This document shows, in pieces, positions 1 to 64,000 of a stretch of DNA of 64,000 nucleotides. The translations under genes were made by a program, and so were the position numbers. The stretch is from a virus. Numbering within the stretch: the stretch's first letter is position 1; each line of letters starts with the position of its first letter. The DNA is taken from positions 54,977 through 118,976 of the IMG/VR virus record IMGVR_UViG_3300026533_000002; one strand, 5' to 3'. Under the pieces are notes generated by a model. The model saw nothing but the letters and a program-made list of their open reading frames with translations, made no database searches and was not told where the DNA came from.

Positions 1-103
1 AATCAGTGCCATATAACTTAGATCCTGTATAACTAACATACACTACCTTATTACCAGTAAGTCTCTCAAACTCCTCTATCTTTTGCACTACTAAATTCTT
101 CAC
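1..103 (-). CDS. Pol-beta superfamily nucleotidyltransferase (RlaP/Nuc-transf-like), N-terminal part, truncated by window edge
   Basis: Not in ORF track. GTG at 103 after AAGGA reads MKNLVVQKIEEFERLTGNKVVYVSYTGSKLYGTD; GSxLYG is the NTase signature. Overlaps the end of the CCA gene. Confidence 0.65.
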   Translation of the reverse strand, partial: MKNLVVQKIEEFERLTGNKVVYVSYTGSKLYGTD

Positions 104-1277
104 TTACAATCCTTATATGTTCTCTATGAACATGTTGTTTAATAGCATCATTAGAAGGTCTAACCTCTAAAGAATCTAACCACCTCTTAGGTGAGTAACT
201 TTTCATTCTAGATATAGCAGATGTAAACATAATCTCATCTTTAGAATCAAAAGTACGTTTATCTACTGTTGAGTCTCTGCCCATTACATCAGCATTAGCA
301 AACCTTAATAGGTCAATTATAGACTCATTAGTAAACTTCTTTAAGAGTATTACTTTTCTACTATCTCTATTAGAGTGTATAAGAAATATCCTAATATGGT
401 TACTAATTATAAGTAATACATCATTAGATAGTTTAGAAGGGAGCTTTAAAGACTTTAACTCTGACTCTATCAACTCACTCTTTTCATGCCCATGTGCACT
501 ACCTTTGGCAGCATACAGCAGAGGCTTTCCAATATCATGGTAAATAGCAGCTAACTTTAAAGTAGTACTATCTACTAAATCTAATACTCTCATACTATGC
601 TCATACACGGACTTCTCTTGATGGTAGGCACTATCTTCTACACACTTAGTCATTAAGTAGATCTTAGGAAATATAACATCTAGTACTCCTAAATCTTTTA
701 ATGTATCAAAGAATATTCTAGAGTTAGGTAAAGCTAATGCTTTCATTAACTCCATTGTAACTCTTTCCTGTACTAACCCTTCTAGACAATGCTTCATTGT
801 GAGAACTAATTTCTTAGTCTCTTCAGCAATAGTAAAGTCAGGTAGCATAGTCTTAAATCTGGCTAACCTTAGTACCCTAACCGGGTCTTCTTTGAAAGCT
901 TCAGAAGTATGTCTTAGTACTTTAGCTTTAATATCATCGTAACCGTTGTAAGGATCTATAAGAATACCATCTTCAGATAACGCTATTGAGTTCATAGTTA
1001 AATCTCTTCTTAGTAAATCATCCTCTATACTAATATCTTCTACATCTACAGCAAAGTCTGTATACCCTCTACCTGTTGACTTCTCTGATCTAGCTAAAGC
1101 TATTTCGTTACCATTACCATCTAAGAACACTGGGAAACTATTGCCTACTTTCTTATGAGTAGGGAACTGTTTCATGTAAGATTCTACATTGTAACCTGTA
1201 ACTACATAATCTACATCAGAAGGAGGTCTGTCTAAGATTGTATCTCTAACATACCCTCCTACTGTGTACTTAACCAT
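66..1277 (-). CDS. cca: CCA tRNA nucleotidyltransferase with HD domain
   Basis: VGGYVRD, DVD, EDDLLRRDLTMNSIA, DPYNG, FKEDPVRVLRLARF, HD motif AAIYHDIGK. Confidence 0.93.
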   Translation of the reverse strand: MVKYTVGGYVRDTILDRPPSDVDYVVTGYNVESYMKQFPTHKKVGNSFPVFLDGNGNEIALARSEKSTGRGYTDFAVDVEDISIEDDLLRRDLTMNSIALSEDGILIDPYNGYDDIKAKVLRHTSEAFKEDPVRVLRLARFKTMLPDFTIAEETKKLVLTMKHCLEGLVQERVTMELMKALALPNSRIFFDTLKDLGVLDVIFPKIYLMTKCVEDSAYHQEKSVYEHSMRVLDLVDSTTLKLAAIYHDIGKPLLYAAKGSAHGHEKSELIESELKSLKLPSKLSNDVLLIISNHIRIFLIHSNRDSRKVILLKKFTNESIIDLLRFANADVMGRDSTVDKRTFDSKDEIMFTSAISRMKSYSPKRWLDSLEVRPSNDAIKQHVHREHIRIVSEEFSSAKDRGV

Positions 1278-2394
1278 TACAGTTTTGTACTACAGAATCA
1301 GCTAAAGTAGAAGCCATAGTTAGCGCTTGATCTGTCATAGTAAGTATCTCTTCACTTCCACTTGTTACTGATAAACTAGCCATATGGTTAAGTAACCTAT
1401 GAGCTTGAGCTTCTACACTATTACTCTCAGGCAAGTCATATAACTCTGTTATTTCTTTAGCTGTAACTGCAGGCTCAATAGTTGAAGTTCCATCAGTTAA
1501 TCTAAAGTACGTTTCACCAAACATAGAATCCATAGCTTCAATAACTAAGCCATTTCTGAACTCTGTACCAATTTCCAACTTAACTAGAGAAAACCTAGAA
1601 GTAAACTCATCAATAGCTAGCTTTTGTTTGAACCCAGAAGAGTACATTACATTAGTACTATTAACAGCATCTACATGATATAATATACCGTTATGAGAGG
1701 CCCATACTTGCCCTTCACGGACTTCTATCTCTTCAGACGACTCATTACCTACCTCAGGCTCTTCTAGCTCTCTAGACTCATCTGTGTGCATTTCAGCAGG
1801 TGTTGTGTCGGTAAAGTCATAAGTATTATCAACTAAGTCACTGTAATGTAGGATATTCTCTAGTATTAGTAAACTAACACCTCTTACCTTAAAATTACAT
1901 ACTCTACCATCAATCTCACTAGCATCAATAGTTTTAGGTATAGTAACTCTGTAAGACTCTTTACTAGGTAACATAGTAAGGTACATAGACTTAGTCTTAA
2001 CGTTATGATTAGCTACTACTACTTCTGCAGTAAACTCTTTAGGTAAATCTTTAATATTAGTTACAGTAGCTTTAGAAGGAGTCTTACCAACTTCAACTTC
2101 TCCACTATTGTCAACATGTTCACCCAATAAGATTAGTTGATTAACATTGTACTCATGGTTATAAAGTATGGCTACTGAGTAAGTCTTACCTATCTCTAGC
2201 TCTTCGTTCTTCCAAGAAGAGTTATTAGGCTTATTAACAGTTACTGTAGTTAAGGCTCCATCGACAGCCACTGTTAAAGTCAGTGTGTACTGAGTACCAT
2301 AGTTAGTAGTTACTTCGTCTATATCAATTAGATTAATTCTAAAGTTCTCTTCACCAATAAGTTCTTTTAATTCAGTTATTTTTGTTACGTGCAT
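1270..2394 (-). CDS. hypothetical multidomain protein, possible N-terminal OB-folds
   Basis: 374 aa with RBS; beta-rich N-terminus (EVTTNYGTQYTLTL...LEIGKTYSV), acidic linker. Confidence 0.5.
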   Translation of the reverse strand: MHVTKITELKELIGEENFRINLIDIDEVTTNYGTQYTLTLTVAVDGALTTVTVNKPNNSSWKNEELEIGKTYSVAILYNHEYNVNQLILLGEHVDNSGEVEVGKTPSKATVTNIKDLPKEFTAEVVVANHNVKTKSMYLTMLPSKESYRVTIPKTIDASEIDGRVCNFKVRGVSLLILENILHYSDLVDNTYDFTDTTPAEMHTDESRELEEPEVGNESSEEIEVREGQVWASHNGILYHVDAVNSTNVMYSSGFKQKLAIDEFTSRFSLVKLEIGTEFRNGLVIEAMDSMFGETYFRLTDGTSTIEPAVTAKEITELYDLPESNSVEAQAHRLLNHMASLSVTSGSEEILTMTDQALTMASTLADSVVQNCNG

Positions 2395-2422
2395 TGCTTA
2401 TCCTTTTATTTTAATATAGCTA

Positions 2423-3235
2423 CTAAGGAGTACCTAGTAGCTTTACATAGTTATTGTCTGGAAGAAACTTCCTACTAATACTTAGCTTCTTATATGTTTT
2501 AACTTTACCATCTGGCAAGAACTTAGGATCAAATATACTAGTTAATTTAGTATGTAAGTCTAACTTCTCAGCTAATAAGTCATTGTTTAACTCATTAGCT
2601 TTATCAATATCAATATAGAAACCAAAGTGTGTCTGTTCTTGTATAATAGCAGCTGTTTCATGTTCTATTTCAACTACTTTATCTAGCGGAAAGTTATCTT
2701 GCTCTAGTAAGAATAATAAGAAGTTTACAGCTAAGTCAGTATCTCTGTTACAGTAGATAGCCATCTCCTCAGTAAGTCCTGAGAAGTCTTCAAACTCAAT
2801 CTTACTATCTCCTCCCATTCTCTCACCAAAAGCTTTAAGAGAGTACTTTCCCCATAAGCTTTTATCTAATCCTAATCCTGGATCTATAGACATTAAATAA
2901 TCTTTAGAGAATATAATCTTAGATAGAATGAGAGTATCTAATGGTCTAGGTTTTAACTTAATACCTGTTACATTTTCAATAACGGGAACATCAAACCCTA
3001 CACCATTATGAAATGACATATAATCAGCTGTGTTAATTAAAGCTACAGCTTCACCTATACTACCTTTAGAGTATGGAGTCCAGACATTAGTGTATACCTC
3101 AGCTAATGTAGGCTTACCATTAATAATCATAGCAACAGAAATACAGTATATATCATCTATAAATGATAACCCTTCCTTAGGTATGAGTTGAGTTTCAATA
3201 TCTAGAACAGCTACAGTAGCGTTACTTATATCCAT
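2423..3235 (-). CDS. DNA polymerase family A (T7-like), N-terminal part only: 3'-5' exonuclease plus start of thumb
   Basis: ExoI LDIET, ExoII HNGVGFDVP, LDTLILSK, YSLKAFG, ExoIII YCNRDT, then IEHE..QE..GFYID; no polymerase motifs A/B/C. Confidence 0.85.
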   Translation of the reverse strand: MDISNATVAVLDIETQLIPKEGLSFIDDIYCISVAMIINGKPTLAEVYTNVWTPYSKGSIGEAVALINTADYMSFHNGVGFDVPVIENVTGIKLKPRPLDTLILSKIIFSKDYLMSIDPGLGLDKSLWGKYSLKAFGERMGGDSKIEFEDFSGLTEEMAIYCNRDTDLAVNFLLFLLEQDNFPLDKVVEIEHETAAIIQEQTHFGFYIDIDKANELNNDLLAEKLDLHTKLTSIFDPKFLPDGKVKTYKKLSISRKFLPDNNYVKLLGTP

Positions 3236-3879
3236 TAATCATATGAACTAGAGCTACTACTTGAATCTGAACTTGAGCTAGAGTAGCTATCTGAAGAATC
3301 AGATGAACTGTAACTGCTGCTAGAAGAGTAACTTGACCCACTAGAATAACTAGAGTAGCTAGGCTCTATGTAACCTCCAGGAGTTGTAGTAAACGAAGAG
3401 TTATCAACGGAATACTCACTGACTGTTTCAGTTACCTCGTCTATCCTACTGACAAGTTCATTAACTGTACTAGGCAGGGTATCAGGTACGTCATCACTTA
3501 GATCAATTACTTCAGATTCCTTAGGAGTAGCATAAGAAGATTTACATAAGTCTTCTAAGCTATTAGGAGGTACTGCAATATACCCAACATAAGTTTTACT
3601 AAACTCTCTATAAGCGTCAGTATCTTCATCAGCAAATAATACCCATAAGGTTATTACATCATTACCTATGCTACAATGTGAGCCGTCAACTATACCTCTA
3701 AAGTTATACTTAAAATTATACATAGCTTTAAGAGTCCTATTAGTTCCTAACTTCTTATTAGCTTTAACTAATACTTTAGAAGGGAACTTATACTCCATAA
3801 CACTTTCATCTTCAGAGTAACCTTTACTGTCGTTCTTGTTAAATAACCACCTAAACGCTCTTTTAAGTACATCTATCAT
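3235..3879 (-). CDS. hypothetical protein with Ser-rich C-terminal tail
   Basis: Ends SYSSYSSGSSYSSSSSYSSSDSSDSYSSSSSDSSSSSSSYD. Confidence 0.7.
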   Translation of the reverse strand: MIDVLKRAFRWLFNKNDSKGYSEDESVMEYKFPSKVLVKANKKLGTNRTLKAMYNFKYNFRGIVDGSHCSIGNDVITLWVLFADEDTDAYREFSKTYVGYIAVPPNSLEDLCKSSYATPKESEVIDLSDDVPDTLPSTVNELVSRIDEVTETVSEYSVDNSSFTTTPGGYIEPSYSSYSSGSSYSSSSSYSSSDSSDSYSSSSSDSSSSSSSYD

Positions 3880-4457
3880 ATGTTTTCCTTAGTTAATTTA
3901 GCTATTGAGTCTACTATATTCTTATACTTATCTTTAGCATACTCAGCCTTCTTAACTAGAGTTTTCTCTACCTTAAGTGTAGTAGTAGTATCCTCTAGTT
4001 TAGACTCTAAATCAGCTATGCTAGTTGCTTGTATGTTAATAGTATTATCTTTGTCTGCTATCAGGCTCTGTAAGCTCTTTATAGTTTCCTCAGAAGCCTT
4101 AGTACTAGTATTAACTAATTCCTCAACAGTAGTATCTAAATGTAGCTTAAGATCCTTACATAATATATCAGCAACTATAGGTTTACTAGCTAATTTTTCA
4201 CTAGCCTCAGCAGCCTTACGAAGAGACTCAACTTCAATCATTAGTCTCTTATTGTCTACCTCTAGCTTATCTTTATCCAATATAAGTTGTTGGTCAGGTA
4301 CTAGTGAATCCATACTTGCATATAGTTGATTAATATCCTTAGATAAGTAATAAGCTTTAATAAGAGTATTATATAACTCCTCTGCAGTATCACTTGGATC
4401 TATAGAGTTCTCTATATCAGTAAGCCTCTGTTGAAGCTCACTAATCTTATTCATCAC
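3876..4457 (-). CDS. coiled-coil hypothetical protein
   Basis: Heptad-rich, overlaps neighbours in operon. Confidence 0.65.
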   Translation of the reverse strand: MMNKISELQQRLTDIENSIDPSDTAEELYNTLIKAYYLSKDINQLYASMDSLVPDQQLILDKDKLEVDNKRLMIEVESLRKAAEASEKLASKPIVADILCKDLKLHLDTTVEELVNTSTKASEETIKSLQSLIADKDNTINIQATSIADLESKLEDTTTTLKVEKTLVKKAEYAKDKYKNIVDSIAKLTKENI

Positions 4458-5268
4458 CTTGTTCCTGTTTGAACTGAAGCTCTGGATATATTACACTCTC
4501 AAACTTATCTTTAAGAGCTGCTAAGTTATTGTAAGCTTCTTCAGAATCTAAATACTCTTTAATAGGGCCACTGGCATCTTGCATATCAGCTAAGAATCTA
4601 AGTGCTGCTGGGTTATCAGATTCAAACACAGTCTCAGCAATAATGTCATAGAATATCTTCCAGTCTCCTAACATCGAATGAGCTTGTAACATCTTTTCAA
4701 CATACTCTGTTTTACCAACAGTATTAATACTACTAGCTTGATGAACATCATCATCAGACATAGAGTATTCATCTGCTAACCAATCCATAAGAGCTTTCTT
4801 CTTCAATGTCTCTATATTTAAAGTAGCAGTAGACATCTTCTTAACAGTTCTACCTGTATCTTCAGTAGCTTTCTTTAGATTATCTGCAGTTAGCTTACCG
4901 TATTTAGCAATACACACATCACATAAGGCTAATGAGTCTTCTACATCTTGTGTAAGGTATTCACTAGCTGATAGAGACATAGCTACCATATACTTAGCTT
5001 TCACAGCTTCTAGAACCTCTCTCTTCTGTAAGTAACTTATGTACAGTTCAGAAGTTTCTACTGTGTACCCTAACTCATGTACAGCTTGTTCATAAGCTTG
5101 AATAGTTAAGTTAGTACTCAACATAAACAATACAGAACCTTTACCAAAGTACATTAACTCCTTAGAAAAGGCATCAACTCTCTCTAACTGAGCTAATGCC
5201 CACTTAACATCAACGACTCCATCATCTGGCAGTATGACACCAGTATCTATTTCTTTTACTTCATTCAT
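4447..5268 (-). CDS. hypothetical protein
   Basis: 273-aa ORF in tight operon. Confidence 0.65.
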   Translation of the reverse strand: MNEVKEIDTGVILPDDGVVDVKWALAQLERVDAFSKELMYFGKGSVLFMLSTNLTIQAYEQAVHELGYTVETSELYISYLQKREVLEAVKAKYMVAMSLSASEYLTQDVEDSLALCDVCIAKYGKLTADNLKKATEDTGRTVKKMSTATLNIETLKKKALMDWLADEYSMSDDDVHQASSINTVGKTEYVEKMLQAHSMLGDWKIFYDIIAETVFESDNPAALRFLADMQDASGPIKEYLDSEEAYNNLAALKDKFESVIYPELQFKQEQGDE

Positions 5269-5270
5269 TA

Positions 5271-5669
5271 TTATCCTTTTAACACTGTTACCAATGTTTT
5301 ATCTTTAACTACACCAACTACACCTTTAAATAAGCTATACCTGCCATCTTGCAATGTATCCATAGTATAAAGTTGACGTATCAATGCCTTATAAAGCATC
5401 TTAGAAACATCTGCATTAGTAAGTTTATTATTAATACGTTCTTTATACCTGTGTACTGCATGGGCAGATACTGCCAATTCATTGTAGATAGTTGCTTCAC
5501 TAGACTTCTTGTCAGCGAGCATATCTTCTAACTTCTGTAACTTACTATGAAGCTTACTATTAGTAACCTTCAGTGAAAGCCCTTCATCCATTAGTTCATA
5601 TACTTTCTCCCTAGAAGCTGCTAATAACTTTACAGAAGGGCATAGCCAATTTCTTATCTTATCAATCAT
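5271..5669 (-). CDS. hypothetical protein (coiled coil plus SxHAxxRYxER domain)
   Basis: VSAHAVHRYKERI motif, C-terminal LVTV strand. Confidence 0.6.
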   Translation of the reverse strand: MIDKIRNWLCPSVKLLAASREKVYELMDEGLSLKVTNSKLHSKLQKLEDMLADKKSSEATIYNELAVSAHAVHRYKERINNKLTNADVSKMLYKALIRQLYTMDTLQDGRYSLFKGVVGVVKDKTLVTVLKG

Positions 5670-5916
5670 CTACTTTAACCTCATAGGTATACTTCTTTAT
5701 AGTTCTCTCAGATAGACCTGTAGCCAAAGTAGCTGCGTGTAGAAACTTCTTATGGCTAGGTGCTATCTTATTAGCTTGTCTCATTATCCTAGCCTTACCT
5801 TCTTCTATAGAATCCTTATCAAAAGGATTTATAGAGTATCTGGTAGTCTTTATAAACCAATATAGACTACCGTATGTTAAAGGTTCGTTAGGGTAATAAG
5901 GCCTAGAATTAGGCAT
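5662..5916 (-). CDS. small protein, possible C-terminal HTH
   Basis: ATLATGLSERTIKKY. Confidence 0.5.
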   Translation of the reverse strand: MPNSRPYYPNEPLTYGSLYWFIKTTRYSINPFDKDSIEEGKARIMRQANKIAPSHKKFLHAATLATGLSERTIKKYTYEVKVDD

Positions 5917-6484
5917 CTAATACAAGGTATGTTGTTGTTTCTGAAGATGCTGCATTTAATTTAACAGCCCATACCTTTAATGAATTAATCTCTGGTAAGT
6001 TTAATTTCTTAACTGTACCAGTTGCATGGTTTACAGATACAAGTGCAGGTCTTTCTATCCCATCTAACCTCTTACTCATGTTAAACATTGGGACAGTATT
6101 AGTTTCAAAGTTAAATAAGGTAGATACCTTATAGTTAACATAAGTAAAGTCAGAGTGGAAACTACCTTCATCTACAAATACCTTAGACCTATAATCTGTA
6201 AAGAACCTATGGAATAATATACTCATAGTAATATCATAGGGATTACGCTTATTAAGCATATTAACTGCAGTCTCTACAGCTCTCCTATGGTCTTCATAAG
6301 TAACTCTACTTTCATCAGCTATACTGCTATAATTTCTACTAGCCCTGTCTTTATCAAAGTGATAGATATCCCTATCAAATCTAGTAATAGTATCTTCACC
6401 TTTACGTCTAGGCCTTTCAGCCATACGTCTAAATAGCTCTTCTGCTAATACAACCTGTTTTGTTATAGTATTGTGTTTTATCAT
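5909..6484 (-). CDS. hypothetical protein
   Basis: ORF in tight operon. Confidence 0.6.
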   Translation of the reverse strand: MIKHNTITKQVVLAEELFRRMAERPRRKGEDTITRFDRDIYHFDKDRASRNYSSIADESRVTYEDHRRAVETAVNMLNKRNPYDITMSILFHRFFTDYRSKVFVDEGSFHSDFTYVNYKVSTLFNFETNTVPMFNMSKRLDGIERPALVSVNHATGTVKKLNLPEINSLKVWAVKLNAASSETTTYLVLDA

Positions 6485-6663
6485 TAACTACCTCCTAATG
6501 GTAAGATTAATACTAAATTAACAACAAACAAGTATCCAAGTAACAGCCTAGTTATAGCTCTTTCCTGCTTATATAGTAGGTAAGTAGTATGAGACATATG
6601 CTTATGTAAATAGGCTTTATCTAAATCAGAACCATTCCAATATGTAATAAAATCATTAAGCAT
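6484..6663 (-). CDS. small membrane protein
   Basis: C-terminal hydrophobic stretch; likely start is ATG at 6663 after GGAGG. Confidence 0.5.
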   Translation of the reverse strand: MLNDFITYWNGSDLDKAYLHKHMSHTTYLLYKQERAITRLLLGYLFVVNLVLILPLGGS

Positions 6664-7151
6664 TATACCTCCCAAGGCTTAGCTAGAGATGCTTCAGCTA
6701 CTAATGGTTTGATAGCTTTTATACTTTCAACCTCGTCTTGTAACTTCTTCTTAGCAGCATCCTTCTCAGCTTGTTCTTTATCTTTAATAGCTTTCTTCTC
6801 AGCTCTTTCTAAAGCTCTAGCTTCTTTATCAGCTTCCTCAGCTGTCATAGCTTCTAAGCGTTTACTCTCTTCTTCATCGTAAGAATCTATCTGTTCTTGT
6901 GTTCTACCAAATGATGGTAGCTTCACACCTTTAACAGACTTCTTAGTAACTGGTTTAGTAGCTACATTATCAGGGAACTTGCCTATACTTTGCTTAGAAG
7001 AGCTAGAAAGGTCTAAGGTAGGTAAATATACCTGAACAGAGGGTTTATGCTCTGTAGGTTTTAATTTGGACTCAGGCGAGGTACTGAGCAGCTCCATTAC
7101 TTTTATTACTTCAGAAGGAGTAAGTTCTAATGTTATTGATACTTTATTCAT
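6663..7151 (-). CDS. hypothetical protein, charged C-terminal coiled coil
   Basis: AAGGAG RBS; 162 aa. Confidence 0.65.
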   Translation of the reverse strand: MNKVSITLELTPSEVIKVMELLSTSPESKLKPTEHKPSVQVYLPTLDLSSSSKQSIGKFPDNVATKPVTKKSVKGVKLPSFGRTQEQIDSYDEEESKRLEAMTAEEADKEARALERAEKKAIKDKEQAEKDAAKKKLQDEVESIKAIKPLVAEASLAKPWEV

Positions 7152-7171
7152 ATATCTCCTTTAATTTAAGT

Positions 7172-7395
7172 TTATGCTAGCTATAGGGCTTCCACCTATA
7201 GATGTAGTACCTAGCTATATGTTCATAATTACACAAAGTTGCACCTATTATACTTCTATAATTAATCAAGCCTAGGAGTGTCTTTTAGTACTCAGCTTGT
7301 ATCTGTTAGTAATTCCACCACTAGTATAGGTTAGTTTTAGCTAAAGCATAACCAGGCTATGCAGGTAGTTTATACTCATAACTGATGGAGTATTT
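7172..7395 (-). ncRNA. candidate structured intergenic RNA ending in a tRNA T-arm-like hairpin
   Basis: Several hairpins on the minus strand; CTATAGG-TGGAAGC-CCTATAG at 7181-7201. Confidence 0.4.
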
Positions 7396-7398
7396 ACA

Positions 7399-8019
7399 CT
7401 ATTTAGCAGAACCTACATTAATAGTTGGTTGAGATGAGTTCTGTGCAATGTTAACACGAGCTTCTCTCTCTGCATCAATAGTCTTATTAGCTGCTACTAA
7501 AGAAGCTTCAAGATAAGATACTTTATCAGTAAGAGTAGTAACTTTAGCTGCTACTTCAGCATTAGCTATTTGATGTTCAGCTGTCAATGCTTGAATCTTA
7601 GAGTCTAGTTCTCTTTTAGCTTCATCTTTAAGCTGTTGCTTAATAGCTAAGATAGAAGCATCTGCTTGTGCTTGAATAGTAACTTCTTTATTCTCTAACT
7701 CAAGTAAGTCATCTCTGTTAATAGTAACTACATTACGAACTGTCAGTAATTTCTTTAATTCAACCTCTTCATTCTCACGAATCTTAAGTTTAAGCTCAAC
7801 TTCTGCATTACGTACTTTAAGTGAATACTCTTCATTTAAGCCTTGTAACTCAGCTTGTTTAGCATCAACTTCCTCGTTAATAGATGTAACTGTATCTTTA
7901 AACTTCTCAATAGAATTAAGAACTTTAGTTAAATCTGCTGCTGATTTCTCTAATGCTTTAGAAGCTTTTAAAGTCTCTACTGATGTTGCTTTACTTGGTG
8001 TTGTTTTCTGTACTGCCAT
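7399..8019 (-). CDS. long coiled-coil protein
   Basis: Continuous heptads over ~170 aa. Confidence 0.7.
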   Translation of the reverse strand: MAVQKTTPSKATSVETLKASKALEKSAADLTKVLNSIEKFKDTVTSINEEVDAKQAELQGLNEEYSLKVRNAEVELKLKIRENEEVELKKLLTVRNVVTINRDDLLELENKEVTIQAQADASILAIKQQLKDEAKRELDSKIQALTAEHQIANAEVAAKVTTLTDKVSYLEASLVAANKTIDAEREARVNIAQNSSQPTINVGSAK

Positions 8020-8063
8020 TGTTAAATGCCTTATATTAGTTTATGTGTATACTTATATACCGC

Positions 8064-8741
8064 TTACACTAAAGCGGACTTGCTATCAATTAACTTTAAA
8101 GTTTTAACTAGTAACTTAGCTTTACTAAGTGTCTCCGCTTCGTCTGGTTTTGAGTTTGTACGAGCTTTATACTCTTCATATTCTCTGTAATATTCAGTTA
8201 ATAAATCTTCTATAACTGTTAAGTTCTTAGCCTTATTCTCTAGCTTCCACATTTCTAAAGCTAGTATCCTATTAACTAAATGCCCTCCAGTCACAGCATT
8301 AGTAAAAGAATCTGAGTATGTGTTAAATACATGGTTATAATATTGAGTATTAGCTCCAACTATTTTAGCTAATCCAAATACAGCTGTGTATGTATTATGA
8401 TCATGTATTACATTCTCTGTATACTTAAATGTTTCTAAATACTCTTCATAAGTGAATAGGCTAGTTGCATTGCTGTTTACTTTTTTACTTGTTATCTGTT
8501 TACAGATGTACGACATATTATCTAGTATATAAGCAGGCAGTGATCTACTAGACTTAGAGTCGAATAGATGAACAAGATAAGCACTGTACCTATATTCCAG
8601 CACAAGTTCATCATCGTTTAACCTACGTACTCCCCAATAATCTGATATACAGTCAGAAGCTCTAAGTAACTCCTCTATCTCTTTGATAGTAGTTACATCT
8701 TTAGCATAAGACATTGCTGCCTTGAATTCAAATAAGTTCAT
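8064..8741 (-). CDS. hypothetical protein
   Basis: 225 aa, RBS. Confidence 0.6.
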   Translation of the reverse strand: MNLFEFKAAMSYAKDVTTIKEIEELLRASDCISDYWGVRRLNDDELVLEYRYSAYLVHLFDSKSSRSLPAYILDNMSYICKQITSKKVNSNATSLFTYEEYLETFKYTENVIHDHNTYTAVFGLAKIVGANTQYYNHVFNTYSDSFTNAVTGGHLVNRILALEMWKLENKAKNLTVIEDLLTEYYREYEEYKARTNSKPDEAETLSKAKLLVKTLKLIDSKSALV

Positions 8742-9775
8742 TATATTCCTTTAATTACTTTAGTAGCATATACATACTTTTGTCTAATATCTAGTACTTC
8801 TTCCTCATATACAGGCTTGTTTATCTCATCTTTAAGTTGTTTAAGTAGCACATGTAGAGGAGAATCTTTCTTAGCTTGGATCTTATTTATTAGGGCAGTT
8901 AGTATCAGTATCTGATCTATTACTACAGGTACTTGATCTTTTTTAATCCTTGTACTTCTGTCTAGGCCAGTTACAAACTTATGCATAGTGCTAGGCTGCA
9001 TAGATTTAAAGTTCAATGATAATGGCAAGCCTAGCTCTTCTGCTACATTCCAATAAGCGTATATTGACATATAGAAATGTTTACTAACAGTGTCTTCTAT
9101 TTCACTTGCTATTCTTTCAGTAGCATCTTTATCATCACTAGAAAATCCTTCTATAACTTTAATTGGCCCACCCTTACACCATCTACATGTAGTTATTGTA
9201 AGTTCTACAAAGTCTTTTGATTTAGTAGAATGGTCCCATATAAGAGTTAAGAACTTCATACCTATCTCTGATGTGTCTACTTGTTTAAGGTATCTAATAG
9301 CATCTTTACCTGTTAGATTACTTTTTAAACTATTTAAATAGCGTTCAAATAAGTTATAAGCAAACATATCCATCTTTAACTCTTTCTTAGTCTCGTTAAA
9401 TTTAGCTTCTCTTCTCTTCTCTATCGCTTTATTTTTAAATGTAGTTAATAAGAAGTCACCTAACTGTTCTCTAGTCATAAATGATGACTCAACAACTACA
9501 GTACTTCCATACGCAGAACTATTTTCTATAGCTAACTTTGCTATAAGTATATTATCAGAATAATACTTATAATCTGTATGGTGTAAATGTATTTGATTAG
9601 CCACTAACTGCCAATATAGTTCTTCTGTATCTTCTTTTAGCTGCCTATATACAGAAGTCTTGTCTTCATTCGAGTTTAATACTCTAATAGCTTCTTTAGC
9701 TTTAGTAGTAGCTTCTTCGTCAGCTAGTACCTCTTCGAAGTACTTCTTAAAATCTTCATTAGCATTTGTGTGCAT
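8741..9775 (-). CDS. hypothetical protein
   Basis: 344 aa, AAGGA RBS. Confidence 0.65.
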   Translation of the reverse strand: MHTNANEDFKKYFEEVLADEEATTKAKEAIRVLNSNEDKTSVYRQLKEDTEELYWQLVANQIHLHHTDYKYYSDNILIAKLAIENSSAYGSTVVVESSFMTREQLGDFLLTTFKNKAIEKRREAKFNETKKELKMDMFAYNLFERYLNSLKSNLTGKDAIRYLKQVDTSEIGMKFLTLIWDHSTKSKDFVELTITTCRWCKGGPIKVIEGFSSDDKDATERIASEIEDTVSKHFYMSIYAYWNVAEELGLPLSLNFKSMQPSTMHKFVTGLDRSTRIKKDQVPVVIDQILILTALINKIQAKKDSPLHVLLKQLKDEINKPVYEEEVLDIRQKYVYATKVIKGI

Positions 9776-9814
9776 ATCTATCCTTATTGTTTAATTTAGA
9801 GTAAAGCCTAAGCC

Positions 9815-11221
9815 TTACTCCATTGTTATATTAGTAACATCACCTTTTAACCCATTAACAGGATTATCAACAGGAGATACTAAAAATGTAGCTATCTTCT
9901 GCATCTTAGGAAACTTAGCCCAAGACTGAGGTATATCAGAGTAGTTATCACTTAATGAAATGTAAATAACTTTACTAGGGTCTGGTATATCTGCTTTATC
10001 TATATAATCAAATATACAGTAATGAGAAGTACCTCCACAAGCATATCGTTTGCCCAGTGCTTCTTGGAACTGAGGGTCTTTAGTGATATCAGTATCAGAT
10101 TCTAATATAAACTCTTTTACTACTTCAGTATCATGTACTAGTACAGTAACCTTAGAAATCTTCCTACTATTCTCCTTAATGATATAAAGTAACTTAGCCA
10201 TATCCTCTTCATTCATAGAACCACTATGGTCTAATGATAAGAATATCTCAATAGAACTATTAGTAAATGTCTTATTAGGGCTTTTGAACTTATGTCTATA
10301 GATATTATTTAATGAGGACCAACTAGATGAGAAGTCATTAGTAGCATAGTATACTCTTCGTTGAAATGCTTTCTTAATCTTCTTAAACCAACCAGTCTTA
10401 GTCTTCTTAGCAGCAAACACTGCTCCAAAGATTTCAGCTGAAGCACATCCTTTAGAAGCTTCTCTTAAACCATCTTCAATAGTTTCACCTATATCTACTA
10501 TATGAGCATCATACTCATCGTTTACAAGCTCAAAGTCAGTAATCTTTACTAAGTCATCATCTACAAAGACAAAGCCTTCTAGGCTATCTACTGGCTCAAT
10601 TATAGGTGAGTAAGTATTAACTACATCAGCCATTACCTCTATATCTACCTTATCTTTATAGAACTCATTAAATCGTTGTAACTCTAATACTTCATTAATA
10701 GGTTTCTTAATACCTGCGTTATAGAATAACTCTCTAATAGGTAAGTTTACTTCGTAATGACTAGCTGCAGTAATGTAATGTAAATAGTCCATTTTAGATA
10801 GGTATTGGTCGTATTTAGATATAACTTTACTCATCTTCTTATAATGAGCTACTGTCTGATGTCCTCTAGTAAGTCTTAATAACTCTCTTAAGTATAAGTA
10901 AGTAATAAGAGTATAATTCTTAGTAACTGACTTATGTAACATCTTTAATTGCTTCTCATTAGAGTAGAAGAATGTAAAGAACATCTCAGTAGAATTATCA
11001 TGCTTTAAATAAGCAGATAAGTTAGATGTTAATGAATACATACTCTTCTTAGGTTTAGGTACTTCTGGTAACTTTCTTAACTCTACTCTAATAGGTACAT
11101 TAAGAAATAAGCCAAATGCAGCTTGAGCTGTCTTAGAACCTGCAACAATACTATTTAACTGAATAGCTATCTCTTGGTAGATAACTCTTTCTGTTGATCT
11201 TAAAAACTCTTCTTTCTTCAT
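9815..11221 (-). CDS. DUF2201-like metallopeptidase-like/vWA protein (N4 gp25-like)
   Basis: MIDAS LDHSGSM, GGTS, LSD; directly downstream of a MoxR-like ATPase; HExxH position reads RELLR. Confidence 0.8.
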   Translation of the reverse strand: MKKEEFLRSTERVIYQEIAIQLNSIVAGSKTAQAAFGLFLNVPIRVELRKLPEVPKPKKSMYSLTSNLSAYLKHDNSTEMFFTFFYSNEKQLKMLHKSVTKNYTLITYLYLRELLRLTRGHQTVAHYKKMSKVISKYDQYLSKMDYLHYITAASHYEVNLPIRELFYNAGIKKPINEVLELQRFNEFYKDKVDIEVMADVVNTYSPIIEPVDSLEGFVFVDDDLVKITDFELVNDEYDAHIVDIGETIEDGLREASKGCASAEIFGAVFAAKKTKTGWFKKIKKAFQRRVYYATNDFSSSWSSLNNIYRHKFKSPNKTFTNSSIEIFLSLDHSGSMNEEDMAKLLYIIKENSRKISKVTVLVHDTEVVKEFILESDTDITKDPQFQEALGKRYACGGTSHYCIFDYIDKADIPDPSKVIYISLSDNYSDIPQSWAKFPKMQKIATFLVSPVDNPVNGLKGDVTNITME

Positions 11222-11242
11222 ATTAATCCTTTATATTAGTAC

Positions 11243-12418
11243 CTAGATTATATATCTAGATACTTTACTCATTAACTCATCTGCATTAGTAAACTTATAC
11301 TTAAATGCTTTAGTTAACTGAGCTTTAGTAGCTTTACTGTATAGCTTCACATCAGCCTTATTACCTAATAGTATATCTATTACTACTCTTACACCGTCTG
11401 ACAGTTCATCACCATTACTAGTGTATTGTGAGTATAAGTTACCTAATACAAATGCTACAAAGGCTTCTTCATCCTTATTAGCTTCTATTAGATCCATTAA
11501 ATACACACCATCTGCAATAGTACTAATAAAGTTAACTACATAAGGGTAAGTCATAATATCAATAGTAGACATAGTAGACATATCTTTTACATCTTTATCT
11601 TTTACCATCTTATTAAAGTCAATAGCATCTATATAAGCTACATGACTATGAAAGTCTTTAGCTCTTTCTTTAGACATCTGCATACCAGCAATAGTATCTG
11701 CATTATGCAATACAAAGTCATTAGGATACATAGGTAACTCAGTAGCAATAGCAGTCCAAGCTCTAGCAGTAGCATAACCTTCTACACTAGTAGACTCTTC
11801 TTCCATTATACCTTTAGGCTTAGCTCTTAGGTATGAAGCTACACGGTAATCTAAGTTCTTACCAAAAGAGTCAAACCACCAATCAAAGTTAAACTCAACT
11901 TCTAAGATACTCATACGATTACGTACAGCAGAGTTTATACCACCAAATCCTGCTTCTGTACTTGTATTCATAGTACCTAAGATTACAACATTATCAGGTA
12001 GTTTATAGTTACCTAACATTCTTTGTAATAGTAACTTATAGAAATAAGCTTGTAAATGAGGAGCTACCATATGAAAATCATCTAATAGTAAGATAGTATC
12101 CTTCTCTTCTGCTAAGTCCATAGTATTAGCCATTATCTCTGGTATACTCCATTTAGTAGCATTAACATCCTCATCAATTACAGAGTACTTATTATACTTA
12201 GTGGCTTTATATTCATCAGGTAACCCATTTAAAACCTCTATTGTAATGCTGGGAGCCGATACATCTAATAGATTCATATCTAGATTCTTAGCTATTACAC
12301 TTATTGCACTAGATTTTCCAGAACCTGGCGACCCTGCAATAAACAGTGGTGATGTGCTTTTATTAAGTAGTTGCGATTTGATGTTTGTTTCTATAATTGT
12401 TATGTCTTTATTAGTCAT
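11243..12418 (-). CDS. MoxR-like AAA+ ATPase (N4 gp24-like)
   Basis: Walker A GSPGSGKS, Walker B LLLDD, LPDNVVILGTMN, SAVRNR, ATARAW. Confidence 0.88.
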   Translation of the reverse strand: MTNKDITIIETNIKSQLLNKSTSPLFIAGSPGSGKSSAISVIAKNLDMNLLDVSAPSITIEVLNGLPDEYKATKYNKYSVIDEDVNATKWSIPEIMANTMDLAEEKDTILLLDDFHMVAPHLQAYFYKLLLQRMLGNYKLPDNVVILGTMNTSTEAGFGGINSAVRNRMSILEVEFNFDWWFDSFGKNLDYRVASYLRAKPKGIMEEESTSVEGYATARAWTAIATELPMYPNDFVLHNADTIAGMQMSKERAKDFHSHVAYIDAIDFNKMVKDKDVKDMSTMSTIDIMTYPYVVNFISTIADGVYLMDLIEANKDEEAFVAFVLGNLYSQYTSNGDELSDGVRVVIDILLGNKADVKLYSKATKAQLTKAFKYKFTNADELMSKVSRYII

Positions 12419-12549
12419 TATTAATCCTTTTATTTAATCTTATTATGCTGGTGTATACGTTGTTTTAAGAGGTGTATAAGCCTCTAAACTGCTAACAGGT
12501 ACTATGACATACCTGAAGCAGTATAATGCCTTGCAAGGCATTATATGGT

Positions 12550-13593
12550 CTAGATAAACTTAGATAGGTCGAATTTCTTAATAGTTTTAGTTAAGTAAAC
12601 TGTGCCATGATGATTATCACTGTATATCAGATTATTACCTTCTACATATTTTAAATCATTACTACCGAAGTACTTATTATTAAACTCGTCTTCAGCAGGG
12701 AATATCTCAATATCGTAGTTATTATCTAATTCTAAGTTATGTATAGTTTCTAATGGTACTTCAGTTCCGTCAGTATGCAATAACTTAGTAATAGTGTAAA
12801 CTTCTCTATCACCAGATGAAACATCTATGTTCAAGTCTTCTATTAAAGTTAGGATTAACTGCTCAGGGAATCTATTAGATTCTTCTATAATAGCATCAAG
12901 TATATCGAATGTAAACATTTTAGCTGTTCTATACACATACACAATCTCATCAACTCTTTCAGACTCTAATTTAGCTTCACATACTTTACGTATTACATCT
13001 TCAGGTAGCTTACCATATTCAAAGCTATACAGCATACGTCCAGGTCTATCTTTTAGGAACTCACTGATATGTCTTTTATAGTTATCAATAACTATAGATA
13101 AGCGTTTAGACGATGCTACTCCGTCAAAGAAGGACAGTAATGCATCTTGCGTGCTATTCCCATCTCTCCCTTTATACACTTTAGCAAACTCATCAAATAT
13201 TACTACCACTACACCTAAGTCATTGATAAAAGTATTGAATGAATCACCGCTATAAGACTCATTAACTAATACTACTGGAGTACCTTGAGCGATGGCCATA
13301 TTAGCTACTCTTTTAGCTAACTGTGTCTTACCACTTCCACGAGTCCCTGCTAATAATACTCCTGTTGCAGCATCTCTTACATTAAATGCTTTAATGATCT
13401 TACCAGCTCTTTCTTCTGTGTTACCGTATAGAGTAGGCTCACTAAATTTATCTTTACTTATTTCTAAGTAGTAAGTACCTGATAATGGTTCTTGACATAC
13501 TGTATAAACTTTAGGAGCTAACTTAGTAACTAACCCATCCTCATTGAACTTAATTACTTTTACTATATCACCTGTTGTTGAAAATCCATGCAT
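12550..13593 (-). CDS. AAA+ ATPase
   Basis: GTRGSGKT, VIFDEFAK, LLSFFDG, RPGR. Confidence 0.88.
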   Translation of the reverse strand: MHGFSTTGDIVKVIKFNEDGLVTKLAPKVYTVCQEPLSGTYYLEISKDKFSEPTLYGNTEERAGKIIKAFNVRDAATGVLLAGTRGSGKTQLAKRVANMAIAQGTPVVLVNESYSGDSFNTFINDLGVVVVIFDEFAKVYKGRDGNSTQDALLSFFDGVASSKRLSIVIDNYKRHISEFLKDRPGRMLYSFEYGKLPEDVIRKVCEAKLESERVDEIVYVYRTAKMFTFDILDAIIEESNRFPEQLILTLIEDLNIDVSSGDREVYTITKLLHTDGTEVPLETIHNLELDNNYDIEIFPAEDEFNNKYFGSNDLKYVEGNNLIYSDNHHGTVYLTKTIKKFDLSKFI

Positions 13594-13603
13594 TAATTAT
13601 TCC

Positions 13604-13807
13604 TTATATTTCTTTTAAGACACCTCTTATATAGTGTCCATATTCTTTACACTTAGCTTCTAGTTCTAAGTACTCTTCTATAAACTCATCTGACACAAAC
13701 ATATCAATAAATACTTCAATATCATAATGAGCTTCATCATCCATAATAGCTTCTACCTTAGCATCATTACATTCTTGCAGTAATTCATACTCTTTCTCTT
13801 CACTCAT
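13604..13807 (-). CDS. small acidic protein
   Basis: 67 aa, GGAG RBS. Confidence 0.55.
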   Translation of the reverse strand: MSEEKEYELLQECNDAKVEAIMDDEAHYDIEVFIDMFVSDEFIEEYLELEAKCKEYGHYIRGVLKEI

Positions 13808-13819
13808 AATTAAACTCCA

Positions 13820-14023
13820 TTAATACATCCTTCTATAGAAATTAAATAACTTATAAGCAGGACCTACAGTAGTCTTATCTCCACATATCCCGCAAACACC
13901 TTTCCTTACTGTCAACACATCAGCATAAGGAGGTTGTTTACTATGTACGTCAGCACAAGGTAGGCAAACTAACTTAATGTTACCTTCCTTGACTTCATTA
14001 TTGTAATCCATTACTTGTTCCAA
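13820..14023 (-). CDS. small zinc-finger protein
   Basis: CxxC...CxxC. Confidence 0.6.
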   Translation of the reverse strand: MEQVMDYNNEVKEGNIKLVCLPCADVHSKQPPYADVLTVRKGVCGICGDKTTVGPAYKLFNFYRRMY

Positions 14024-14607
14024 GTACTAAACATAGCATCTGTAAATACTACTGGGTAAACTTCTTGCAACTGTTTAAATATTTCAGTAGCAATAGCTCT
14101 TACTTCTTTTTGTGCTCTAGGTGATAATCTTAAATTAAAGAAGTCCCAATAAGCTTGTAAGTTACCAGTCAATACCATTGACGTAGACACATTAGTAGAC
14201 AACACTGCTCTAGCATCTTCCTTCTTAACACCTAAATCTCTTAACTTATTATAAGTAGTTACTGAAGACTCCCATTGAGCTAACATTAGCTTCTCTTGTT
14301 CTTCAGTTAAATCTTTAGGCATTATAAAGTTAGACCCGTCTTTATTAATATCTACATATCTTAATGATCTAACCATAAAATCCATATGACTACCACTTCT
14401 AAGAATATGTACATGAGCTGGTACAGATATATCTTCTATCTTAAATGTTGCATAAGCAAATCTAAGTGCAGATAGGTGTTTATGGTCATGTATCAGTGTA
14501 GAGGTAATATCTTTACCTCCATCTTCTAGTGACTTAGTGTTATAGCAGGTTTTAGCAGTCTCACCTATAAACTCTGCTGGTGTCGACATTATTAGTTCTA
14601 TATTCAT
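14011..14607 (-). CDS. thyX: flavin-dependent thymidylate synthase (phage-type variant)
   Basis: AKTCY, HLSALRF, SLRYV, KKEDARAVL, GNLQA, LRLSPRAQKEVR. Confidence 0.9.
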   Translation of the reverse strand: MNIELIMSTPAEFIGETAKTCYNTKSLEDGGKDITSTLIHDHKHLSALRFAYATFKIEDISVPAHVHILRSGSHMDFMVRSLRYVDINKDGSNFIMPKDLTEEQEKLMLAQWESSVTTYNKLRDLGVKKEDARAVLSTNVSTSMVLTGNLQAYWDFFNLRLSPRAQKEVRAIATEIFKQLQEVYPVVFTDAMFSTWNK

Positions 14608-14608
14608 A

Positions 14609-15976
14609 TTAATCCTTTAGTTTAACCCATGAAGGTAATGTGCCTACCTCTGGGTGTGATTTACTACTAACTACACTAGTAATATACTCAGCATCTTTAG
14701 TAACTTTATCTCTTAGCTTAATAGTCTTTTCTTCTACCATCTTAGCTGTACGAGAACCTCTAGTTAATGAATCTGCTATATACTTAGATGTATGTGTATC
14801 ATTTATTTGCATATCCATTAATTCCTCTATAACTTTATGTGAGTTATTAGATGTGTCTTCTGCTACAGAAGTAATTAGATCAGTTACACTGGTATACATA
14901 CTCTGTGAATCTTGCAATGTACCTAATACACTGGCTAGAGCCATCTCATCAGTCAAATCTGTCTTAAGTGATGGTAAGTCTTTACCAAATGCTAATATAG
15001 TTCCTTGGGCTGCTATAATCACAGCCTCTAGTTTAACTACCCTAGCTCTTAGCTTCTCTGCTGAAGACTTTATCTGTGTATCTAATGCTAACTCAGAAGT
15101 TGGTATATCAATCTGATACTGGTATTTAGCTAATGCTTCTGTTGATACTACTACTAATTCATCTAATGCAGTTATCTGCGCTAGTAGTAGTACTCTTGAG
15201 TGTTGTAGCTGTTCTCCAGCTTTAAGTAACTCATCATACTTAACACTTACAAGTCCAAATAAGCTATCTATTGACTCTTGTATAGATCTACCTATACTAA
15301 CTTTATCTACTAAAGATTTAGTCCAACCTGTGCTATACGCAAATCTACGGAATGCTGCAGTGTACTTATTATCTTCAGAACTAGCTAAAGTTCTAATCTC
15401 AGACTCAGCTTTAATAAACATCTTAGCCAACTCATCTTTGTCTGCTAGGATAGAGTCAGCATTAATACTTTCATTAATCTCTGAAACAGTGCCAATAACT
15501 CTTAGATACTCATCTCTCAAGTCACTAGTCTTACTAGTAATAATACTAATTGGCTCTACTTCACTTAGTCCTTTACTTCCATTGAACTTAGCTCCTTCTT
15601 CTACTAATACTTCATCTAAGTTCTTACTGTCTAACATTGCATCTAATGCTTTTGTAACTTCTCTAACTACTTGAGAGCCATAAGAAGCCATTAGTGGGAT
15701 ATAAGTTATGCTATTAGTAATTTCCAATGCTTCAAACTCTATATACCATGACTTATTTTCTAGCACTATTACCTGTATCTCTACTTCAATACCTCTATGA
15801 GTTATCTTTTTAGAAGTGGCAAGAGCTTCCTTATACCTAGCAGTTGTACTTCTACCTTCTTCAGTGGTATAATAAGCACACTCCATAACAGATGGTGATA
15901 GTTCCATTAACATTAAATAGCAGATATCATTATCCCAAGCTAATATACCTGGAGTTATTTCTTTTAATCTTTTCAT
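14609..15976 (-). CDS. large helical protein, possibly TelA/toxic-anion-resistance-like
   Basis: Long amphipathic helices, SIQESIDSLF segment; family assignment from memory only. Confidence 0.4.
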   Translation of the reverse strand: MKRLKEITPGILAWDNDICYLMLMELSPSVMECAYYTTEEGRSTTARYKEALATSKKITHRGIEVEIQVIVLENKSWYIEFEALEITNSITYIPLMASYGSQVVREVTKALDAMLDSKNLDEVLVEEGAKFNGSKGLSEVEPISIITSKTSDLRDEYLRVIGTVSEINESINADSILADKDELAKMFIKAESEIRTLASSEDNKYTAAFRRFAYSTGWTKSLVDKVSIGRSIQESIDSLFGLVSVKYDELLKAGEQLQHSRVLLLAQITALDELVVVSTEALAKYQYQIDIPTSELALDTQIKSSAEKLRARVVKLEAVIIAAQGTILAFGKDLPSLKTDLTDEMALASVLGTLQDSQSMYTSVTDLITSVAEDTSNNSHKVIEELMDMQINDTHTSKYIADSLTRGSRTAKMVEEKTIKLRDKVTKDAEYITSVVSSKSHPEVGTLPSWVKLKD

Positions 15977-16007
15977 TTCTATCCTTATTTTTAAATTAGA
16001 GTTAGAG

Positions 16008-17483
16008 CTAAGAATTTAATCTTGCTCTAATCTCTTCTAGTGTTACTGTTGTTAAGACTTTACCGTCTTTATATACAGGCTTTAGAAGCCCTTCAGCCTC
16101 TTCTTCTACTGTACATTGGTCTTTGTATGATAAATCATTATTGACTTTAATAAGCCCCTTAGCTGACCGTTTACCACTATCAGTTTTAGGTTCTTTACTC
16201 ACATCAATAGATTTACCGCCTACAATACAGTGAGTTGCTTTTATGGCAAATCCTAGCGTATCTCTAGTAATCATTTGCTGTGCATATGCTCCAGCTCCTA
16301 CCACTAAGTTATCAGAACTAAAGCCCATAGTTTCCATACGAGCTAAAATAGCTTCATACTTATTAGGAGGAATAGCATCACCATAAATAATACCAATATG
16401 AGGATCTAGTACTTTATAACCTTTAGAGTTAGTAATACCTCCGAATATATTCCATAATGCTCTTAGTAGTCCTAATCTTTCATATTTAGTACCAGCTTCT
16501 AAGTCTCCGCAGATTACATCAATAGGTAATCCACTATCTGGTCTAATTACTAGCTTGCCTTCTCTACTAGTAATTACATCCTTTAATGCAGGTAAGTTAT
16601 GCTCGATAACTCCCCAGAAGTCGTAACTATCACTTACTACACTAACAATACCTGTAGGAGCTATTTCAGTAAGTAACTTAGTAAGATACTGTTTCTCAGC
16701 TTCTAATTTATCACCTCCAATAGTATTGATGTTAATAGTCATAGAACTATGCTCAGTAGCCATTACACTGTTTCCACAGCTTACATCAGCATCATAGTAG
16801 TACTTAGCTCCTAGTACAGCTTGAACTGTATCAGTACCATTGAAGCAAGTAAGATGAGCAATAGAGCTAGTACTCCACTCATTAGAACTTCCTAAACCTC
16901 TAGCAGCAAAGTCATGTACTTGCCAAGGCATAAAGTCAGCAGTGTCAGCAGTAAGCTTGTTATACTTACTAAGAGTTCTCTTATACTCGTAAGCACTTGT
17001 AGCCATAGTTATAGGCTTCCATATATTACTTGATAAGTAAGTCTCTAAGTAGTTTACTAACCAAGCAAAGTTATCATGAGTATTAGTGATAGTGAAGATA
17101 GGAGTCTTGATAGGAGACCTAGTACCTTCATCTAAAGCTTTTATACTAATAGGTAAATAACCTAACTCATGTAATTCTTTCCACATAGATACATCTACTT
17201 CTGCTAAACCTAACATACCTTTCAATACATTAGTGTATTCACTAGTAATATCATTAATATCAGCTTCAAAGAAGTTAGTTTGCCATTCTTCTTGTAATTT
17301 AGTTACTAATGCTTTAATACCAAATACAACTACCTTATCATCAAAGCCATCAGCTTTAAGACTAAAGTGTTTACTACTACGAGGTGTTAAGTTAGAGTAC
17401 ATAGAAGTCATCTCTTTAGGATACTGAGCTCTATGTCCTAACTTATAAGCATCTACACTTAATGTTGGGTTTAATTTAATCAT
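16008..17483 (-). CDS. nicotinamide phosphoribosyltransferase-like protein (Namat/Nampt)
   Basis: DAYKLGHRAQYP, HDFAARG, ATEHS, SVVSDSYD, VIRPDSG, IYGDAI, RDTLGFAIKAT, KTDSGKRSAKG. Confidence 0.95.
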   Translation of the reverse strand: MIKLNPTLSVDAYKLGHRAQYPKEMTSMYSNLTPRSSKHFSLKADGFDDKVVVFGIKALVTKLQEEWQTNFFEADINDITSEYTNVLKGMLGLAEVDVSMWKELHELGYLPISIKALDEGTRSPIKTPIFTITNTHDNFAWLVNYLETYLSSNIWKPITMATSAYEYKRTLSKYNKLTADTADFMPWQVHDFAARGLGSSNEWSTSSIAHLTCFNGTDTVQAVLGAKYYYDADVSCGNSVMATEHSSMTININTIGGDKLEAEKQYLTKLLTEIAPTGIVSVVSDSYDFWGVIEHNLPALKDVITSREGKLVIRPDSGLPIDVICGDLEAGTKYERLGLLRALWNIFGGITNSKGYKVLDPHIGIIYGDAIPPNKYEAILARMETMGFSSDNLVVGAGAYAQQMITRDTLGFAIKATHCIVGGKSIDVSKEPKTDSGKRSAKGLIKVNNDLSYKDQCTVEEEAEGLLKPVYKDGKVLTTVTLEEIRARLNS

Positions 17484-17872
17484 TGTTTTATTTCCTTTAT
17501 TACTTGTTGTAGAGTTTCAACTGCACCACCTAGATGAGCTGAATCATCTAATAGTAGATTGAAGTGTGGTTTAATAGTAACTTCACCTAAGTCTATCGGA
17601 GACTTGTTAATGTAGTCAAATACTAAACCATTAGCTTTGCAGTTATCAATTATCACATCTAGTCTTTTTGTATTAGAAGTCCATAGACATAGTTTACATC
17701 CTAAGTTCTGAGCTTCTAATACTAAGTCTGATATACCTTTATAGTATTCACCGGTTTCTAAGTCACATAAGGTATTATCATAGTCTACACCAATGACAAG
17801 TGACTTATGTTCTTCGTATTGCTTAACTAGCTTAGATACTCTATTCTCAGTTAGTAAGTAGGGATTACTCAT
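17480..17872 (-). CDS. HAD-superfamily small hydrolase
   Basis: Motif I VDYDNTL, LWTS, KP..LLDD. Confidence 0.75.
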   Translation of the reverse strand: MSNPYLLTENRVSKLVKQYEEHKSLVIGVDYDNTLCDLETGEYYKGISDLVLEAQNLGCKLCLWTSNTKRLDVIIDNCKANGLVFDYINKSPIDLGEVTIKPHFNLLLDDSAHLGGAVETLQQVIKEIKQ

Positions 17873-18675
17873 AACTTAATAACTTTTACTTCTTCTAATG
17901 CGCTTATTGAATAAGGCACTACAGAGTTAGTTGTTATAAATTTACTAATACCTGCTTCTCTTAACTCTTCTAAGCCTTTATGAACAAATAGGTGAGTTAC
18001 GTATAAAGTAATCTCTCCAACACCTTTAGCTTTTAATGCTTTAGCTAGCTCAACAAAAGTACGGCCATTAGCACATATATCATCTACTATAAGACAAGAC
18101 TTACCCTCTAAATCATCAGAGTACACTACAGTACCTGTAATATTACCAGTAAGTAAATCCCTAGTTTTATCAGCTCTTAGCATTGGTACTCTACTCCAAG
18201 TAGCTAACTCTTGTACTTGCTTAATACTGCCTGCATCTGGTGCTACTAAATAATCATACTTATCAGAAAGATTAGGTATACTATGGCCTAGTATACTTAC
18301 TTTACCTCTATTAGTACAGTTATTAAGTAATGCTGTAATTACATCAGAATGATTGTCATATGTAGTTACACTAGTAAAGTTGCATGAGTTAATTAAGCTA
18401 GCAAATACACTAGCACCTAGTTGTTGCCCTTCTTGACATACTCTATCATCTCTAGAATACATAACATAAGGTATTACTAAGCTCAAGTTAATAACACCTT
18501 TTCTTCTCAAGGCATCTACTAAGCATAGTAATTCCATTATCTCGTCAGAAGACTGAGGACTACCTATAATAGTAACATCCTTATCTAAGAACATAGATTT
18601 CAACTTTACATTTATCTCTCCAGATTGGAACTTAAATGTATCATAATCTATACCTATCATTTTATACGTACTCAT
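17869..18675 (-). CDS. ribose-phosphate pyrophosphokinase-like protein (Adps/Prs)
   Basis: FQSGE, PYVMYSRDDR, DNHS, APDAG, KTRD, IVDDICANGRTF, LYVTH. Confidence 0.93.
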   Translation of the reverse strand: MSTYKMIGIDYDTFKFQSGEINVKLKSMFLDKDVTIIGSPQSSDEIMELLCLVDALRRKGVINLSLVIPYVMYSRDDRVCQEGQQLGASVFASLINSCNFTSVTTYDNHSDVITALLNNCTNRGKVSILGHSIPNLSDKYDYLVAPDAGSIKQVQELATWSRVPMLRADKTRDLLTGNITGTVVYSDDLEGKSCLIVDDICANGRTFVELAKALKAKGVGEITLYVTHLFVHKGLEELREAGISKFITTNSVVPYSISALEEVKVIKL

Positions 18676-18689
18676 TGGTACTCCTTATT

Positions 18690-18812
18690 TAGTTTATACT
18701 CGTTTAACGGAGTTGTCCTTTATTTCAACTGCAGGAATTTCACCTGCTTTACTATTGCTAGCTATTTAATTACTTTAATAGGAGATGTGTTATGCGTCAT
18801 TGGTAGCGGTGT
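18690..18812 (-). ncRNA. candidate structured leader RNA with T-loop hairpin upstream of the Prs-like gene
   Basis: GCAGG-TGAAATT-CCTGC (18731-18747), followed by AGTTG..CAACT hairpin. Confidence 0.3.
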
Positions 18813-18815
18813 ATA

Positions 18816-19535
18816 CTACTTTATATTATTAAGAGCCGCTCCAGGTAGTATGTCTTTATACAACTTCCTTAACTGATCAGCTTGAACAGCTCTAGCTTGT
18901 CCGTACATTTTTGAAGCTTCTTCAGCTGTATTAAAGTACCCAAGATGCTTCTTCTTACCATCAATATTTATGTATGCCACCCATTTAGCACAATCTTTAC
19001 GTAAATGCACTCCGGTAAATCCACTAGTATTATTTGAGTTACTATTAGCTAGAAAACTATTAAGCCTACCTGGTATAAATAAGCAGCTATCTGGTTGGTA
19101 GATTTTACACCCTACACCTAGAAGGTCTTTATCTAATTCAAATCCTTCAATGTAGTTAGTTTCGAACCATTTACCAAAGACTTGTAAGTTATGCCATTCT
19201 TTACACACTGTTACGTCTTTATAAGTAGGCTTCTTCTCATGATATTTAGAGTAGTACGCTCTCTCCAGCATCCCTTGCCAAGTACTATACAGTTTACAGT
19301 GATCCTTACTATTGTAATGCCCTACTCCTACGTAACCCTTCCCAAATACCGAGGGGTTGTAAGGATTTTTCACACTTCCATTTCTAAATGCACTTGATTG
19401 AACTTCAGTTTCGTAGTTATCTATCTTTACTAGCAGGTAATGATTTCTGCTACCTCCGTCAATACATTCACATTTATAGCCTTCGTTAGTAATAATAATT
19501 TTACCTATACTACTCCTACAGTATTTCCTTTCCAT
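18816..19535 (-). CDS. HNH-type homing endonuclease with AP2 domain
   Basis: WQGMLER, VCKEW, LDKDL, NNTSGFTGVH..WVAYI..KKHLGYF. Confidence 0.85.
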   Translation of the reverse strand: MERKYCRSSIGKIIITNEGYKCECIDGGSRNHYLLVKIDNYETEVQSSAFRNGSVKNPYNPSVFGKGYVGVGHYNSKDHCKLYSTWQGMLERAYYSKYHEKKPTYKDVTVCKEWHNLQVFGKWFETNYIEGFELDKDLLGVGCKIYQPDSCLFIPGRLNSFLANSNSNNTSGFTGVHLRKDCAKWVAYINIDGKKKHLGYFNTAEEASKMYGQARAVQADQLRKLYKDILPGAALNNIK

Positions 19536-19586
19536 GTGATACCTTGTTGTAATTTATGATAATACTTAACATTAACTTTATCCTAT

Positions 19587-19889
19587 TCATTTTAAATCCT
19601 CATTTATTATCTCCCGTACATTATTAATACGAAAGTCTTCAGCTACTTTTAGATCTGGTAAGACCTTTGTAGTACTAATATCCATAGTTTGTCTAATAAC
19701 TCTTTCATGGGTATTAGTTCCATCTATTCTAATCATTGATAGTAAGAATAGAACTATTACCATAATTACTGCTATAAAGTACTGGACACTTTTCTTCCAC
19801 TTATACCAAATAGAAGCAATAAGTAATGCTGGTAGTACTACTGATAACAGTGTTACTATTGTCTTATAAGATACTATAACTATTTCCAT
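19587..19889 (-). CDS. two-TM membrane protein
   Basis: Two hydrophobic helices at N-terminus. Confidence 0.6.
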   Translation of the reverse strand: MEIVIVSYKTIVTLLSVVLPALLIASIWYKWKKSVQYFIAVIMVIVLFLLSMIRIDGTNTHERVIRQTMDISTTKVLPDLKVAEDFRINNVREIINEDLK

Positions 19890-19902
19890 TTAATCTTCTT
19901 AA

Positions 19903-20733
19903 TTAAGCAGCTATATATTTAGCTACTATAGAGTTTAACAACTCTTCTTCTTCTAATGAATTATCAAGTGTAACTACTCCTTCCAGAGTATTAACTGCTT
20001 GGCCATACCCACTTTCCAACTTATCACCATACATAACTTCATCTATCTTAAACATCAATCGTCTAAGGAATGAAGGGTATATAACTCTAGCAATAGTAGA
20101 TATGTTTACATAATCATCATAACCTTTAACTACTGTACCTAAGTAGCTGTGTCTACCATCAGTAGATACATTCTTAGATATAGAAGATACTATGAGTTTA
20201 ATCTTATGGCCTCTCTTCTCTAAAGCTATAACTACTGCTATTACTTTACAGAATGCATCTATAATAGTATCAGTAGATTTACTACCTGATACAGCTATAT
20301 TAACATTAAGCTCATAATAGTGGTCTATATACTTCTTATTAGCCTGTAGATAACATTCTGGATCACCTTCAATAAGTTTACCTATATCAAGTTCTAGTCC
20401 TTCAACATCGTAGTGATAATCTTCTACTATCCAACTAGTTAGTAAACCTTTCTTCTTAAGATTATTTCTAATCTTATTCTCAATAGACTCAATACGAGTG
20501 TTTACTTCTACAGGAGGTTCTCCATTTGGATACATTATTAGATCTAATGCCTCATCAAATGAGTTAGTCCCTGTAAACGAGTAGTCATTATCTTTAGAGG
20601 ATGTTCTATATGTCTCATTATCTTTTACACTTAATAGGTAGCTACTTAAAGCTCTTATATTTCTAAACTCTTTTATATCAAGTTTACTAATATCTATACC
20701 TACGTCACTATACTGTTTAGTCGTAATCTCCAT
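19903..20733 (-). CDS. vWA-like protein, probable partner of the CbbQ/CobS-like ATPase
   Basis: DVEG..LDI...GDPEC, NIAVSGS, LEKRG, PSFLRRLMF, GYG. Confidence 0.65.
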   Translation of the reverse strand: MEITTKQYSDVGIDISKLDIKEFRNIRALSSYLLSVKDNETYRTSSKDNDYSFTGTNSFDEALDLIMYPNGEPPVEVNTRIESIENKIRNNLKKKGLLTSWIVEDYHYDVEGLELDIGKLIEGDPECYLQANKKYIDHYYELNVNIAVSGSKSTDTIIDAFCKVIAVVIALEKRGHKIKLIVSSISKNVSTDGRHSYLGTVVKGYDDYVNISTIARVIYPSFLRRLMFKIDEVMYGDKLESGYGQAVNTLEGVVTLDNSLEEEELLNSIVAKYIAA

Positions 20734-21139
20734 TCTTTATCCTTTTAATTAAACCATTTACTCTAGCAATAAGTAGTAATGTACTTTCTTTAGGTGTAGA
20801 GAAATTCATAGTTGATACTACTTTATCGTTATACTTAATTTTAAATCCATGGTACCATGAGCTAATACATCTATCAAGATTGTTAGCATCTATATTGTAG
20901 TTAGTGTATAAGTACGCTTCCAAAGATTCAGTACCTACCAATAAGTAGTAACTGTCTTCACCTGGCACTTTATAAAGTCTTACACTATTATCAATGTATT
21001 CAGTAGCATAACCTAATTCTCTAGCGTCTACTTTTAAGTTAGTACCATGTCCTTTAAAGCAATGTTTACTACCACTATCGTGGCTTGCTACTTCATATAG
21101 TCTTCCTTTATAAAGTACAGTTGCTCCTGTTTCAAACAT
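20717..21139 (-). CDS. paralog family member (two-domain form)
   Basis: YKGRLY, GH, VRLY, YLLVGTE, NYNI, NL, VN..I shared with the two adjacent genes. Confidence 0.75.
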   Translation of the reverse strand: MFETGATVLYKGRLYEVASHDSGSKHCFKGHGTNLKVDARELGYATEYIDNSVRLYKVPGEDSYYLLVGTESLEAYLYTNYNIDANNLDRCISSWYHGFKIKYNDKVVSTMNFSTPKESTLLLIARVNGLIKRIKNGDYD

Positions 21140-21528
21140 TATCCCTCCTTTAGTAGTTTATTAACTAAAGCTACAAACTTAATCAGATTCTCCCTAGGCT
21201 TCCCTTGTACGAATTCTATAGAGTAAGTGTAGCCTTCGTACGATACTTGGAAGCTCTCATATCCTCTATATAGATTTTTATGCAAGTTATGTGAAACTAG
21301 TTTATACTTACTAGATAAGTAGCGACTAAAATCTTCAGTGCCATACAAAGCATACCATTCATCTTCTTCACCATAAAGTCTTACAGCATCTATAAACTCT
21401 GTGTCTACTACCTCACATAGACTTCTATCAACTGCTTTTCCGTGACCAATTAAATCAAAGAATGCACCATCAGCCATACATTCAGCTTTATACAGCCTAC
21501 CTATATACCTAACTACTACAGTTCCCAT
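21139..21528 (-). CDS. paralog family member (two-domain form)
   Basis: YIGRLY, GH, VRLY, YALYGTEDF, NL, VNKL. Confidence 0.75.
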   Translation of the reverse strand: MGTVVVRYIGRLYKAECMADGAFFDLIGHGKAVDRSLCEVVDTEFIDAVRLYGEEDEWYALYGTEDFSRYLSSKYKLVSHNLHKNLYRGYESFQVSYEGYTYSIEFVQGKPRENLIKFVALVNKLLKEG

Positions 21529-21952
21529 ATTTACCTGCTTTTATATCTCTAACGATACTATTAACTTTATTTAGTAGCATACTAATATTGCCAACTACAT
21601 TATTTTCCATAAAGTCTAATTTATCATAACTATCATCTGGTAAAGTAATATTAAATCCACTGTGACCTAAAGCTATACATTCGTTTAGGTTAGGCGCATA
21701 TATGTTATATTTGTTATTGATATATGCTTCAAAATCCTCAGTACCATATAGTAGGTAGCCCTTATTACTGTCACTAAAAAAGTACCATCTCACATCATCT
21801 GTTAGGGCTAACGGAGTCTTCTGTAAATCATCTATAGGAGCAGTTAAAGCAATATGACCTTCAAACTCACATAAGTATTGGTGATTGATATTCTTTATCC
21901 TGTAAAGCCTATCTCTATAGAGGACTGTCGACCCTATTTTAAAGAGAGACAT
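21509..21952 (-). CDS. paralog family member (two-domain form)
   Basis: YRDRLY, GH, VRWY, YLLYGTEDF, YNI, NL, VNSI. Confidence 0.75.
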   Translation of the reverse strand: MSLFKIGSTVLYRDRLYRIKNINHQYLCEFEGHIALTAPIDDLQKTPLALTDDVRWYFFSDSNKGYLLYGTEDFEAYINNKYNIYAPNLNECIALGHSGFNITLPDDSYDKLDFMENNVVGNISMLLNKVNSIVRDIKAGKYGNCSS

Positions 21953-22792
21953 CTAATCTTCTTTAAAGTAGAACGTGTCACCCTCTGAGTAACCTTCAGG
22001 TATCTCTCCATTAGAAGTATACTCAGTACTCGTAGTATCCTCAGCAGGAACTTCTGCCTCTTCAATAGGATCAAATAACTTACTAACAATACCGTTTAAT
22101 TGACTACCATCTACTTCTCTAAACATAGTAGACTCAGCAGCTTCTTTATTATCTATACCAATATCTACTAATGCTTTATAAGATAGAGCATCTCTCATAG
22201 ATAAGTTCTCGTAACCTAATTTAAACATCTCTTTACGAGCAGATTTAACTATGTTATCTAACTCTTCATTACCAATGATACTAGTCTCTAACTCTTCATC
22301 TAATCCCCACTTAATAACTAAGAACCTAGTTAGAAATGATGTATCTAACTTACTTCTAGAAGAGTAACCACTATCAGTTGAACCATAAGTATTAGCAGTA
22401 GCTATAAGTACAAAGTCTTTATGTCTCTTAACCATTCTACCTGCAAATACTCCATGTGAACCTGCAATAGCAGCATTAAGTGCAAGTAATGTATTCTTAT
22501 TACCAGCATCACATTCTTCTAATACGAATACTCCACCTTCTTGGTAGAACTTACCTAACAAACTATCAGATATCTGACCATCTGGAGTTCTAAAACCTAA
22601 TAGCCCAGATACAGTAGTCTGCTGTGTCATTGGTAAATAACCAAACTTAAGCCCTAACTCTCCTGCTAATATCTCTGCTGATTTAGATTTACTACTTCCA
22701 GCTTCTCCTATTAACATAATAGGTAATCTTAAACCTTCTGCATTTCTAGCCTCTGTATACTTTACTAACTTATTATATTCTTTATGCTGCAT
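21953..22792 (-). CDS. CbbQ/NorQ/CobS-like AAA+ ATPase
   Basis: GEAGSSKS, GGVFVLEECD, LN, RHKDFVLIATANTYG, LDTSFLTRF. Confidence 0.88.
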   Translation of the reverse strand: MQHKEYNKLVKYTEARNAEGLRLPIMLIGEAGSSKSKSAEILAGELGLKFGYLPMTQQTTVSGLLGFRTPDGQISDSLLGKFYQEGGVFVLEECDAGNKNTLLALNAAIAGSHGVFAGRMVKRHKDFVLIATANTYGSTDSGYSSRSKLDTSFLTRFLVIKWGLDEELETSIIGNEELDNIVKSARKEMFKLGYENLSMRDALSYKALVDIGIDNKEAAESTMFREVDGSQLNGIVSKLFDPIEEAEVPAEDTTSTEYTSNGEIPEGYSEGDTFYFKED

Positions 22793-22803
22793 TGTTTATC
22801 CTT

Positions 22804-23115
22804 TTATTTAATGTAAATTTTTACTATATGGTTTAGCATCTCAACCACTGCTTTTACTGATTCTTTAAGAGTTGGTTTACTAGTACTGTAACTATGCAAT
22901 ATTAAATAGCCTGGTACATATCTGTCAGTTGATAATAGTAAGTTACTATTTGAACCCATATACAGATATGTCTTCTCAGAGTTAATTGCATTAGACAAAG
23001 CTACTTACAGGCCTCTAATACCTGAGACTGCTTTATGAAGATGAATACTTTTACCGTTACATATAATAAACATCTCAAAGTTGTCTCCTAGTCTATAGGT
23101 CACAGCTTCAGGCAT
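22804..23115 (-). pseudogene. 103-codon paralog interrupted by an in-frame TAA
   Basis: ATG at 23115 with AAGGA RBS is in frame with ORF 22804..22998; TAA at 23005-23007; same length as neighbouring 103-aa paralogs. Confidence 0.6.
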
Positions 23116-23419
23116 TATTTATCCTTTTATGTTCTTTTATCATTCTATTAAGTAACTTAATTATTTCTACTGCTCTAACTTTTATATCCTTACCTGCTAA
23201 AGGGTACTCTATAGCTCCTAAAAAATACTTATGCCTTACCTCACTATTATTTGCCGATACTGTGTAGTATATAGCATTACAAAAAGAATTGAGAGCTGTG
23301 TCAGTCACAGATAGTCCTTGTATAAAGTCTAAATGCTTAGAGTCTTCTATTAGAATGTCTCCACCAGTAACTAAACCCTTTTTACCATTAAAGTATGGTT
23401 TAAGTCTTACTGCTTCCAT
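23108..23419 (-). CDS. small paralog-like protein
   Basis: 103 aa, C-terminal LLNRMIK helix. Confidence 0.6.
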   Translation of the reverse strand: MEAVRLKPYFNGKKGLVTGGDILIEDSKHLDFIQGLSVTDTALNSFCNAIYYTVSANNSEVRHKYFLGAIEYPLAGKDIKVRAVEIIKLLNRMIKEHKRINNA

Positions 23420-23464
23420 ACTGATCCTTTTATTTAATCTTATAGACCCTAAGGCCTATAGCAG

Positions 23465-23893
23465 TTATAGTAAAGTATTACCTTCGGAGTTTACATTACT
23501 TAACCAGTAAGTAGCTCCTAGTAATGTACTATTAGTTGAAATCTCTCTAGCTAACTCTGCATTAAGAGAATAGTTTTCATCAACTGCAGAACAGTTAACT
23601 ACACATTTACGATGTTCTCTACCAATGATAACTAGTAATGACTCTTCATCTAGTACAGACATAGGCATACTACCTTCAACAGTATCATACTTAGCATCTT
23701 TATTAGCTTTTAAAGCTCCTTTACTAGTACCTTTATAGGCTGCTACAGCACCTTTAATAGCTTTAGTAATACTAGCAATAGCTTCATCAATATTCTTACC
23801 TTTACGGGCTTTACTGATAGCTTTATTAAGCTGTACTGATAGTCTTACATTCTTTTTACTTGACTCTACATTTGATTTGATAGTTGGTTCCAT
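23465..23893 (-). CDS. basic hypothetical protein
   Basis: K/A-rich N-terminal half, AAGGA RBS. Confidence 0.6.
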   Translation of the reverse strand: MEPTIKSNVESSKKNVRLSVQLNKAISKARKGKNIDEAIASITKAIKGAVAAYKGTSKGALKANKDAKYDTVEGSMPMSVLDEESLLVIIGREHRKCVVNCSAVDENYSLNAELAREISTNSTLLGATYWLSNVNSEGNTLL

Positions 23894-23959
23894 TTTATTT
23901 CCTTTTGGTTAATTTAATACTGAGTTTCCTCACCTTAGTAGTGGTTGTTTCCTCTTACA

Positions 23960-24271
23960 TCATTTAGCTGGGAGTTGTTTTATATGTCTCATAATGCTAT
24001 TCAATCTATAGACTATTGCTTTAGGACCATCTACTGCAAATATCTCATACTCGTCATAACAAGCCATATCATTATTAGTTAAGACTTCTACAAACTCTAT
24101 AATTCTAGGAGTATCCTTAGAATGAAGTATGAATCTAATGTCACTAAGCTCAGCATCACAATGTAAAGTTACGTCATATACTTCTTTTAGGTAACCTTTG
24201 AGTCCTTGCACATAATTCGTTAAATGTACTACTATTCTACCGCTACTATTGCTTTTTGATAATCTTACCAT
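23960..24271 (-). CDS. small paralog family member
   Basis: L..YL...Y, IE, LNSIMRHIK. Confidence 0.65.
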   Translation of the reverse strand: MVRLSKSNSSGRIVVHLTNYVQGLKGYLKEVYDVTLHCDAELSDIRFILHSKDTPRIIEFVEVLTNNDMACYDEYEIFAVDGPKAIVYRLNSIMRHIKQLPAK

Positions 24272-24582
24272 TACCTATGACCCCAATAGGCTGCTATCTT
24301 TCTGGTAGCTAAGTTTAAGGCTTTTACATGGTCTTTTATGCCTATTATCGTATAAGTGTTGTGTATGCGGTAGCGGAAAATAGTATCAGAGAATTTATTA
24401 ACTACTTCTATACGTCTATCCTTCGGATCTACTAACAGATAACCTTGCTCATCCCATTCCATTTCTTTATGAGAATATTCTATATTAAAGTGTTCTCTTA
24501 GATACTCAGCAATAAGTGTCCTTTTCCCTGTTACTAGTACATAAGGTGTTCCCCAAGTACCTCTCATTACCTGAATCACCAT
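24271..24582 (-). CDS. small paralog family member
   Basis: G.PYV, YL, DRRIE, NTYT, ALNLATRKI. Confidence 0.7.
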   Translation of the reverse strand: MVIQVMRGTWGTPYVLVTGKRTLIAEYLREHFNIEYSHKEMEWDEQGYLLVDPKDRRIEVVNKFSDTIFRYRIHNTYTIIGIKDHVKALNLATRKIAAYWGHR

Positions 24583-24878
24583 GACTCCTTAATCTTTCTA
24601 ATAGATGCATTTAATGCATGTGCTAGGTCGCTATAGGAGCAAACTGTATATGTGTTATAAGAGCTATAGCTATGACTCATTTCAGATAGCTTGTTAGTAA
24701 TCTCTATTCTTTTATCCCTAGCACTGACAGCTAGGAATACGAATTCATTCCAATTAGTACTATGTCTGTAGTTGCAATTTACTGTATGCTCTACATTTAA
24801 GTACCAATCTAAGTTTACTGTCTTACCACCTTCTACAACATAAGGCATACCTAAAGGACCTTTAATTAGTCGCAACAT
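24576..24878 (-). CDS. small paralog family member
   Basis: G.PYV, YL, DKRIE, NTYT, ALNASIRKIK. Confidence 0.7.
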   Translation of the reverse strand: MLRLIKGPLGMPYVVEGGKTVNLDWYLNVEHTVNCNYRHSTNWNEFVFLAVSARDKRIEITNKLSEMSHSYSSYNTYTVCSYSDLAHALNASIRKIKESW

Positions 24879-25162
24879 TTTAACTCCTTATCAGTAATAT
24901 GCTTAATAACCTTACCTAACTCTTCTAAGCTATAAGACTGTTCTAAATAGTCTATATCAAGTAACTTAAGTTCTTCTAGAGTCAATGATTGGTAACACTT
25001 AATAAGCTTCTTACTTTTATTGTAAGTAACTAAGTGATGTTTAGTATAGTCTAGTGTAGGTAGCCCTATAATCCTAATACCATAATTAATTAATAGGTAG
25101 ATTGGTAAAGGCATTCCATCACTAACCACAATACCTCTAAGGCTTAATCTATAAGGTAGCAT
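24866..25162 (-). CDS. small paralog-like protein
   Basis: L.IYL..NYGI, C-terminal helix. Confidence 0.55.
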   Translation of the reverse strand: MLPYRLSLRGIVVSDGMPLPIYLLINYGIRIIGLPTLDYTKHHLVTYNKSKKLIKCYQSLTLEELKLLDIDYLEQSYSLEELGKVIKHITDKELKCCD

Positions 25163-25469
25163 GGAACTTAGTATCTTTATTCACTCTTATAGCTTTGTTT
25201 AAACATTTTGTAAACTCTACAATCCCTTCAAACGAGCAGCTCCCTAAATAAGGAATTGAAGATTTAAAAGGTGAGTACTCTACAAGTACCATATTTACAC
25301 CTTCAAGCCTTACATAACCTTTAGTATGCTGATTAAAATGTCTGCCATTAGTTAAATTAATACCTAAGTAAGCATTAAAGTAATCTTCAAGGCTTATAGT
25401 GATAGGTGCAGACGGTTCTTTTAGTTTTACTAGTAGTCTGTGTTGTCTATTTAATATTAACTCTAACAT
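25149..25469 (-). CDS. small paralog-like protein
   Basis: LEDYF...GI, LNKAIR. Confidence 0.6.
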   Translation of the reverse strand: MLELILNRQHRLLVKLKEPSAPITISLEDYFNAYLGINLTNGRHFNQHTKGYVRLEGVNMVLVEYSPFKSSIPYLGSCSFEGIVEFTKCLNKAIRVNKDTKFHATL

Positions 25470-25472
25470 TTA

Positions 25473-25811
25473 TCACCTCTTTGGTCTTTTAAGTACCTTT
25501 AATATAATTAGCTTATTATTTAACTGTATATCAAGTACTGGAGGATCAAATAGATTAACAGGAGGTCTTAGTCTCTTAGTCAGCTTACCTTCTATAATTA
25601 GTCTTTGACCTGTTCTAAGTTTAGCTTTAACTAAGTCCTCTGACTCTACCCATACATGGTCTACAACAACTTTCTTATCTACAGTTAGCTTCTCTAAACA
25701 AGTTAGCTTAACACCATTAGCATGATTAACACCGTAAGCAGAGAAAGTACATAAATAAGTATCTTTCTTACCTAGCCTATCTTCTACTCCTAAGTATCTA
25801 TCCGTTACCAT
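25473..25811 (-). CDS. hypothetical protein, possible OB-fold
   Basis: DHVWV, L..G..L...G pattern. Confidence 0.55.
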   Translation of the reverse strand: MVTDRYLGVEDRLGKKDTYLCTFSAYGVNHANGVKLTCLEKLTVDKKVVVDHVWVESEDLVKAKLRTGQRLIIEGKLTKRLRPPVNLFDPPVLDIQLNNKLIILKVLKRPKR

Positions 25812-25950
25812 TATGTATTGCTAACAATGTAGCTGCTCTTGAAGGAGAATAGCCTAATGTAATAATACTACTAACTGTTGGTTCACTTCTTCTTAAAGGT
25901 CTACTTCTATTAGCAGATCTAGCTATCTTTAATTTCTTTCCTCTTCTCAT
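25798..25950 (-). CDS. small Arg-rich protein (50 aa)
   Basis: Not in track; AAGGAG RBS; MRRGKKLKIARSANRSRPLRR... Confidence 0.55.
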   Translation of the reverse strand: MRRGKKLKIARSANRSRPLRRSEPTVSSIITLGYSPSRAATLLAIHNGNG

Positions 25951-25983
25951 TGTTACTCCTTTTATTTTAATTAGAACTAGATA

Positions 25984-26379
25984 TTACTCTAGTTCTTTTA
26001 GTTCTTTCTTAATCTCTTTACGAGACATAGATAATACTGCTTCTTTCTCTTTATTATCAAGAGCATTTAACAATACTTCTTTACGAGCATTTAACTCATT
26101 AGCTCTCTTAGACTCAGCTATCTCTTTAAGTCTTGAGTCAATAATATGCTTAACAATACTAAACTTTAACTTAGTTATAGTATCTTCAGCCTTAGCTGCT
26201 TCAACAAAGCTAAGAGATACTTCTTCTAGCTCTTTGTGTAAGCCAACTGCTATTGAGTCTAAAGATACATTGCCTGATTGTAAAGGTAAGTCCCATAGGT
26301 CCTCAATTACCATATTACCTTTACTAGTGTTAAATCTAACCTTTAGTCTTGTTGCTTCTGCAAATATATTACTTTCCAT
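25984..26379 (-). CDS. conserved phage protein
   Basis: IF..ATR.K.RF...KG...EDLWDLPL; likely start MESN at 26379 after AAGGA. Confidence 0.75.
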   Translation of the reverse strand: MESNIFAEATRLKVRFNTSKGNMVIEDLWDLPLQSGNVSLDSIAVGLHKELEEVSLSFVEAAKAEDTITKLKFSIVKHIIDSRLKEIAESKRANELNARKEVLLNALDNKEKEAVLSMSRKEIKKELKELE

Positions 26380-26389
26380 TATAGTTCCT

Positions 26390-28357
26390 TTAAAACTTAA
26401 TTGTATATGGTCTACCATCTACTTTAACGGCTAACTCGTTTCTAACTGTACTACTAAATGCAATACCACTAATTTGCTCATCAGACTCTTCACATTTAAG
26501 TTTAGAACCTAATACTTCAAGTACTTTACGATGTTTATGTAAGTTATCACTTAAGAATTCATTATACAGTCCTCTAGTTTTATCTGGATTAATACAACCA
26601 TCTAGCATAAACATATAATGCTTATTACCAATCTCTTGATTACTCCAATAGTTAGGAGATAACATCATCATAGATACTTTATGGTATTGTTTAGTTTGTA
26701 CATTCCACTTAGTAGACGATACTTCAGAGCTAGGTAGTTTATGGTCAATAGTGATATTACCATTAGCAATAATAACTACAGCTACTGTAACATCCTTAGT
26801 GACTGACTTAGGGTAATCATAAGAATGTACTACTCCATCAATCTCTAGCTCTGCTCTAAATCCTTTAGTATTTCTACCGCTAAAATTATTCACATAGAAC
26901 TTATAAGTACCATCTTTCAGCGTAGACTTAGTATCCCAAGTTATGTTCTCTACTGCATCTTTATCTCCTGGAGCAATGATATCTACATCAAGTCTATCTA
27001 ACTTATTACCGTAGTAGATATGGTTAGTAGGGCAATCACAATGAGCATCTAAATCATTGTGGCTATCCTCTCTATCCTCATTCCATAGTATAGTAAATCT
27101 TAAGAATCCTTCAGCATTACCTCCTGCTCTCTTAACCTTCTCTTTCATTGAGTCAGTTACTTCACCATTGTAAGACCAAGTAAAATTATTATCCCATTTA
27201 AGAATGTTTGGTGATTCACTATTAATAGGTGCTACTACACTGCATAAGTTACTGATATGCTTGTTATCTAACATAGTTTCAATAGTAGAAGCTTTAGGTA
27301 CAACAGTATCAATGAAGGTGTCAATACTTATAACAGTCGAGTTAGCACCTACCTTAGATATAGTACTAGAACCTAGAATACTGGCTAGCGAGCCTTTATC
27401 AGCCATGCTAGTACTCTTATCTGCAAAGATAACATCATTAATACTCACATCAGTAGATTTAGCATAACGTCTATGTAATGACTCTTCTATACCTAATTCA
27501 TTAATAGTTTTAATAGCCTCATCAGTCATTCTTTTAGTTATAATAGAACTACTTCTCTTATAATTACTAGGAGCAGTCTTACTTTCATAAGATTTAACTG
27601 CTGTCTCCACATCGGTACCTTTAGATAAATCTAATAGTAATGTACCTATTACACTGTTTCTAATCCCTGTACCAGGTTCAAATACTGTATCCCAGTAGTA
27701 AGTACTATTACCAGTAAACTTAGCTTGTAGGGCTTTAAATGAACGCACACCTGCTATAAATTCTGTACCTTTATATAAGTTATCAGCTTCAACTAAATCA
27801 ATAACAGTATCTAAACTGTCAGGAGTTATCTCTTCTAAAGCTCTCTTATATGAAGTAACTCTGCCTCTAATAACAGACTTCTTAGTAGGACCATCAGGAG
27901 CTACATATTTACTAGGAATAGTACAAGCAAAGTGATTCCATTTTACTTCTTTATGCTCTCCATTAGAATCTAACTCATCTAGTATCTGTATATTAGAATG
28001 CTTAGATACTTTATGCTCATAATGGATAAACACATCTTCTATATCAGCTGACTTAATTAATTCAGATAATGCTTTAGCTACTGGGTTATAAATACCGTTA
28101 GCATTAACATCCCAAATAGATACTAACTCTCCATCTTTAATAGAGACTACATTACCAATAGCTTTTATAAACTGTCTACAATGCTGACAGTCATGCTCAG
28201 TTCTTTCTTTATAGATAGGATTAGTACCTACCTCGAACGCTTCTAAGTAAGTCTCCCATACTTTATCTTTACTAATACTTACTATATATAACTGTTCTTT
28301 ACTCATTTTATTAAATTGTATCTCTACTTGTTGAGAGAATTCTGTAAACTTTGACAT
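26390..28357 (-). CDS. conserved large phage protein with C-terminal YfaP/DUF2135-like domain
   Basis: EHDCQHCRQFI, WNHF, AP.NYKR, DLDAHC, LDVDI, AVENITW, SPNYW, GNKH. Confidence 0.8.
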   Translation of the reverse strand: MSKFTEFSQQVEIQFNKMSKEQLYIVSISKDKVWETYLEAFEVGTNPIYKERTEHDCQHCRQFIKAIGNVVSIKDGELVSIWDVNANGIYNPVAKALSELIKSADIEDVFIHYEHKVSKHSNIQILDELDSNGEHKEVKWNHFACTIPSKYVAPDGPTKKSVIRGRVTSYKRALEEITPDSLDTVIDLVEADNLYKGTEFIAGVRSFKALQAKFTGNSTYYWDTVFEPGTGIRNSVIGTLLLDLSKGTDVETAVKSYESKTAPSNYKRSSSIITKRMTDEAIKTINELGIEESLHRRYAKSTDVSINDVIFADKSTSMADKGSLASILGSSTISKVGANSTVISIDTFIDTVVPKASTIETMLDNKHISNLCSVVAPINSESPNILKWDNNFTWSYNGEVTDSMKEKVKRAGGNAEGFLRFTILWNEDREDSHNDLDAHCDCPTNHIYYGNKLDRLDVDIIAPGDKDAVENITWDTKSTLKDGTYKFYVNNFSGRNTKGFRAELEIDGVVHSYDYPKSVTKDVTVAVVIIANGNITIDHKLPSSEVSSTKWNVQTKQYHKVSMMMLSPNYWSNQEIGNKHYMFMLDGCINPDKTRGLYNEFLSDNLHKHRKVLEVLGSKLKCEESDEQISGIAFSSTVRNELAVKVDGRPYTIKF

Positions 28358-28358
28358 A

Positions 28359-28604
28359 TTATTTCCTTTTATTTAATTTACTATCTATACACTTCTGTGC
28401 GAGTAAGTTTAGTACTAATATACTTACTATAGCCGCTACTTCTGCTCTCACTACAAGCCAACTTACGTCAAACCGTATAAATATAATAGCGATACCTAAT
28501 AGTACAACAGTTACTAGTAGAGTGTGCAGTACTTGATATAGTACTTCAACTTCTAGTTCACATGTATCTTCTGTGCTCTTCAATTTAAAGTGTTCTAATA
28601 ACAT
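28359..28604 (-). CDS. two-TM membrane protein
   Basis: Hydrophobic helices. Confidence 0.5.
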   Translation of the reverse strand: MLLEHFKLKSTEDTCELEVEVLYQVLHTLLVTVVLLGIAIIFIRFDVSWLVVRAEVAAIVSILVLNLLAQKCIDSKLNKRK

Positions 28605-28621
28605 CTTAATTCTTTTATTTT

Positions 28622-28852
28622 AAATGTAGGGATTCTAACCCTACTCTAAACTCTAGTTAAGTCTGACATTAAATGTCACCCCATTCTGATGTTTTCACCA
28701 AAACCTCCTTAATTAACTTATCAGAGCTTTACGACATTCCCTACTCTGATGTGATGAGCATATGTTTGGCTCAAAGGACTACTCACGATATTAGTAGTAT
28801 CCAGAAGTTCTCAGCCACACTCTACTAAAGCTTACTGAGCAGTTTGCTCATC
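28622..28852 (-). ncRNA. candidate multi-hairpin ncRNA ending in a T-arm-like hairpin
   Basis: At least six hairpins; terminal GTAGGG-TTAGAAT-CCCTAC (28626-28644). Confidence 0.45.
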
Positions 28853-29476
28853 TTACACTCCTAACTTAGCTCTAAGTTCTTTCATTCTATCACTTAAGTG
28901 CTCTTCAGGAAATGCTTTATAGTGGTTATACTCTGGACCTCCTAGTGTACCGTCTGCATAAAACACACACTTGTTAATAGCGTCATAAATTCCAATACCC
29001 TCGTACATCCAGTCATCTTCATCCCGGAATAGTACAGCTTGAGTATGGAATAAATCTCTTTCTTTATCATAAGGAAGTTCAACCCATCCATCAGCCTTTA
29101 CCAAGTAATCAATAGAGATGCTTTCATCTATAGCACCAAGCCTCCATTCCTCTGATTTACCAACAACAACACACTCACTTACAAATTTAGATGTAAACTT
29201 CCACACTAAACCATTATGATTACATCTAAAGAATCTAGGGTATTCTACTTCTTCATAAGATAAGTCTAACATCCAATCAGTAATAGATAGTATAGAAGTC
29301 TCAGTCTCATGAAAGTACCCACCAGCTACTACTTCCACATCAATAACTTTACCACATAGATCCTTCATCTCATGTAAGAATACACTCCTTTCATCGCCTT
29401 CCATAACTCTCATTTTATTACTACCTTTAGTAGTCTTACATTTAATCTCTTTCCAACTTAATACTTTTACTTTCAT
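28853..29476 (-). CDS. hypothetical protein
   Basis: 207 aa, AAGGA RBS. Confidence 0.65.
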   Translation of the reverse strand: MKVKVLSWKEIKCKTTKGSNKMRVMEGDERSVFLHEMKDLCGKVIDVEVVAGGYFHETETSILSITDWMLDLSYEEVEYPRFFRCNHNGLVWKFTSKFVSECVVVGKSEEWRLGAIDESISIDYLVKADGWVELPYDKERDLFHTQAVLFRDEDDWMYEGIGIYDAINKCVFYADGTLGGPEYNHYKAFPEEHLSDRMKELRAKLGV

Positions 29477-29675
29477 TTCTTATCCTTTTAATCTCTACAC
29501 AACTTAATATGTTTAGTTTCTTATCTGACATGTAAACAACTCTTCTATAATCTTCAATAGGGTCATTAGCTTTAACCTTACTCCACACTTCTCCATTAAT
29601 ACAGATACCTTTAACAGTGACTGTATTACTTGGACTAAGTGTTAACATAGTGCTAACTAGTAGTATGAACTTCAT
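29442..29675 (-). CDS. small protein with possible signal peptide
   Basis: Hydrophobic N-terminus. Confidence 0.45.
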   Translation of the reverse strand: MKFILLVSTMLTLSPSNTVTVKGICINGEVWSKVKANDPIEDYRRVVYMSDKKLNILSCVEIKRIRNESKSIKLERD

Positions 29676-30120
29676 TGCCTATAACCTTATCAGTGAAACC
29701 ATGGGCTATAAGTCCTTTATGTTGTTTCACTTCTGTTCTCCATTTAGAGTTTAAATTCTTCCAAGTTGCTTCAGTATACCAGTAAGTTGTACTCCAATCA
29801 AATGCCAGAGCTAACCAATGTTTAGGATTAGCACTTACTACTTTTCTACTAACTCTACTTTCTATGTGAGGAAACCCTTGATTCTTCTTCTTACAGTTAC
29901 TCCAAAATAGTTTAGTCTCGATACCTTCCTTAGCTAACCACTCTTTAAAGTTAAGTACTTTAACATCCTCTCTGTTAGCTATTGCCTTTATCTCTTTTAG
30001 AGCTTTCTCAACAGTAATATCATTTGACTTCACATAATCTAAGATAGTAGCTATCTCTCCTAGTTTCATTGTCTCGGGTGTCTGTGGTTCATACATTATT
30101 AATCCTTTACTTTGATCCAT
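29653..30120 (-). CDS. hypothetical protein
   Basis: AFDW..T..W..L..W pattern; real start may be 30096. Confidence 0.6.
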   Translation of the reverse strand: MDQSKGLIMYEPQTPETMKLGEIATILDYVKSNDITVEKALKEIKAIANREDVKVLNFKEWLAKEGIETKLFWSNCKKKNQGFPHIESRVSRKVVSANPKHWLALAFDWSTTYWYTEATWKNLNSKWRTEVKQHKGLIAHGFTDKVIGNEVHTTS

Positions 30121-30287
30121 TTATATTTACATACATTGTCTTCCAATACTTTTACATATAAGTAACTTGGATGACAACATGCACTACTACTATAAGTAGT
30201 CTTCTTAACTATAGCAGTGCTAATAATTAACACTATTAGTACTATAGATGCTAACGCTGCTAACTTTAACTTAGTAACTTCAGACAT
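30099..30287 (-). CDS. small membrane protein
   Basis: N-terminal TM helix, GGAG RBS. Confidence 0.5.
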   Translation of the reverse strand: MSEVTKLKLAALASIVLIVLIISTAIVKKTTYSSSACCHPSYLYVKVLEDNVCKYKWIKVKD

Positions 30288-30386
30288 TGACTCTCCTATA
30301 AATTACAATGGACAGTTAGAAATCTGTATGTATAACTATTCTCTATATCTGTCTTTATAGCATTAACTGCTTTATGTACCAATACT

Positions 30387-30740
30387 TTAGTTACATTGCT
30401 CATGAGTAACCCTTCCTAAGCCAATATAGAACTTAGCTTCTAATTCTTCTAAATCACCATAGGAGAATAGATCTAATCTATCTATTAACGGTCTAAACAC
30501 ATCTACTATATCTTTAGCTTTATGGCTAGAGTCTAAACATCTCTCTATTCTCTCTAACATTAGTATAACTCCTACATCCCATTGCACAGGATGAAAGAAG
30601 TTAAGATGAAGGTCTTGTTGTTTTCTGAAATCAACAGAATACTTTACCTCTACATTATCCCCTATACTAAACATAGCTACTCTAAATAGCTCCTTTATAT
30701 CGCTATTATTAGTGTATACTTTATATATTACTTTGCTCAT
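30387..30740 (-). CDS. hypothetical protein
   Basis: AAGGA RBS. Confidence 0.55.
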   Translation of the reverse strand: MSKVIYKVYTNNSDIKELFRVAMFSIGDNVEVKYSVDFRKQQDLHLNFFHPVQWDVGVILMLERIERCLDSSHKAKDIVDVFRPLIDRLDLFSYGDLEELEAKFYIGLGRVTHEQCN

Positions 30741-30847
30741 AATCTTCCTTTGACATAATTAGCATTATTAATGCAGTATAAATAAGTAGTATTAAAGGTA
30801 CTCCTACAAATATAAGTACCATTGATGCATCGCTCATAATTATCTCC

Positions 30848-31321
30848 TTATAGACCTAGTTCTACATCATCACCAAATAGAGATACATTAACTTGAAATA
30901 GGTGGGTATGCATTAGTGCTTGCCTTACAGAAGCTATTCTTATATCTTTATCTGTTTGTATAAGATTCCATAGTGCAGGTTTATTAACTTTAATATCCTT
31001 AAATATACGGTTAAGACCTCTAGCTAGGTACATATCAGTGGATTTATAAACTAATAAGTTAATTGATTTACCGCCTAGTTTAAACTTAATGTTATATTTA
31101 TTAAACAATACACTAGTGTACTCCTCAAACTTAACACTAGTTTCATACTTCTCAGGGTCTACATCAATACCTTTATCTTGTAATACTTTGTTTACAGTAT
31201 ACCAATCTTCTACATCTACAGCATAATCATAGTCACTATCTTCTTTGCTACAATCCCAAGCTCTACTACCTATAGCTATTCCTAATACCTTAACTAACTC
31301 ATGTATTGATTCATTACTCAT
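30848..31321 (-). CDS. minimal Pol-beta-type nucleotidyltransferase
   Basis: IGSRAW....DSDYDY motif. Confidence 0.7.
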   Translation of the reverse strand: MSNESIHELVKVLGIAIGSRAWDCSKEDSDYDYAVDVEDWYTVNKVLQDKGIDVDPEKYETSVKFEEYTSVLFNKYNIKFKLGGKSINLLVYKSTDMYLARGLNRIFKDIKVNKPALWNLIQTDKDIRIASVRQALMHTHLFQVNVSLFGDDVELGL

Positions 31322-31423
31322 TATATTTCCTTATTTACTCTATACTTTGCCTATATGGCATTATTACTCTGAAAGGTATAATGATATACCTAAACTGTTA
31401 CTGTAGCTTCTACTAGCCTTATC

Positions 31424-31618
31424 TTAACGATTAACACTAATCTTTTTATGGTAACTATTAATATAATCCATAGGACTGTAAGTGTTATATCCTTTATTAA
31501 TTATAGACACCAGCATGAACTTAGTTCTATTATTAAAGTCACCTGATCTAACTATACTGTTGAATATGTCTACACCTGCTTGAGTCTTAATTGCTTTATG
31601 GAAATGTACCTTAGCCAT
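31424..31618 (-). CDS. small hypothetical protein
   Basis: AAGGA RBS. Confidence 0.5.
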   Translation of the reverse strand: MAKVHFHKAIKTQAGVDIFNSIVRSGDFNNRTKFMLVSIINKGYNTYSPMDYINSYHKKISVNR

Positions 31619-31670
31619 TGCTTATCCTTATATTTAATCTGATACTAACTATACGAGCTAGTATCGTAGT

Positions 31671-32060
31671 TTATATCTTTAATTTCTTAAGAGCTTTAAC
31701 CATCTTCATCTGACTAACAACATATTCTAATGCTTTAATATTAAACTCTTTGTAGTCAGATTCCATTGTAGCTTTTACTTGATTTATTCCAAAAGCACAT
31801 GCAACGACATTACCTTTAATATATCCTTGCTTATTGTCAATTCTATCTAGTGTAAAGCTATTAAATGATAAGTCTCCATACACTCTACCTCTATATAAAG
31901 GTATCTTAGAATAGAAACATCTCTTAGTATTCTGTAACCTTTTATAGTCTCCTAGAGTAAGGCTAAACTCTATACCTTTCTCTTTAGCATACTTTATCTT
32001 AGCTAAGTATCTAATAGCTACAACTTCATCTGTTACTATATAATCTGTTAACTTAGCCAT
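31671..32060 (-). CDS. HNH-like endonuclease domain protein
   Basis: GIEFSLT, CFYS, TLDRIDNKQGYIKGNVVAC..N..K. Confidence 0.75.
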   Translation of the reverse strand: MAKLTDYIVTDEVVAIRYLAKIKYAKEKGIEFSLTLGDYKRLQNTKRCFYSKIPLYRGRVYGDLSFNSFTLDRIDNKQGYIKGNVVACAFGINQVKATMESDYKEFNIKALEYVVSQMKMVKALKKLKI

Positions 32061-32275
32061 TAGAACTCACTTACCATAGTAACTACTACTGACTCAATTA
32101 GACTACCTCTAATATGCACTATTGATTTATCAGATAGCTCTAATGATAATACTTTTATATCATTTAGATGTGATGTACTACTTAATATTCTATTATGATT
32201 CTCATCCATATCGTCTAGTTCTATTGATATGAAAGTATCTCCACTTGTCATTGTTACTTCTAATTTAAACTTCAT
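32060..32275 (-). CDS. small hypothetical protein
   Basis: 71 aa, operonic. Confidence 0.55.
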   Translation of the reverse strand: MKFKLEVTMTSGDTFISIELDDMDENHNRILSSTSHLNDIKVLSLELSDKSIVHIRGSLIESVVVTMVSEF

Positions 32276-32486
32276 TGATTATCCCTTATTTTTAATTTAT
32301 TTACCTCTACAAGAGCTTATATTGCCTAGACATACAAATATATGTCTAAGTTGCCTTTATGTCTTCTACCTACCTTATATACTTGTATATAAGCTCTTAA
32401 GATAGTCTGGTAATAGATAGTAAGTATAGATTAAACCATAGCCTACCATATATGCAATAGTCATATCACATATCATCTCTCCCATA

Positions 32487-33194
32487 TTAGTACTCCAGTA
32501 TTGTTAGTAAGTCTTCTTTATGAGACTCTAGTAACTGTTTAGCCTTTTGTATACTTTTTATATACATACTTGTATCTTGTGCTTTATGTGTATAAACACC
32601 ATCAATAGCCAAACAATCTTCTTGCAACTCTATATAGTAGTTGTATAAATCACTTATACCAAAGTCAGGCTTCCACCCAGCATTTAGCCTAGCAATCTCC
32701 TCCTCTACTCTATACTTAGCCTTCATATAAGCTACTTTAGCGTTTGCTTCTACCTTAGTTTTAAATACTAACCCTAAGCCTGTTAAATAAACATTTACAT
32801 CTAAACTCTTAGACCAGTTTAGATCTGATTTGACCAACCAATCACTACCATCTGTTGGGTCTATATACCAAGCTTCCTCCCCATCAGCAGGAGTCCAAGG
32901 GTTAAAGTCCTCTACTACCGAATAGTTTTTTGCTGGATATACAAACTTACAATATTCTGGGTTACATACAGGAGGTACTATCTTGTCATATATCCCAGCT
33001 ACTGGTATTTTATCTATAAAAGCTTTTCTAATATCACTGTAATCATCATCTAAAGCATAAATAGTAGTAGAGCAGTTAAATGAAGGTCTATGTATTAATC
33101 TCCATTTATCTGACTTTACCCAAATACTCTCTTTATCTAGCTTATAAAAAGCCTCCATCATATCTTTATGTTTAAAATACGCTTCTTTGTTCAT
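32487..33194 (-). CDS. hypothetical phage protein
   Basis: G.VFKT..EA, LN.GW.PDF pattern common in phage proteins. Confidence 0.65.
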   Translation of the reverse strand: MNKEAYFKHKDMMEAFYKLDKESIWVKSDKWRLIHRPSFNCSTTIYALDDDYSDIRKAFIDKIPVAGIYDKIVPPVCNPEYCKFVYPAKNYSVVEDFNPWTPADGEEAWYIDPTDGSDWLVKSDLNWSKSLDVNVYLTGLGLVFKTKVEANAKVAYMKAKYRVEEEIARLNAGWKPDFGISDLYNYYIELQEDCLAIDGVYTHKAQDTSMYIKSIQKAKQLLESHKEDLLTILEY

Positions 33195-33210
33195 CTTATC
33201 TCCTTATAAA

Positions 33211-33495
33211 TTATTCTGTAAATGGTACAAGTATATAACTTGATGTAATTACAGGTTTTGTCTTATGCCCACACTCATTACATACTAGACCAAACTTAGC
33301 AGCTTCGGAAACTACCTCTATTGGAGCAGGCAGTATCTCCTCTATCTCATCATAGCAATCTTTAAACACAGGTAACTCATAAGCTATATCTCCAAAGTAG
33401 TATCTACTTAACGAACAATCTCCAGCTTTACTCTGTCCCTCTACTACCTCTCCACAATTTGGACACTTAAAATATGTATAATCAAACATTCCCAT
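33211..33495 (-). CDS. zinc-ribbon protein
   Basis: MGMFD..CPNCG..QSK..C; second CxxC. Confidence 0.7.
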   Translation of the reverse strand: MGMFDYTYFKCPNCGEVVEGQSKAGDCSLSRYYFGDIAYELPVFKDCYDEIEEILPAPIEVVSEAAKFGLVCNECGHKTKPVITSSYILVPFTE

Positions 33496-33622
33496 TACTT
33501 ATCCTTTATACTAATAACAGATTCTGTTATATATTGTTAATTATACTTCTCAGTATAAGACATATTAATATCTAGCCATACAAATACCATTATTGCAATC
33601 ATTATTAGTGTATCTATCATAG

Positions 33623-33811
33623 TTAATCCTTAAATAAAGTAGCTAACTCATGTTTAGCTACAAAGCTTCTATCTTTATTCCAAGCTCTAATATTAGCTTT
33701 ATATCTTCTCATAGTGCCTGACATAGCTAATGTTGGTCTAGGTTGCTCTACTACTTTACTAACTTGGCTCTCTATTTTCCTATACCCAAATCCATGTCTT
33801 TCAAATGTCAT
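33623..33811 (-). CDS. small hypothetical protein
   Basis: AAGGA RBS. Confidence 0.5.
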   Translation of the reverse strand: MTFERHGFGYRKIESQVSKVVEQPRPTLAMSGTMRRYKANIRAWNKDRSFVAKHELATLFKD

Positions 33812-33828
33812 TGCATTTATCCTTATAT

Positions 33829-34104
33829 TTAATCTTGCATTAGTTTGTATACTTTATATAGGTTACTAACATCTTCGCCTATAATGTAGACATAACTCTT
33901 CTTATCTTTCAATACTATCAACTTACCTAAGTCTTTAAGAGTTCTAATAGCTCTCTTAACTGTCTTTATACTAATATCTAAATCATTAGCAATCTGGTAT
34001 TGGTCTGTAATAGTAGTACTAGAACATAAGTAGTTACTTACATTCTTAACACTATCTATCTCATTAAAATGCCATTCATAGCTTTTACTAAATACTTTAA
34101 TCAT
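33829..34104 (-). CDS. winged HTH DNA-binding protein
   Basis: QYQIANDLDISIKTVKRAIRTLKDLG. Confidence 0.8.
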   Translation of the reverse strand: MIKVFSKSYEWHFNEIDSVKNVSNYLCSSTTITDQYQIANDLDISIKTVKRAIRTLKDLGKLIVLKDKKSYVYIIGEDVSNLYKVYKLMQD

Positions 34105-34111
34105 AGACAGA

Positions 34112-34957
34112 TTACATACTAGTGTCGTAATGCTCTAGATCATCATCTATCATGGCAGGCTGTGCCAGAGGTTTCTCTAGTGATTTGTATGCTGTATTTA
34201 TAGTGTTTATGAGCATTATCTTAGTACCAACATCTACAGCGCTATTACGTCCTATAGAGCTCCAGAACATATATCTACCAGTTTCAGTGCGTAACATACT
34301 GTCGTAGTCTATATGCTCCTCAGCATTAGTTGACAGTGCAAGCTCACTCTCAGTATTGACGGCAGAAGCCTCTGCCTCTTCGTTTTTAGCTAGTAATGTT
34401 TTTAATACTAATAAGGATTTAGTATGTTCAACAGTCTCTGTTCCAAATACTGTTACTTTTACTCTCTTTCCTGCCATTAGATCTAAGTAGTACTTAGCGT
34501 TATATGCTGCGTTATCTAGTATGAATTGAGCAGCTATAATATACCTACGATTACTTAGTCCAGTTAACTTCATAGCTGCTGTCTGTGTGTATCCATAAGA
34601 CTTTATCAGTGCTACTGTCTTAAATGCCTTTTGGTTGGTAGAGTCATTTCTAGCTGCAAATGTATTAAGGTTAGACAATGCTATACAGTCTTTATCCTCT
34701 AGGTCATCTACTACATCTCTTGCTAATACATCTATTCCTAACTCAATAGCTACTTTACTCCTATGTCTCCCGTCAATTACTAAGCCATTTCTTATAATGA
34801 TTGGATCTATTTGCCCCAGCTTTATCATTAATGTCTTTAAAGCATTGTACTCATCTATAGGTTTTACTTGATTAAAGCCTGCTATCTTAGTATCGAATTT
34901 AAGTGTGTTAGGATTAAGCTTGTAGCTATCACCTTTCCATATATCTAGATTAGTCAT
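34112..34957 (-). CDS. ParB/Srx N-terminal domain protein
   Basis: GQIDPII..LVIDGRHR..A..LG. Confidence 0.8.
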   Translation of the reverse strand: MTNLDIWKGDSYKLNPNTLKFDTKIAGFNQVKPIDEYNALKTLMIKLGQIDPIIIRNGLVIDGRHRSKVAIELGIDVLARDVVDDLEDKDCIALSNLNTFAARNDSTNQKAFKTVALIKSYGYTQTAAMKLTGLSNRRYIIAAQFILDNAAYNAKYYLDLMAGKRVKVTVFGTETVEHTKSLLVLKTLLAKNEEAEASAVNTESELALSTNAEEHIDYDSMLRTETGRYMFWSSIGRNSAVDVGTKIMLINTINTAYKSLEKPLAQPAMIDDDLEHYDTSM

Positions 34958-35095
34958 TTATTTATTTCCTTTGTTGTAGTCTCTCACTAACATTGCTATT
35001 ACAGCACCAATTGTAGGCATACCTACCTCTTCCTTGATCTTCTTCAGATCATCTCTAGTTCTTTCGTTCAACTTAATTGCTACACTTACACTCAT
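34958..35095 (-). CDS. ribbon-helix-helix protein (45 aa)
   Basis: Not in track; AAGGA RBS; MSVSVAIKLNERTRDDLKKIKEEVGMPTIGAVIAMLVRDY. Confidence 0.65.
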   Translation of the reverse strand: MSVSVAIKLNERTRDDLKKIKEEVGMPTIGAVIAMLVRDYNKGNK

Positions 35096-35511
35096 AAATG
35101 TCCTTTTCTATTTATTTATACTGGCAGTATACTACAAGTAACCTTATAGTAAACTAATATGGTTATTTGGTAGGACAATGTCCTAATCCGCAATCCTTTA
35201 AATAGGTAAATTATCCGCACTGTTAAGTACTACTATAGTATTACAACCAGAAAATATTTTCCATATAGTCTCTCCTTACATTAATTAAAAGCTATACTTT
35301 ACATATAAGCTCTTATATCTCTTATCTATACTAATTAGACACCTAAGTACTAACTATTGCTATTAGATACCTAATATACACTTATAATTACTAATAAGGT
35401 AATAAGAAAAAAGAAAAAGGCACTCCGCCTGGAGACCGTCGGTAGACAATAGATAGAGGGAAGATGAAGAGCGAGGCCACGAGTGATGAATCTTGTCCTC
35501 CTATTGCTCTT

Positions 35512-35548
35512 GAAAAAAATAAGGATACCTACCGCTAAGGGTAAGTAT
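35512..35548 (-). terminator. intrinsic terminator after the RNAP gene
   Basis: Minus-strand stem AUACUUACC/GGUAGGUAU (one G-U), then U-tract. Confidence 0.7.
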
Positions 35549-35602
35549 TATTTCTTTAATTATCTATCCTTTAAAATTAATTAAGTAACACCAATTAAGG
35601 TG

Positions 35603-37303
35603 CTACATGCAGTTATAAGACTCTACTATATCTATTCTATCTGGAATATTCCATCCTCTATAGATACCAGTCTGAGCCTCAATCTCTTGTAGTTGCTTCT
35701 CAGCTAGCCCTCTCATTCTATTAAGACTTTCGAATGTAAGTTGCTTAATTAATGGCAGTGCACTAGGTTTTGAGTAGAAAGCATCTAAAATTGTCTTACA
35801 AGGAATACCTCTTCTATGTAGCCCCATTTGGATGTAATGCTCGGTCGCAGAATCACTTGAGTGTACTATTGAAACTGCTAATCCAGAGTACTTCTTAGTT
35901 CCATTACCTGAGTTAGAGAACGGCATAATAGAATCAATACTGCTTCCGTCTTCCATACTAACTTGAGCATCTAACATGTAAGGTGCCCATATAGCCTTAA
36001 CACCATCAACTCTAGTAAACTGTACATTATTTACTCCAGCTTCAGCTAGTTTTCTACCATACTCAGCTGTTTTAGCGTTATAGAAGAAACTTTCACCAAA
36101 TATCTCAGTTACCATATCCATATCCTCAGGCTTTACAGTAGCTCCATGCATGTAGGGTTGCTGTACGAGCTTTGCCTCATCTCTAGTAATCCCTAGGTAG
36201 TCTGCAACTAGTGAATGAGCATCATACTTAGTTTCTCCTCCTAGTAAATTTGCTACTTTTAAGAATTGCTCATCACCCCACAAGTTTGATGCATTAATGT
36301 TTCCACTTGCAATAAAATCATACCCTACTACACTTCTACTCATTCTACCTTCAGCACATATTATATTATCAAATACATCTACAATATGAAGTAGCTTACC
36401 TAATTCTTTATGTCCAATAGTAAATTCTACATATTTACCTTTATTATAATCTTCAAGTAAAGTAGAGTTATAATTAATCTTGGCTATAGAATCTTTAACT
36501 AGTACTCTATAATCATCTGATTTAAACTCATTCTCTAAGTATTTAATAGCATACTTGATCTCAGTAGCATCAACTAAATACTCTTGAGCTGGTTCAATAA
36601 GATATTTCTCAAAAGCATCTCCGTAGTCATAAGCAAAGCCATATCTAGATAATGAATAATTACGAGTATTACTATCAAGTTTACGGTAATTAGTATAAGT
36701 ATGCCCAAGAAACACTTTAGTCTCCTCAGCTACCTCTTGTAATCTTTCCCAATAGTTAGCTTCATTAACTTTAGATTTATTAGTTTCATAAAGTAATACT
36801 TTATATAAATCAATATACTCAGGAGCTATTTCCTTTATACGCATATCAATCTCAGCCTTCTCACTAAGTACCTTAGTAGAATTGTTTTCTACTTTCTTCT
36901 TACTACCTTTCAATATAATATAATCTTGGAAGCTACTCACTTCTTTAAACCAAACCTTAGTCTTAACCTCTTTCTCTCTTTGACCAACGATAGTAGATGT
37001 AGTATGAGTAAACATATTTCCATCCTTATCTATAGTAGTAGCTATCTTATCTTCAAACTTAAACTTCATAGCTTTAACTACTATATTTACTCTTATAAGT
37101 AAAGCTTTCTTAAAGTTATATGAGCCATCATTTACATCTATAATACATTCTAAACTTAGTAAAGCATTAGCTACATTACCTACTAGCATAGATACTGTCA
37201 TCTCATTAGCTACTATATTTCTTACAGTTGCTACAATTAATTGGTTATCTAGTGCTTTAAGTGCTTTAAATGCCGGTTTTAATATAAGTGGGTATTTTTT
37301 CAT
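35603..37303 (-). CDS. single-subunit T7-like DNA-directed RNA polymerase (N4 RNAPII-like, single chain)
   Basis: DxxGR-like LDSNTRNY, motif A GYDFIASG, motif B RDEAKLVQQPYMHG, IVHSSDS, motif C TILDAF. Confidence 0.85.
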   Translation of the reverse strand: MKKYPLILKPAFKALKALDNQLIVATVRNIVANEMTVSMLVGNVANALLSLECIIDVNDGSYNFKKALLIRVNIVVKAMKFKFEDKIATTIDKDGNMFTHTTSTIVGQREKEVKTKVWFKEVSSFQDYIILKGSKKKVENNSTKVLSEKAEIDMRIKEIAPEYIDLYKVLLYETNKSKVNEANYWERLQEVAEETKVFLGHTYTNYRKLDSNTRNYSLSRYGFAYDYGDAFEKYLIEPAQEYLVDATEIKYAIKYLENEFKSDDYRVLVKDSIAKINYNSTLLEDYNKGKYVEFTIGHKELGKLLHIVDVFDNIICAEGRMSRSVVGYDFIASGNINASNLWGDEQFLKVANLLGGETKYDAHSLVADYLGITRDEAKLVQQPYMHGATVKPEDMDMVTEIFGESFFYNAKTAEYGRKLAEAGVNNVQFTRVDGVKAIWAPYMLDAQVSMEDGSSIDSIMPFSNSGNGTKKYSGLAVSIVHSSDSATEHYIQMGLHRRGIPCKTILDAFYSKPSALPLIKQLTFESLNRMRGLAEKQLQEIEAQTGIYRGWNIPDRIDIVESYNCM

Positions 37304-37398
37304 GGAGTAAGTCCTTTAAGTAATAGCTACTCTTTATTTAGTAGCTATAGGGTTATTTAACAGTGGTAATAATATTTTACAATTTTTAAGTGTCTAGC

Positions 37399-38343
37399 CT
37401 ACCAAGCAGCATCTTCTACTAATTTCTTAGTAGCTTCTGTAGTTTCTTCCACTCCATTAATTACTTTAGCTACAGCCATATTGAACTCTCTAGAAGTCAC
37501 AGGTAATGTGCCTTTAGCAACCTCTTCTTTATAGGCTTTAAATGTTGCTTCAAGTATAAATACATCAAGAGCGTTAGTCTTTCCTTCACGCATATTAGCT
37601 AAGTAACCTAAGTTGCCAACATCAGTCTTTCTCTTATCAGTTAAATACTCATAAGCAAGTAATCTACCATCTTTCAGTACTAATGAGCTTTTACCTGTGT
37701 CAAGTTTCACTAACGCTAGTACATTAGCTAGCTTCCCTTCTAACACCTCTATTCTTGTTGGGGCTTCACCTAGTGCAGTTGTTCTTTTAAGACTACTAGT
37801 TTTAATATGGTCTTTTAGCTCATCTAAAAGGTCATACTTCATTTTAAGACCTGTATTCATTGATAGTATAGACATCTCTAACTCTGTGCTTAAATCTTTG
37901 AACAACACTAAACTTAGTTGATGTGCATCCATTTCTGAGTATTCTAACTCATCCATAAATGCAAATCTATCTTCAGTCTCTTCATCTAACTCAATCTCAG
38001 GTATATCTATTACCTCTTCAATATGAGCTTCAAAGCCTGCTAGGTTAATAATAAAGTTACAAGCATGTAATGCATCAGTATCAGTAATATTACCGTTATA
38101 GTAAGCTACTAAGTCCTCACCAGAGTAAGGCATAGAAGTAAATACTTTACAGTTAAGGTTGTTATATACTTTTCTAATAGTTAAAGCAAAGTCTCTATCC
38201 TCAGCTCTTAGTATATTTAAAGCATCATTGATTTCAGTGCTAGTCTCTTTAGTTAATTTGTATTGCATTGTAATCTCCTCAGATTTAGTTGTAGTAGTTT
38301 CATTAGCATTTGTGTTGTTAGTAGTAGTTTGGTTGTTATTCAT
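37399..38343 (-). CDS. early hypothetical protein
   Basis: 314 aa, N/T-rich N-terminus. Confidence 0.65.
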   Translation of the reverse strand: MNNNQTTTNNTNANETTTTKSEEITMQYKLTKETSTEINDALNILRAEDRDFALTIRKVYNNLNCKVFTSMPYSGEDLVAYYNGNITDTDALHACNFIINLAGFEAHIEEVIDIPEIELDEETEDRFAFMDELEYSEMDAHQLSLVLFKDLSTELEMSILSMNTGLKMKYDLLDELKDHIKTSSLKRTTALGEAPTRIEVLEGKLANVLALVKLDTGKSSLVLKDGRLLAYEYLTDKRKTDVGNLGYLANMREGKTNALDVFILEATFKAYKEEVAKGTLPVTSREFNMAVAKVINGVEETTEATKKLVEDAAW

Positions 38344-38403
38344 AATTATTTCCTTTATGTAGTTATAGGTAGACTAGCATTTCAGCTAGCACATTAGTAG
38401 TTA

Positions 38404-38718
38404 TTAAGACTTAGGAGCAGTAGCAAATCCTATAGCAAGTAACTCAGTTATTTCATCATGAAAGGCTTCATTAGTTATTCTAGGTCTATTATCAGCTTTA
38501 ACTTTAGTAACTAGCTCAGCTCTCTCTGCGGCATAGTCTAGCTCACTCTCAGCTGAGTAGAGTACTAGCTTATTGTTAAGTTGTTTAGTTAACTCTTTAG
38601 TTCCTTCTAATACTAAATCAGCATTATCCTCTAAGATAGCGGCAGATTTAAATATAAACTTACGGTAGATAGTTAATACGATTAGTATAGATGCTAATAG
38701 TGCTATTCCTTCAAACAT
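38404..38718 (-). CDS. early membrane-anchored protein
   Basis: N-terminal TM; resembles 41436..41813. Confidence 0.65.
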   Translation of the reverse strand: MFEGIALLASILIVLTIYRKFIFKSAAILEDNADLVLEGTKELTKQLNNKLVLYSAESELDYAAERAELVTKVKADNRPRITNEAFHDEITELLAIGFATAPKS

Positions 38719-38768
38719 TGGTAGATCCTTTATAAGTAGGGCTTACATCTCTAGGAATGCCTTTATAG

Positions 38769-39203
38769 TTATACGTCTTCTTTCTTTATAATAAGTACAT
38801 CATGTAGATGCTCTGGATATAAAGCTATTCTAATTGATAAGTGATCAACAGGTACATCATTAAGATAAGGCTTATATTTAACTAAGGTATATGTATATAA
38901 TACTTCTAAGTCAGACTTACTAGTAACTTCATATATCCTAGCGTTATGCCATACAAACTTATCTTCATACTTAGCTTTAAACTCTTTCAAGTCCTTATCA
39001 ATACTAATGCTTTTACCTACGAATACAATCTTCTTATGACTATATATAAAGTAAAGGCATTGCTTAGGTCTAGGCTTCTCCTTATAGTATAAAGTAGTAA
39101 GGAATCCTTTCCTTTGAGCTATTAAATACTTAGGGTAATTCTTAGCTTTAAACTCTTCTTTAGAGCTATACTGAGAGGCTATCTCTTTTAGTTCTGTTAA
39201 CAC
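38769..39203 (-). CDS. GIY-YIG-like nuclease
   Basis: CLYF...VFVGKS, LE, KP.LN; N-terminal ASQYSSKEEFK repeat unit. Confidence 0.6.
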   Translation of the reverse strand: MLTELKEIASQYSSKEEFKAKNYPKYLIAQRKGFLTTLYYKEKPRPKQCLYFIYSHKKIVFVGKSISIDKDLKEFKAKYEDKFVWHNARIYEVTSKSDLEVLYTYTLVKYKPYLNDVPVDHLSIRIALYPEHLHDVLIIKKEDV

Positions 39204-39365
39204 TTTTATGTCCTTTATTATTAAATATATAATTCTCCGATATACAAACTAAATGTTGTAGTTATGAGAGTTACATACTTAGCTTGTATGGAGTTTTAAC
39301 TAGTTAGAGGATAACTAGTATGGGTAGAAGTTTTAAGGCCTTGTAGGCTCTTATATAGACTAAGT

Positions 39366-39545
39366 CTAATGACTATATGATCTAATGCTAGTACCAGCAG
39401 TAGCTAGTATAAATCTATGGTAAGTTCTTAGGAATGACCCTAATGTTTTATCTCTAAATGTAAGGTCTTTAGCGTTATAGTTTACTAGAGATATAAGGAA
39501 GTTATTATCTCCTTTATATACTCTTTTAATGTTATCATTACACAT
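39366..39545 (-). CDS. small early protein (59 aa)
   Basis: Not in track; AAGGA RBS; MCNDNIKRVYKGDNNF... Confidence 0.5.
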   Translation of the reverse strand: MCNDNIKRVYKGDNNFLISLVNYNAKDLTFRDKTLGSFLRTYHRFILATAGTSIRSYSH

Positions 39546-39613
39546 AATGTCTATCCTTTTGTTTGGTTTAGTATTAAGTTACTTATCTATTAGTTTAGAT
39601 GAAGGACTTAACC

Positions 39614-39653
39614 CACCACTTAACTTGTGCCGATAGACGGAGTCCGGCACTAA
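39614..39653 (-). promoter_or_regulatory. conserved hairpin element, putative phage RNAP promoter 3
   Basis: Plus strand CACCACTTAACTT-GTGCCG-ATA-GAC-GGA-GTC-CGGCAC-TAA. Confidence 0.65.
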
Positions 39654-40383
39654 TAAGATAGGTAGATTAGGTTATATGGAATGTGTTACTAGTAGTAGGT
39701 GTAATCTTAAAGTTAGCTGGAAAACACCTGATATCGTTGTTTTTTACTTAGTGAAAGATACCTTTTCAGGTGTTTAAATCTAGCTCAAAGTAAGTGTAGT
39801 ACGAGGTTTACCCCTATTGTATAATAAATATAAAGGCAGTACTATTCTCTCATGTGTCCTTATATAAGAGTATAAATGGAGGACTTAGTTTGGTGTCGGT
39901 TAGATTTGGACTAGATAAGAGTAGGTATTAGTTCTTATAAGAGTAGTATCTATCCTTATATAATAAGTAGCTAATAATAGTAGTTATCTTAAGTGAACCT
40001 TAAGAGCTACTAGTACCAAACCCCTATAATAGGGAGTTTGCTATGTTCTAAATAGTAGCTACTTGTAGCTATTTTATCAGTAGCTACTTTCCATCCCTTT
40101 ATATATAAGTACTATAAAAGGGTTACTTTTATGAGCATGGCTTATACGGTTTACCGGTAGCGGTTATTATTGAAGTCACATTGTGGATAGTTAGGTTCAA
40201 TAATAGGAGGTTAGTTTTAGGAGGTTAGTTTGTTGTTGAGTTGGTACTAGCCTTTGGTTGGGATGGTGAATACCTTGTACCAGAAAGTACCTTTCTTATA
40301 CTATAAGGAAAAGGTACAGCAAAGTACTCCAAACCCCGTAGCCAAGGGCCTTACAGGGAATTGGGTAGTCATCACAGTAGTGA

Positions 40384-40827
40384 CTACTTGAACTTATTAA
40401 ATCCCATATTTAGTACTATTGCTTCCCTTGGTATATTACCTTTGTGGTGTATCATTTGTATGAACTCCCATACCTTCTGCTCATCGCCTTTTACAGCTAG
40501 TAATGGGTTTACTATGAACTCATGGTCTAGTTGGAGCTTATTTATGAGATTACTCTGCTTTAACCTACTAATTGAGTTGCGTATTGTAGCTACTGTGTAT
40601 CCAGTGTCTCTCTTTAGAAGCTTTAGTGTGTCGCCATCTACTATAATATGGTTAGTATTAGTGCTGATATAAGTCATAATAGAGTCTAGTACACGTCTAT
40701 CATCAGATCTAAGGTCCTTGAACACTTTAAATGCTTTGTTGTTAGTCTGCAGAGTAATTCTACCTCTAGTGCCTTTAACTGCTTGTACTTTAACTCCACT
40801 TGGTCTGTTTGTCAATGATGCCATCAT
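40384..40827 (-). CDS. RepL-like winged-HTH protein
   Basis: GYTVATIRNSISRLKQSNLI...FIVNPLLAVKG; start at 40827 after AAGGA. Confidence 0.65.
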   Translation of the reverse strand: MMASLTNRPSGVKVQAVKGTRGRITLQTNNKAFKVFKDLRSDDRRVLDSIMTYISTNTNHIIVDGDTLKLLKRDTGYTVATIRNSISRLKQSNLINKLQLDHEFIVNPLLAVKGDEQKVWEFIQMIHHKGNIPREAIVLNMGFNKFK

Positions 40828-40863
40828 ATTTCCTTTAGTTTTAATAGTGTAATTATAACACTT

Positions 40864-40901
40864 CACCCCTTAACTTGTACCGTTGCGGAGCTAGGTACTA
40901 A
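40864..40901 (-). promoter_or_regulatory. conserved hairpin element, putative phage RNAP promoter 2
   Basis: Plus strand CACCCCTTAACTT-GTACC-GTT-GC-GGA-GC-TA-GGTAC-TAA. Confidence 0.65.
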
Positions 40902-41115
40902 ACACTAAGAGTAATAAAGTTAATTGTTGTAGTGACTAGCTAATATGAGTAGTAGATAAGATTATGATAAGAGAAGTAAGGTATCTCCTCTATCTTAAGA
41001 TCTCTCTCCTCTGCTAGTGTGTTAGTGGTGTACAGCTTTTAGTGTTCAGCTCTTAATTAGTAGAGACGAGGTACGAGTATTACCTCTGCTCTTGCTCTTT
41101 GTGTACATGGAAATG

Positions 41116-41149
41116 AAAAAATAAACCCTACCCCAATGAAGGAGTAGAG
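41116..41149 (-). terminator. intrinsic terminator after the first early operon
   Basis: Minus-strand CUCUACUCC/GGGGUAGGG stem, then UUUAUUUUUU. Confidence 0.7.
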
Positions 41150-41165
41150 ATGTTGTTATTGCTAG

Positions 41166-41378
41166 TTAAGAAAGTAATGGAGCTAGGCCACTATAGAGAA
41201 GTTCCCACGCTTCATCAGAGCACCACTCTTCAAAGTGAATTTCATTACAAGTAGGGTAACTACTAGCAATGTACTCTGGATCTTCCAGGTAAGCAGTACG
41301 TTCATACTCTTCGCCTCTTGTATAGTCTGTAGTTGTAGCAAGTTCTTCTTCTGTTAGTATTTGTACGAATGATTTCAT
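41166..41378 (-). CDS. small acidic early protein
   Basis: AAGGA RBS; very acidic. Confidence 0.6.
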   Translation of the reverse strand: MKSFVQILTEEELATTTDYTRGEEYERTAYLEDPEYIASSYPTCNEIHFEEWCSDEAWELLYSGLAPLLS

Positions 41379-41435
41379 TATAAGTCCTTTTATTTAAGTA
41401 ATGGTAAGCCAGCTAATTAAAGCTAGCAACTAATG

Positions 41436-41813
41436 TTATGTTTGAGGTACAAAGTCTGACGTAGTAGTATTTGATGGAGCTGAAGCAATACCTTCTGCAA
41501 TACGTTGAGCTATTCTGTCATTGTATATTTCTTCAGCTGATTTGTTAAGAGTACCAGTTGTAGTTACACCATTAGCTATTGCTTCATCGGCAATGTTATT
41601 AATATTAGTAACGTGAGTGGATCGAGCACTAATACGTGCTTCAGCTAGTGCCATATCACCAATCTTTATACCTGTAGACATAGCTCTGCCTACGAACTCT
41701 ATACCTTCACCAGTAGTATCTAATAGTTTAGCAGAGTTATCAAAGAACTTAGAGAGTGCTTTACCTGCAAAGAATAGTAGTGCGATGATTGCGATGATTG
41801 ATGCGATTTCCAT
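41436..41813 (-). CDS. early membrane-anchored protein
   Basis: N-terminal TM helix; GGAG RBS. Confidence 0.65.
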   Translation of the reverse strand: MEIASIIAIIALLFFAGKALSKFFDNSAKLLDTTGEGIEFVGRAMSTGIKIGDMALAEARISARSTHVTNINNIADEAIANGVTTTGTLNKSAEEIYNDRIAQRIAEGIASAPSNTTTSDFVPQT

Positions 41814-42289
41814 TAGTTAGCTCCTGTGATGATTGAGTTGAATGTAGTTCTTAGTTTAACTACACGACTGTTGTATATACCTGTATTAATAACTCTATGT
41901 ATAAGGTCACGATCTGTTGTAGATACAGCACCTTCCATTGACATACCAAGTTGTTGTCTGATAGTATTGAAGAAGTCAGTACGTATCTTATCTAGGTTAG
42001 ATGTTTTAAGGTAGTTACCTTCTTTAGCTTGTTTGTAAGCATCAGCTACTGATAGACCAGCTTGTTGAGTAAACTGACCAATGATACCACTGTTGTATAC
42101 TTTAAACTCTTCATGCTCTGAGTGCATAGATACTATTACTTCTATTGGATAAGCTTCTGTCATTGATACAGTGATTGCATCAATTAGAGTATTCATAACA
42201 GTTTCATCTTGAGAAGAAGTAGTTGTAGTTTGAGCTACAGGAGTAGCAGCAGTAGTTGGTTTACCAGTTGTATTAGGTACGAAAGACAT
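41813..42289 (-). CDS. first early gene, hypothetical protein
   Basis: AAGGGA RBS; Thr-rich N-terminus. Confidence 0.7.
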   Translation of the reverse strand: MSFVPNTTGKPTTAATPVAQTTTTSSQDETVMNTLIDAITVSMTEAYPIEVIVSMHSEHEEFKVYNSGIIGQFTQQAGLSVADAYKQAKEGNYLKTSNLDKIRTDFFNTIRQQLGMSMEGAVSTTDRDLIHRVINTGIYNSRVVKLRTTFNSIITGAN

Positions 42290-42337
42290 ATTAGTCCCTT
42301 TGTTTTAAGATTACAAGTAGTATTAAACTAAATGTAT

Positions 42338-42375
42338 CATCACTTAACTTGTTTCGTAGCAGAGCTAGGAACTAG
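42338..42375 (-). promoter_or_regulatory. conserved hairpin element, putative phage RNAP promoter 1
   Basis: Plus strand CATCACTTAACTT-GTTTC-G-TAGC-AGA-GCTA-GGAAC-TAG. Confidence 0.65.
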
Positions 42376-42954
42376 GTGTCCAGGATTTAGGTACCCTATT
42401 TGTAGAGGAAGTATGGGGGGGTATAGGGGAGGTCGAGGTGGGAATGTGTGCATACTAAACTTCTCACAAAAAATGATCAATATGTCAAAAAGTAAAATCC
42501 TAATCAGGCCAAATCAGAAATATTTTTAGTCGAAAAGTAAAAACCACTTCTAAGGCTAGTTACGAGGTAATAACCGTAAAACTAGTAAATACATAACCTC
42601 ATTTCTAGAAAAATAAAAAATATTTAGAAAAGTAAAAGGTACATTAGTTAGCTATAAGCACACGTAGGTTATAATAATCATTTTAAGCACTATATTAGTT
42701 ACGATAATACTTACTAGGTATATTTACCTACCTAGCGCTTATCGGTCCATATAGGCAAAGTATAGGTCATTTACTACTACACCTAAGTAAGTACTAATAT
42801 AGGAAGCTATATAAGTAAATCTAAGGTACCTTATGCAACATTATTCACAATAAGGTACATTTACTTACCTTAGTTACGATCGTAGCTTGTAGAGCTTGTG
42901 AGAGTTAACCTTATAGTTCATATTATAATTACTACTACATGGACTATTTTGTTA

Positions 42955-42963
42955 TGCTATAAT
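42955..42963 (+). promoter_or_regulatory. extended -10 sigma70 promoter
   Basis: TGCTATAAT ~40 nt upstream of the first plus-strand gene. Confidence 0.5.
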
Positions 42964-43002
42964 CCTTTTCACAAATAAAGTTAATGTATAAGGAGGCTTA
43001 CT

Positions 43003-43191
43003 ATGGTTAAGTTTAGTAACACTACTAATGATACTGAGGTAATTGATATTGAGATGAGTATTAGTGATGAGGATATTAGTATAAGACCTCTACTTAATAT
43101 GTTTATTCAGTTTGTAGTAGCTAGCTCTTATAGTAGAGAAGCTTTAGTACAAGCTATGAAAGGATATATAAATGAATACGAAACTAAGTAA
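43003..43191 (+). CDS. small hypothetical protein
   Basis: AAGGAGG RBS. Confidence 0.6.
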   Translation: MVKFSNTTNDTEVIDIEMSISDEDISIRPLLNMFIQFVVASSYSREALVQAMKGYINEYETK

Positions 43192-43321
43192 AAAGACTAA
43201 GTATTGTAGTAAATGTAAGAAAGAAGTTAGAGTAGTAGAGACTGGTGTATTTAATGTACTACTTTGTGGTAAGTGTAATACTATACTTAGTAGCGATATT
43301 GGTATAGATAAGAGTAATTAA
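43172..43321 (+). CDS. small zinc-ribbon protein (49 aa)
   Basis: Not in track; YCSKC...LCGKC; AAGGA RBS. Confidence 0.55.
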   Translation: MNTKLSKKTKYCSKCKKEVRVVETGVFNVLLCGKCNTILSSDIGIDKSN

Positions 43322-43326
43322 CTACC

Positions 43327-43749
43327 TTGGCTTTTATTAAAGTAGGTGAAACTCCTAAAGAGAAGTCTAGGCTTTACATTATGAATATAATACTCCCCAG
43401 TGGTTTAACAGTAGTTAAGATAGGTAAGAGTAGTGGCCACTCTAGTAAAGAGAGAATGCAACAGATTAATGGCAGTATATTTGATAAGTTTAGAACTACT
43501 GCTATGATTAGTATTAAGAGAGATAGAGAAGTAGATACTGATTTTGTGTTTAAGTATGAGACTACTTTACACCACTTCTTTGCAGATTACCAGTATAATA
43601 CTCCCCATAAGTTCGACGGCTACAGTGAATGCTTTGTAATCCCTCTAGAAGATGCAGTACAAGCTTATGAGGCTGTTATTAGTGGAGAAGTACCTGACTT
43701 TAAGTATGTGTTACCTGAGAAAGTAGCTGAGGACTCTCCACCTTTCTAA
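43327..43749 (+). CDS. T5orf172/GIY-YIG family protein
   Basis: LYIM..VKIGKS..ER, ETTLH, FDGYSECF. Confidence 0.75.
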   Translation: MAFIKVGETPKEKSRLYIMNIILPSGLTVVKIGKSSGHSSKERMQQINGSIFDKFRTTAMISIKRDREVDTDFVFKYETTLHHFFADYQYNTPHKFDGYSECFVIPLEDAVQAYEAVISGEVPDFKYVLPEKVAEDSPPF

Positions 43750-43755
43750 CTACTA

Positions 43756-43784
43756 TTGACACTTATTACTTTTTAACCTATAAT
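43756..43784 (+). promoter_or_regulatory. consensus sigma70 promoter
   Basis: TTGACA-17 nt-TATAAT. Confidence 0.85.
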
Positions 43785-43809
43785 GAATTATATAAATTAA
43801 AGGTTAGTA

Positions 43810-44067
43810 ATGAAAGTAGAGAAAGTAGGAACTATAGATTGGAGTAAAGCTCTAGTCTCTTTAAGTATGGGGGAGTTCTTCCTCCTAAACGTAATGTATA
43901 GGCTTGATATGGATATGAACGATATTGCTCTTATTGCAGCAACTAATAGCGGTTCATCGACTTATCGTAAACGTAAGAGAGTTCTAGTTAATAAAGGGTA
44001 TTTAACTGTTGACCAGGTTGGTAGAGGGGTTTATAAGTACACATTGAAGGATATAACAAATGACTAA
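43810..44067 (+). CDS. winged HTH-like protein
   Basis: STYRKRKRVLVNKGYL...YKY. Confidence 0.6.
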   Translation: MKVEKVGTIDWSKALVSLSMGEFFLLNVMYRLDMDMNDIALIAATNSGSSTYRKRKRVLVNKGYLTVDQVGRGVYKYTLKDITND

Positions 44068-44839
44068 GTTAGATAAAGCACATCCAGATGCTAGTAGAAG
44101 AGTTCCAGAGGAATCTCAGAATATAACTATTGAAAAGATTAAAGCCTTACTACCTAGTAAGACATCTATAGCTGTTACACAAGAGATAGTGGATCTTATC
44201 AATAATGCTGAGAGAGATACTGGGTTACCTCAAGAACTTATAGAGGAAGATGTATTATCTTACTTACATTTGTTTGAGAACTTAAATCGTGTAGGATTGA
44301 AGGACTTAGTAAATGCTATTAAGTATTGTAACCTCAAGAGGAATTATGATAATAAGGATGCTTGGGCAATAGTATTTCCTGAGAAGTATCAAAGACTAGT
44401 AGATAATAATATGGCCGTAGATAACCATGTTAGTATGTACAATAGCACTAAGATAGTAACTGCTGTAGATAAAGAGATGATGATAGCTGTTAGTTTACAG
44501 TATGCCCCTTACTTTCATGCAGCTACTAAAGAGCTTTATAAGATAGGTGTGTTAGGTAAAGGTGGTAAAGACACTAGAGGTAATGAGATGACTGTAACTC
44601 CTATGGTTAGAGTTCAGGCATTGAAAGAACTTACTACTATTACTAAGCCTCCTGAAGAGCAGAAGATTAATATTAGTGTAAATCCTGGTGCAGAAGCTCT
44701 TAGTGTACAAGCTGAGATGAATGAGCAGTTAAAAGCTATTGTAGCTCAACAAAAGAGAAGACTGGATAATGGCGAGGATATCATTGATGTCCAGCAAATA
44801 GGTATTAGTTTTGACAGTGTAGGTCATCAGGGTAACTAA
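44060..44839 (+). CDS. N4 gp69-like protein (putative terminase small subunit)
   Basis: LP, LVNAIKY, AW..VFPEKY.RL, VSMYN, VR..A, KPPE; position upstream of terminase as in N4. Confidence 0.75.
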   Translation: MTKLDKAHPDASRRVPEESQNITIEKIKALLPSKTSIAVTQEIVDLINNAERDTGLPQELIEEDVLSYLHLFENLNRVGLKDLVNAIKYCNLKRNYDNKDAWAIVFPEKYQRLVDNNMAVDNHVSMYNSTKIVTAVDKEMMIAVSLQYAPYFHAATKELYKIGVLGKGGKDTRGNEMTVTPMVRVQALKELTTITKPPEEQKINISVNPGAEALSVQAEMNEQLKAIVAQQKRRLDNGEDIIDVQQIGISFDSVGHQGN

Positions 44840-44874
44840 AGGCAATTTATTTCAGATGATGGTATAATGTCTAC

Positions 44875-46173
44875 ATGATTAAAGAATTAAAACAGAGTGA
44901 TTTTGCAGCACCAATAATAGAAGACTTAGGTATGATGAGACCTAGCCCTACTGCGAAGAGAGTTATGAGGTTTGTAAAGTTAGAGTGTACTGAGTGTAGA
45001 GCTACTTTCAAGCTTACAGTTGACAATGCTAAAAGAAGGCAAGAACATAAGTGCCCTGACTGTAAACTAGTTCCAAATGTTAGGGACTTTAAAGCGGAGT
45101 TTTTAGGCCTAGTGAAAGGTACTAGAGTAGGAAGATTTAACTGTGCTAATTGTGCTGAAGAGTTTGAACAATCAATTGTTGGTGGTAGAAGTAATGCTTA
45201 TGGTGTATGTAATACCTGTAGGATAGCTACAGACTCTATGATAGGTGAAGATGGCTCGTTTAACTTAGATGCTATTAATAAGGTTTTAACGTACAATAAA
45301 GATACCGGTGTTATTTATAATACTATTAGGGATAGAGTTGTCACTCTAAAAGATGATGGTAGGATACGTCTTAATAATGGTGTAACATTTAAAGCTACAA
45401 GACTCATCTTCTTAATGGAATTAGGTATAACACTACCTGACAATGTATGGTTTACCTATAAAGACGGTAACATGACTAACTCTAGGCTTTGTAACCTAGG
45501 ATTTACTGTTAGAAAGCCTGTTAATTGGAAAGCTGTCGCAGTAGCTAAAGGTGATAGAGCACCTGTAACTATTGAGAAATTTAAAGATAACGTACTAGCT
45601 GCCAAAGCTATTACTAGAGAAGAATGTAAGAATGTTAGCGGGTATAGCAGTATCAGACGTCAAGGATTACTAATACAAGCTTTCGATGAACTAGGTATTG
45701 CTTCTACCAAGACAGTATGGTCACTTGGACTAGTTAAAGAAAGAGCTTTGCAATACAATACTAAAGCTGAGTTTAAAAGACTGGACCCTAAAGCCTATAA
45801 TTACTCTGTTAAATACAGTGGAGCACATGCGGAAGTTACATCTCATATGATACCTTCTAGTAATTGTGATAATGATGCTATTTATATATGGAGAGTTATA
45901 GGTGAGGAGAATCTATACAAGATAGGTGTTACTTCAGTGAAGTTAGGATGCCATAGGATTGAACATGTTGCCAGAAGAGCTGGTATGGAGTATGAGGTAG
46001 TTATACTTCAAGCTGTTAATGGTAAGGCTACAGATATAGAGAGTCTTCTACTAAGTAGTGTAGATAAGTATGAGTTTGATAGGAAATTCGATGGCAGTAC
46101 TGAGTTTAGATTGCTATCTACTAGTGAACTAACTATGATGGTAGATATTATAAAAAGTAAAGGAGTTATTTAA
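44875..46173 (+). CDS. chimeric homing endonuclease (Zn ribbons, degenerate HNH, C-terminal T5orf172/GIY-YIG)
   Basis: Four CxxC pairs; YNKDTG..KDGNMTNSRLCNL; IYIW..LYKIGVT..FDGSTEF. Confidence 0.7.
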   Translation: MIKELKQSDFAAPIIEDLGMMRPSPTAKRVMRFVKLECTECRATFKLTVDNAKRRQEHKCPDCKLVPNVRDFKAEFLGLVKGTRVGRFNCANCAEEFEQSIVGGRSNAYGVCNTCRIATDSMIGEDGSFNLDAINKVLTYNKDTGVIYNTIRDRVVTLKDDGRIRLNNGVTFKATRLIFLMELGITLPDNVWFTYKDGNMTNSRLCNLGFTVRKPVNWKAVAVAKGDRAPVTIEKFKDNVLAAKAITREECKNVSGYSSIRRQGLLIQAFDELGIASTKTVWSLGLVKERALQYNTKAEFKRLDPKAYNYSVKYSGAHAEVTSHMIPSSNCDNDAIYIWRVIGEENLYKIGVTSVKLGCHRIEHVARRAGMEYEVVILQAVNGKATDIESLLLSSVDKYEFDRKFDGSTEFRLLSTSELTMMVDIIKSKGVI

Positions 46174-47897
46174 TGAGTAAAGAAGTGGTACCATTTGATA
46201 TAGATGCAGCACTTGATAGTATAAATCTGTCATTCCCTAATTATACACCAACAGAGGATAGCTTGAAATTCTTTAATATTATAAGGATGGTACAGGGTTC
46301 AGACTTTGAGTTTAATACACCAATGGTGCATTTCTGGCTAGTAGATTTAGTGTTCGGTAATATAACTAGAGACCAGTACCCATATAGTAAGGAAGTTAAC
46401 GAAAATGTTACTATAGATACTACTAGGATAGCTATTATGATGTCTAGAGGATTGGCTAAGAGTAGTGTAATTACTTCGTTTATGCCTGTGTACATGGCAG
46501 TTACTGGAGAATTACCGGGCTATGGTCCGACTTACTTTATGTTGTCCATTGCAGCCTCAACGCAAGGCGGTGCAAGAGTAATATCAAAGAGTATCCAGTC
46601 ACTATGTGAAGACAGTATATTCTGTAATAATTACTTTGAAGACATGAGATTCACTGAAACTGAAGCAGAGTTTGTTAGAAAAGGAGATGGACCAAAAGGT
46701 AATAGAGCTTTCCTGCACAGAGCTATGGGTTTTGGTTCTGGTATCCGTGGGCAACGTAGTAATTACGGTGTACGTGGAGGTACAGTTAGACCAGATATAA
46801 TAGCTTTTGATGATACAATCCTAAACACAGCTGCAGCTTACTCAGAAACTATAATGAATACATTAAGAGAAACTATACAGAGCGATGCTTTGAATGCTTT
46901 GAAAGGTGGAGGAAGAGGACGTATATGGCATGTTTTTACACCTTTCCATTTAGGTGATGTTAATGTACAGATGCTTGTTACTAATTCTTATACTCCAGTT
47001 GTAATTCCTATATGCGAGAAGATTACAGTAGACACAACTAAGGAAGAGTTTAGAGGTGCCTGGCCTGATATGCACCCTTATGAGTCAGTCATAAGCCAGT
47101 ACAGACAAGCAGTGGCTTCGAACTCTACTAAATCATTCAACCAAGAAAGGATGTTAAGGGTTTCATCAGAAGAAGATAGAATGATACAAGATAGCATGAT
47201 TGAATGGTTTAACCGTAAAGATATGATAAAAGACCTTAGTGCCTATAATATCTACATTACTACAGACTTTACTACTACATCAGAAGCTAAGTCAGACTAC
47301 TCAGCATTAGGTGTATGGGCTGTAAATAGTAATAGAGATTACTTCTTAGTTGATTTATGTGTTAGAAGACAAAGTATAGGCGAACAGTATAACGAGTTAT
47401 TTAGAATGGTTAATTTCTGGAGTGCTCAAGGTAAAGCTATAGAAGTAGGTATAGAGATTGATGGCCAGCAGAAAGCTCACATATTCGCACTAAAAGAGAT
47501 GATGATTAAGAGAAGTGAGTGGTTCACCTTCGCTAGACAGAAAGGAGCTAAGTTAGGTTCTGAAGGGATACTTAGTAGAGCTGTTGGAGGTAACAAGCAT
47601 GAGAGATTCAGAATGATGTTGCCTCAATTTCAGAATCACAAAGTCCATTTCCCATTAGAGTTAAAAGATACTCCTGATATGAAAGAGATGATGACTGAGT
47701 TAAAGTATGTGACTTACTCTGGTTTTAGCAGCGCTCACGATGATGCAGTAGATATAATATCTCAGTTAAATATGGTAGAGATTATCTACCCTACAGTTAG
47801 TCCTATGGAGTATAGAGGGTCTAGTTCTAAAGATAGAGCATTATGGGATGACCTAAATAACTATGAAGATAACTCTTCAGCATATAGTAATTATTAA
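46173..47897 (+). CDS. terL: terminase large subunit (N4 gp68-like)
   Basis: YTP..F, TP.VH, RGLAKSS, GIRG, RPD..FDD, TPF, YITTDF, DYS, HDDAVD. Confidence 0.92.
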   Translation: MSKEVVPFDIDAALDSINLSFPNYTPTEDSLKFFNIIRMVQGSDFEFNTPMVHFWLVDLVFGNITRDQYPYSKEVNENVTIDTTRIAIMMSRGLAKSSVITSFMPVYMAVTGELPGYGPTYFMLSIAASTQGGARVISKSIQSLCEDSIFCNNYFEDMRFTETEAEFVRKGDGPKGNRAFLHRAMGFGSGIRGQRSNYGVRGGTVRPDIIAFDDTILNTAAAYSETIMNTLRETIQSDALNALKGGGRGRIWHVFTPFHLGDVNVQMLVTNSYTPVVIPICEKITVDTTKEEFRGAWPDMHPYESVISQYRQAVASNSTKSFNQERMLRVSSEEDRMIQDSMIEWFNRKDMIKDLSAYNIYITTDFTTTSEAKSDYSALGVWAVNSNRDYFLVDLCVRRQSIGEQYNELFRMVNFWSAQGKAIEVGIEIDGQQKAHIFALKEMMIKRSEWFTFARQKGAKLGSEGILSRAVGGNKHERFRMMLPQFQNHKVHFPLELKDTPDMKEMMTELKYVTYSGFSSAHDDAVDIISQLNMVEIIYPTVSPMEYRGSSSKDRALWDDLNNYEDNSSAYSNY

Positions 47898-47900
47898 CCC

Positions 47901-47929
47901 TTGACATCCTTAAATTAATCTACTATTAT
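47901..47929 (+). promoter_or_regulatory. sigma70 promoter for structural genes
   Basis: TTGACA-17 nt-TATTAT. Confidence 0.7.
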
Positions 47930-47954
47930 TCTCCTAAATTTAAAGGAGAGTAAT

Positions 47955-48371
47955 ATGACCTATAAGCAATTTAAGGCTATGGTTACAGGACTACTTATTG
48001 GTGATACTTCTATACCTCAAGATGAAGAAGTACTACTTAGCCTAATTAGCTATGCATTAATAACAGTAGCAACAAAAGCAGAGTCATTACATCTAACAAC
48101 TGAGAATGCTGGGGAAGATATACTTAGATTGTCTACAGGTAATTACCTTATAAGACATCCAATAACTCCTGTTGATCTAGATGATGCTATGGATATAGAT
48201 AAAGAATTAGTACCTGCTGTTGCTAGGTTTGTTGCTAGTTACGTTAGTAGAGATAAAGGTGGTGTTCATGTGCAAGCTGCTAATAGAATCATTACAGATT
48301 ATAACTCTAAGGTTTATGATATACTTGAAACTATAGAAATACCAGAGGAAGAACTAGATGACAGTCAGTAA
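47955..48371 (+). CDS. probable head-tail adaptor (N4 gp67 position)
   Basis: Position after terL; helical, L.PA...FVAS. Confidence 0.5.
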   Translation: MTYKQFKAMVTGLLIGDTSIPQDEEVLLSLISYALITVATKAESLHLTTENAGEDILRLSTGNYLIRHPITPVDLDDAMDIDKELVPAVARFVASYVSRDKGGVHVQAANRIITDYNSKVYDILETIEIPEEELDDSQ

Positions 48372-48798
48372 TATGTTATTAAGAGGTAGAGGAACAGCTA
48401 CCAAGACTGTACTAGTAGCTAAGGACTTGCTATGGGAAGAATTACCGTTTAGAAAGTATAAGACTGCTTTAGATCCTGATACTTTAATAGTTATATTCAG
48501 CCATTCCTTTATTACATTAATGAGAGCAGTTCTAAGTAATGTAAATGGACCATCTATTGTACATATGAATAATGAGGAGAGAGAACTCTACTACTTATAC
48601 GTTATGTATGTTAATGATAATAACGATGTTAGAGTAACTGAGTCTAAGCTGTATGAAGTTATTATTGCATTGGATAAAGGTATAACTAACGAATTGAATT
48701 GTAAGACTGAGTCATTTAATAATATGGCATTTAACACTAAATATGACTGGGCTAAAGAGCTTAACCAATTACCTAACTGTTGTGCAGTACGTAATTAA
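48358..48798 (+). CDS. hypothetical structural protein
   Basis: Operonic in late region. Confidence 0.55.
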   Translation: MTVSNMLLRGRGTATKTVLVAKDLLWEELPFRKYKTALDPDTLIVIFSHSFITLMRAVLSNVNGPSIVHMNNEERELYYLYVMYVNDNNDVRVTESKLYEVIIALDKGITNELNCKTESFNNMAFNTKYDWAKELNQLPNCCAVRN

Positions 48799-48821
48799 TA
48801 TAATTTAAAGGATATAACAAT

Positions 48822-51374
48822 ATGGCTGCTAGGGATTTAATAAACATACTCCAAGAAGTTACAGGTTCTGAGTTTGACGGTAGTGGGGATGCTACTAATG
48901 GTATCTACTACGATATAACTAAGAAGACTACTGATGATGACGGTACAGAAAGACTAGGTAATGGTATATATGGCTCTATTCAGAAAGCTAATACTGAAAT
49001 AACTAAAATGTATGAAGTAGTAGAGAAAGCTGCAGAACAACTTACTGATGTTGGTGAATTTGTAGATCAGACTGATAAGATAGAAGTATTAGAAGAGTTC
49101 AAAACTAAGGTAGAAGGTATTCATTTTGATACTAATGAACCTACTGGTTATATTAGAGAACAAATAGGTACAGTTGGTATATTAGAAGTTACTACTGATG
49201 GCGAGAACATTCATAAGATAGGAGCTAAAGGTCAAGGAGAGTATGAATACATTAATAGTGATAAGTTCTACAATGGTGATACTATAGTAGGTGTAGATGA
49301 GGATTACTTTGTAGCTAGATTAACTCCTAAAGTAGATGGCGAAGACTCCTATGGTAAAGGTGTGCTACAATACTATGTTGAAGGTGTTAAATTCACTAGG
49401 ACTGAGCATCTGGAAGTTAGAATACCTAAAACTACAGGTATGCATTTCTTATATTTAGAGAAAGATGGTACTTTACATACTTCTACTATATTACATCATG
49501 ATATGTTTGATGGTCCTGAACCTCATTACTTTGAAGATACTCCTATTACTGCTGTAATGTACTACAATGCGGACCAAAGTAAACTAGCTATGTTAGGCGA
49601 TGAACGTCATGGTATAACTATGGATGGCTATACTCACTTCTTTTGGCATGTTCTATTTGGGACACAGTATGCTGGAGGTATGGGAATTGTTGTTAATATA
49701 GATGATAATACTCATGGACAAATACAGTCAGGTAGTTTATATGATGAAGATTTATATATGCCGTTACCTTCTCAAACTGAAGCACCTATCTTCTATAGTG
49801 AAGGTAAAGATTGGTTCTCCCAAGAAGGGCATGGTACTAATGACCTGTTTATGAAAGTAGATGGAGATGACTACATATCGTATAATAAGTATAACACTGA
49901 TGATGAGACTTACTCATTAGTTCAGCTAGCTGAAGATGAGTTTACTCTTATGTTCTTTGTAGCTACTAATAATGCTATTAGTCCTTATATTAAGTTAATT
50001 GGGCAACAAGTTTATACTGATATAGGCGATGGTAGAGACTCTATAGAGACTGAAATAACACTAGCAAAAACTAGAGTATTACCTACTCCAGAGTTTCTAT
50101 TTATAGGAGCTATACTTGTTGACTCTGCTGGAAAGGCTCAGGACTTGATAGATGGAGGAGCTTACTTAGATTTAAGAAGAGCTAAGTTATCTGGTAGCTC
50201 TGTTACTAGTGCAGCTACTTCAGTTGCGGCTGATGTAACATACTCTAATAATAACTCTACGCTTACTACTACTACAGTTAAGGGTGCATTAGATGAACTA
50301 GATAATAGAGCTTCTAAAGACTTTAGGTACAAAGGAGCTGTAGAAGTTGCTGATGATGATGTAAACTTACAAGATGTACAGGATGTATTTAAAATAGGTG
50401 ATTCCTTTAGGTTTAAGAGAACTGGTTCTGGTAAACTACTAGTTAATGGTACAGAGTATATAGTGACTAATGATTCTATATTCATGTGTACTGTATTTAG
50501 AGCTGATCCTGCTGACTTAGTAGTTGAGGATTTACTAATTACCTTAGACATGTCTAAAATGGTACCATCTACAGAAGGTGCTTCAGAAAGTGACCTATTA
50601 TCACTAGATGCGGACTTAAATCTAGTGTGGACTAGTCCAGAGGAATCAAGCACTGATAATGAAGCTGTTAGAGATATAGTTGGAGATGCTTTAGTAGGCG
50701 GTACTAACATTACTATTACTGTAGATGACGATAATGACACTATTACTGTTGATAATGACTTAGTAGTTGGTGATGGAGGACTTACAGAGTTCAACTTAAC
50801 AGCTGCAAGAAAAGATAAAGTAGACTATCTTACAGTAACAGAAGCTACAGATTTAGATGAGATTAGAACTAGAGTAGTGGAATTAGATCAAGCTGTTGTA
50901 CTTAAAGGTGAATGGGATGCTAGTGCAGGAACTTTCCCTGACAGTACAAAAGCTGGTCAATCATGGTCTGTAAGTGTTGAAGGTACTGTAGATGATGTAG
51001 AGTTTAAAACAGGTGATAGAGTTGCTGCTATTGTAGATAACGCTGCTACAGATACTTATTTAGATAACTGGATTAAATTAGACTATAGTGATAGAGTTAC
51101 TTCAGTTGGCGGTTTAATTGGAGATGTTACTAAAGAAGACTTGAACTTAGTCATTGGTACTGATATACAAGCTTACGATGTTAATACAGTTGTTGATGAG
51201 AACTACGTAGCTACTGAGAATAGCTTTACTACTGTATTAAAAGATAAGTTAACTGATGATGTATCTGATAAGCTACAAACTATTGATACTACTACTATTT
51301 ATGATGATTCTAATACTGAAACTAATTATAAGTTATACGTAGAAGATGGTAAAATAGTACTTGAGGAGTTATAA
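48822..51374 (+). CDS. tail fibre/appendage protein
   Basis: Acidic 850 aa; KGEWDAS, VTSVGG, EAVRDIVG..GTNITITVDD repeat. Confidence 0.7.
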   Translation: MAARDLINILQEVTGSEFDGSGDATNGIYYDITKKTTDDDGTERLGNGIYGSIQKANTEITKMYEVVEKAAEQLTDVGEFVDQTDKIEVLEEFKTKVEGIHFDTNEPTGYIREQIGTVGILEVTTDGENIHKIGAKGQGEYEYINSDKFYNGDTIVGVDEDYFVARLTPKVDGEDSYGKGVLQYYVEGVKFTRTEHLEVRIPKTTGMHFLYLEKDGTLHTSTILHHDMFDGPEPHYFEDTPITAVMYYNADQSKLAMLGDERHGITMDGYTHFFWHVLFGTQYAGGMGIVVNIDDNTHGQIQSGSLYDEDLYMPLPSQTEAPIFYSEGKDWFSQEGHGTNDLFMKVDGDDYISYNKYNTDDETYSLVQLAEDEFTLMFFVATNNAISPYIKLIGQQVYTDIGDGRDSIETEITLAKTRVLPTPEFLFIGAILVDSAGKAQDLIDGGAYLDLRRAKLSGSSVTSAATSVAADVTYSNNNSTLTTTTVKGALDELDNRASKDFRYKGAVEVADDDVNLQDVQDVFKIGDSFRFKRTGSGKLLVNGTEYIVTNDSIFMCTVFRADPADLVVEDLLITLDMSKMVPSTEGASESDLLSLDADLNLVWTSPEESSTDNEAVRDIVGDALVGGTNITITVDDDNDTITVDNDLVVGDGGLTEFNLTAARKDKVDYLTVTEATDLDEIRTRVVELDQAVVLKGEWDASAGTFPDSTKAGQSWSVSVEGTVDDVEFKTGDRVAAIVDNAATDTYLDNWIKLDYSDRVTSVGGLIGDVTKEDLNLVIGTDIQAYDVNTVVDENYVATENSFTTVLKDKLTDDVSDKLQTIDTTTIYDDSNTETNYKLYVEDGKIVLEEL

Positions 51375-52438
51375 TGGGAACTAAGACATTTATTGCTAGT
51401 GAGAGCTTTGTATTAAATAATATTGAGGATGTACTAACATCAACAGCAACTGATAAATCACTATCAGCTGCTAAAGGTAAAGAGTTGAATGACAAGATAC
51501 CTAGTTCTGTGGAGGACTTAGGTAATACATCAATGACTGATATAGCAGATGGTGACTTACTATCTTGGGATAATGCTAATAGTCAGTGGATTAATAAATC
51601 CCCTGAAGAAGCTAGTACAGATGATGAAGCAGTTCGTGATATTATAGGTACTGCTATGGATGCAGGCACAAATATAACAGTAACTGTAGATGATGATAAT
51701 GATAAAATCACTATAGGTACTGATCTTGTGGATTTAACAGTAGATGGCGCAGGCACTGTACATGCTAACAACTACACTGATACAACTTATGCTGACGCTA
51801 CTACAGATGTAGCAGGTCTTATGAGTACAGCTCACTTCGATAAAGTAGAAGGAGTTGAAGCAGAGGCTAACAAGTATGTGCACCCAGATGCTAAGCATAT
51901 ACCAGCTGACGGAGCTGCTGATCAGATATTAGCATTCGATAGTGCAGGTACTGCTAAATGGATTGACCCAGCAGCAACTGGAGAGGATAATGTTCAGGTA
52001 GATTGGGCAGAAACTGATGATACACTAGATAGTTACATTAAAAATAAGCCTACAGATTTAGTGGTGGATGCTGACCTCGGTGTTACAGTTCAAGAGTACG
52101 ATGCTGACACTACTAAGAATGATATAGCTAATACATTCACAGCAGCACAGAGAGGCACTATTACGGCATTATCTGACGATACTGTTGCTTTAGACTTTAG
52201 AACTACTAATAGCTATAGTGTCACACTAACAGCTGATGCTGATATAACATTAGGTACAGATGGTACTTTAGGATGTACAGGTCAAGGAGGAATGCTTACA
52301 GTCACTGCTGCTGAGCATATTACTGGATGGGGTACTGAGTTTAAATGGAAGAATGAGCCAACTGATTTATCTGGTGTTGAAAGATTCAGTTACTTCATAG
52401 AGGCAGAAGATACTATTGCTATTGGAGTAGTTAGATGA
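51374..52438 (+). CDS. tail fibre-like protein
   Basis: LTST..LSA..GK.L, AGLMS, ANKYVHP, NVQ.DW, NTFTAAQR; shares EAVRDI..GTNIT repeat with upstream gene. Confidence 0.7.
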   Translation: MGTKTFIASESFVLNNIEDVLTSTATDKSLSAAKGKELNDKIPSSVEDLGNTSMTDIADGDLLSWDNANSQWINKSPEEASTDDEAVRDIIGTAMDAGTNITVTVDDDNDKITIGTDLVDLTVDGAGTVHANNYTDTTYADATTDVAGLMSTAHFDKVEGVEAEANKYVHPDAKHIPADGAADQILAFDSAGTAKWIDPAATGEDNVQVDWAETDDTLDSYIKNKPTDLVVDADLGVTVQEYDADTTKNDIANTFTAAQRGTITALSDDTVALDFRTTNSYSVTLTADADITLGTDGTLGCTGQGGMLTVTAAEHITGWGTEFKWKNEPTDLSGVERFSYFIEAEDTIAIGVVR

Positions 52439-54387
52439 ATTTAGTACATGGTATGAGTGGTATGATGGGAGGATGCGGCTTACTACCAGGTCCTTGTGCT
52501 ACGCCTGAACAGTCTATAGTTAATTCTACAGACCCTTTTGGTGATGGTAGCTTGGTAGCTAAGTATTTGCTAGATGGCGATGCTACTGATCTATGTGGTA
52601 ACTATGACGGTGCAGAGAATGGAGGTGTAAGTTATGATATTGGTAGATTTGACCAATGTCTCTCCTTTGATGATGATGGAGAGAATGTAAGCTTTACTAC
52701 GCCTATAATGTCTGAGTGTACATACAGTACTTGGTCATATAATTCCTATGGTGGCGTTGAAACGGTTTACTTCATAGAAGATGCTGACAATAGAGGTGTT
52801 ATAGTTGCGCTTAAAGACGCTACAACTTTGCAAAATGGGTCGATAAAAATTGATGGGAGCTGGGTTGAGGGAGATGACATAACAATAGATGATATTACAG
52901 ACACATGGGTAAATGTTGTGACATCTATTGTAGGAGATACTAAGCATACATATATAAATGGTAAACTAGTCAATGTTACTTCAAATAATCTAGTGCCTAA
53001 TAGGCTAATAAATCCTGACTGTTTTATAGGAGATTCAGAGTATATTGATGGTGATGGGCTAATCGATCAAGTAGAAATCTACAATAGAGCCTTAAACCCT
53101 CAAGAAGTACAAATACTATACACTCAGTCAAAGTATTGCAGTGACCCAACTCAAGCTATATCAGGTTTAGTAGCTCACTATCCACTTGATGGAACAGCAG
53201 AAGATTTAACTGGTAACTATAATGGAACTGAAAATGGTGTGACTTATGTAGAAAGTGAGATGGGAATTGCTGGAAGTTTTGGTACTTCTGACGACCACAC
53301 TAAAATTACTATAGATATTCCAACATCAGGGTTACAAGAAATTACCATATCGTTCTTAGCTAAACCGAATTCAACAGAAATATGTGCATTAGGTAATTCC
53401 GAAGGCTCATCAATTTTTGAAATAAGAACGAATGGGCTATACGATAACGATATGATTGGTGATGATGTCCGATGTTGGGATAAGAGTCAGATAGACATTG
53501 AAGACAACTCTTGGTCACATATAGTGATGGTTTATAAGTCAGGAGACAATTCTATTACTATAAACAATGAAGTAGTTGCGAGTAATACTACTGAGTTTAC
53601 TGAGATTTTTTCAAATATTAATAAAATTGGTCAGGCATACAGTGGTAATGATGACTACTATATGGATGGTCAAATCAAAAATGTTCGTATCTACAACAGA
53701 GCATTGACAGCAGAAGAAATCAAGACAATTTATGATTATGAGAAAATAACTAGGAATATAGTTATAGACAGAGGTTTAGTAGCTTACTACCCTTTAAAGA
53801 ACAGTAGTGAAGATCATTGGGTTAGTCAGTATGATGGTGCAGATAACGGCGATGTTAGTTACGATGGTCAGAGTGCTTCGTTTGATGGTGATGGAGATTA
53901 CGTAGGTACTGGATTTGACGGTCTCAAGCTCGACGAATCATATTCGGCTAGTTGTTGGGTGAATAGTATTGATGTTGATAATAGTGCCTCTTTCTTAGGT
54001 ACCACTAGAAACGGCTCAAGAGGAGGGTTTGTACTAGAAAGTTCTGAAAGAGATGAGCCAGGAAGGTGTAAAGTTATAATTACTGATACTGATAGTAGTG
54101 CAGTTATCAGTGATGATAGTGCTACAAATATAACGGATGGAAATTGGTACTGCATAGCTTACACTTGGGACGCTAGCAACAAAGTAGGGAATGTATTTAT
54201 TAATACAGTAAAAGAAATAACTGTAACAACTGATAGTGTGTATGACCAATCTGATACTGAGTGGAGAGTAGTGACAAACGGTACAAATTTTGCCGGTAAT
54301 GTATCTAATTTTCGTTTATACAATAGGTTATTAAGCCAAGAAGAAATCACAACAATCTACGAAACGGAGAAAAAGGAATTTGAATAA
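52435..54387 (+). CDS. receptor-binding protein with three LamG/ConA-like domains
   Basis: Three LVAxYxL...YNRAL/YNRLL...EI..IY units. Confidence 0.8.
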   Translation: MNLVHGMSGMMGGCGLLPGPCATPEQSIVNSTDPFGDGSLVAKYLLDGDATDLCGNYDGAENGGVSYDIGRFDQCLSFDDDGENVSFTTPIMSECTYSTWSYNSYGGVETVYFIEDADNRGVIVALKDATTLQNGSIKIDGSWVEGDDITIDDITDTWVNVVTSIVGDTKHTYINGKLVNVTSNNLVPNRLINPDCFIGDSEYIDGDGLIDQVEIYNRALNPQEVQILYTQSKYCSDPTQAISGLVAHYPLDGTAEDLTGNYNGTENGVTYVESEMGIAGSFGTSDDHTKITIDIPTSGLQEITISFLAKPNSTEICALGNSEGSSIFEIRTNGLYDNDMIGDDVRCWDKSQIDIEDNSWSHIVMVYKSGDNSITINNEVVASNTTEFTEIFSNINKIGQAYSGNDDYYMDGQIKNVRIYNRALTAEEIKTIYDYEKITRNIVIDRGLVAYYPLKNSSEDHWVSQYDGADNGDVSYDGQSASFDGDGDYVGTGFDGLKLDESYSASCWVNSIDVDNSASFLGTTRNGSRGGFVLESSERDEPGRCKVIITDTDSSAVISDDSATNITDGNWYCIAYTWDASNKVGNVFINTVKEITVTTDSVYDQSDTEWRVVTNGTNFAGNVSNFRLYNRLLSQEEITTIYETEKKEFE

Positions 54388-55061
54388 TGAAAATGTTTAA
54401 TAAAAATACAAGCAAAGTAGAAGAACTGCCTAAGCTTATAAATATAAGTGGTGTAAATAAATATAGTTCTAAGCTTTCACAAGAACAACTAGCCGAGTTA
54501 GGTTACTTTAAAATAATTAAAGAATCTAAACCTAGTAGAGAATACTATACATCTAAAGAAGTAGGTAAGGTAGTTGATGGTGTTTATAAAGTAACTTATG
54601 AAGTTACTGAAAAGTCCCTAGATTCAGTCAAAGCAGGACTATTAAAAGTTATAAAGGAATCCTTTAATAAAGCCTTAGTTCGTCCTGAAGTCCCTACCTC
54701 TCTAGGATACTCTGTGGATGGTGGTTTAGATGACCTACAACGCTTTCAAATAGGAGCTGAGCTAGATGTACCTATTATCAAGGATGTTGATGGTATGGTG
54801 CATGAGATTGACTCTGAAGGTTATACTACTGTATTGTCTGAGATTAAACAGTATGGTTTAAAGCTTTACCAGTTAAAGTGGAGTAGAGAGGCCGAGGTAT
54901 TAGCCTTAGAATCAGTAGTAGATTGTATACTGTTTAGAAAGACACCTTATGAGGTAGAGCAGCTGGTAGTAGATAATGAAGGTGAAGCTATCCTAGATGA
55001 GGATGGTAATGAACAGTTTGAAACTGTAACTAAATATAGAGATAACTGTAAAGATATCTAA
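54387..55061 (+). CDS. tail fibre assembly protein (DUF4376-like)
   Basis: VDGG, IKD.DG..H, LY..KW. Confidence 0.6.
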   Translation: MKMFNKNTSKVEELPKLINISGVNKYSSKLSQEQLAELGYFKIIKESKPSREYYTSKEVGKVVDGVYKVTYEVTEKSLDSVKAGLLKVIKESFNKALVRPEVPTSLGYSVDGGLDDLQRFQIGAELDVPIIKDVDGMVHEIDSEGYTTVLSEIKQYGLKLYQLKWSREAEVLALESVVDCILFRKTPYEVEQLVVDNEGEAILDEDGNEQFETVTKYRDNCKDI

Positions 55062-55075
55062 TAAGGATTGAGTAA

Positions 55076-55306
55076 ATGGTTAAACTGAATGATGGTATAT
55101 TTCATCCTATGTACAACCCTAATGGGTGGAGAAGACCTAAGGACAACAAATACTGGCATACTACAACTGAAGTAATAGGAAATAGTAAGGATTGTTTTGA
55201 TAAGAGTATAATGCTTCTATCAGATGGTTCAACTGCAACCTCAGGAAGACCTGATGGTAACTACTTAACTTATGGTAGTGGAACTAATGTAGTGGAGTGG
55301 AATTAA
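55076..55306 (+). CDS. small hypothetical protein
   Basis: AAGGA RBS. Confidence 0.5.
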   Translation: MVKLNDGIFHPMYNPNGWRRPKDNKYWHTTTEVIGNSKDCFDKSIMLLSDGSTATSGRPDGNYLTYGSGTNVVEWN

Positions 55307-56571
55307 TGGGATTCATAAATAAGATTAATACAGATGATACTAAGGATAGTCAACTAGACTCTGGTGAGTTGGCATTAGATGTATTTGAAGATGCTAATGA
55401 AGTATATGTTGGGTACGAGAATGCTGACGGTGATAAGTTTAACCTAATGGTTAATGCTGATAAGGCTAGAAGACTTAAAACACCTAGAAAGATATACCTC
55501 CAAGGTGAGGTAGTAGGTAATGTAGAGACAACATTTGAAGCTGATGCTGTGATGGATGTAGAACTATCTGGTACAGTACATAAGAAGTTAACAGTAGATA
55601 GTGCTGATAATGCTGATAACATTATCATGCTACATGATAATGAAATAGAGTATTGGTCGAATAGAAATGCTAATGACAGCTCTACTGGTTACTTGAGAAC
55701 TAATTACGGAGATGATAATGTAACTTTTGACATGAGTTTCTTTAATAAAGATAATGAGTTAGCGGCTCAAGGTTTAAGGCTGCATAAAGGAGGATCGCTA
55801 ACATACAGAGACAAGGTAATTATGAATGGGTTTGGTGTTGTAGGCAACTCTGAAGCAATTTCTATCTTCATTGACTACGAGAATGGTTCTGATGTTGATG
55901 GTGATGGTACAGAGGAGAATCCTTTTAAGACTATGGTAAAAGGGGCTAGTACAGTAGAGAACATAGATATTATAGCTATACTACTACTTAGCAATAATGC
56001 AACTCATGTTAACAATGAGCGAATAATAGTACGTACAACTAACCTTATTATTAAGACCTGGTATACAGATGGGAGCAGTAATGCTCAAGTACAGTTTAAC
56101 TCATATGCAGATGACGATTACTCTTATTTCTACAATGTAAGGACTAATGCACTTGGATCTGTAAGATTTAAATACTTGGACTTTGTGGGGTTAAGTAAAA
56201 CTGATGGTAAAGACTTTAAGTTAAATAGTTGTGGTGCAGGTTTGATCTGCCAAGATTCAGGCTCTATAGCAGCTACAGTAGAGTTCTGTACTATTGACCT
56301 TAAAGGTCTTGATAACTCAACTATAGTCATGGCTTTTCAATACGGTACTGCTATTAAACAGATTAGTATAGCTTATTGTGATATAGAGATAGGCGATACG
56401 GAGTCTATCTACTTAATAACTAACAGACACTCACACGCGTCTATAGCTTATGCTGAGAATGGGTGTAACCTAGATGACGGTGCGAAAGCTCGCCGCATTA
56501 GTGGAGTGCTTCGCAATGCTGATGGTACACCTATTAATATAATATCTAATATAAACTTCAGCGATGAGTAA
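55297..56571 (+). CDS. tail fibre/spike protein
   Basis: A.RL.TPR.I.L.G.V.G, ID.ENGSD..DGT..NPFKT. Confidence 0.7.
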   Translation: MELMGFINKINTDDTKDSQLDSGELALDVFEDANEVYVGYENADGDKFNLMVNADKARRLKTPRKIYLQGEVVGNVETTFEADAVMDVELSGTVHKKLTVDSADNADNIIMLHDNEIEYWSNRNANDSSTGYLRTNYGDDNVTFDMSFFNKDNELAAQGLRLHKGGSLTYRDKVIMNGFGVVGNSEAISIFIDYENGSDVDGDGTEENPFKTMVKGASTVENIDIIAILLLSNNATHVNNERIIVRTTNLIIKTWYTDGSSNAQVQFNSYADDDYSYFYNVRTNALGSVRFKYLDFVGLSKTDGKDFKLNSCGAGLICQDSGSIAATVEFCTIDLKGLDNSTIVMAFQYGTAIKQISIAYCDIEIGDTESIYLITNRHSHASIAYAENGCNLDDGAKARRISGVLRNADGTPINIISNINFSDE

Positions 56572-56580
56572 AGGGCAATA

Positions 56581-57036
56581 ATGGTTACAATAAAAACATT
56601 AAAGATAGGCGGTTTGGTTCACGACCATTTTACCTATAAGTATGAAGACGAGAATGGTGTAGAAGTTACTACTTTGACAGAAGATTTAGATGAGTTTAAA
56701 GTCTTAGCCTCAGACACTGTAAAGTGGAAGGCTGGGAGTACTGTTAAGAAGAATGCAGGTAGTGCTAGAGACCTGACAGTTGTAAATGCTAAAGCTATCG
56801 TATTACTAGCTAAGTTGCTTAACACAATAGCAGATGTGGATGTATTATCAGATAAAGAGAAAGTAGCTTTCAATAGTATGCTTACATTAGCAGACAATGG
56901 TTATGCTGACTCTGACTCTTTAGTTAGTACTACTGCTAAGGTAAATACTGAAGTAGGTAAAGTAGGTGATAACTTAAAAGCAATTACTGGCTCTGAGAGT
57001 ATAGATGAAGTGATTGCTATCCTTAACAGTTTATGA
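56581..57036 (+). CDS. putative fibre chaperone
   Basis: Helical; follows fibre gene; ends A.SIDEV. Confidence 0.5.
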   Translation: MVTIKTLKIGGLVHDHFTYKYEDENGVEVTTLTEDLDEFKVLASDTVKWKAGSTVKKNAGSARDLTVVNAKAIVLLAKLLNTIADVDVLSDKEKVAFNSMLTLADNGYADSDSLVSTTAKVNTEVGKVGDNLKAITGSESIDEVIAILNSL

Positions 57037-57509
57037 TGTATCTAGCGTTCTATGGCAATAGTTATGGTGGTGTGTTAAATAAACTAGTAAGGTGGTGGAC
57101 ATCACCATTAAGTTACAAATTTAATAACAAGTGGAGTAAGACTTTCTCTCATGTAGAGATTGTATTCTCTGATGGTATGATGTTTAGCGCTAGTCAGTAC
57201 GAGAACAATGTCAGGTTTAAGAAGCATAGTTTTACTGGTAAAGCCTGGGTAAGATATAATCTATGCATCAACTCAGCCGATGAAGCTAGGATACGGGAGT
57301 CTTGTAATGAGCTAGTTAAGATAGATACAAAGTACGATTATTTAGGTATACTTGGGTTTGTATTGCCTTTTAATACACAGGATAAGAATAAGGAATTCTG
57401 TAGTGAAGTTTGTACAATGGAGTTATTGCCTTATGTTAAAGAGTTAAGTTCTCTTACACCTTATAAGACTTCTCCTAACACTATGGCATTTGCTTTAGGT
57501 ATCTTATAA
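57033..57509 (+). CDS. permuted papain-like (YiiX/NlpC) amidase
   Basis: FSHVEIV, YDYLG, FCSE, SPN. Confidence 0.8.
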   Translation: MMYLAFYGNSYGGVLNKLVRWWTSPLSYKFNNKWSKTFSHVEIVFSDGMMFSASQYENNVRFKKHSFTGKAWVRYNLCINSADEARIRESCNELVKIDTKYDYLGILGFVLPFNTQDKNKEFCSEVCTMELLPYVKELSSLTPYKTSPNTMAFALGIL

Positions 57510-57551
57510 GTACTTAACTGGTTGTTAAGTTAATTTAATAAAGGAGGAATA

Positions 57552-57797
57552 ATGGTAGAGATAGACATTGAGGAAGATGTTAGGGACCACTACTTTATGT
57601 ATGTGGCTAAGTACGGTGACTTTGTATTGAAGAATGTATCTATAGTTCAGAATCATAGGGAATACCCTATTAGCGTAATCATTAAAGATAAGCTATGGAT
57701 AATCGACAGATATAGCTCTATGATGTTTAGTGAGAAGACAAGTGTTACTTTCAAACCATCTAGAGGATACAGATCTGTATCGGTAGGTGCTGAATGA
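57552..57797 (+). CDS. small hypothetical protein
   Basis: AAGGAGG RBS. Confidence 0.55.
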   Translation: MVEIDIEEDVRDHYFMYVAKYGDFVLKNVSIVQNHREYPISVIIKDKLWIIDRYSSMMFSEKTSVTFKPSRGYRSVSVGAE

Positions 57798-58042
57798 TAT
57801 TAGCATTGAATAATACTATGAAGATGGTATCTACTGGGGGTGCTCCTGCTGAAGTATGGAAGTCATTTACAGCTGATGGAGATACTACAGATTTTGATTG
57901 TAAAGAAGCATTGAATTATGCTATAGTTATAGTTAATGGTATTACCCTATCAACAGATGATTATTCAAAGGATGACACTTTAATTAAGTTTGAAGAAGCT
58001 CCTGATAAAGATTCTGCAATAAGAGTATTGATTTCGGTATAA
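57794..58042 (+). CDS. small beta-rich structural protein
   Basis: FTADG.TTDF, VNG, DY, F.EAP; resembles next gene. Confidence 0.6.
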   Translation: MILALNNTMKMVSTGGAPAEVWKSFTADGDTTDFDCKEALNYAIVIVNGITLSTDDYSKDDTLIKFEEAPDKDSAIRVLISV

Positions 58043-58101
58043 TATCTACAATGAGCGGAACCTCACTAAACTAATTTTATAACCCCTATAAGGAGTTTAT
58101 T

Positions 58102-58371
58102 ATGGCATCAAGTGCTTTTAGTAACGCGATGAAAGTCGCACAAATGGAAAGAATGTTACCACCGGTTGAGTTTGACCTAACAGAAGATACTCAGAACTTT
58201 GACTTAGGTGATGTTGATTTAACAACTGCTACTCGTATCGAAGTTGTACTTAATGGTACTGTTTTAGAAGATGGTGACTGGTCTGTTAATACTGATGATA
58301 ATACAACAGTAGATATGATTGAAGCTATTCCAGCAGATAATGAGATTAACTTTAAAATCTTCGTTAAATAG
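58102..58371 (+). CDS. small beta-rich structural protein
   Basis: V.LNG, DW, EAIP. Confidence 0.6.
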   Translation: MASSAFSNAMKVAQMERMLPPVEFDLTEDTQNFDLGDVDLTTATRIEVVLNGTVLEDGDWSVNTDDNTTVDMIEAIPADNEINFKIFVK

Positions 58372-58393
58372 TTAACCCTTTTGGAGGTGTAAG

Positions 58394-58609
58394 ATGGGTA
58401 GTTCATCTTTCGATAATGCCTTAGGTGTAGGTAACTTTGGTGATAGACAAGAGGAAGATAATGAGTATGTTGAGACACATACTCTTATCAAGGAGTTGGA
58501 GATAGCTTATAAACTTGCTATTGATGAAACTGCTGCTAATCTAGGTATTATGCAGTTTAGAACAACAGCTGATGCAACACAGATATTAATACTAGGTGTT
58601 AACCTATGA
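58394..58609 (+). CDS. small hypothetical protein
   Basis: GGAGG RBS; N-terminus resembles preceding gene (SSxFxNA). Confidence 0.5.
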   Translation: MGSSSFDNALGVGNFGDRQEEDNEYVETHTLIKELEIAYKLAIDETAANLGIMQFRTTADATQILILGVNL

Positions 58610-58992
58610 GACCTATAACAATATTAAGAAGTACATCTCAAGATGAGATAAAAGCCCTCTATTCAAATACATATAGCAAATCTAAGTACAAAAATGTTGG
58701 TGTTTTAGTTTTAGGTGTTAATGATGGTACAGAGTTTGAGGTAGGTACACAAGATGAAGTAAAAGCACACTACGGTTTATACTCTTTAATCAGAGCGGCG
58801 AACAGCAACGGTGTAATGATTTCAGGTTTGAATGATGAGATTAGAGTTACTACTACTGCTATCTTAAAAGATGGTAGTGTTAAAGAAGAAGTAGTTGTAA
58901 TACCAAGAACTGAAATTGTAAATCTACCTGAGACTATAACAAGTCTTAGTAATGAAGTAGATACTTATAGTTTTAGTTTTAAATTTATGTAA
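58606..58992 (+). CDS. hypothetical protein
   Basis: Operonic. Confidence 0.55.
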   Translation: MRPITILRSTSQDEIKALYSNTYSKSKYKNVGVLVLGVNDGTEFEVGTQDEVKAHYGLYSLIRAANSNGVMISGLNDEIRVTTTAILKDGSVKEEVVVIPRTEIVNLPETITSLSNEVDTYSFSFKFM

Positions 58993-59001
58993 GGGTAGTC
59001 A

Positions 59002-59496
59002 ATGACGGTGAATAAGAGGACAAAAGAGAGTGTAATAACAAAGATGTACACTTCCCAAATGGAGTCATCTGCTAAAAGAGGACATGCCAACCCTACATAT
59101 TCACGGAAGTGGTTCAAATCTTGGTTGTTCTCTAACCCTGAGTTTCATAGGTTGTACGATATATGGGTACTAAATAGGTACGAAAAATCCTTAATACCTT
59201 CGGTAGATAGGTTAGATGACTACCTTGGGTATACAGAGTACAATATAAGACTCACTACTTGGGGAGAGAATAATAAGAAAGGTAACTATGACAGGAGAAA
59301 TGGTATTAATAATAAAGTAAATAATGCTGTTATGCAGTTTACTAAGGAACTGGAGTTTGTTACCGAGCATCATTCAGTTAGGGAAGCTGAGAGGGTTACT
59401 GGCATATCTAATGCTAATATCTGTAAAGTGTGTGTAGGTAAGAGAAAAAGTGCAGGTGGTTACATCTGGAAATATAGAAATACAAAGGATATATAG
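59002..59496 (+). CDS. HNH-like homing endonuclease with NUMOD1 domain
   Basis: PSVDRLD..GY..NI; S.REAER.TGI...I..VC.GKRKSAGGYIW. Confidence 0.8.
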   Translation: MTVNKRTKESVITKMYTSQMESSAKRGHANPTYSRKWFKSWLFSNPEFHRLYDIWVLNRYEKSLIPSVDRLDDYLGYTEYNIRLTTWGENNKKGNYDRRNGINNKVNNAVMQFTKELEFVTEHHSVREAERVTGISNANICKVCVGKRKSAGGYIWKYRNTKDI

Positions 59497-60789
59497 ATGA
59501 CGTCAGTTGACAGATTGGTAGCTAATAGTAATAGTATTATTACTACACTAAGACAATTCAGTGAGACAGCAGAGCAAGATGTTGTATTCACATGGATTAA
59601 TGATGATGATAGTATAGAGGAAGTTTCTTATGCTAACATAACTAAGTTCCAGAAGATATTAAACGATAAGTTTGGTGAGCTAAAAGATGATTTAGAAGGT
59701 GAGTGGTCTGATTATAAAGCAGAGTTAGAGTTAAATGCTCAAAGAGCAGATTATTGTAGACGTATGGAAGCATCTGCAACATTGTCAGGCAGTGTTACAT
59801 ACAGTTCTGATCAGTTTCTTAGATGGGAGAACCGTATTATTCTAATGGGTGTTGGTTCAGATGCTAGTATGTACACTACAAGAGGTTATCTTAATCTTAA
59901 AGTACCTGCTACTGATACAGTTATACCTGCAATAGGTAATGCTGAGGATATAACTGTAACAGATGATGGTATTCAAATGAAAAGCAAATGGGGTACTCTA
60001 TACTACAAGCTAGCAGATAACTATGACAGTGCTGACAGTGCTGATGATGCTTGGGTTTTTGTTGGGTACGATAGTGACACTGGAGTACTACCAACGAACT
60101 GGATTTCGGTAGCAGCATTCAATCTCGATAGACAGGTAGTTGCTATTGCTGGGCATAGTGTATTTAAGGGTAGAACAATACATCCTGCAACTGTATCAGA
60201 CCCTCTGGGCGCTGTTGATGTGCAAAATGTTGGTGGTGTCCTCAAAGATAAGAATGGCGATGAAGTTATAGGTAATGTATTAATGGTATCTAATGACGTA
60301 AATGCTATAGTGTCTACAGATGATGACAGTGCTTATAATATCGTAAATGTTTCATTTGTTGCTACAAAGGATAATCCACATATTATGGTTGTAGCTAACA
60401 CTGGGCATGCACAAGAAAATGATACAGACCAAGATAGTGGTGATATTGACCCATCTGCTGGTATTGGGTGGAGAGTTGGAGGTAGTTCTGATAGTGTAGA
60501 CGACTATAACCAGTTCCATGGCGATAAAAGTACTAGGGAGAACATAAGCTCTATAGGCGAGTTCTATGTGCAAGATACTATACTAGAATATACAGCAAAT
60601 GATGGCACATTCATCTACGAGATTAAGCCTGTTGGTTTTAGCGGTGTTAAGCAGATAGTGTGTAGTAGAGGCGATACAGTAAATGTTGCACTATTCGTAC
60701 AGAGTAACTATGAGCTGTATTGGGGTGCTGGTTCTAATGGTAACTCTAGTGATACTTACAGAAGCAATATAACAGTGATACAAGGGTAA
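59497..60789 (+). CDS. tail fibre/spike protein
   Basis: N-terminal helical segment plus beta-rich C-terminus, followed by a chaperone-like gene. Confidence 0.6.
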   Translation: MTSVDRLVANSNSIITTLRQFSETAEQDVVFTWINDDDSIEEVSYANITKFQKILNDKFGELKDDLEGEWSDYKAELELNAQRADYCRRMEASATLSGSVTYSSDQFLRWENRIILMGVGSDASMYTTRGYLNLKVPATDTVIPAIGNAEDITVTDDGIQMKSKWGTLYYKLADNYDSADSADDAWVFVGYDSDTGVLPTNWISVAAFNLDRQVVAIAGHSVFKGRTIHPATVSDPLGAVDVQNVGGVLKDKNGDEVIGNVLMVSNDVNAIVSTDDDSAYNIVNVSFVATKDNPHIMVVANTGHAQENDTDQDSGDIDPSAGIGWRVGGSSDSVDDYNQFHGDKSTRENISSIGEFYVQDTILEYTANDGTFIYEIKPVGFSGVKQIVCSRGDTVNVALFVQSNYELYWGAGSNGNSSDTYRSNITVIQG

Positions 60790-60792
60790 TAG

Positions 60793-61224
60793 ATGAAGTT
60801 TGAATTAAAAGCAATGAAGCAGTTGGCTAATGAGCTTGGTGCGAAGTGTAATGTTGTTAGTATAGATGGTGATACTAGGTTTATTTGGTTCTCTGAGGAT
60901 ATACAAGAGCCTACACCTGAACAAATACAGAAAAGGTCACTAAAGATTGAGGAAGAGTATGAGCTTACAAAGGCTGCTGATAAACTTAAAGCCGAACGTA
61001 CAGCGTTACTGGACAACGGTATGACTACTGCTGATGGGGAGTTCTGGTTCAATGAGAAATGGGCTACAGTATTTATGACTAAAGCTCTAAGTGCTGAGTT
61101 TGTAGGCTTACCAGCAATACAGTGGAAAGATGCTAAAGGTGTAGTAGTGCAAGTACCTTTAGATAAGGCTAAAGTTTATATCAAAGAAATGATTGTAGCT
61201 TTAGATAAAGTTTATCTAGGCTAG
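60793..61224 (+). CDS. tail fibre assembly protein (DUF4376/XkdW-like)
   Basis: PT.EQI, IQWKDA.G. Confidence 0.6.
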   Translation: MKFELKAMKQLANELGAKCNVVSIDGDTRFIWFSEDIQEPTPEQIQKRSLKIEEEYELTKAADKLKAERTALLDNGMTTADGEFWFNEKWATVFMTKALSAEFVGLPAIQWKDAKGVVVQVPLDKAKVYIKEMIVALDKVYLG

Positions 61225-61230
61225 TTGTAG

Positions 61231-61383
61231 ATGCCTGATAAGTTAAAGATAGAAGTAGCCGATATAGCAGAGAGATTAGATTCTCTCTCTAGTCAGGTTA
61301 GCTTCAATAGAAATGTGGATATAGCTATACTAATCATAGGATTACTTAGTCTTGGGTTTACAGTATATAGGTGGACAATGTAA
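61231..61383 (+). CDS. small membrane protein (50 aa)
   Basis: Not in track; coiled N-terminus plus C-terminal TM. Confidence 0.45.
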   Translation: MPDKLKIEVADIAERLDSLSSQVSFNRNVDIAILIIGLLSLGFTVYRWTM

Positions 61384-61466
61384 TGATAGTAGATTTTATA
61401 CTAAAGATTGTCGAGATTGTCGGAGGGACTGTAGTAGTCTTTGGATTAATGCAGGCTATAAAATAA
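61383..61466 (+). CDS. 27-aa hydrophobic peptide
   Basis: Coupled by TAATG overlap; MIVDFILKIVEIVGGTVVVFGLMQAIK. Confidence 0.35.
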   Translation: MIVDFILKIVEIVGGTVVVFGLMQAIK

Positions 61467-61476
61467 GGAGTTAACA

Positions 61477-62118
61477 ATGGCAGCAGAAGAACAACCTACG
61501 ACTAGCCTACTAGAAGAGAGGGTTGAGACTGTTAAGCGATATGGTGTGGCTGGTCTAGTTGTTATTCTGGTACCATTCTTTACCCCCTACATAGAGGACT
61601 ATATGTCCAAGCAGCAAGAAGATACTATGAGGGTTATAGCTAGAGAGATAGGGACAGATCTTAAAACTAGTATAGTTAGGCATATAGATAAGTCTAATAA
61701 GGTTGATGTTGATACACTAGTTACAATTACTAGGTTATCAGTTGCAAAGCAGTCTATTCATAAGGTTAAGTTTATTAAAGAATTACTTAATAAGTATAAA
61801 GGCTGTGAGGTAGACAATAGTGATAGAATTAAAAGTAAGATAAAGACAGAACTATATAGGCAATCAGCTATTTATGTAACCTTCTTAAATAAGTTTGAAG
61901 ACCCTGTGATAGGTAGGATAGGTGATTACATAGCCGCAGAGTTTCCTATGACTGTATTCTTAGAAGGTGTTAATGTAATAGCTTTAGATACAGAGATTTC
62001 AGTAGATGTCAGGTCAGATGATATAATGGTTTATATGCTTGATATACAAGATACATTCTTTACTGAGATGGAGCATAAAATGAAAAGAGGTATATATGAT
62101 ACTAGATACTATAAGTAA
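61477..62118 (+). CDS. membrane-anchored lysis-cassette protein
   Basis: One N-proximal TM plus helical soluble domain; AAGGAG RBS. Confidence 0.6.
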   Translation: MAAEEQPTTSLLEERVETVKRYGVAGLVVILVPFFTPYIEDYMSKQQEDTMRVIAREIGTDLKTSIVRHIDKSNKVDVDTLVTITRLSVAKQSIHKVKFIKELLNKYKGCEVDNSDRIKSKIKTELYRQSAIYVTFLNKFEDPVIGRIGDYIAAEFPMTVFLEGVNVIALDTEISVDVRSDDIMVYMLDIQDTFFTEMEHKMKRGIYDTRYYK

Positions 62119-62548
62119 TTTATTTGGTTCAGTTGTTGGAGGTGTTACAGAACACTTTAAAGGTAAGCAAGAACTTAAACGAATTAAACTAGAAGCAGAT
62201 AAAGAGATGTTAAGTATAGATGCTAAAGCTAGAGTAGCTATACAGCAGGCTAAAATAGATATGCTAAAGTCTAGTCAAGATAATGACTTTAAGTTAGACA
62301 TGATAGCTATGCAGAATATGAATAGATCTTATAAGGATGACTTTATATTAGCTATATTCTTACTTCCATTAGTAGCTGCATTTATACCAGAAGCACAAGG
62401 GTACATAATGGGTGGATTTCAGCTTATGGCTTATATCCCTGATTGGTGGATATACCTTACTATTGGTATGGTTGTATCTATAATGGGCCTTAGGGGATTA
62501 CTAAGAGATTTCCTTAAGGGAAAGAAAGTACCTATTATAAAAAAGTAG
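62096..62548 (+). CDS. holin (3TM/GTA-holin-like family)
   Basis: SYKDDFIL..PL...FIP, GF, PDWW, GLR. Confidence 0.75.
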   Translation: MILDTISNLFGSVVGGVTEHFKGKQELKRIKLEADKEMLSIDAKARVAIQQAKIDMLKSSQDNDFKLDMIAMQNMNRSYKDDFILAIFLLPLVAAFIPEAQGYIMGGFQLMAYIPDWWIYLTIGMVVSIMGLRGLLRDFLKGKKVPIIKK

Positions 62549-62985
62549 TATACCCACAGCCTAAGATAGAGCACAAGAAGTACGACTTTAAAGAGTCAGA
62601 GTTCGCTTGTAAATGTGGTTGTGGGTTTAATGCTGTAGATACTGAGTTGCTAGATGTATTGCAGGATGCTAGAGACCATTTCGTTAGTAAATATGGAGAA
62701 GGAGCTAAATGTATTATTACTAGCGGTAACAGATGCAAAGCTCATAATGAAGTAGTTCAATTACAAGCTAATCCTCAATATAAGGCATTTACTTCTAAGA
62801 GTAAGCATATGGAAGGTATAGCTGCTGACCACAAGTTTATTAAACCTGATGGTAAGGTTATTGACCCTAAGGAAGTATTGGGCTACTACGAGTCTTTGTA
62901 TCCTAATAAGTATGGGTTAGGTCTTTACAGTAATAGAGTGCATTTAGATGTGAGAAATAGTAAAGCTAGATGGAGTACGGTATAA
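62545..62985 (+). CDS. peptidase M15A endolysin domain (no own start codon; probably reached by -1 frameshift)
   Basis: FKESEFACKCGCG, ITSGNRC.AHN, SKHMEGIAAD, GLGLY..RVHLDVR; frame open from 62518, first possible start TTG 62647. Confidence 0.85.
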   Translation, partial: VVYPQPKIEHKKYDFKESEFACKCGCGFNAVDTELLDVLQDARDHFVSKYGEGAKCIITSGNRCKAHNEVVQLQANPQYKAFTSKSKHMEGIAADHKFIKPDGKVIDPKEVLGYYESLYPNKYGLGLYSNRVHLDVRNSKARWSTV

Positions 62986-63010
62986 TGCTCCTTAAAGATC
63001 AGGAGTACTA

Positions 63011-64000
63011 ATGAATGAAGAACAAGATATTACAGTAACTAAAAGTAAAACAAAGATACAGCCTAAGTGGAAGAATGCTCCTACTATGGCAGACTTAGAT
63101 GCTGACAGGTTATCTGCAGAATCTAGTCAAGATGAGTTTAGAGCTAAACTATTAGAGTGGGAACTTATCCGTAATGGTGGTAAAGAGATTAAACCTTCTA
63201 AGATAGGTAAATCTACTGCCAGACCTTTACTAGTTCGTAAAGTATATGAATGGAAATACTCCGCACTAGAAGACCCTATACTTAGCTCTAGTGCTCTGTT
63301 CAAGCTTACAGGTAGAACTTATGCAGATACAGCAGCAGCTAAACAGAATGGCTCTGTAATCAATTACCAGTGGAATACTAAAGTACAGAAGACTAAGTTA
63401 GTTAGTGATATTATCCACACACTAGTAGATGAAGGTACTGTTATAGTTAAGACTGGCTGGGTAGCTGAGACAGAACTACAGCAAGTAGAGAAAGAAGTTC
63501 CTACTTATGCCTCTCCAGAAGAATCTTATATGTTAATGCAAAAGATGGTTGAGTCTGGAAAGATGTCTCCTGAACAAGCACAAGCTATGTTAGAGACTGG
63601 TGAACCTATGCAAGTCGGTACAGAGATACAAATGGTAGAGGAAGAAGTACTAACTCGTAACCATCCAAAGTATGAAGTATGTGTTAATGCTAATGTTACT
63701 ATTGACCCTACTTGCGATGGAGTTGTAGCTGATGCATTATTCGCTATACATGAGTACGACACATCATATGCTGAGCTTAAAGCTGATGAGTACTATGTAG
63801 ATGAAGAAGGTAACGAGAACGGTATCTATCATAATATAGACTACATCCAAACTAATGGTGAGAGAGATGAGTACGACGAGCATACATCAGATGCTTCTAA
63901 TAACTTTGAGTTTAAAGATAAAGCTAGAAAGAGATTAAGAGCTTTTGAGTACTGGGGTTACTGGGATATTCAAGGTGATGGGGACTTAGTATCTATAGTT
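63011..64000 (+). CDS. portal protein (N4 gp59-like), truncated by window edge
   Basis: Not in track; WKNAPT..DL, GKS..P.LVRK.YEWKYSALEDP, AKQN..VINYQWNTK, VDEGTVIVKTGW, IDPTC.G, EYWGYWDI.GDG. Confidence 0.92.
   Translation, partial: MNEEQDITVTKSKTKIQPKWKNAPTMADLDADRLSAESSQDEFRAKLLEWELIRNGGKEIKPSKIGKSTARPLLVRKVYEWKYSALEDPILSSSALFKLTGRTYADTAAAKQNGSVINYQWNTKVQKTKLVSDIIHTLVDEGTVIVKTGWVAETELQQVEKEVPTYASPEESYMLMQKMVESGKMSPEQAQAMLETGEPMQVGTEIQMVEEEVLTRNHPKYEVCVNANVTIDPTCDGVVADALFAIHEYDTSYAELKADEYYVDEEGNENGIYHNIDYIQTNGERDEYDEHTSDASNNFEFKDKARKRLRAFEYWGYWDIQGDGDLVSIV

What the first reader, a model, noticed from the sequence alone, without database searches (positions are those of the whole stretch)
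35603..37303. Miniature single-chain T7-like RNA polymerase with substituted active-site motifs
Seen: one 566-aa ORF carries a DxxGR-like motif (DSNTR), motif A (DFIASG), motif B (R-x3-K-x7-HG) and motif C (ILDAF). Established: N4 RNAPII is a heterodimer (gp15 with DxxGR, gp16 with motifs A, B and C), T7 RNAP is 883 aa, T7 Y639 in motif B discriminates NTP from dNTP, and motif C is normally HD. Here the Y639 position is His and the H811 position is Leu, while both catalytic Asp residues remain. Inference: a fused or ancestral, unusually small RNAPII that may have relaxed sugar selectivity or a primase-like role.
Basis: partly seen in the sequence, partly recalled or inferred. Interest (0 to 1): 0.8.

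Follow-up and report, generated by a model that had tools for sequence, protein, structure and literature searches.

The report
Compact T7-like phage RNA polymerase
An uncultured 119-kb N4-type phage encodes a 566-residue single-chain RNA polymerase of the T7 family, about two thirds the size of T7's enzyme, with two unusual active-site substitutions conserved across its relatives; it most likely transcribes the phage's middle genes.

Summary
ORF 35603-37303 (-) encodes 566 aa. A family HMM maps its D210, D329, R374, H386, H481 and D507 onto T7 D421, D537, R627, Y639, H784 and D812.

The AlphaFold model (pLDDT 92.2) matches only mitochondrial and T7 RNA polymerases in the 41 PDB rows listed (best E 3.6e-13). 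Pfam gives no hit.

The genome is a complete 119-kb N4-supergroup phage with a split virion RNA polymerase. The gene lies downstream of three hairpin elements whose tip matches N4 early promoters. It is therefore best read as the N4 RNAPII (middle transcriptase) equivalent in one chain.

- **His at the Y639 position:** found in all 59 relatives that cover the site, including the annotated RNA polymerase of cultured Alteromonas schitoviruses.
- **Leu at the H811 position:** marks the roughly 565-aa clade.
- **Tree:** favours a derived, reduced enzyme over an ancestral one.
- **Altered sugar selectivity or a primase role:** nothing supports either, and the phage has its own primase and DNA polymerase.
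- **Neighbour:** a conserved 272-314-aa protein of unknown fold always sits just upstream.

Verdict: a new variant of a known kind. The scan had already noted this stretch in another window (e1-6149948).

The parts
35603..37303 (-). 566-aa compact T7-family single-subunit RNA polymerase. Key residues: DxxGR-like D210/R214, motif A D329, motif B R374/K378/H386/G387, H481/D484, and motif C L506/D507.
   Evidence: ORF. AF2 model with pLDDT 92.2 and pTM 0.88. Foldseek PDB and BFVD results. Invariant residues. Mapping onto T7 numbering.
37399..38343 (-). Conserved upstream neighbour: 314 aa, acidic (pI 4.66), mostly helical, of unknown fold. It is a candidate cofactor or partner of the polymerase.
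   Evidence: A homologue (272-279 aa, 34-40% identity) lies immediately upstream of the polymerase homologue in 4 of 4 related viral loci. Five homologues were found. There are no Pfam or PHROG hits. The AF2 model has pLDDT 74.5. Foldseek PDB gives nothing at E<=0.001.
39614..39650 (-). Hairpin element 1: an outer 6-bp stem, an inner stem with a TCC tip, then ACAAGTTAAG. It is a candidate early promoter for the virion RNA polymerase, upstream of the operon that holds the polymerase gene.
   Evidence: (families D5/D6).
40863..40900 (-). Hairpin element 2, with a GC-TCC-GC tip identical to the N4 hairpins upstream of gp2 and RNAP1.
42337..42374 (-). Hairpin element 3, the most upstream copy, at the divergent switch region.
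35525..35548 (-). Terminator-like hairpin (9-bp stem followed by a T-rich tail), 55 nt after the polymerase stop codon. It may mark the end of the early operon.
   Evidence: This is a consensus match only: 7 sites were found against 3.4 +/- 1.8 in shuffles.

Best explanation
The ORF encodes an active DNA-dependent RNA polymerase of the T7 / mitochondrial / N4 single-subunit family, reduced to about 565 residues.

In this N4-supergroup phage it most likely plays the part of N4 RNAPII. The injected virion RNA polymerase transcribes a short leftward early operon from hairpin promoters. That operon ends with the conserved partner gene and the polymerase gene. The new polymerase then transcribes the leftward replication and nucleotide-metabolism (middle) genes, possibly with the partner's help.

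Catalysis would be the usual two-metal mechanism on D329 and D507, with R374 and K378 on the NTP phosphates. His386 would take over the 2'-OH contact of T7 Tyr639. Leu506 replaces the non-essential His811.

Shown: the fold, the motif equivalence, family-wide conservation, the phage type and the gene position. Inferred: the activity, the timing, the template, and the roles of His386 and of the partner.
For: **Fold.** The AF2 model has pLDDT 92.2. All 41 Foldseek PDB rows listed (ranks 1-50) are yeast or human mitochondrial RNAP or T7 RNAP, with best E 3.6e-13 and TM by query 0.43-0.58. In BFVD the named hits among the top 32 rows are phage RNA polymerases (many rows carry no name), with best E 7.5e-14. 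DNA polymerases appear first at rank 41, at E 4e-4.

**Sequence bridges.**
- Distant homologue P0043 passes the Pfam RNA_pol cut-off (31.2 against 22 bits).
- The family HMM scores N4 gp16 at 47.5 bits and T7 at 41.7 bits.
- The A1 profile hits the PT11-V19 'RNA polymerase' at E 9.6e-26 and the PT15-A5 'RNA polymerase 2' at E 3.8e-6.

**Catalytic residues.** They are invariant in 20 homologues and map onto T7 D421, D537, R627, Y639, H784 and D812.

**Phage type.** phrog_2206 (virion RNA polymerase) matches a 2696-aa ORF (E 2e-61) and a 1310-aa ORF (E 1.9e-117) of the same genome. Two related complete genomes carrying the compact polymerase also carry the virion enzyme.

**Position.** Three hairpin elements lie upstream. 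Their GC-TCC-GC tip equals the hairpins found upstream of N4 gp2 and RNAP1 in EF056009. A terminator-like hairpin follows the gene.

**His-Gly in a working phage.** Cultured Alteromonas schitoviruses have a His-Gly enzyme as their only RNA polymerase apart from the virion one. The R22Y paper reports two RNA polymerase genes (PMC11705849, passages).
Against: - Pfam gives no hit for the protein itself. PHROGs gives only an unnamed family at E 6e-4.
- The A1 profile finds no RNA polymerase in PDB sequences. phmmer against PDB reaches only E about 0.4.
- Two canonical active-site residues are replaced (Tyr639 to His, His811 to Leu), and the Gly of DxxGR is Thr or Ser. No enzyme with these residues has been assayed. 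A search for 'Y639H' found 0 papers.
- No T7-style repeated promoter was found in the genome, so the template and promoter are unknown.
- Searching the genome with N4 gp2 and gp15 found nothing. The tool itself calls such an empty result uninformative.
- The early timing rests on resemblance of the hairpin elements to N4 promoters and on gene position, not on transcript data.
Confidence: 0.78

Rival explanations
1. Obligate two-protein enzyme. On this reading the compact polymerase is only the catalytic core. The conserved 314-aa upstream protein supplies promoter recognition, DNA melting or template recruitment that the lost N-terminal and specificity-loop segments once provided. It would act like N4 gp1/gp2 or the mitochondrial factors Mtf1/TFB2M. 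This refines the best explanation and does not exclude it.
For: - The partner gene is immediately upstream in 4 of 4 related loci, while the other neighbours differ. L012 and L013 have the same gene order, so this amounts to three independent contexts plus this genome.
- Partner homologues P0046 and P0048 list longest-contig lengths of 21511 and 35380. These equal the lengths listed for polymerase homologues P0002 and P0004.
- The compact family lacks about 211 residues before DxxGR relative to T7, and about 50 between motif B and H784. Its specificity-loop region is shorter than in the 670-aa relatives.
- The N4 review states that most T7-like RNAPs other than T7 need cofactors (PMC4496689, passages).
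Against: - The partner shows no detectable similarity to T7 RNAP, N4 gp15, PT15-A5 RNA polymerase 1 or the PT11-V19 polymerase (hhalign probabilities <=0.33%).
- It has no Pfam or PHROG hit and no structural match at E<=0.001. The Atlas structural rows all have TM <=0.35.
- Conserved adjacency alone does not show binding.
Confidence: 0.35
2. A polymerase with relaxed sugar selectivity, or a replication primase. His at the Tyr639 position and Leu at the His811 position would let the enzyme take dNTPs or modified NTPs, or it would mainly make primers.
For: - The substituted position is the one that senses the 2'-OH in T7 RNAP. That T7 Y639F incorporates dNTPs is recalled knowledge and does not come from any call here.
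- T7-family polymerases prime replication in T7 and in mitochondria (also recalled).
- Leu-Asp in motif C was seen in none of the reference enzymes aligned: T7, N4 gp16 and PT15-A5 RNAP2.
Against: - His can still donate or accept a hydrogen bond, unlike Phe (inference).
- His is present in 59 of 59 relatives, including the RNA polymerase of cultured schitoviruses.
- The H784 equivalent (H481) is present in all 56 rows that cover it.
- The genome encodes its own primase (phrog_2135: E 9.6e-45 and 9.5e-24 in two adjacent ORFs), a family-A DNA polymerase (phrog_15971, E 3e-46) and a helicase.
- The structural matches to RNA polymerases are about ten orders of magnitude better than those to DNA polymerases.
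Confidence: 0.1
3. A catalytically dead RNA-polymerase-like protein kept for a structural or regulatory role.
For: Departures from three canonical motif residues, and no Pfam hit.
Against: Both metal-binding Asp residues, R374, K378, G387, H481 and D484 are invariant across homologues down to 36% identity. The family-wide census shows D329 in 60 of 60 and D507 in 55 of 55 rows that cover them.
Confidence: 0.03

Closest known systems
N4 RNAPII (gp15 + gp16; 'RNAP1'/'RNAP2' of Schitoviridae)
   Same: - A T7-family polymerase encoded by a phage that also carries a virion RNA polymerase.
- Located in the early region, behind hairpin elements with the same GC-TCC-GC tip.
- A reduced N-terminal domain and thumb. 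The review calls the 673-aa N4 RNAPII 'one of the smallest members' (PMC4496689, passages).
- The family HMM scores gp16 at 47.5 bits, and the A1 profile hits PT15-A5 RNA polymerase 2.
   Different: - One chain of 566 aa instead of 269 + 404 aa.
- His-Gly and Leu-Asp instead of Tyr-Gly and His-Asp.
- DxxT/SR instead of DxxGR.
- No gp1 or gp2 homologue was found (uninformative).
- A different conserved neighbour.
- The A1 profile does not hit the N4 genome directly.
Single-chain RNA polymerase of Alteromonas schitoviruses vB_AmeP_PT11-V19 and vB_AmeP-R22Y (670 / 667 aa)
   Same: - The closest cultured relatives: tblastn gives 27% and 23% identity over residues 318-527, and the A1 profile gives E 9.6e-26.
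- Single chain.
- In phages with a virion RNA polymerase.
- His-Gly in motif B.
   Different: - About 100 residues longer, with an N-terminal extension and insertions after motif B and in the specificity-loop region.
- Keeps His-Asp in motif C.
- Has Ser in place of the Asp of DxxGR.
- No 300-aa gene upstream.
- Their genomes are 68-71 kb, against 119 kb here.
T7 RNA polymerase (883 aa) and mitochondrial RNA polymerases (Rpo41, POLRMT)
   Same: The same fold, and the same catalytic Asp, Arg, Lys and His784-type residues at equivalent positions.
   Different: - 317 residues shorter than T7: about 211 before DxxGR, 45 between motifs A and B, 50 between motif B and H784, and 12 at the C-terminus (computed).
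- Y639 is His and H811 is Leu.
- No Pfam PF00940 hit.
Other small phage single-subunit RNA polymerases in BFVD (phiEcoM-GJ1 648 aa, Vibrio phage phiV141 673 aa)
   Same: They are among the best structural matches (E 2.4e-13, TM by target 0.46-0.47). They are single chains well under 700 aa.
   Different: They are 80-110 residues longer. Their motif residues were not examined here.

Membership tests
T7-like single-subunit RNA polymerase (Pfam PF00940 RNA_pol; T7, mitochondrial, N4) | Right-hand T7-type polymerase fold | tested here: met
   The AF2 model has pLDDT 92.2. All 41 listed Foldseek PDB rows are T7 or mitochondrial RNAPs, with probability 1.00 and E down to 3.6e-13.
T7-like single-subunit RNA polymerase (Pfam PF00940 RNA_pol; T7, mitochondrial, N4) | Two metal-binding Asp residues (motif A D537, motif C D812) | tested here: met
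   D329 and D507 map to T7 537 and 812 and are invariant in 20 homologues.
T7-like single-subunit RNA polymerase (Pfam PF00940 RNA_pol; T7, mitochondrial, N4) | Motif B R-x3-K-x7-Y-G, with Tyr at the 639 position | tested here: not met
   R374, K378 and G387 are present, but position 386 is His in 59 of 59 family rows. T7, N4 gp16 and PT15-A5 RNAP2 have Tyr.
T7-like single-subunit RNA polymerase (Pfam PF00940 RNA_pol; T7, mitochondrial, N4) | Motif C His-Asp | tested here: not met
   Leu506-Asp507. Across the family, the position is Leu in 29, His in 25 and Tyr in 1 of the 55 rows that cover it.
T7-like single-subunit RNA polymerase (Pfam PF00940 RNA_pol; T7, mitochondrial, N4) | DxxGR motif, specific to RNA polymerases of this superfamily | tested here: inconclusive
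   D210 and R214 are kept at the same spacing and map to T7 D421 and R425. The Gly is Thr here. Across the family the position is Thr in 10, Ser in 14 and Gly in 28 rows.
T7-like single-subunit RNA polymerase (Pfam PF00940 RNA_pol; T7, mitochondrial, N4) | Score above the Pfam gathering threshold for PF00940 | tested here: not met
   There were 0 Pfam families at E<=1. Only a distant relative, P0043, passes (31.2 bits).
T7-like single-subunit RNA polymerase (Pfam PF00940 RNA_pol; T7, mitochondrial, N4) | DNA-templated RNA synthesis | not testable with these tools
   This needs a biochemical assay.
N4 RNAPII (schitovirus middle transcriptase) | Encoded by a phage that has an N4-type virion RNA polymerase | tested here: met
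   phrog_2206 matches two ORFs of the genome, and it is also present in 2 of 3 searched related records.
N4 RNAPII (schitovirus middle transcriptase) | Heterodimer of a DxxGR subunit and a motif A/B/C subunit | tested here: not met
   All motifs lie in one 566-aa ORF. The upstream neighbour shows no similarity to gp15 or RNA polymerase 1.
N4 RNAPII (schitovirus middle transcriptase) | An early gene transcribed from virion-RNAP hairpin promoters | tested here: inconclusive
   Three hairpin elements with an N4-like tip lie upstream on the coding strand. No transcript data are available.
N4 RNAPII (schitovirus middle transcriptase) | Sequence relationship to gp16 / RNA polymerase 2 | tested here: met
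   The A1 profile hits PT15-A5 RNA polymerase 2 at E 3.8e-6. hhalign gives E 1.5e-4 and probability 51%. The family HMM scores N4 gp16 at 47.5 bits. The relationship is weak but consistent.
N4 RNAPII (schitovirus middle transcriptase) | Cofactors gp1 and gp2 | tested here: inconclusive
   A gp2 search of the genome found nothing, and the tool states that an empty answer shows nothing. gp1 was not searched.

The most novel reading that the evidence does not exclude
The roughly 565-aa His-Gly/Leu-Asp enzymes would be the smallest natural T7-family RNA polymerases. They would work differently from T7 in one of two ways, or both. Either the natural Tyr639-to-His and His811-to-Leu changes alter nucleotide-sugar selectivity, or the core has handed promoter recognition to a new, structurally unassigned 300-aa specificity subunit encoded just upstream. 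The second option would make this a new two-component design for single-subunit-type polymerases.
Probability: 0.15. Interest if true: 0.8.

Novelty: new variant of a known kind. Interest (0 to 1): 0.5.

Why it matters
T7-family RNA polymerases are workhorses of in vitro transcription and synthetic biology, and size limits their delivery and fusion. The N4 review calls the 673-aa N4 RNAPII one of the smallest members (PMC4496689, passages). This family is a further 100 residues shorter and in one chain, so it marks out what a minimal natural T7-type polymerase keeps.

It also offers natural variants at two textbook positions (Tyr639 and His811), conserved over dozens of sequences. Those variants can test what the residues really do.

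For phage biology, it shows that 93-119-kb N4-supergroup phages pair a split virion polymerase with a single-chain second polymerase plus a conserved unknown partner. That departs from the association between a virion RNAP and a heterodimeric RNAPII described in 2015.

Tried and rejected
**Searches on the polymerase itself that gave nothing useful**
- Pfam on the protein gave nothing.
- The A1 profile against PDB sequences gave only a spurious transport-protein hit at E 0.33.
- hhalign of A1 against the single T7 sequence gave a wrong, low-probability alignment (7.6%). I replaced it with the wider family HMM.
- PF00940, N4 gp2 and N4 gp15 searched in the phage's own genome gave empty answers, which the tool calls uninformative.

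**Tests on the 314-aa partner**
- Complex prediction of the polymerase with the partner returned 'no answer' (best score 0.26, mark 0.32). I treat this as no evidence either way.
- The partner also gave no Pfam or PHROG hit, no Foldseek PDB match at E<=0.001, and nothing usable in the protein Atlas.
- It showed no hhalign similarity to T7 RNAP, N4 gp15, PT15-A5 RNA polymerase 1 or the PT11-V19 RNAP.
- I therefore rejected the idea that it is a detached N-terminal domain of the polymerase. The idea came from 314 + 566 = 880, close to T7's 883.

**Promoter hunt**
- Exact k-mers and 16-mers with up to 3 mismatches in upstream regions gave only ribosome-binding-site contexts (ATTAAATAAAAGGAT-like, 13 sites). 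TATGCTATAAT occurred three times before plus-strand genes. No long T7-style promoter emerged.
- A loose hairpin scan gave mostly chance hits and did not find the element in related loci.
- Sigma-70-like sites are not enriched (28 against 34.6 expected).
- Rfam found no match in 30000-45000, and there are no tRNAs in the window.

**Expression**
- No RNA holder is listed for 35000-40000.

**Literature**
- Searches were. 'Y639H' gave 0 papers.
- No paper on a roughly 565-aa single-subunit RNA polymerase turned up. These searches cover only the held library.
- Papers were read as passages only: PMC4496689, PMC11705849, PMC10654107 and PMC11880802.
- No supplements were consulted. Host and taxonomy tables of PMC10654107 may bear on this lineage.

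**Limits on what could be done**
The geometry of H386 and L506 in the active site and an exact domain-by-domain superposition on T7 could therefore not be checked.
Full report
**The sequence.** The minus-strand ORF 35603..37303 starts with ATG and encodes 566 residues.

The window is the right-hand 64 kb of a 118,976-bp IMG/VR virus record rated 100% complete. GC content is about 33%. Strand polarity switches near 42.3 kb, with leftward genes below and rightward genes above.

**Is it a polymerase of the T7 type?** Direct sequence evidence is thin.
- Pfam gives no hit.
- PHROGs gives only an unnamed family at E 6e-4.
- phmmer against PDB reaches E about 0.4. Even so, it aligns residues 427-531 to the C-terminal palm of human mitochondrial RNAP, matching SIVHSSDS to NFIHSLDS and ILDAFYS to VHDCYWT.
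- A profile of close homologues found no RNA polymerase in PDB sequences.

Structure settles the question. With a 20-sequence alignment, AlphaFold2 gave pLDDT 92.2 and pTM 0.88. All 41 Foldseek rows listed for PDB (ranks 1-50) are yeast or human mitochondrial RNAP or T7 RNAP, with E from 3.6e-13 and probability 1.00. In BFVD the named hits at the top are phage DNA-directed RNA polymerases (best E 7.5e-14). DNA polymerases appear only at ranks 41 and 50, near E 1e-3.

Sequence bridges agree.
- A distant homologue (P0043, 558 aa) passes the Pfam RNA_pol cut-off, and N4 gp16 does too.
- An HMM of 14 family members built without T7 or N4 scores N4 gp16 at 47.5 bits and T7 RNAP at 41.7 bits.
- The A1 profile finds the annotated RNA polymerase of Alteromonas phage PT11-V19 (E 9.6e-26) and 'RNA polymerase 2' of the schitovirus PT15-A5 (E 3.8e-6).

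**Residue equivalence.** hmmalign to the family HMM puts query D210, D329, R374, H386, H481 and D507 on T7 D421, D537, R627, Y639, H784 and D812. This agrees with the MAFFT alignment. In 20 homologues that are 36-73% identical to the query, these residues and R214, K378, G387 and D484 are invariant.

**How unusual are the substitutions?** I collected 64 family rows from three database searches.
- **Tyr639 position:** His in 59 of the 59 rows that cover it.
- **His811 position:** Leu in 29, His in 25 and Tyr in 1 of the 55 rows that cover it.
- **Gly of DxxGR:** Gly in 28, Ser in 14 and Thr in 10 rows.
- **References:** T7, N4 gp16 and PT15-A5 RNAP2 have Tyr. T7 and PT15-A5 RNAP2 have His-Asp, as does N4 gp16 by the HMM alignment.

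His-Gly therefore marks a whole clade. That clade includes the 670-aa polymerase of cultured Alteromonas phages PT11-V19 and R22Y. Passages of the R22Y paper describe them as Schitoviridae with two RNA polymerase genes, one of them the virion enzyme (PMC11705849).

Leu-Asp is confined to the compact family and a few long-branch relatives.

**Tree.** I built a maximum-likelihood tree of the catalytic half with 55 rows. Fourteen rows lacking motif A or motif C were dropped, among them N4 gp16, whose motif C did not align.
- The compact Leu-Asp family (24 rows, 538-593 aa) is a clade with 99/100 support on a long stem.
- It joins four long-branch rows in a weaker group (85/82).
- That group is sister to the His-Asp group, which is mostly 640-703 aa and includes two rows of 555 and 558 aa.
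- T7 and PT15-A5 RNAP2 fall outside.

The root is by midpoint only, and long branches make the deep order unsafe. Taken at face value, Tyr-to-His came first, and His-to-Leu and the size reduction came later. The enzyme then looks derived, not ancestral. Whether the single chain was retained or re-fused cannot be told.

**What was lost.** From the mapped positions, the protein is shorter than T7 by:
- about 211 residues before DxxGR;
- 45 between motifs A and B;
- 50 between motif B and the H784 position;
- 12 after motif C.

The model still shows two short helices before DxxGR where the thumb should be. It also shows a beta-hairpin at 442-461 where T7 has its specificity loop. That assignment rests on alignment, not on superposition, because I could not reach the coordinates.

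**Genome context.**
- **Virion polymerase.** phrog_2206 (virion RNA polymerase) matches a 2696-aa ORF (profile positions 643-2041) and a 1310-aa ORF (positions 2341-3390), with a 1883-aa ORF between them.
- **Nearest cultured relatives.** By the C-terminal part these are Alteromonas and Vibrio schitoviruses and the roughly 100-kb Alteromonas AD45 phages. The split virion polymerase of those phages is mentioned in PMC10654107 (passages).
- **Uncultured relatives.** Two related complete genomes with terminal repeats (92.9 and 107.7 kb) carry both the compact polymerase and the virion enzyme. A 28-kb fragment gave no match, and one record was not held.
- **Replication genes.** The genome has its own primase (two adjacent ORFs), family-A DNA polymerase, helicase, ligase and ribonucleotide reductase.

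The dedicated primase and DNA polymerase argue against a primase or DNA-synthesis role for this protein.

**Position in an early operon.** Three copies of a roughly 38-nt element lie at 39614, 40863 and 42337, all in the leftward orientation.
- The 10-mer ACAAGTTAAG occurs three times in the 119-kb genome, only in these elements.
- Each element has an outer stem with a compensatory change. The stems are GTGCCG/CGGCAC and GTACC/GGTAC, and GTTCC/GAAAC with one mismatch that becomes G-T on the template strand.
- Each also has an inner stem capped by TCC or TCT.
- In the N4 record, GAAGC-TCC-GCTTC lies upstream of gp2 and AAGCTGC-TCC-GCAGCTT lies upstream of RNAP1. I recall these as the N4 early promoters P2 and P3 for the virion polymerase.

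The polymerase gene and its upstream neighbour lie downstream of element 1. A terminator-like hairpin follows 55 nt after the stop codon, although that is a consensus match only. This is the layout expected for an early gene product that then drives middle transcription, as in N4 (PMC4496689, passages).

**A conserved partner.** In 4 of 4 related viral loci, the gene immediately upstream of the polymerase homologue is a homologue of window ORF 37399..38343. These homologues are 272-279 aa and 34-40% identical. Other neighbours differ between loci. Two of the loci share the same gene order, so there are three independent contexts besides this genome.

The protein is acidic (pI 4.66) and mostly helical (pLDDT 74.5, pTM 0.40). 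It has no family or fold assignment and no similarity to polymerase N-terminal domains. It may be a cofactor, but adjacency is all that is shown.

**Verdict.** This is a real, conserved, compact T7-family RNA polymerase, most likely the RNAPII-type middle transcriptase of an N4-supergroup phage. It is a new variant of a known kind for four reasons:
- it is smaller than any enzyme named in the papers I read;
- it is a single chain where the 2015 review found heterodimers in all but two vRNAP-encoding species;
- it has family-wide His-Gly and clade-specific Leu-Asp;
- it has a conserved unknown neighbour.

What evidence exists leans against them.

The family is rare in the databases: 22 clusters among 5.8 billion proteins, and 24 representatives at E<=0.001 among 1.84 billion. 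DNA holders of the stretch are hydrothermal-vent metagenomes.

Noticed in passing
window 39614-39650, 40863-40900, 42337-42374 (minus-strand orientation): There are three copies of a nested hairpin followed by ACAAGTTAAG. The outer stem carries a compensatory change. The GC-TCC-GC tip equals the hairpins upstream of N4 gp2 and RNAP1 in EF056009. They are candidate early promoters for the virion RNA polymerase. The scan has already noted them as e1-6164878.
   Followed up: partly
G000 13255-21345, 21345-26996 and 27008-30940 (left of the window): The virion RNA polymerase is split. The 2696-aa ORF matches phrog_2206 positions 643-2041, and the 1310-aa ORF matches positions 2341-3390. A 1883-aa ORF with no PHROG hit lies between them.
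   Followed up: partly
G000 48997-49890 and 49890-51293 (minus strand, left of the window): The DNA primase family phrog_2135 is divided over two adjacent ORFs. The 467-aa ORF matches profile positions 24-389, and the 297-aa ORF matches positions 463-706. Together with the split virion polymerase and the split DNA polymerase noted earlier by the scan, this shows gene splitting is frequent in this genome.
   Followed up: no
window 34958-35602: A 645-bp stretch downstream of the polymerase gene has no ORF of 50 aa or more. It holds two terminator-like hairpins on the minus strand (35548-35525 and 35430-35418) and a 45-aa ORF at 34958-35095.
   Followed up: partly
window 39204-40383: This is a 1180-bp gap with no ORF of at least 60 aa in my greedy call (a 59-aa ORF lies at 39366-39545), inside the early region. 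It contains hairpin element 1. Rfam found nothing there.
   Followed up: partly
window, upstream of about 13 genes (e.g. 2415, 12439, 23439, 25971, 35581; minus strand): A recurring AT-rich leader, ATTAAATAAAAGGAT, lies directly before start codons. It is probably the ribosome-binding context, but it could overlap AT-rich middle promoters of the N4 type.
   Followed up: no
plus-strand intergenic regions of G000 (positions not recorded): TATGCTATAAT occurs three times upstream of rightward (structural) genes and nowhere else in the genome. It resembles an extended -10 box, as expected if the host RNA polymerase makes the late transcripts.
   Followed up: no
window 40384-40866 (-) and 34112-34957 (-): The early region also encodes a 160-aa protein that passes the Pfam RepL cut-off (22.3 against 20.3 bits). 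A 281-aa protein there has weak ParB-like PHROG matches.
   Followed up: no
window 16008-17483 (-), 66-1277 (-), 21953-22792 (-): Auxiliary genes lie among the leftward block: a nicotinamide phosphoribosyltransferase (E 2e-172), a tRNA nucleotidyltransferase (E 1e-95) and a CobS-like AAA+ protein.
   Followed up: no

Follow-up and report, generated by a model that had tools for sequence, protein, structure and literature searches.

Organization of the Locus

The window considered here is a 64-kb stretch of the genome (118,976 bp, about 119 kb) of an uncultured phage from hydrothermal vents, and its + strand carries, at 62096-62985, two overlapping frames that an earlier note had described as a holin-endolysin fusion apparently made by programmed -1 ribosomal frameshifting. 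The first, here the 0 frame, is a holin-like open reading frame (ORF) of 150 codons (62096-62548), which is present in the list of ORFs, matches phrog_2524, and ends with ATA (62537), AAA (62540), AAG (62543), and the stop codon TAG (62546-62548). The heptamer A_AAA_AAG (62539-62545) is therefore in the X_XXY_YYZ phase of the ORF from 62096 and immediately precedes the 0-frame stop, exactly where the earlier note had placed it.

The second frame, shifted by -1 relative to the first, is open from 62518 to 62985. Its continuation from the heptamer (62545-62985; 146 codons and a stop) comprises a 14-residue linker, VVYPQPKIEHKKYD, followed by a peptidase of the M15 type. This frame was said to lack ATG, GTG, and TTG up to 62647, and a start-codon scan bore this out: the first canonical start is the TTG at 62647-62649, which is also the start used by automatic gene calls, and the three codons are absent from 62500-62606 in all frames. 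Passage from the first frame into the second would yield the product that had been foreseen, with a junction (VPIIKK-VVYPQPK) and a length (296 aa) that follow straight from the sequence. No terminator was found between the holin-like gene and the peptidase. The sequence observation made for 62096-62985 is thus confirmed.

The Holin-Like Protein

The product of the 0 frame begins with a K/R-rich helical part, carries hydrophobic segments at residues 83-100 and 117-136, and ends in a basic tail. By hydropathy and charge count the hydrophobic segments have K/R-rich flanks, and by the positive-inside rule the C-terminus should be cytoplasmic. The match to phrog_2524 (E 1.6e-19) is to a family whose function is listed as "unknown", while GenBank phage relatives carry the depositor annotations "holin" or "TMhelix protein" and one of them the depositor's note "GTA_holin_3TM/DUF3154". 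Assignment to Pfam GTA_holin_3TM (PF11351) was dropped, as 0/21 members of the holin family match that model; the relevant Pfam models matched none of the 21. The ORF is treated as a candidate holin, with hole formation as its putative activity. Among 80 IMG/VR loci encoding relatives of this protein, an M15 peptidase gene lies directly downstream in 53 and is fused to the holin gene in two (55/80 together).

The Peptidase Frame

The -1 frame contains a match to Peptidase_M15_3 (PF08291), a LAS-fold zinc peptidase domain, located at 62587-62949 by Pfam and recognized also through phrog_894, sequence alignment, and Foldseek; the endolysin is thus in the frame to which the earlier note had assigned it. 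The Pfam match extends over open-frame residues 24-144 and profile positions 3-108 of 108 (E 1.8e-10; 41.4 bits, with a cut-off of 23.2), and phrog_894, annotated as "endolysin", matches with E 4.3e-26. Across 12 aligned sequences the putative zinc ligands H97, D104, and H142 (P0001 numbering) are invariant, in the H-x6-D plus distal H arrangement of the metal ligands of LAS-type peptidases, and the open-frame motif EFACKCGCGF agrees with the family consensus in the alignment. An AlphaFold2 model of the open frame (mean pLDDT 82.4) is disordered over residues 1-18 and folded from about residue 21, and its Foldseek matches are Ply500 (2vo9; E 3.6e-4), LysB4, ChiX, VanX, and the T5 endolysin; among PDB sequences, neither P0001 nor the alignment profile found a significant match.

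The domain begins at about 62587, 60 nt (20 residues) before TTG 62647, and this TTG falls within helix 42-59 of the model. Because the Pfam match, the EFACKCGCGF motif, and the fold of the model all begin before the TTG, translation has to include the N-terminal part of the domain. In the whole genome PF08291 has a single match (39.2 bits, above the cut-off), and searches for the endolysin families PF00959, PF01510, and PF01464 gave no match. Slippage at the heptamer appears to be the sole route to a complete copy of the only recognizable endolysin of this phage.

The Slippery Heptamer and Predicted Stem-Loop

The sequence AAAAAAG is depleted in the window, where it occurs five times against an expectation of 16.7 ± 4.3. 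Ten copies are present in the 118,976-bp genome, eight of them in sense orientation within ORFs, and only the copy at 62539 is in slippery phase. A G_GGA_AAG at 62518, likewise in phase, was treated as a chance occurrence, since a common G>A variant at 62518 breaks the site.

Downstream of the heptamer a stem-loop is predicted at 62552-62626, in which an outer stem of 10 bp, formed by ACCCACAGCC (62552-62561) and GGTTGTGGGT (62617-62626), encloses smaller helices including GACTT/GAGTC. The stem starts 6 nt past the heptamer, within the 5-9 nt taken as the spacing of a stimulatory structure. The minimum-free-energy fold of 62546-62640 contains the 10-bp stem and has a predicted energy of -31.1 kcal/mol (z -4.82), a stability reached by 0/200 shuffled sequences and, when 95-nt windows were folded over both strands of the whole genome, by 14 of 15,852. 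The stem to which attention had been drawn therefore belongs to a predicted fold far more stable than shuffles and genome background alike, with the qualification that its 3' arm encodes the conserved CGCG motif, so that coding may account for part of its ability to pair. A search of 62300-62800 for Rfam frameshift elements gave no match, the only hits being PYLIS_3 (E 1.1) and SNORD15 (E 8.9) at chance level. No convincing upstream Shine-Dalgarno-like stimulator was found at the spacing known from dnaX; an AAGGGA sits 17 nt upstream.

Variants and Relatives of the Locus

Five contig records from runs X1, X2, and X3, which belong to three studies and of which X1 may be the source, cross 62539-62545 without a gap, and the heptamer is unchanged and ungapped in contig records 3, 4, and 11, of which 3 and 11 are variants; at the DNA level the variants compared are approximately 87-99% identical. 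Indels were seen solely as two compensating pairs away from the heptamer, in one 87%-identical contig. An assembly indel at the heptamer, against which the earlier note had advised a check, is unlikely given gap-free contigs from three runs of three studies. Among the variants listed, four of six in the peptidase frame are synonymous, as are all four in the holin tail when read in the holin frame; the peptidase frame is under purifying selection.

Truncated peptidase calls are shared by the closest relatives. Six members of the cluster at >90% identity, on contigs from JGI and ENA assemblies reaching 105,446 bp, have gene calls of 108-112 aa, and a 73%-identical relative has one of 105 aa, all seven calls beginning at the internal position equivalent to the TTG. 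These truncated calls fit conservation of the arrangement; relatives with a normal peptidase start had been named in the earlier note as evidence that would count against frameshifting. As gene callers give a fragment of 105-112 aa in all seven entries, such genes would seem to be systematically mis-annotated. Distant homologues (≤52% identical) have a canonical start ahead of the domain: by 3-38 residues in 80/80 metagenome loci and by 5-98 residues in 79/80 IMG/VR loci, the odd one being cut by the contig end, with a modal distance of 7 residues.

A further group of relatives carries the two parts in one frame. In the proteins P0034 and P0184 (308 aa; holin part 68% identical) phrog_2524 and phrog_894 are matched within one ORF, and the same 308-codon ORF is uninterrupted at the IMG/VR loci L162 and L163; the holins of P0034, L162, and L163 are about 65-71% identical to that of the window. 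That relatives join these two PHROG families in one frame indicates that a holin-endolysin fusion is a natural architecture. The peptidase domain of these fusions is only distantly related to that of the window (23% identity; E 0.16), and homology of the linkers (KKVVYPQPK and KEVFHPPAK) was rejected, since shuffled sequences scored as high in 1109-1986 of 2000 trials. The fusions surfaced through the holin; a search for longer proteins with the peptidase at E ≤ 1e-10 recovered none. Single-sequence AlphaFold2 modelling of P0034 gave a result of insufficient quality for use (pLDDT 44.3).

No clear frameshift arrangement was found at the other 78 IMG/VR holin loci. At locus L178 a G_GGA_AAG followed by TAA precedes a start-less lysozyme frame in the -1 register, and this was not accepted as another instance: the position at which relatives start holds an ATG that is out of frame here but has a good ribosome-binding site, and a single-base indel explains the arrangement at least equally well. 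Searches for the locus elsewhere gave no DNA match in a phage DNA collection, no close relative when IMG/VR was scanned with the holin, P0010, and P0003, only homologues ≤49% identical in a metagenome scan, and, in a scan of genome contigs, five distant prophage holins, none with an M15 neighbour.

A Proposed Frameshift and Its Alternatives

Taken together, these features make it probable that programmed -1 frameshifting yields a 150-aa holin and a 296-aa holin-peptidase from this locus. The event would be of the dnaX/IS3 type and would take place on the two codons that precede the stop of the holin-like gene, where the majority of ribosomes would terminate at TAG 62546 to give the 150-aa membrane protein, and a minority, held by the stem-loop 6 nt further 3', would slip one base back on A_AAA_AAG. 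Ribosomes that had slipped would read the -1 frame to produce a polypeptide of 296 aa, consisting of the whole holin, the short linker, and an M15 (LAS-fold) peptidoglycan peptidase, so that one message would supply both free holin and a holin-enzyme fusion. Slippage itself, its efficiency, the biology of the fusion, and the "fixed ratio" of holin to fusion put forward earlier are inferred. In every part open to sequence analysis, the interpretation given in the earlier note held up and is supported.

The tethered enzyme would be expected to stay on the cytoplasmic face of the membrane until the holin triggers. It might then reach the wall at or through the holin lesion, after cleavage, or by the "flipping" of the C-terminus proposed for fusions of the TpeE type (PMC9527704, partial text). 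Each of these routes is conjectural, and the need for one, with a C-terminus predicted to be cytoplasmic, was counted against the frameshift reading. The fuller claim, that the only endolysin of this lineage is made solely as a frameshift-dependent C-terminal extension of the holin, that slippage efficiency sets the ratio of enzyme to holin, and that sister lineages have hard-wired the fusion in frame, is given somewhat better than an even chance.

Several other explanations of the locus were weighed. Initiation at a non-canonical codon of the -1 frame, such as the ATA at 62566-62568, would produce the peptidase by itself, at about 139 aa, instead of a fusion. This ATA, named in the earlier note as an alternative start, sits exactly where the ATG of homologues is most commonly found, 7 residues ahead of the domain, and is the sole near-cognate start before the domain in that frame. 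The codon is polymorphic, however, reading GTA in run X2 at roughly half the depth (62566 A>G; 14.9 of 30.9) and GTC in the 87%-identical contig, neither of which is a start codon, and this argues against initiation there. Nor is the ATA preceded by a Shine-Dalgarno-like sequence, whereas the holin gene has AGAGGT and the portal gene CAGGAG, and the in-phase heptamer and stem would be left unexplained; initiation of this kind is considered unlikely.

Transcriptional slippage would place the shift in the polymerase, which would add one A in the run of six (62539-62544) so that some mRNAs would encode the 296-aa fusion in frame. Polymerase slippage is used by dnaX of Thermus thermophilus (PMC5009743, partial text), which counts in favour of such a mechanism. 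The six-A run exists, a single extra A would give a protein identical to that of a -1 shift, and the in-frame fusions of relatives fit equally well. We nevertheless think this quite improbable, since slippage-prone runs known in bacteria are usually of nine or more A or T, by which measure six is short, since the very stable stem 6 nt 3' is a hallmark of ribosomal stimulation that has no role for a polymerase, and since the exact X_XXY_YYZ phase would be unnecessary.

The arrangement could also reflect a genuine frameshift mutation of an ancestral in-frame fusion, leaving the peptidase as a decaying pseudogene and lysis to something else. Such fusions are present in relatives, and in the window a single added A would bring the two parts back into one frame. 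Decay accords poorly, however, with a frame intact across 146 codons and its invariant putative catalytic residues, with the four synonymous changes among the six variants listed, or with a 73%-identical relative that retains an open, conserved peptidase under the same truncated call, and none of the other endolysin families searched (PF00959, PF01510, and PF01464) is found in the genome. A random indel would, moreover, not be expected to fall exactly at the sole in-phase heptamer, which is followed after 6 nt by a structure in the top 0.1% for stability, and little credence is given to this explanation.

A systematic sequencing or assembly error, with the real phage having a run of seven A's and an ordinary fusion gene in a single frame, is very improbable: although the break sits in a homopolymer and relatives have in-frame fusions, the five contig records crossing the site, drawn from three runs in as many studies, are gapless there, independent JGI and ENA assemblies share the truncated call, and a six-base homopolymer is not error-prone in short-read data, if that is what these runs are. 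Least credible is a functional 112-aa peptidase starting at TTG 62647 as gene callers have it. In its favour, no canonical start precedes this TTG in the frame, all seven database entries are annotated in this form, and the putative metal ligands lie downstream. Such a protein would, however, lose 20 Pfam-covered residues, among them the conserved EFACKCGCGF still encoded by the open frame ahead of the TTG, would be cut within helix 42-59 of a confident model, and would depart from the 159/160 distant-homologue loci that have a start before the domain.

Implications for Phage Lysis

Phage lysis is normally described in terms of separate holin and endolysin genes, the amounts and timing of whose products are governed by transcription, dual starts, and antiholins. 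If the programmed frameshift proposed here is real, recoding would join these known controls, and programmed frameshifting in tailed phages would extend beyond tail-chaperone and capsid genes. Literature searches found no published description of a frameshift joining a holin to an endolysin, in agreement with the remark in the earlier note that frameshifting was not known from lysis cassettes; in-frame fusions are already in print. In Streptomyces phages, putative frameshifts predicted by GeneMark have been reported in genes near holins and endolysins, with no holin-endolysin fusion described in the text available (PMC9671017, partial text). A lysis-gene case from MS2 is cited in PMC5009743, in the available part of which the terms "endolysin" and "holin" were not found.

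A holin-tethered endolysin, whether in frame or dosed by frameshifting, would constitute a distinct phage lysis strategy undescribed in print. The in-frame fusions of relatives and the putative frameshift-dosed fusion of the window would form a natural pair, offering a direct experimental handle on whether C-terminally tethered cargo can be delivered, as the "flipping" model of PMC9527704 proposes, and they bear on the question of how holins pass folded enzymes across the membrane.

Comparison With Known Systems

The closest parallel in the slippery site itself is dnaX of Escherichia coli (tau/gamma), which has the identical heptamer A_AAA_AAG, a stem-loop about 6 nt downstream, and two products from one message. 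The two differ in that the shifted ribosome stops almost immediately on dnaX, giving the shorter product, whereas the shift in the window would add an enzyme part of 146 residues, and in that dnaX has an upstream Shine-Dalgarno-like stimulator of which there is no convincing counterpart here. A_AAA_AAG is described as exceptionally slippery in bacteria with a single lysine tRNA (PMC5009743, partial text).

The gene layout has its counterpart in insertion sequences. Elements of the IS3 family (IS911/IS150) slip on A_AAA_AAG shortly before the upstream ORF ends, ahead of a 3' structure, and make OrfA alone as well as an OrfAB fusion whose catalytic domain is without a usable start of its own. 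The window shares the position of the slip site near the end of the upstream ORF, the 3' structure, and the start-less catalytic part. The product of the insertion sequences is, in contrast, a transposase rather than part of a lysis cassette, and in the window the 0-frame stop directly follows the heptamer.

Among phages, the tail assembly chaperones G/GT (G_GGA_AAG in lambda) provide a conserved -1 frameshift by which a short and a C-terminally extended product are made at a set ratio. The likeness lies in a phage -1 frameshift with a short and an extended product; the chaperones differ in their heptamer, in belonging to the tail-assembly module, and in an extension that is not an enzyme. Lysis itself offers precedents for other parts of the scheme: in lambda, the two protein forms S105 and S107 from one holin gene set the timing of lysis, and signal-anchor-release (SAR) endolysins are enzymes held at the membrane until triggering. 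Two forms from one holin gene and an endolysin kept at the membrane would thus be shared with the window, but the former arise in lambda by alternative initiation and the latter depends on a Sec-exported N-terminal anchor, as against a frameshift and a C-terminal tether to the holin.

The proposed fusion product has natural counterparts in the in-frame fusions of relatives and in the in-frame holin-endolysin fusion of the TpeE family in Clostridium sporogenes, the holins of which have one transmembrane helix and are unrelated to the holin of the window (PMC9527704, partial text). TpeE, P0034, L162, and L163 all combine an N-terminal holin and a C-terminal endolysin in one polypeptide, as the 296-aa product would. 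They are single ORFs in which every holin bears an enzyme, whereas the window would give free holin together with a minority of fusion.

The candidate frameshift site

Re-reading of the sequence bore out the earlier note's description of the site in every detail, and its interpretation, a programmed -1 ribosomal frameshift that makes a ~296-aa holin-peptidase alongside a 150-aa holin, is supported and in our view likely. The holin-like ORF (62096-62548, 150 codons) ends ATA AAA AAG TAG, with A_AAA_AAG (62539-62545) in the X_XXY_YYZ phase and the stop codon immediately 3' of it. The -1 frame, open over 62518-62985, has the TTG at 62647 as its earliest ATG, GTG, or TTG, and the stretch from 62500 to 62606 lacks these codons in all frames. 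The window contains fewer copies of AAAAAAG (5) than its shuffles do (16.7 ± 4.3), and of the 10 copies in the whole genome, 8 of which lie in sense orientation inside ORFs, that at 62539 is the sole one in slippery phase. The 95 nt 3' of the heptamer have a predicted folding energy of -31.1 kcal/mol (z -4.82; 0 of 200 shuffles equally stable), matched by only 14 of 15,852 overlapping 95-nt windows over both strands of the genome. The predicted outer stem, of 10 bp, pairs 62552-62561 with 62617-62626 at a spacing of 6 nt from the heptamer; its 3' arm codes for the conserved CGCG motif of the peptidase, so that freedom to evolve is limited to the 5' arm, which lies in the linker. Transcriptional slippage on the A6 run would give the same protein, and would leave both the stem and the phase of the heptamer unexplained.

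The other most stable 95-nt folds of the genome scan (-31.7 to -34.2 kcal/mol) lie at window positions 56430-56540, 12450-12660, 52470-52565, 40265-40405, and 1190-1285. A second in-phase slippery heptamer, G_GGA_AAG of the lambda G/GT type, is located 21 nt upstream of A_AAA_AAG at 62518-62524, coinciding exactly with the opening of the -1 frame; it was rejected as a functional site and is probably there by chance, a common G>A variant at 62518 destroying it.

The missing start codon

The protein database has six members of the >90% peptidase cluster, encoded on JGI and ENA contigs as long as 105,446 bp; every one of their gene calls begins at the position equivalent to the internal TTG and gives 108-112 aa. 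The call for a 73%-identical relative (16.5-kb contig) begins at that position too and gives 105 aa. As read from these protein gene calls, the missing start is shared with relatives, because gene callers would have chosen the longer ORF given a canonical start. Distant homologues have a canonical start 5-98 residues before the domain at 79 of 80 IMG/VR loci (the remaining one is cut by the contig end) and 3-38 residues before it at all 80 metagenomic loci. The modal distance, 7 residues, corresponds in the window to ATA 62566, which has the appearance of a lost ATG and is not conserved as an alternative start. Independent initiation of the peptidase at this codon, which the earlier note had raised, is contradicted by GTA in 14.9 of 30.9 depth in sequencing run X2 and by GTC in record 10, a contig of that run; no Shine-Dalgarno-like sequence precedes the ATA, unlike the starts of the holin and portal genes.

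The peptidase domain

The product of the -1 frame has a Peptidase_M15_3 domain (41.4 bits, Pfam cut-off 23.2; profile positions 3-108 of 108) and matches phrog_894, 'endolysin' (E 4.3e-26). The Pfam match covers residues 24-144 of the open frame, which places the beginning of the domain ~60 nt before TTG 62647. An AlphaFold2 model of the open frame from a 12-sequence alignment (mean pLDDT 82.4) shows disorder over residues 1-18, is confident from residues 21-30 onward (mean pLDDT of that block 86), and was grouped by Foldseek with the LAS-fold cell-wall peptidases Ply500, LysB4, ChiX, VanX, and T5 endolysin. H97, D104, and H142, which do not vary in the alignment, are taken by us, from the motif, to be the metal ligands; the upstream motif EFACKCGCGF fits the family consensus. 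A 112-aa enzyme begun at TTG 62647 (residue 44) would miss conserved, folded residues, the start cutting a model helix at residues 42-59.

PF08291 has a single match in the genome, and profile searches of the genome for Phage_lysozyme, Amidase_2, and SLT gave none. Four of the six listed variants in the peptidase frame are synonymous (62685, 62694, 62913, and 62952), the two that change residues (62864, D>A; 62956, N>D) being differences also found in cluster members. In the holin tail, none of the four listed variants (62488, 62494, 62518, and 62536) alters the amino acid sequence of the holin. Since its variants are mostly synonymous and it is the sole match to the endolysin families searched, the peptidase is probably the endolysin of the phage, under purifying selection. 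That selection, and the 73%-identical relative, contradict the view that the frame is a pseudogene.

Independent assemblies

Three runs, each of a different study (X1, X2, and X3; one possibly the source of the record), provided Logan contigs for comparison over 61900-63100 at a likeness of at least 80%. The assembly indel at 62539-62545 that the earlier note had considered is absent from every crossing record (3 and 4 from X1, 10 and 11 from X2, and 15 from X3), and sequencing error at the heptamer is contradicted by the three runs and several independent assemblies. The only indels in the compared contigs are two pairs in record 10 (87% identical), at 62522/62529 and 62567/71; because each pair compensates, the -1 relation holds in this variant also. 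Record 11 and the window differ at five places only (62488, 62494, 62518, 62566, and 62571), and the heptamer and the 5' stem arm are thus unchanged in it.

The holin-like protein and its genomic setting

The upstream protein matches phrog_2524, of listed function unknown (E 1.6e-19), and its GenBank relatives are annotated as 'holin' (Pseudoalteromonas phages ACA1 and ACA2), 'TMhelix containing protein', or 'similar to DUF3154'. A PF11351 assignment was dropped, as none of 21 family members matched a relevant Pfam model. The protein has two hydrophobic segments (residues 83-100 and 117-136) joined by an uncharged loop and flanked by K/R-rich regions (13 K/R in residues 21-82; 5 in 138-150, plus R133 and R137), and by the positive-inside rule both ends would be cytoplasmic. 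At 80 IMG/VR loci with a holin relative, an M15 peptidase gene with a canonical start, often ATGA-coupled, lies downstream in 53, is fused in frame in 2, lies upstream in 1, and was not detected in 24; several of 20 examined among these 24 carry a lysozyme-type gene instead. As the name rests on context and architecture, the protein is regarded as a putative holin. A relative 48% identical to it, at locus L178 (2920-3447), ends TCG GGA AAG TAA, with G_GGA_AAG in phase, and is followed in the -1 frame by a T4-lysozyme-like ORF that has its catalytic EG...D...T motif ahead of its first canonical start. Where the relatives at loci L176 and L177 start, L178 has an out-of-frame ATG that is provided with a good ribosome-binding site; the locus is either a second example of frameshifting or the result of a 1-nt indel.

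Just upstream of the holin gene, 61231-62118 holds three more small membrane-protein ORFs, namely a 50-aa ORF with a C-terminal hydrophobic segment, an overlapping 31-aa hydrophobic ORF, and a 213-aa protein with an N-terminal hydrophobic segment, whose 3' end overlaps the holin start by 23 nt; these may be further parts of the lysis cassette, e.g., spanin-like or antiholin-like. The product of the gene 3' of the holin/peptidase region is a portal of the SU10 type (Pfam E 3.5e-40) that shares ~37% identity with its counterparts in N4-like phages of Vibrio and Pseudomonas. The source record is an IMG/VR virus of 118,976 bp and 34.9% G+C, of which the window is the final 64 kb, and a DNA search of the GenBank phage collection gave no near relative; the contigs holding the holin/peptidase stretch come from three runs labelled hydrothermal vent metagenomes.

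In-frame fusions in relatives

In an exhaustive HMMER search with the holin, the best match was P0034, a 308-aa database protein whose N-terminal 141 residues are 68% identical to the window holin, and which carries the same two families in the same order (phrog_2524 at residues 5-140; phrog_894 'endolysin' at 168-301, E 1.9e-17). Its cluster has two members, each of 308 aa, and IMG/VR contigs of 42 kb and 73 kb (loci L162 and L163) contain the 308-codon ORF without interruption, showing that close relatives of the holin do occur fused to a peptidase. The peptidase parts are only distantly related (23% identity, E 0.16) and the linkers not significantly similar, so that the window arrangement may or may not descend from such a fusion. 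None of 130 matching GenBank records from cultured phages covers at least 80% of P0034. Among cultured phages, its peptidase part is most closely related (55.6% identity) to the product of a stand-alone M15 gene, ATGA-coupled, at locus L253 (1498-1905) of Sulfurimonas phage SNW-1 (OP810509.1). This phage came from a sulfide chimney, a hint that the hosts of the fusion-bearing phages are vent Campylobacterota. Also in the holin family, P0086 and P0098 (283-289 aa; clusters numbering 5 and 17, contigs no longer than 42 kb) have an N-terminal DUF5675 fusion, so that enzyme-like domains occur on either end of this membrane protein.

Proposed mechanism

The best explanation of the arrangement is a dnaX/IS3-type -1 frameshift yielding the holin-endolysin fusion that relatives encode in frame. 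What the sequences show is the signals with their rarity and their retention in variants, a lack of a start codon shared with relatives, selection on the downstream frame, and fusions of this kind in nature; that ribosomes do slip, how often, and to what effect are inferences. Ribosomes decoding AAA-AAG would be stalled by the stem 6 nt downstream; a fraction would re-pair on AAA-AAA and read GTA GTA TAC CCA..., producing a 296-aa holin-linker-peptidase, while the remainder would terminate to give the 150-aa holin. The predicted cytoplasmic C-terminus would keep the enzyme at the inner face of the membrane, and it could meet the wall only once the holin triggers, whether at the lesion, after cleavage, or by C-terminal flipping, as proposed for TpeE-type fusions (PMC9527704). 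It is a matter of speculation that the fusion modulates hole formation in an antiholin-like manner.

Comparison with known systems

A literature search for a frameshift joining a holin to an endolysin found no paper, in agreement with the earlier note's remark that frameshifting was not known from lysis cassettes. In the available text of a recoding review (PMC5009743), the words 'endolysin' and 'holin' do not occur, and an old MS2 case is cited in which coat-gene frameshifting is needed for lysis-gene expression. The accessible part of a study of Streptomyces phages mentions, without detail, predicted frameshifts near holin and endolysin genes (PMC9671017), and in-frame holin-endolysin fusions have already been published for Clostridium sporogenes (PMC9527704). 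What would be new here is the application of -1 frameshifting of the known dnaX/IS3 type to a holin-endolysin fusion, which relatives have in frame.
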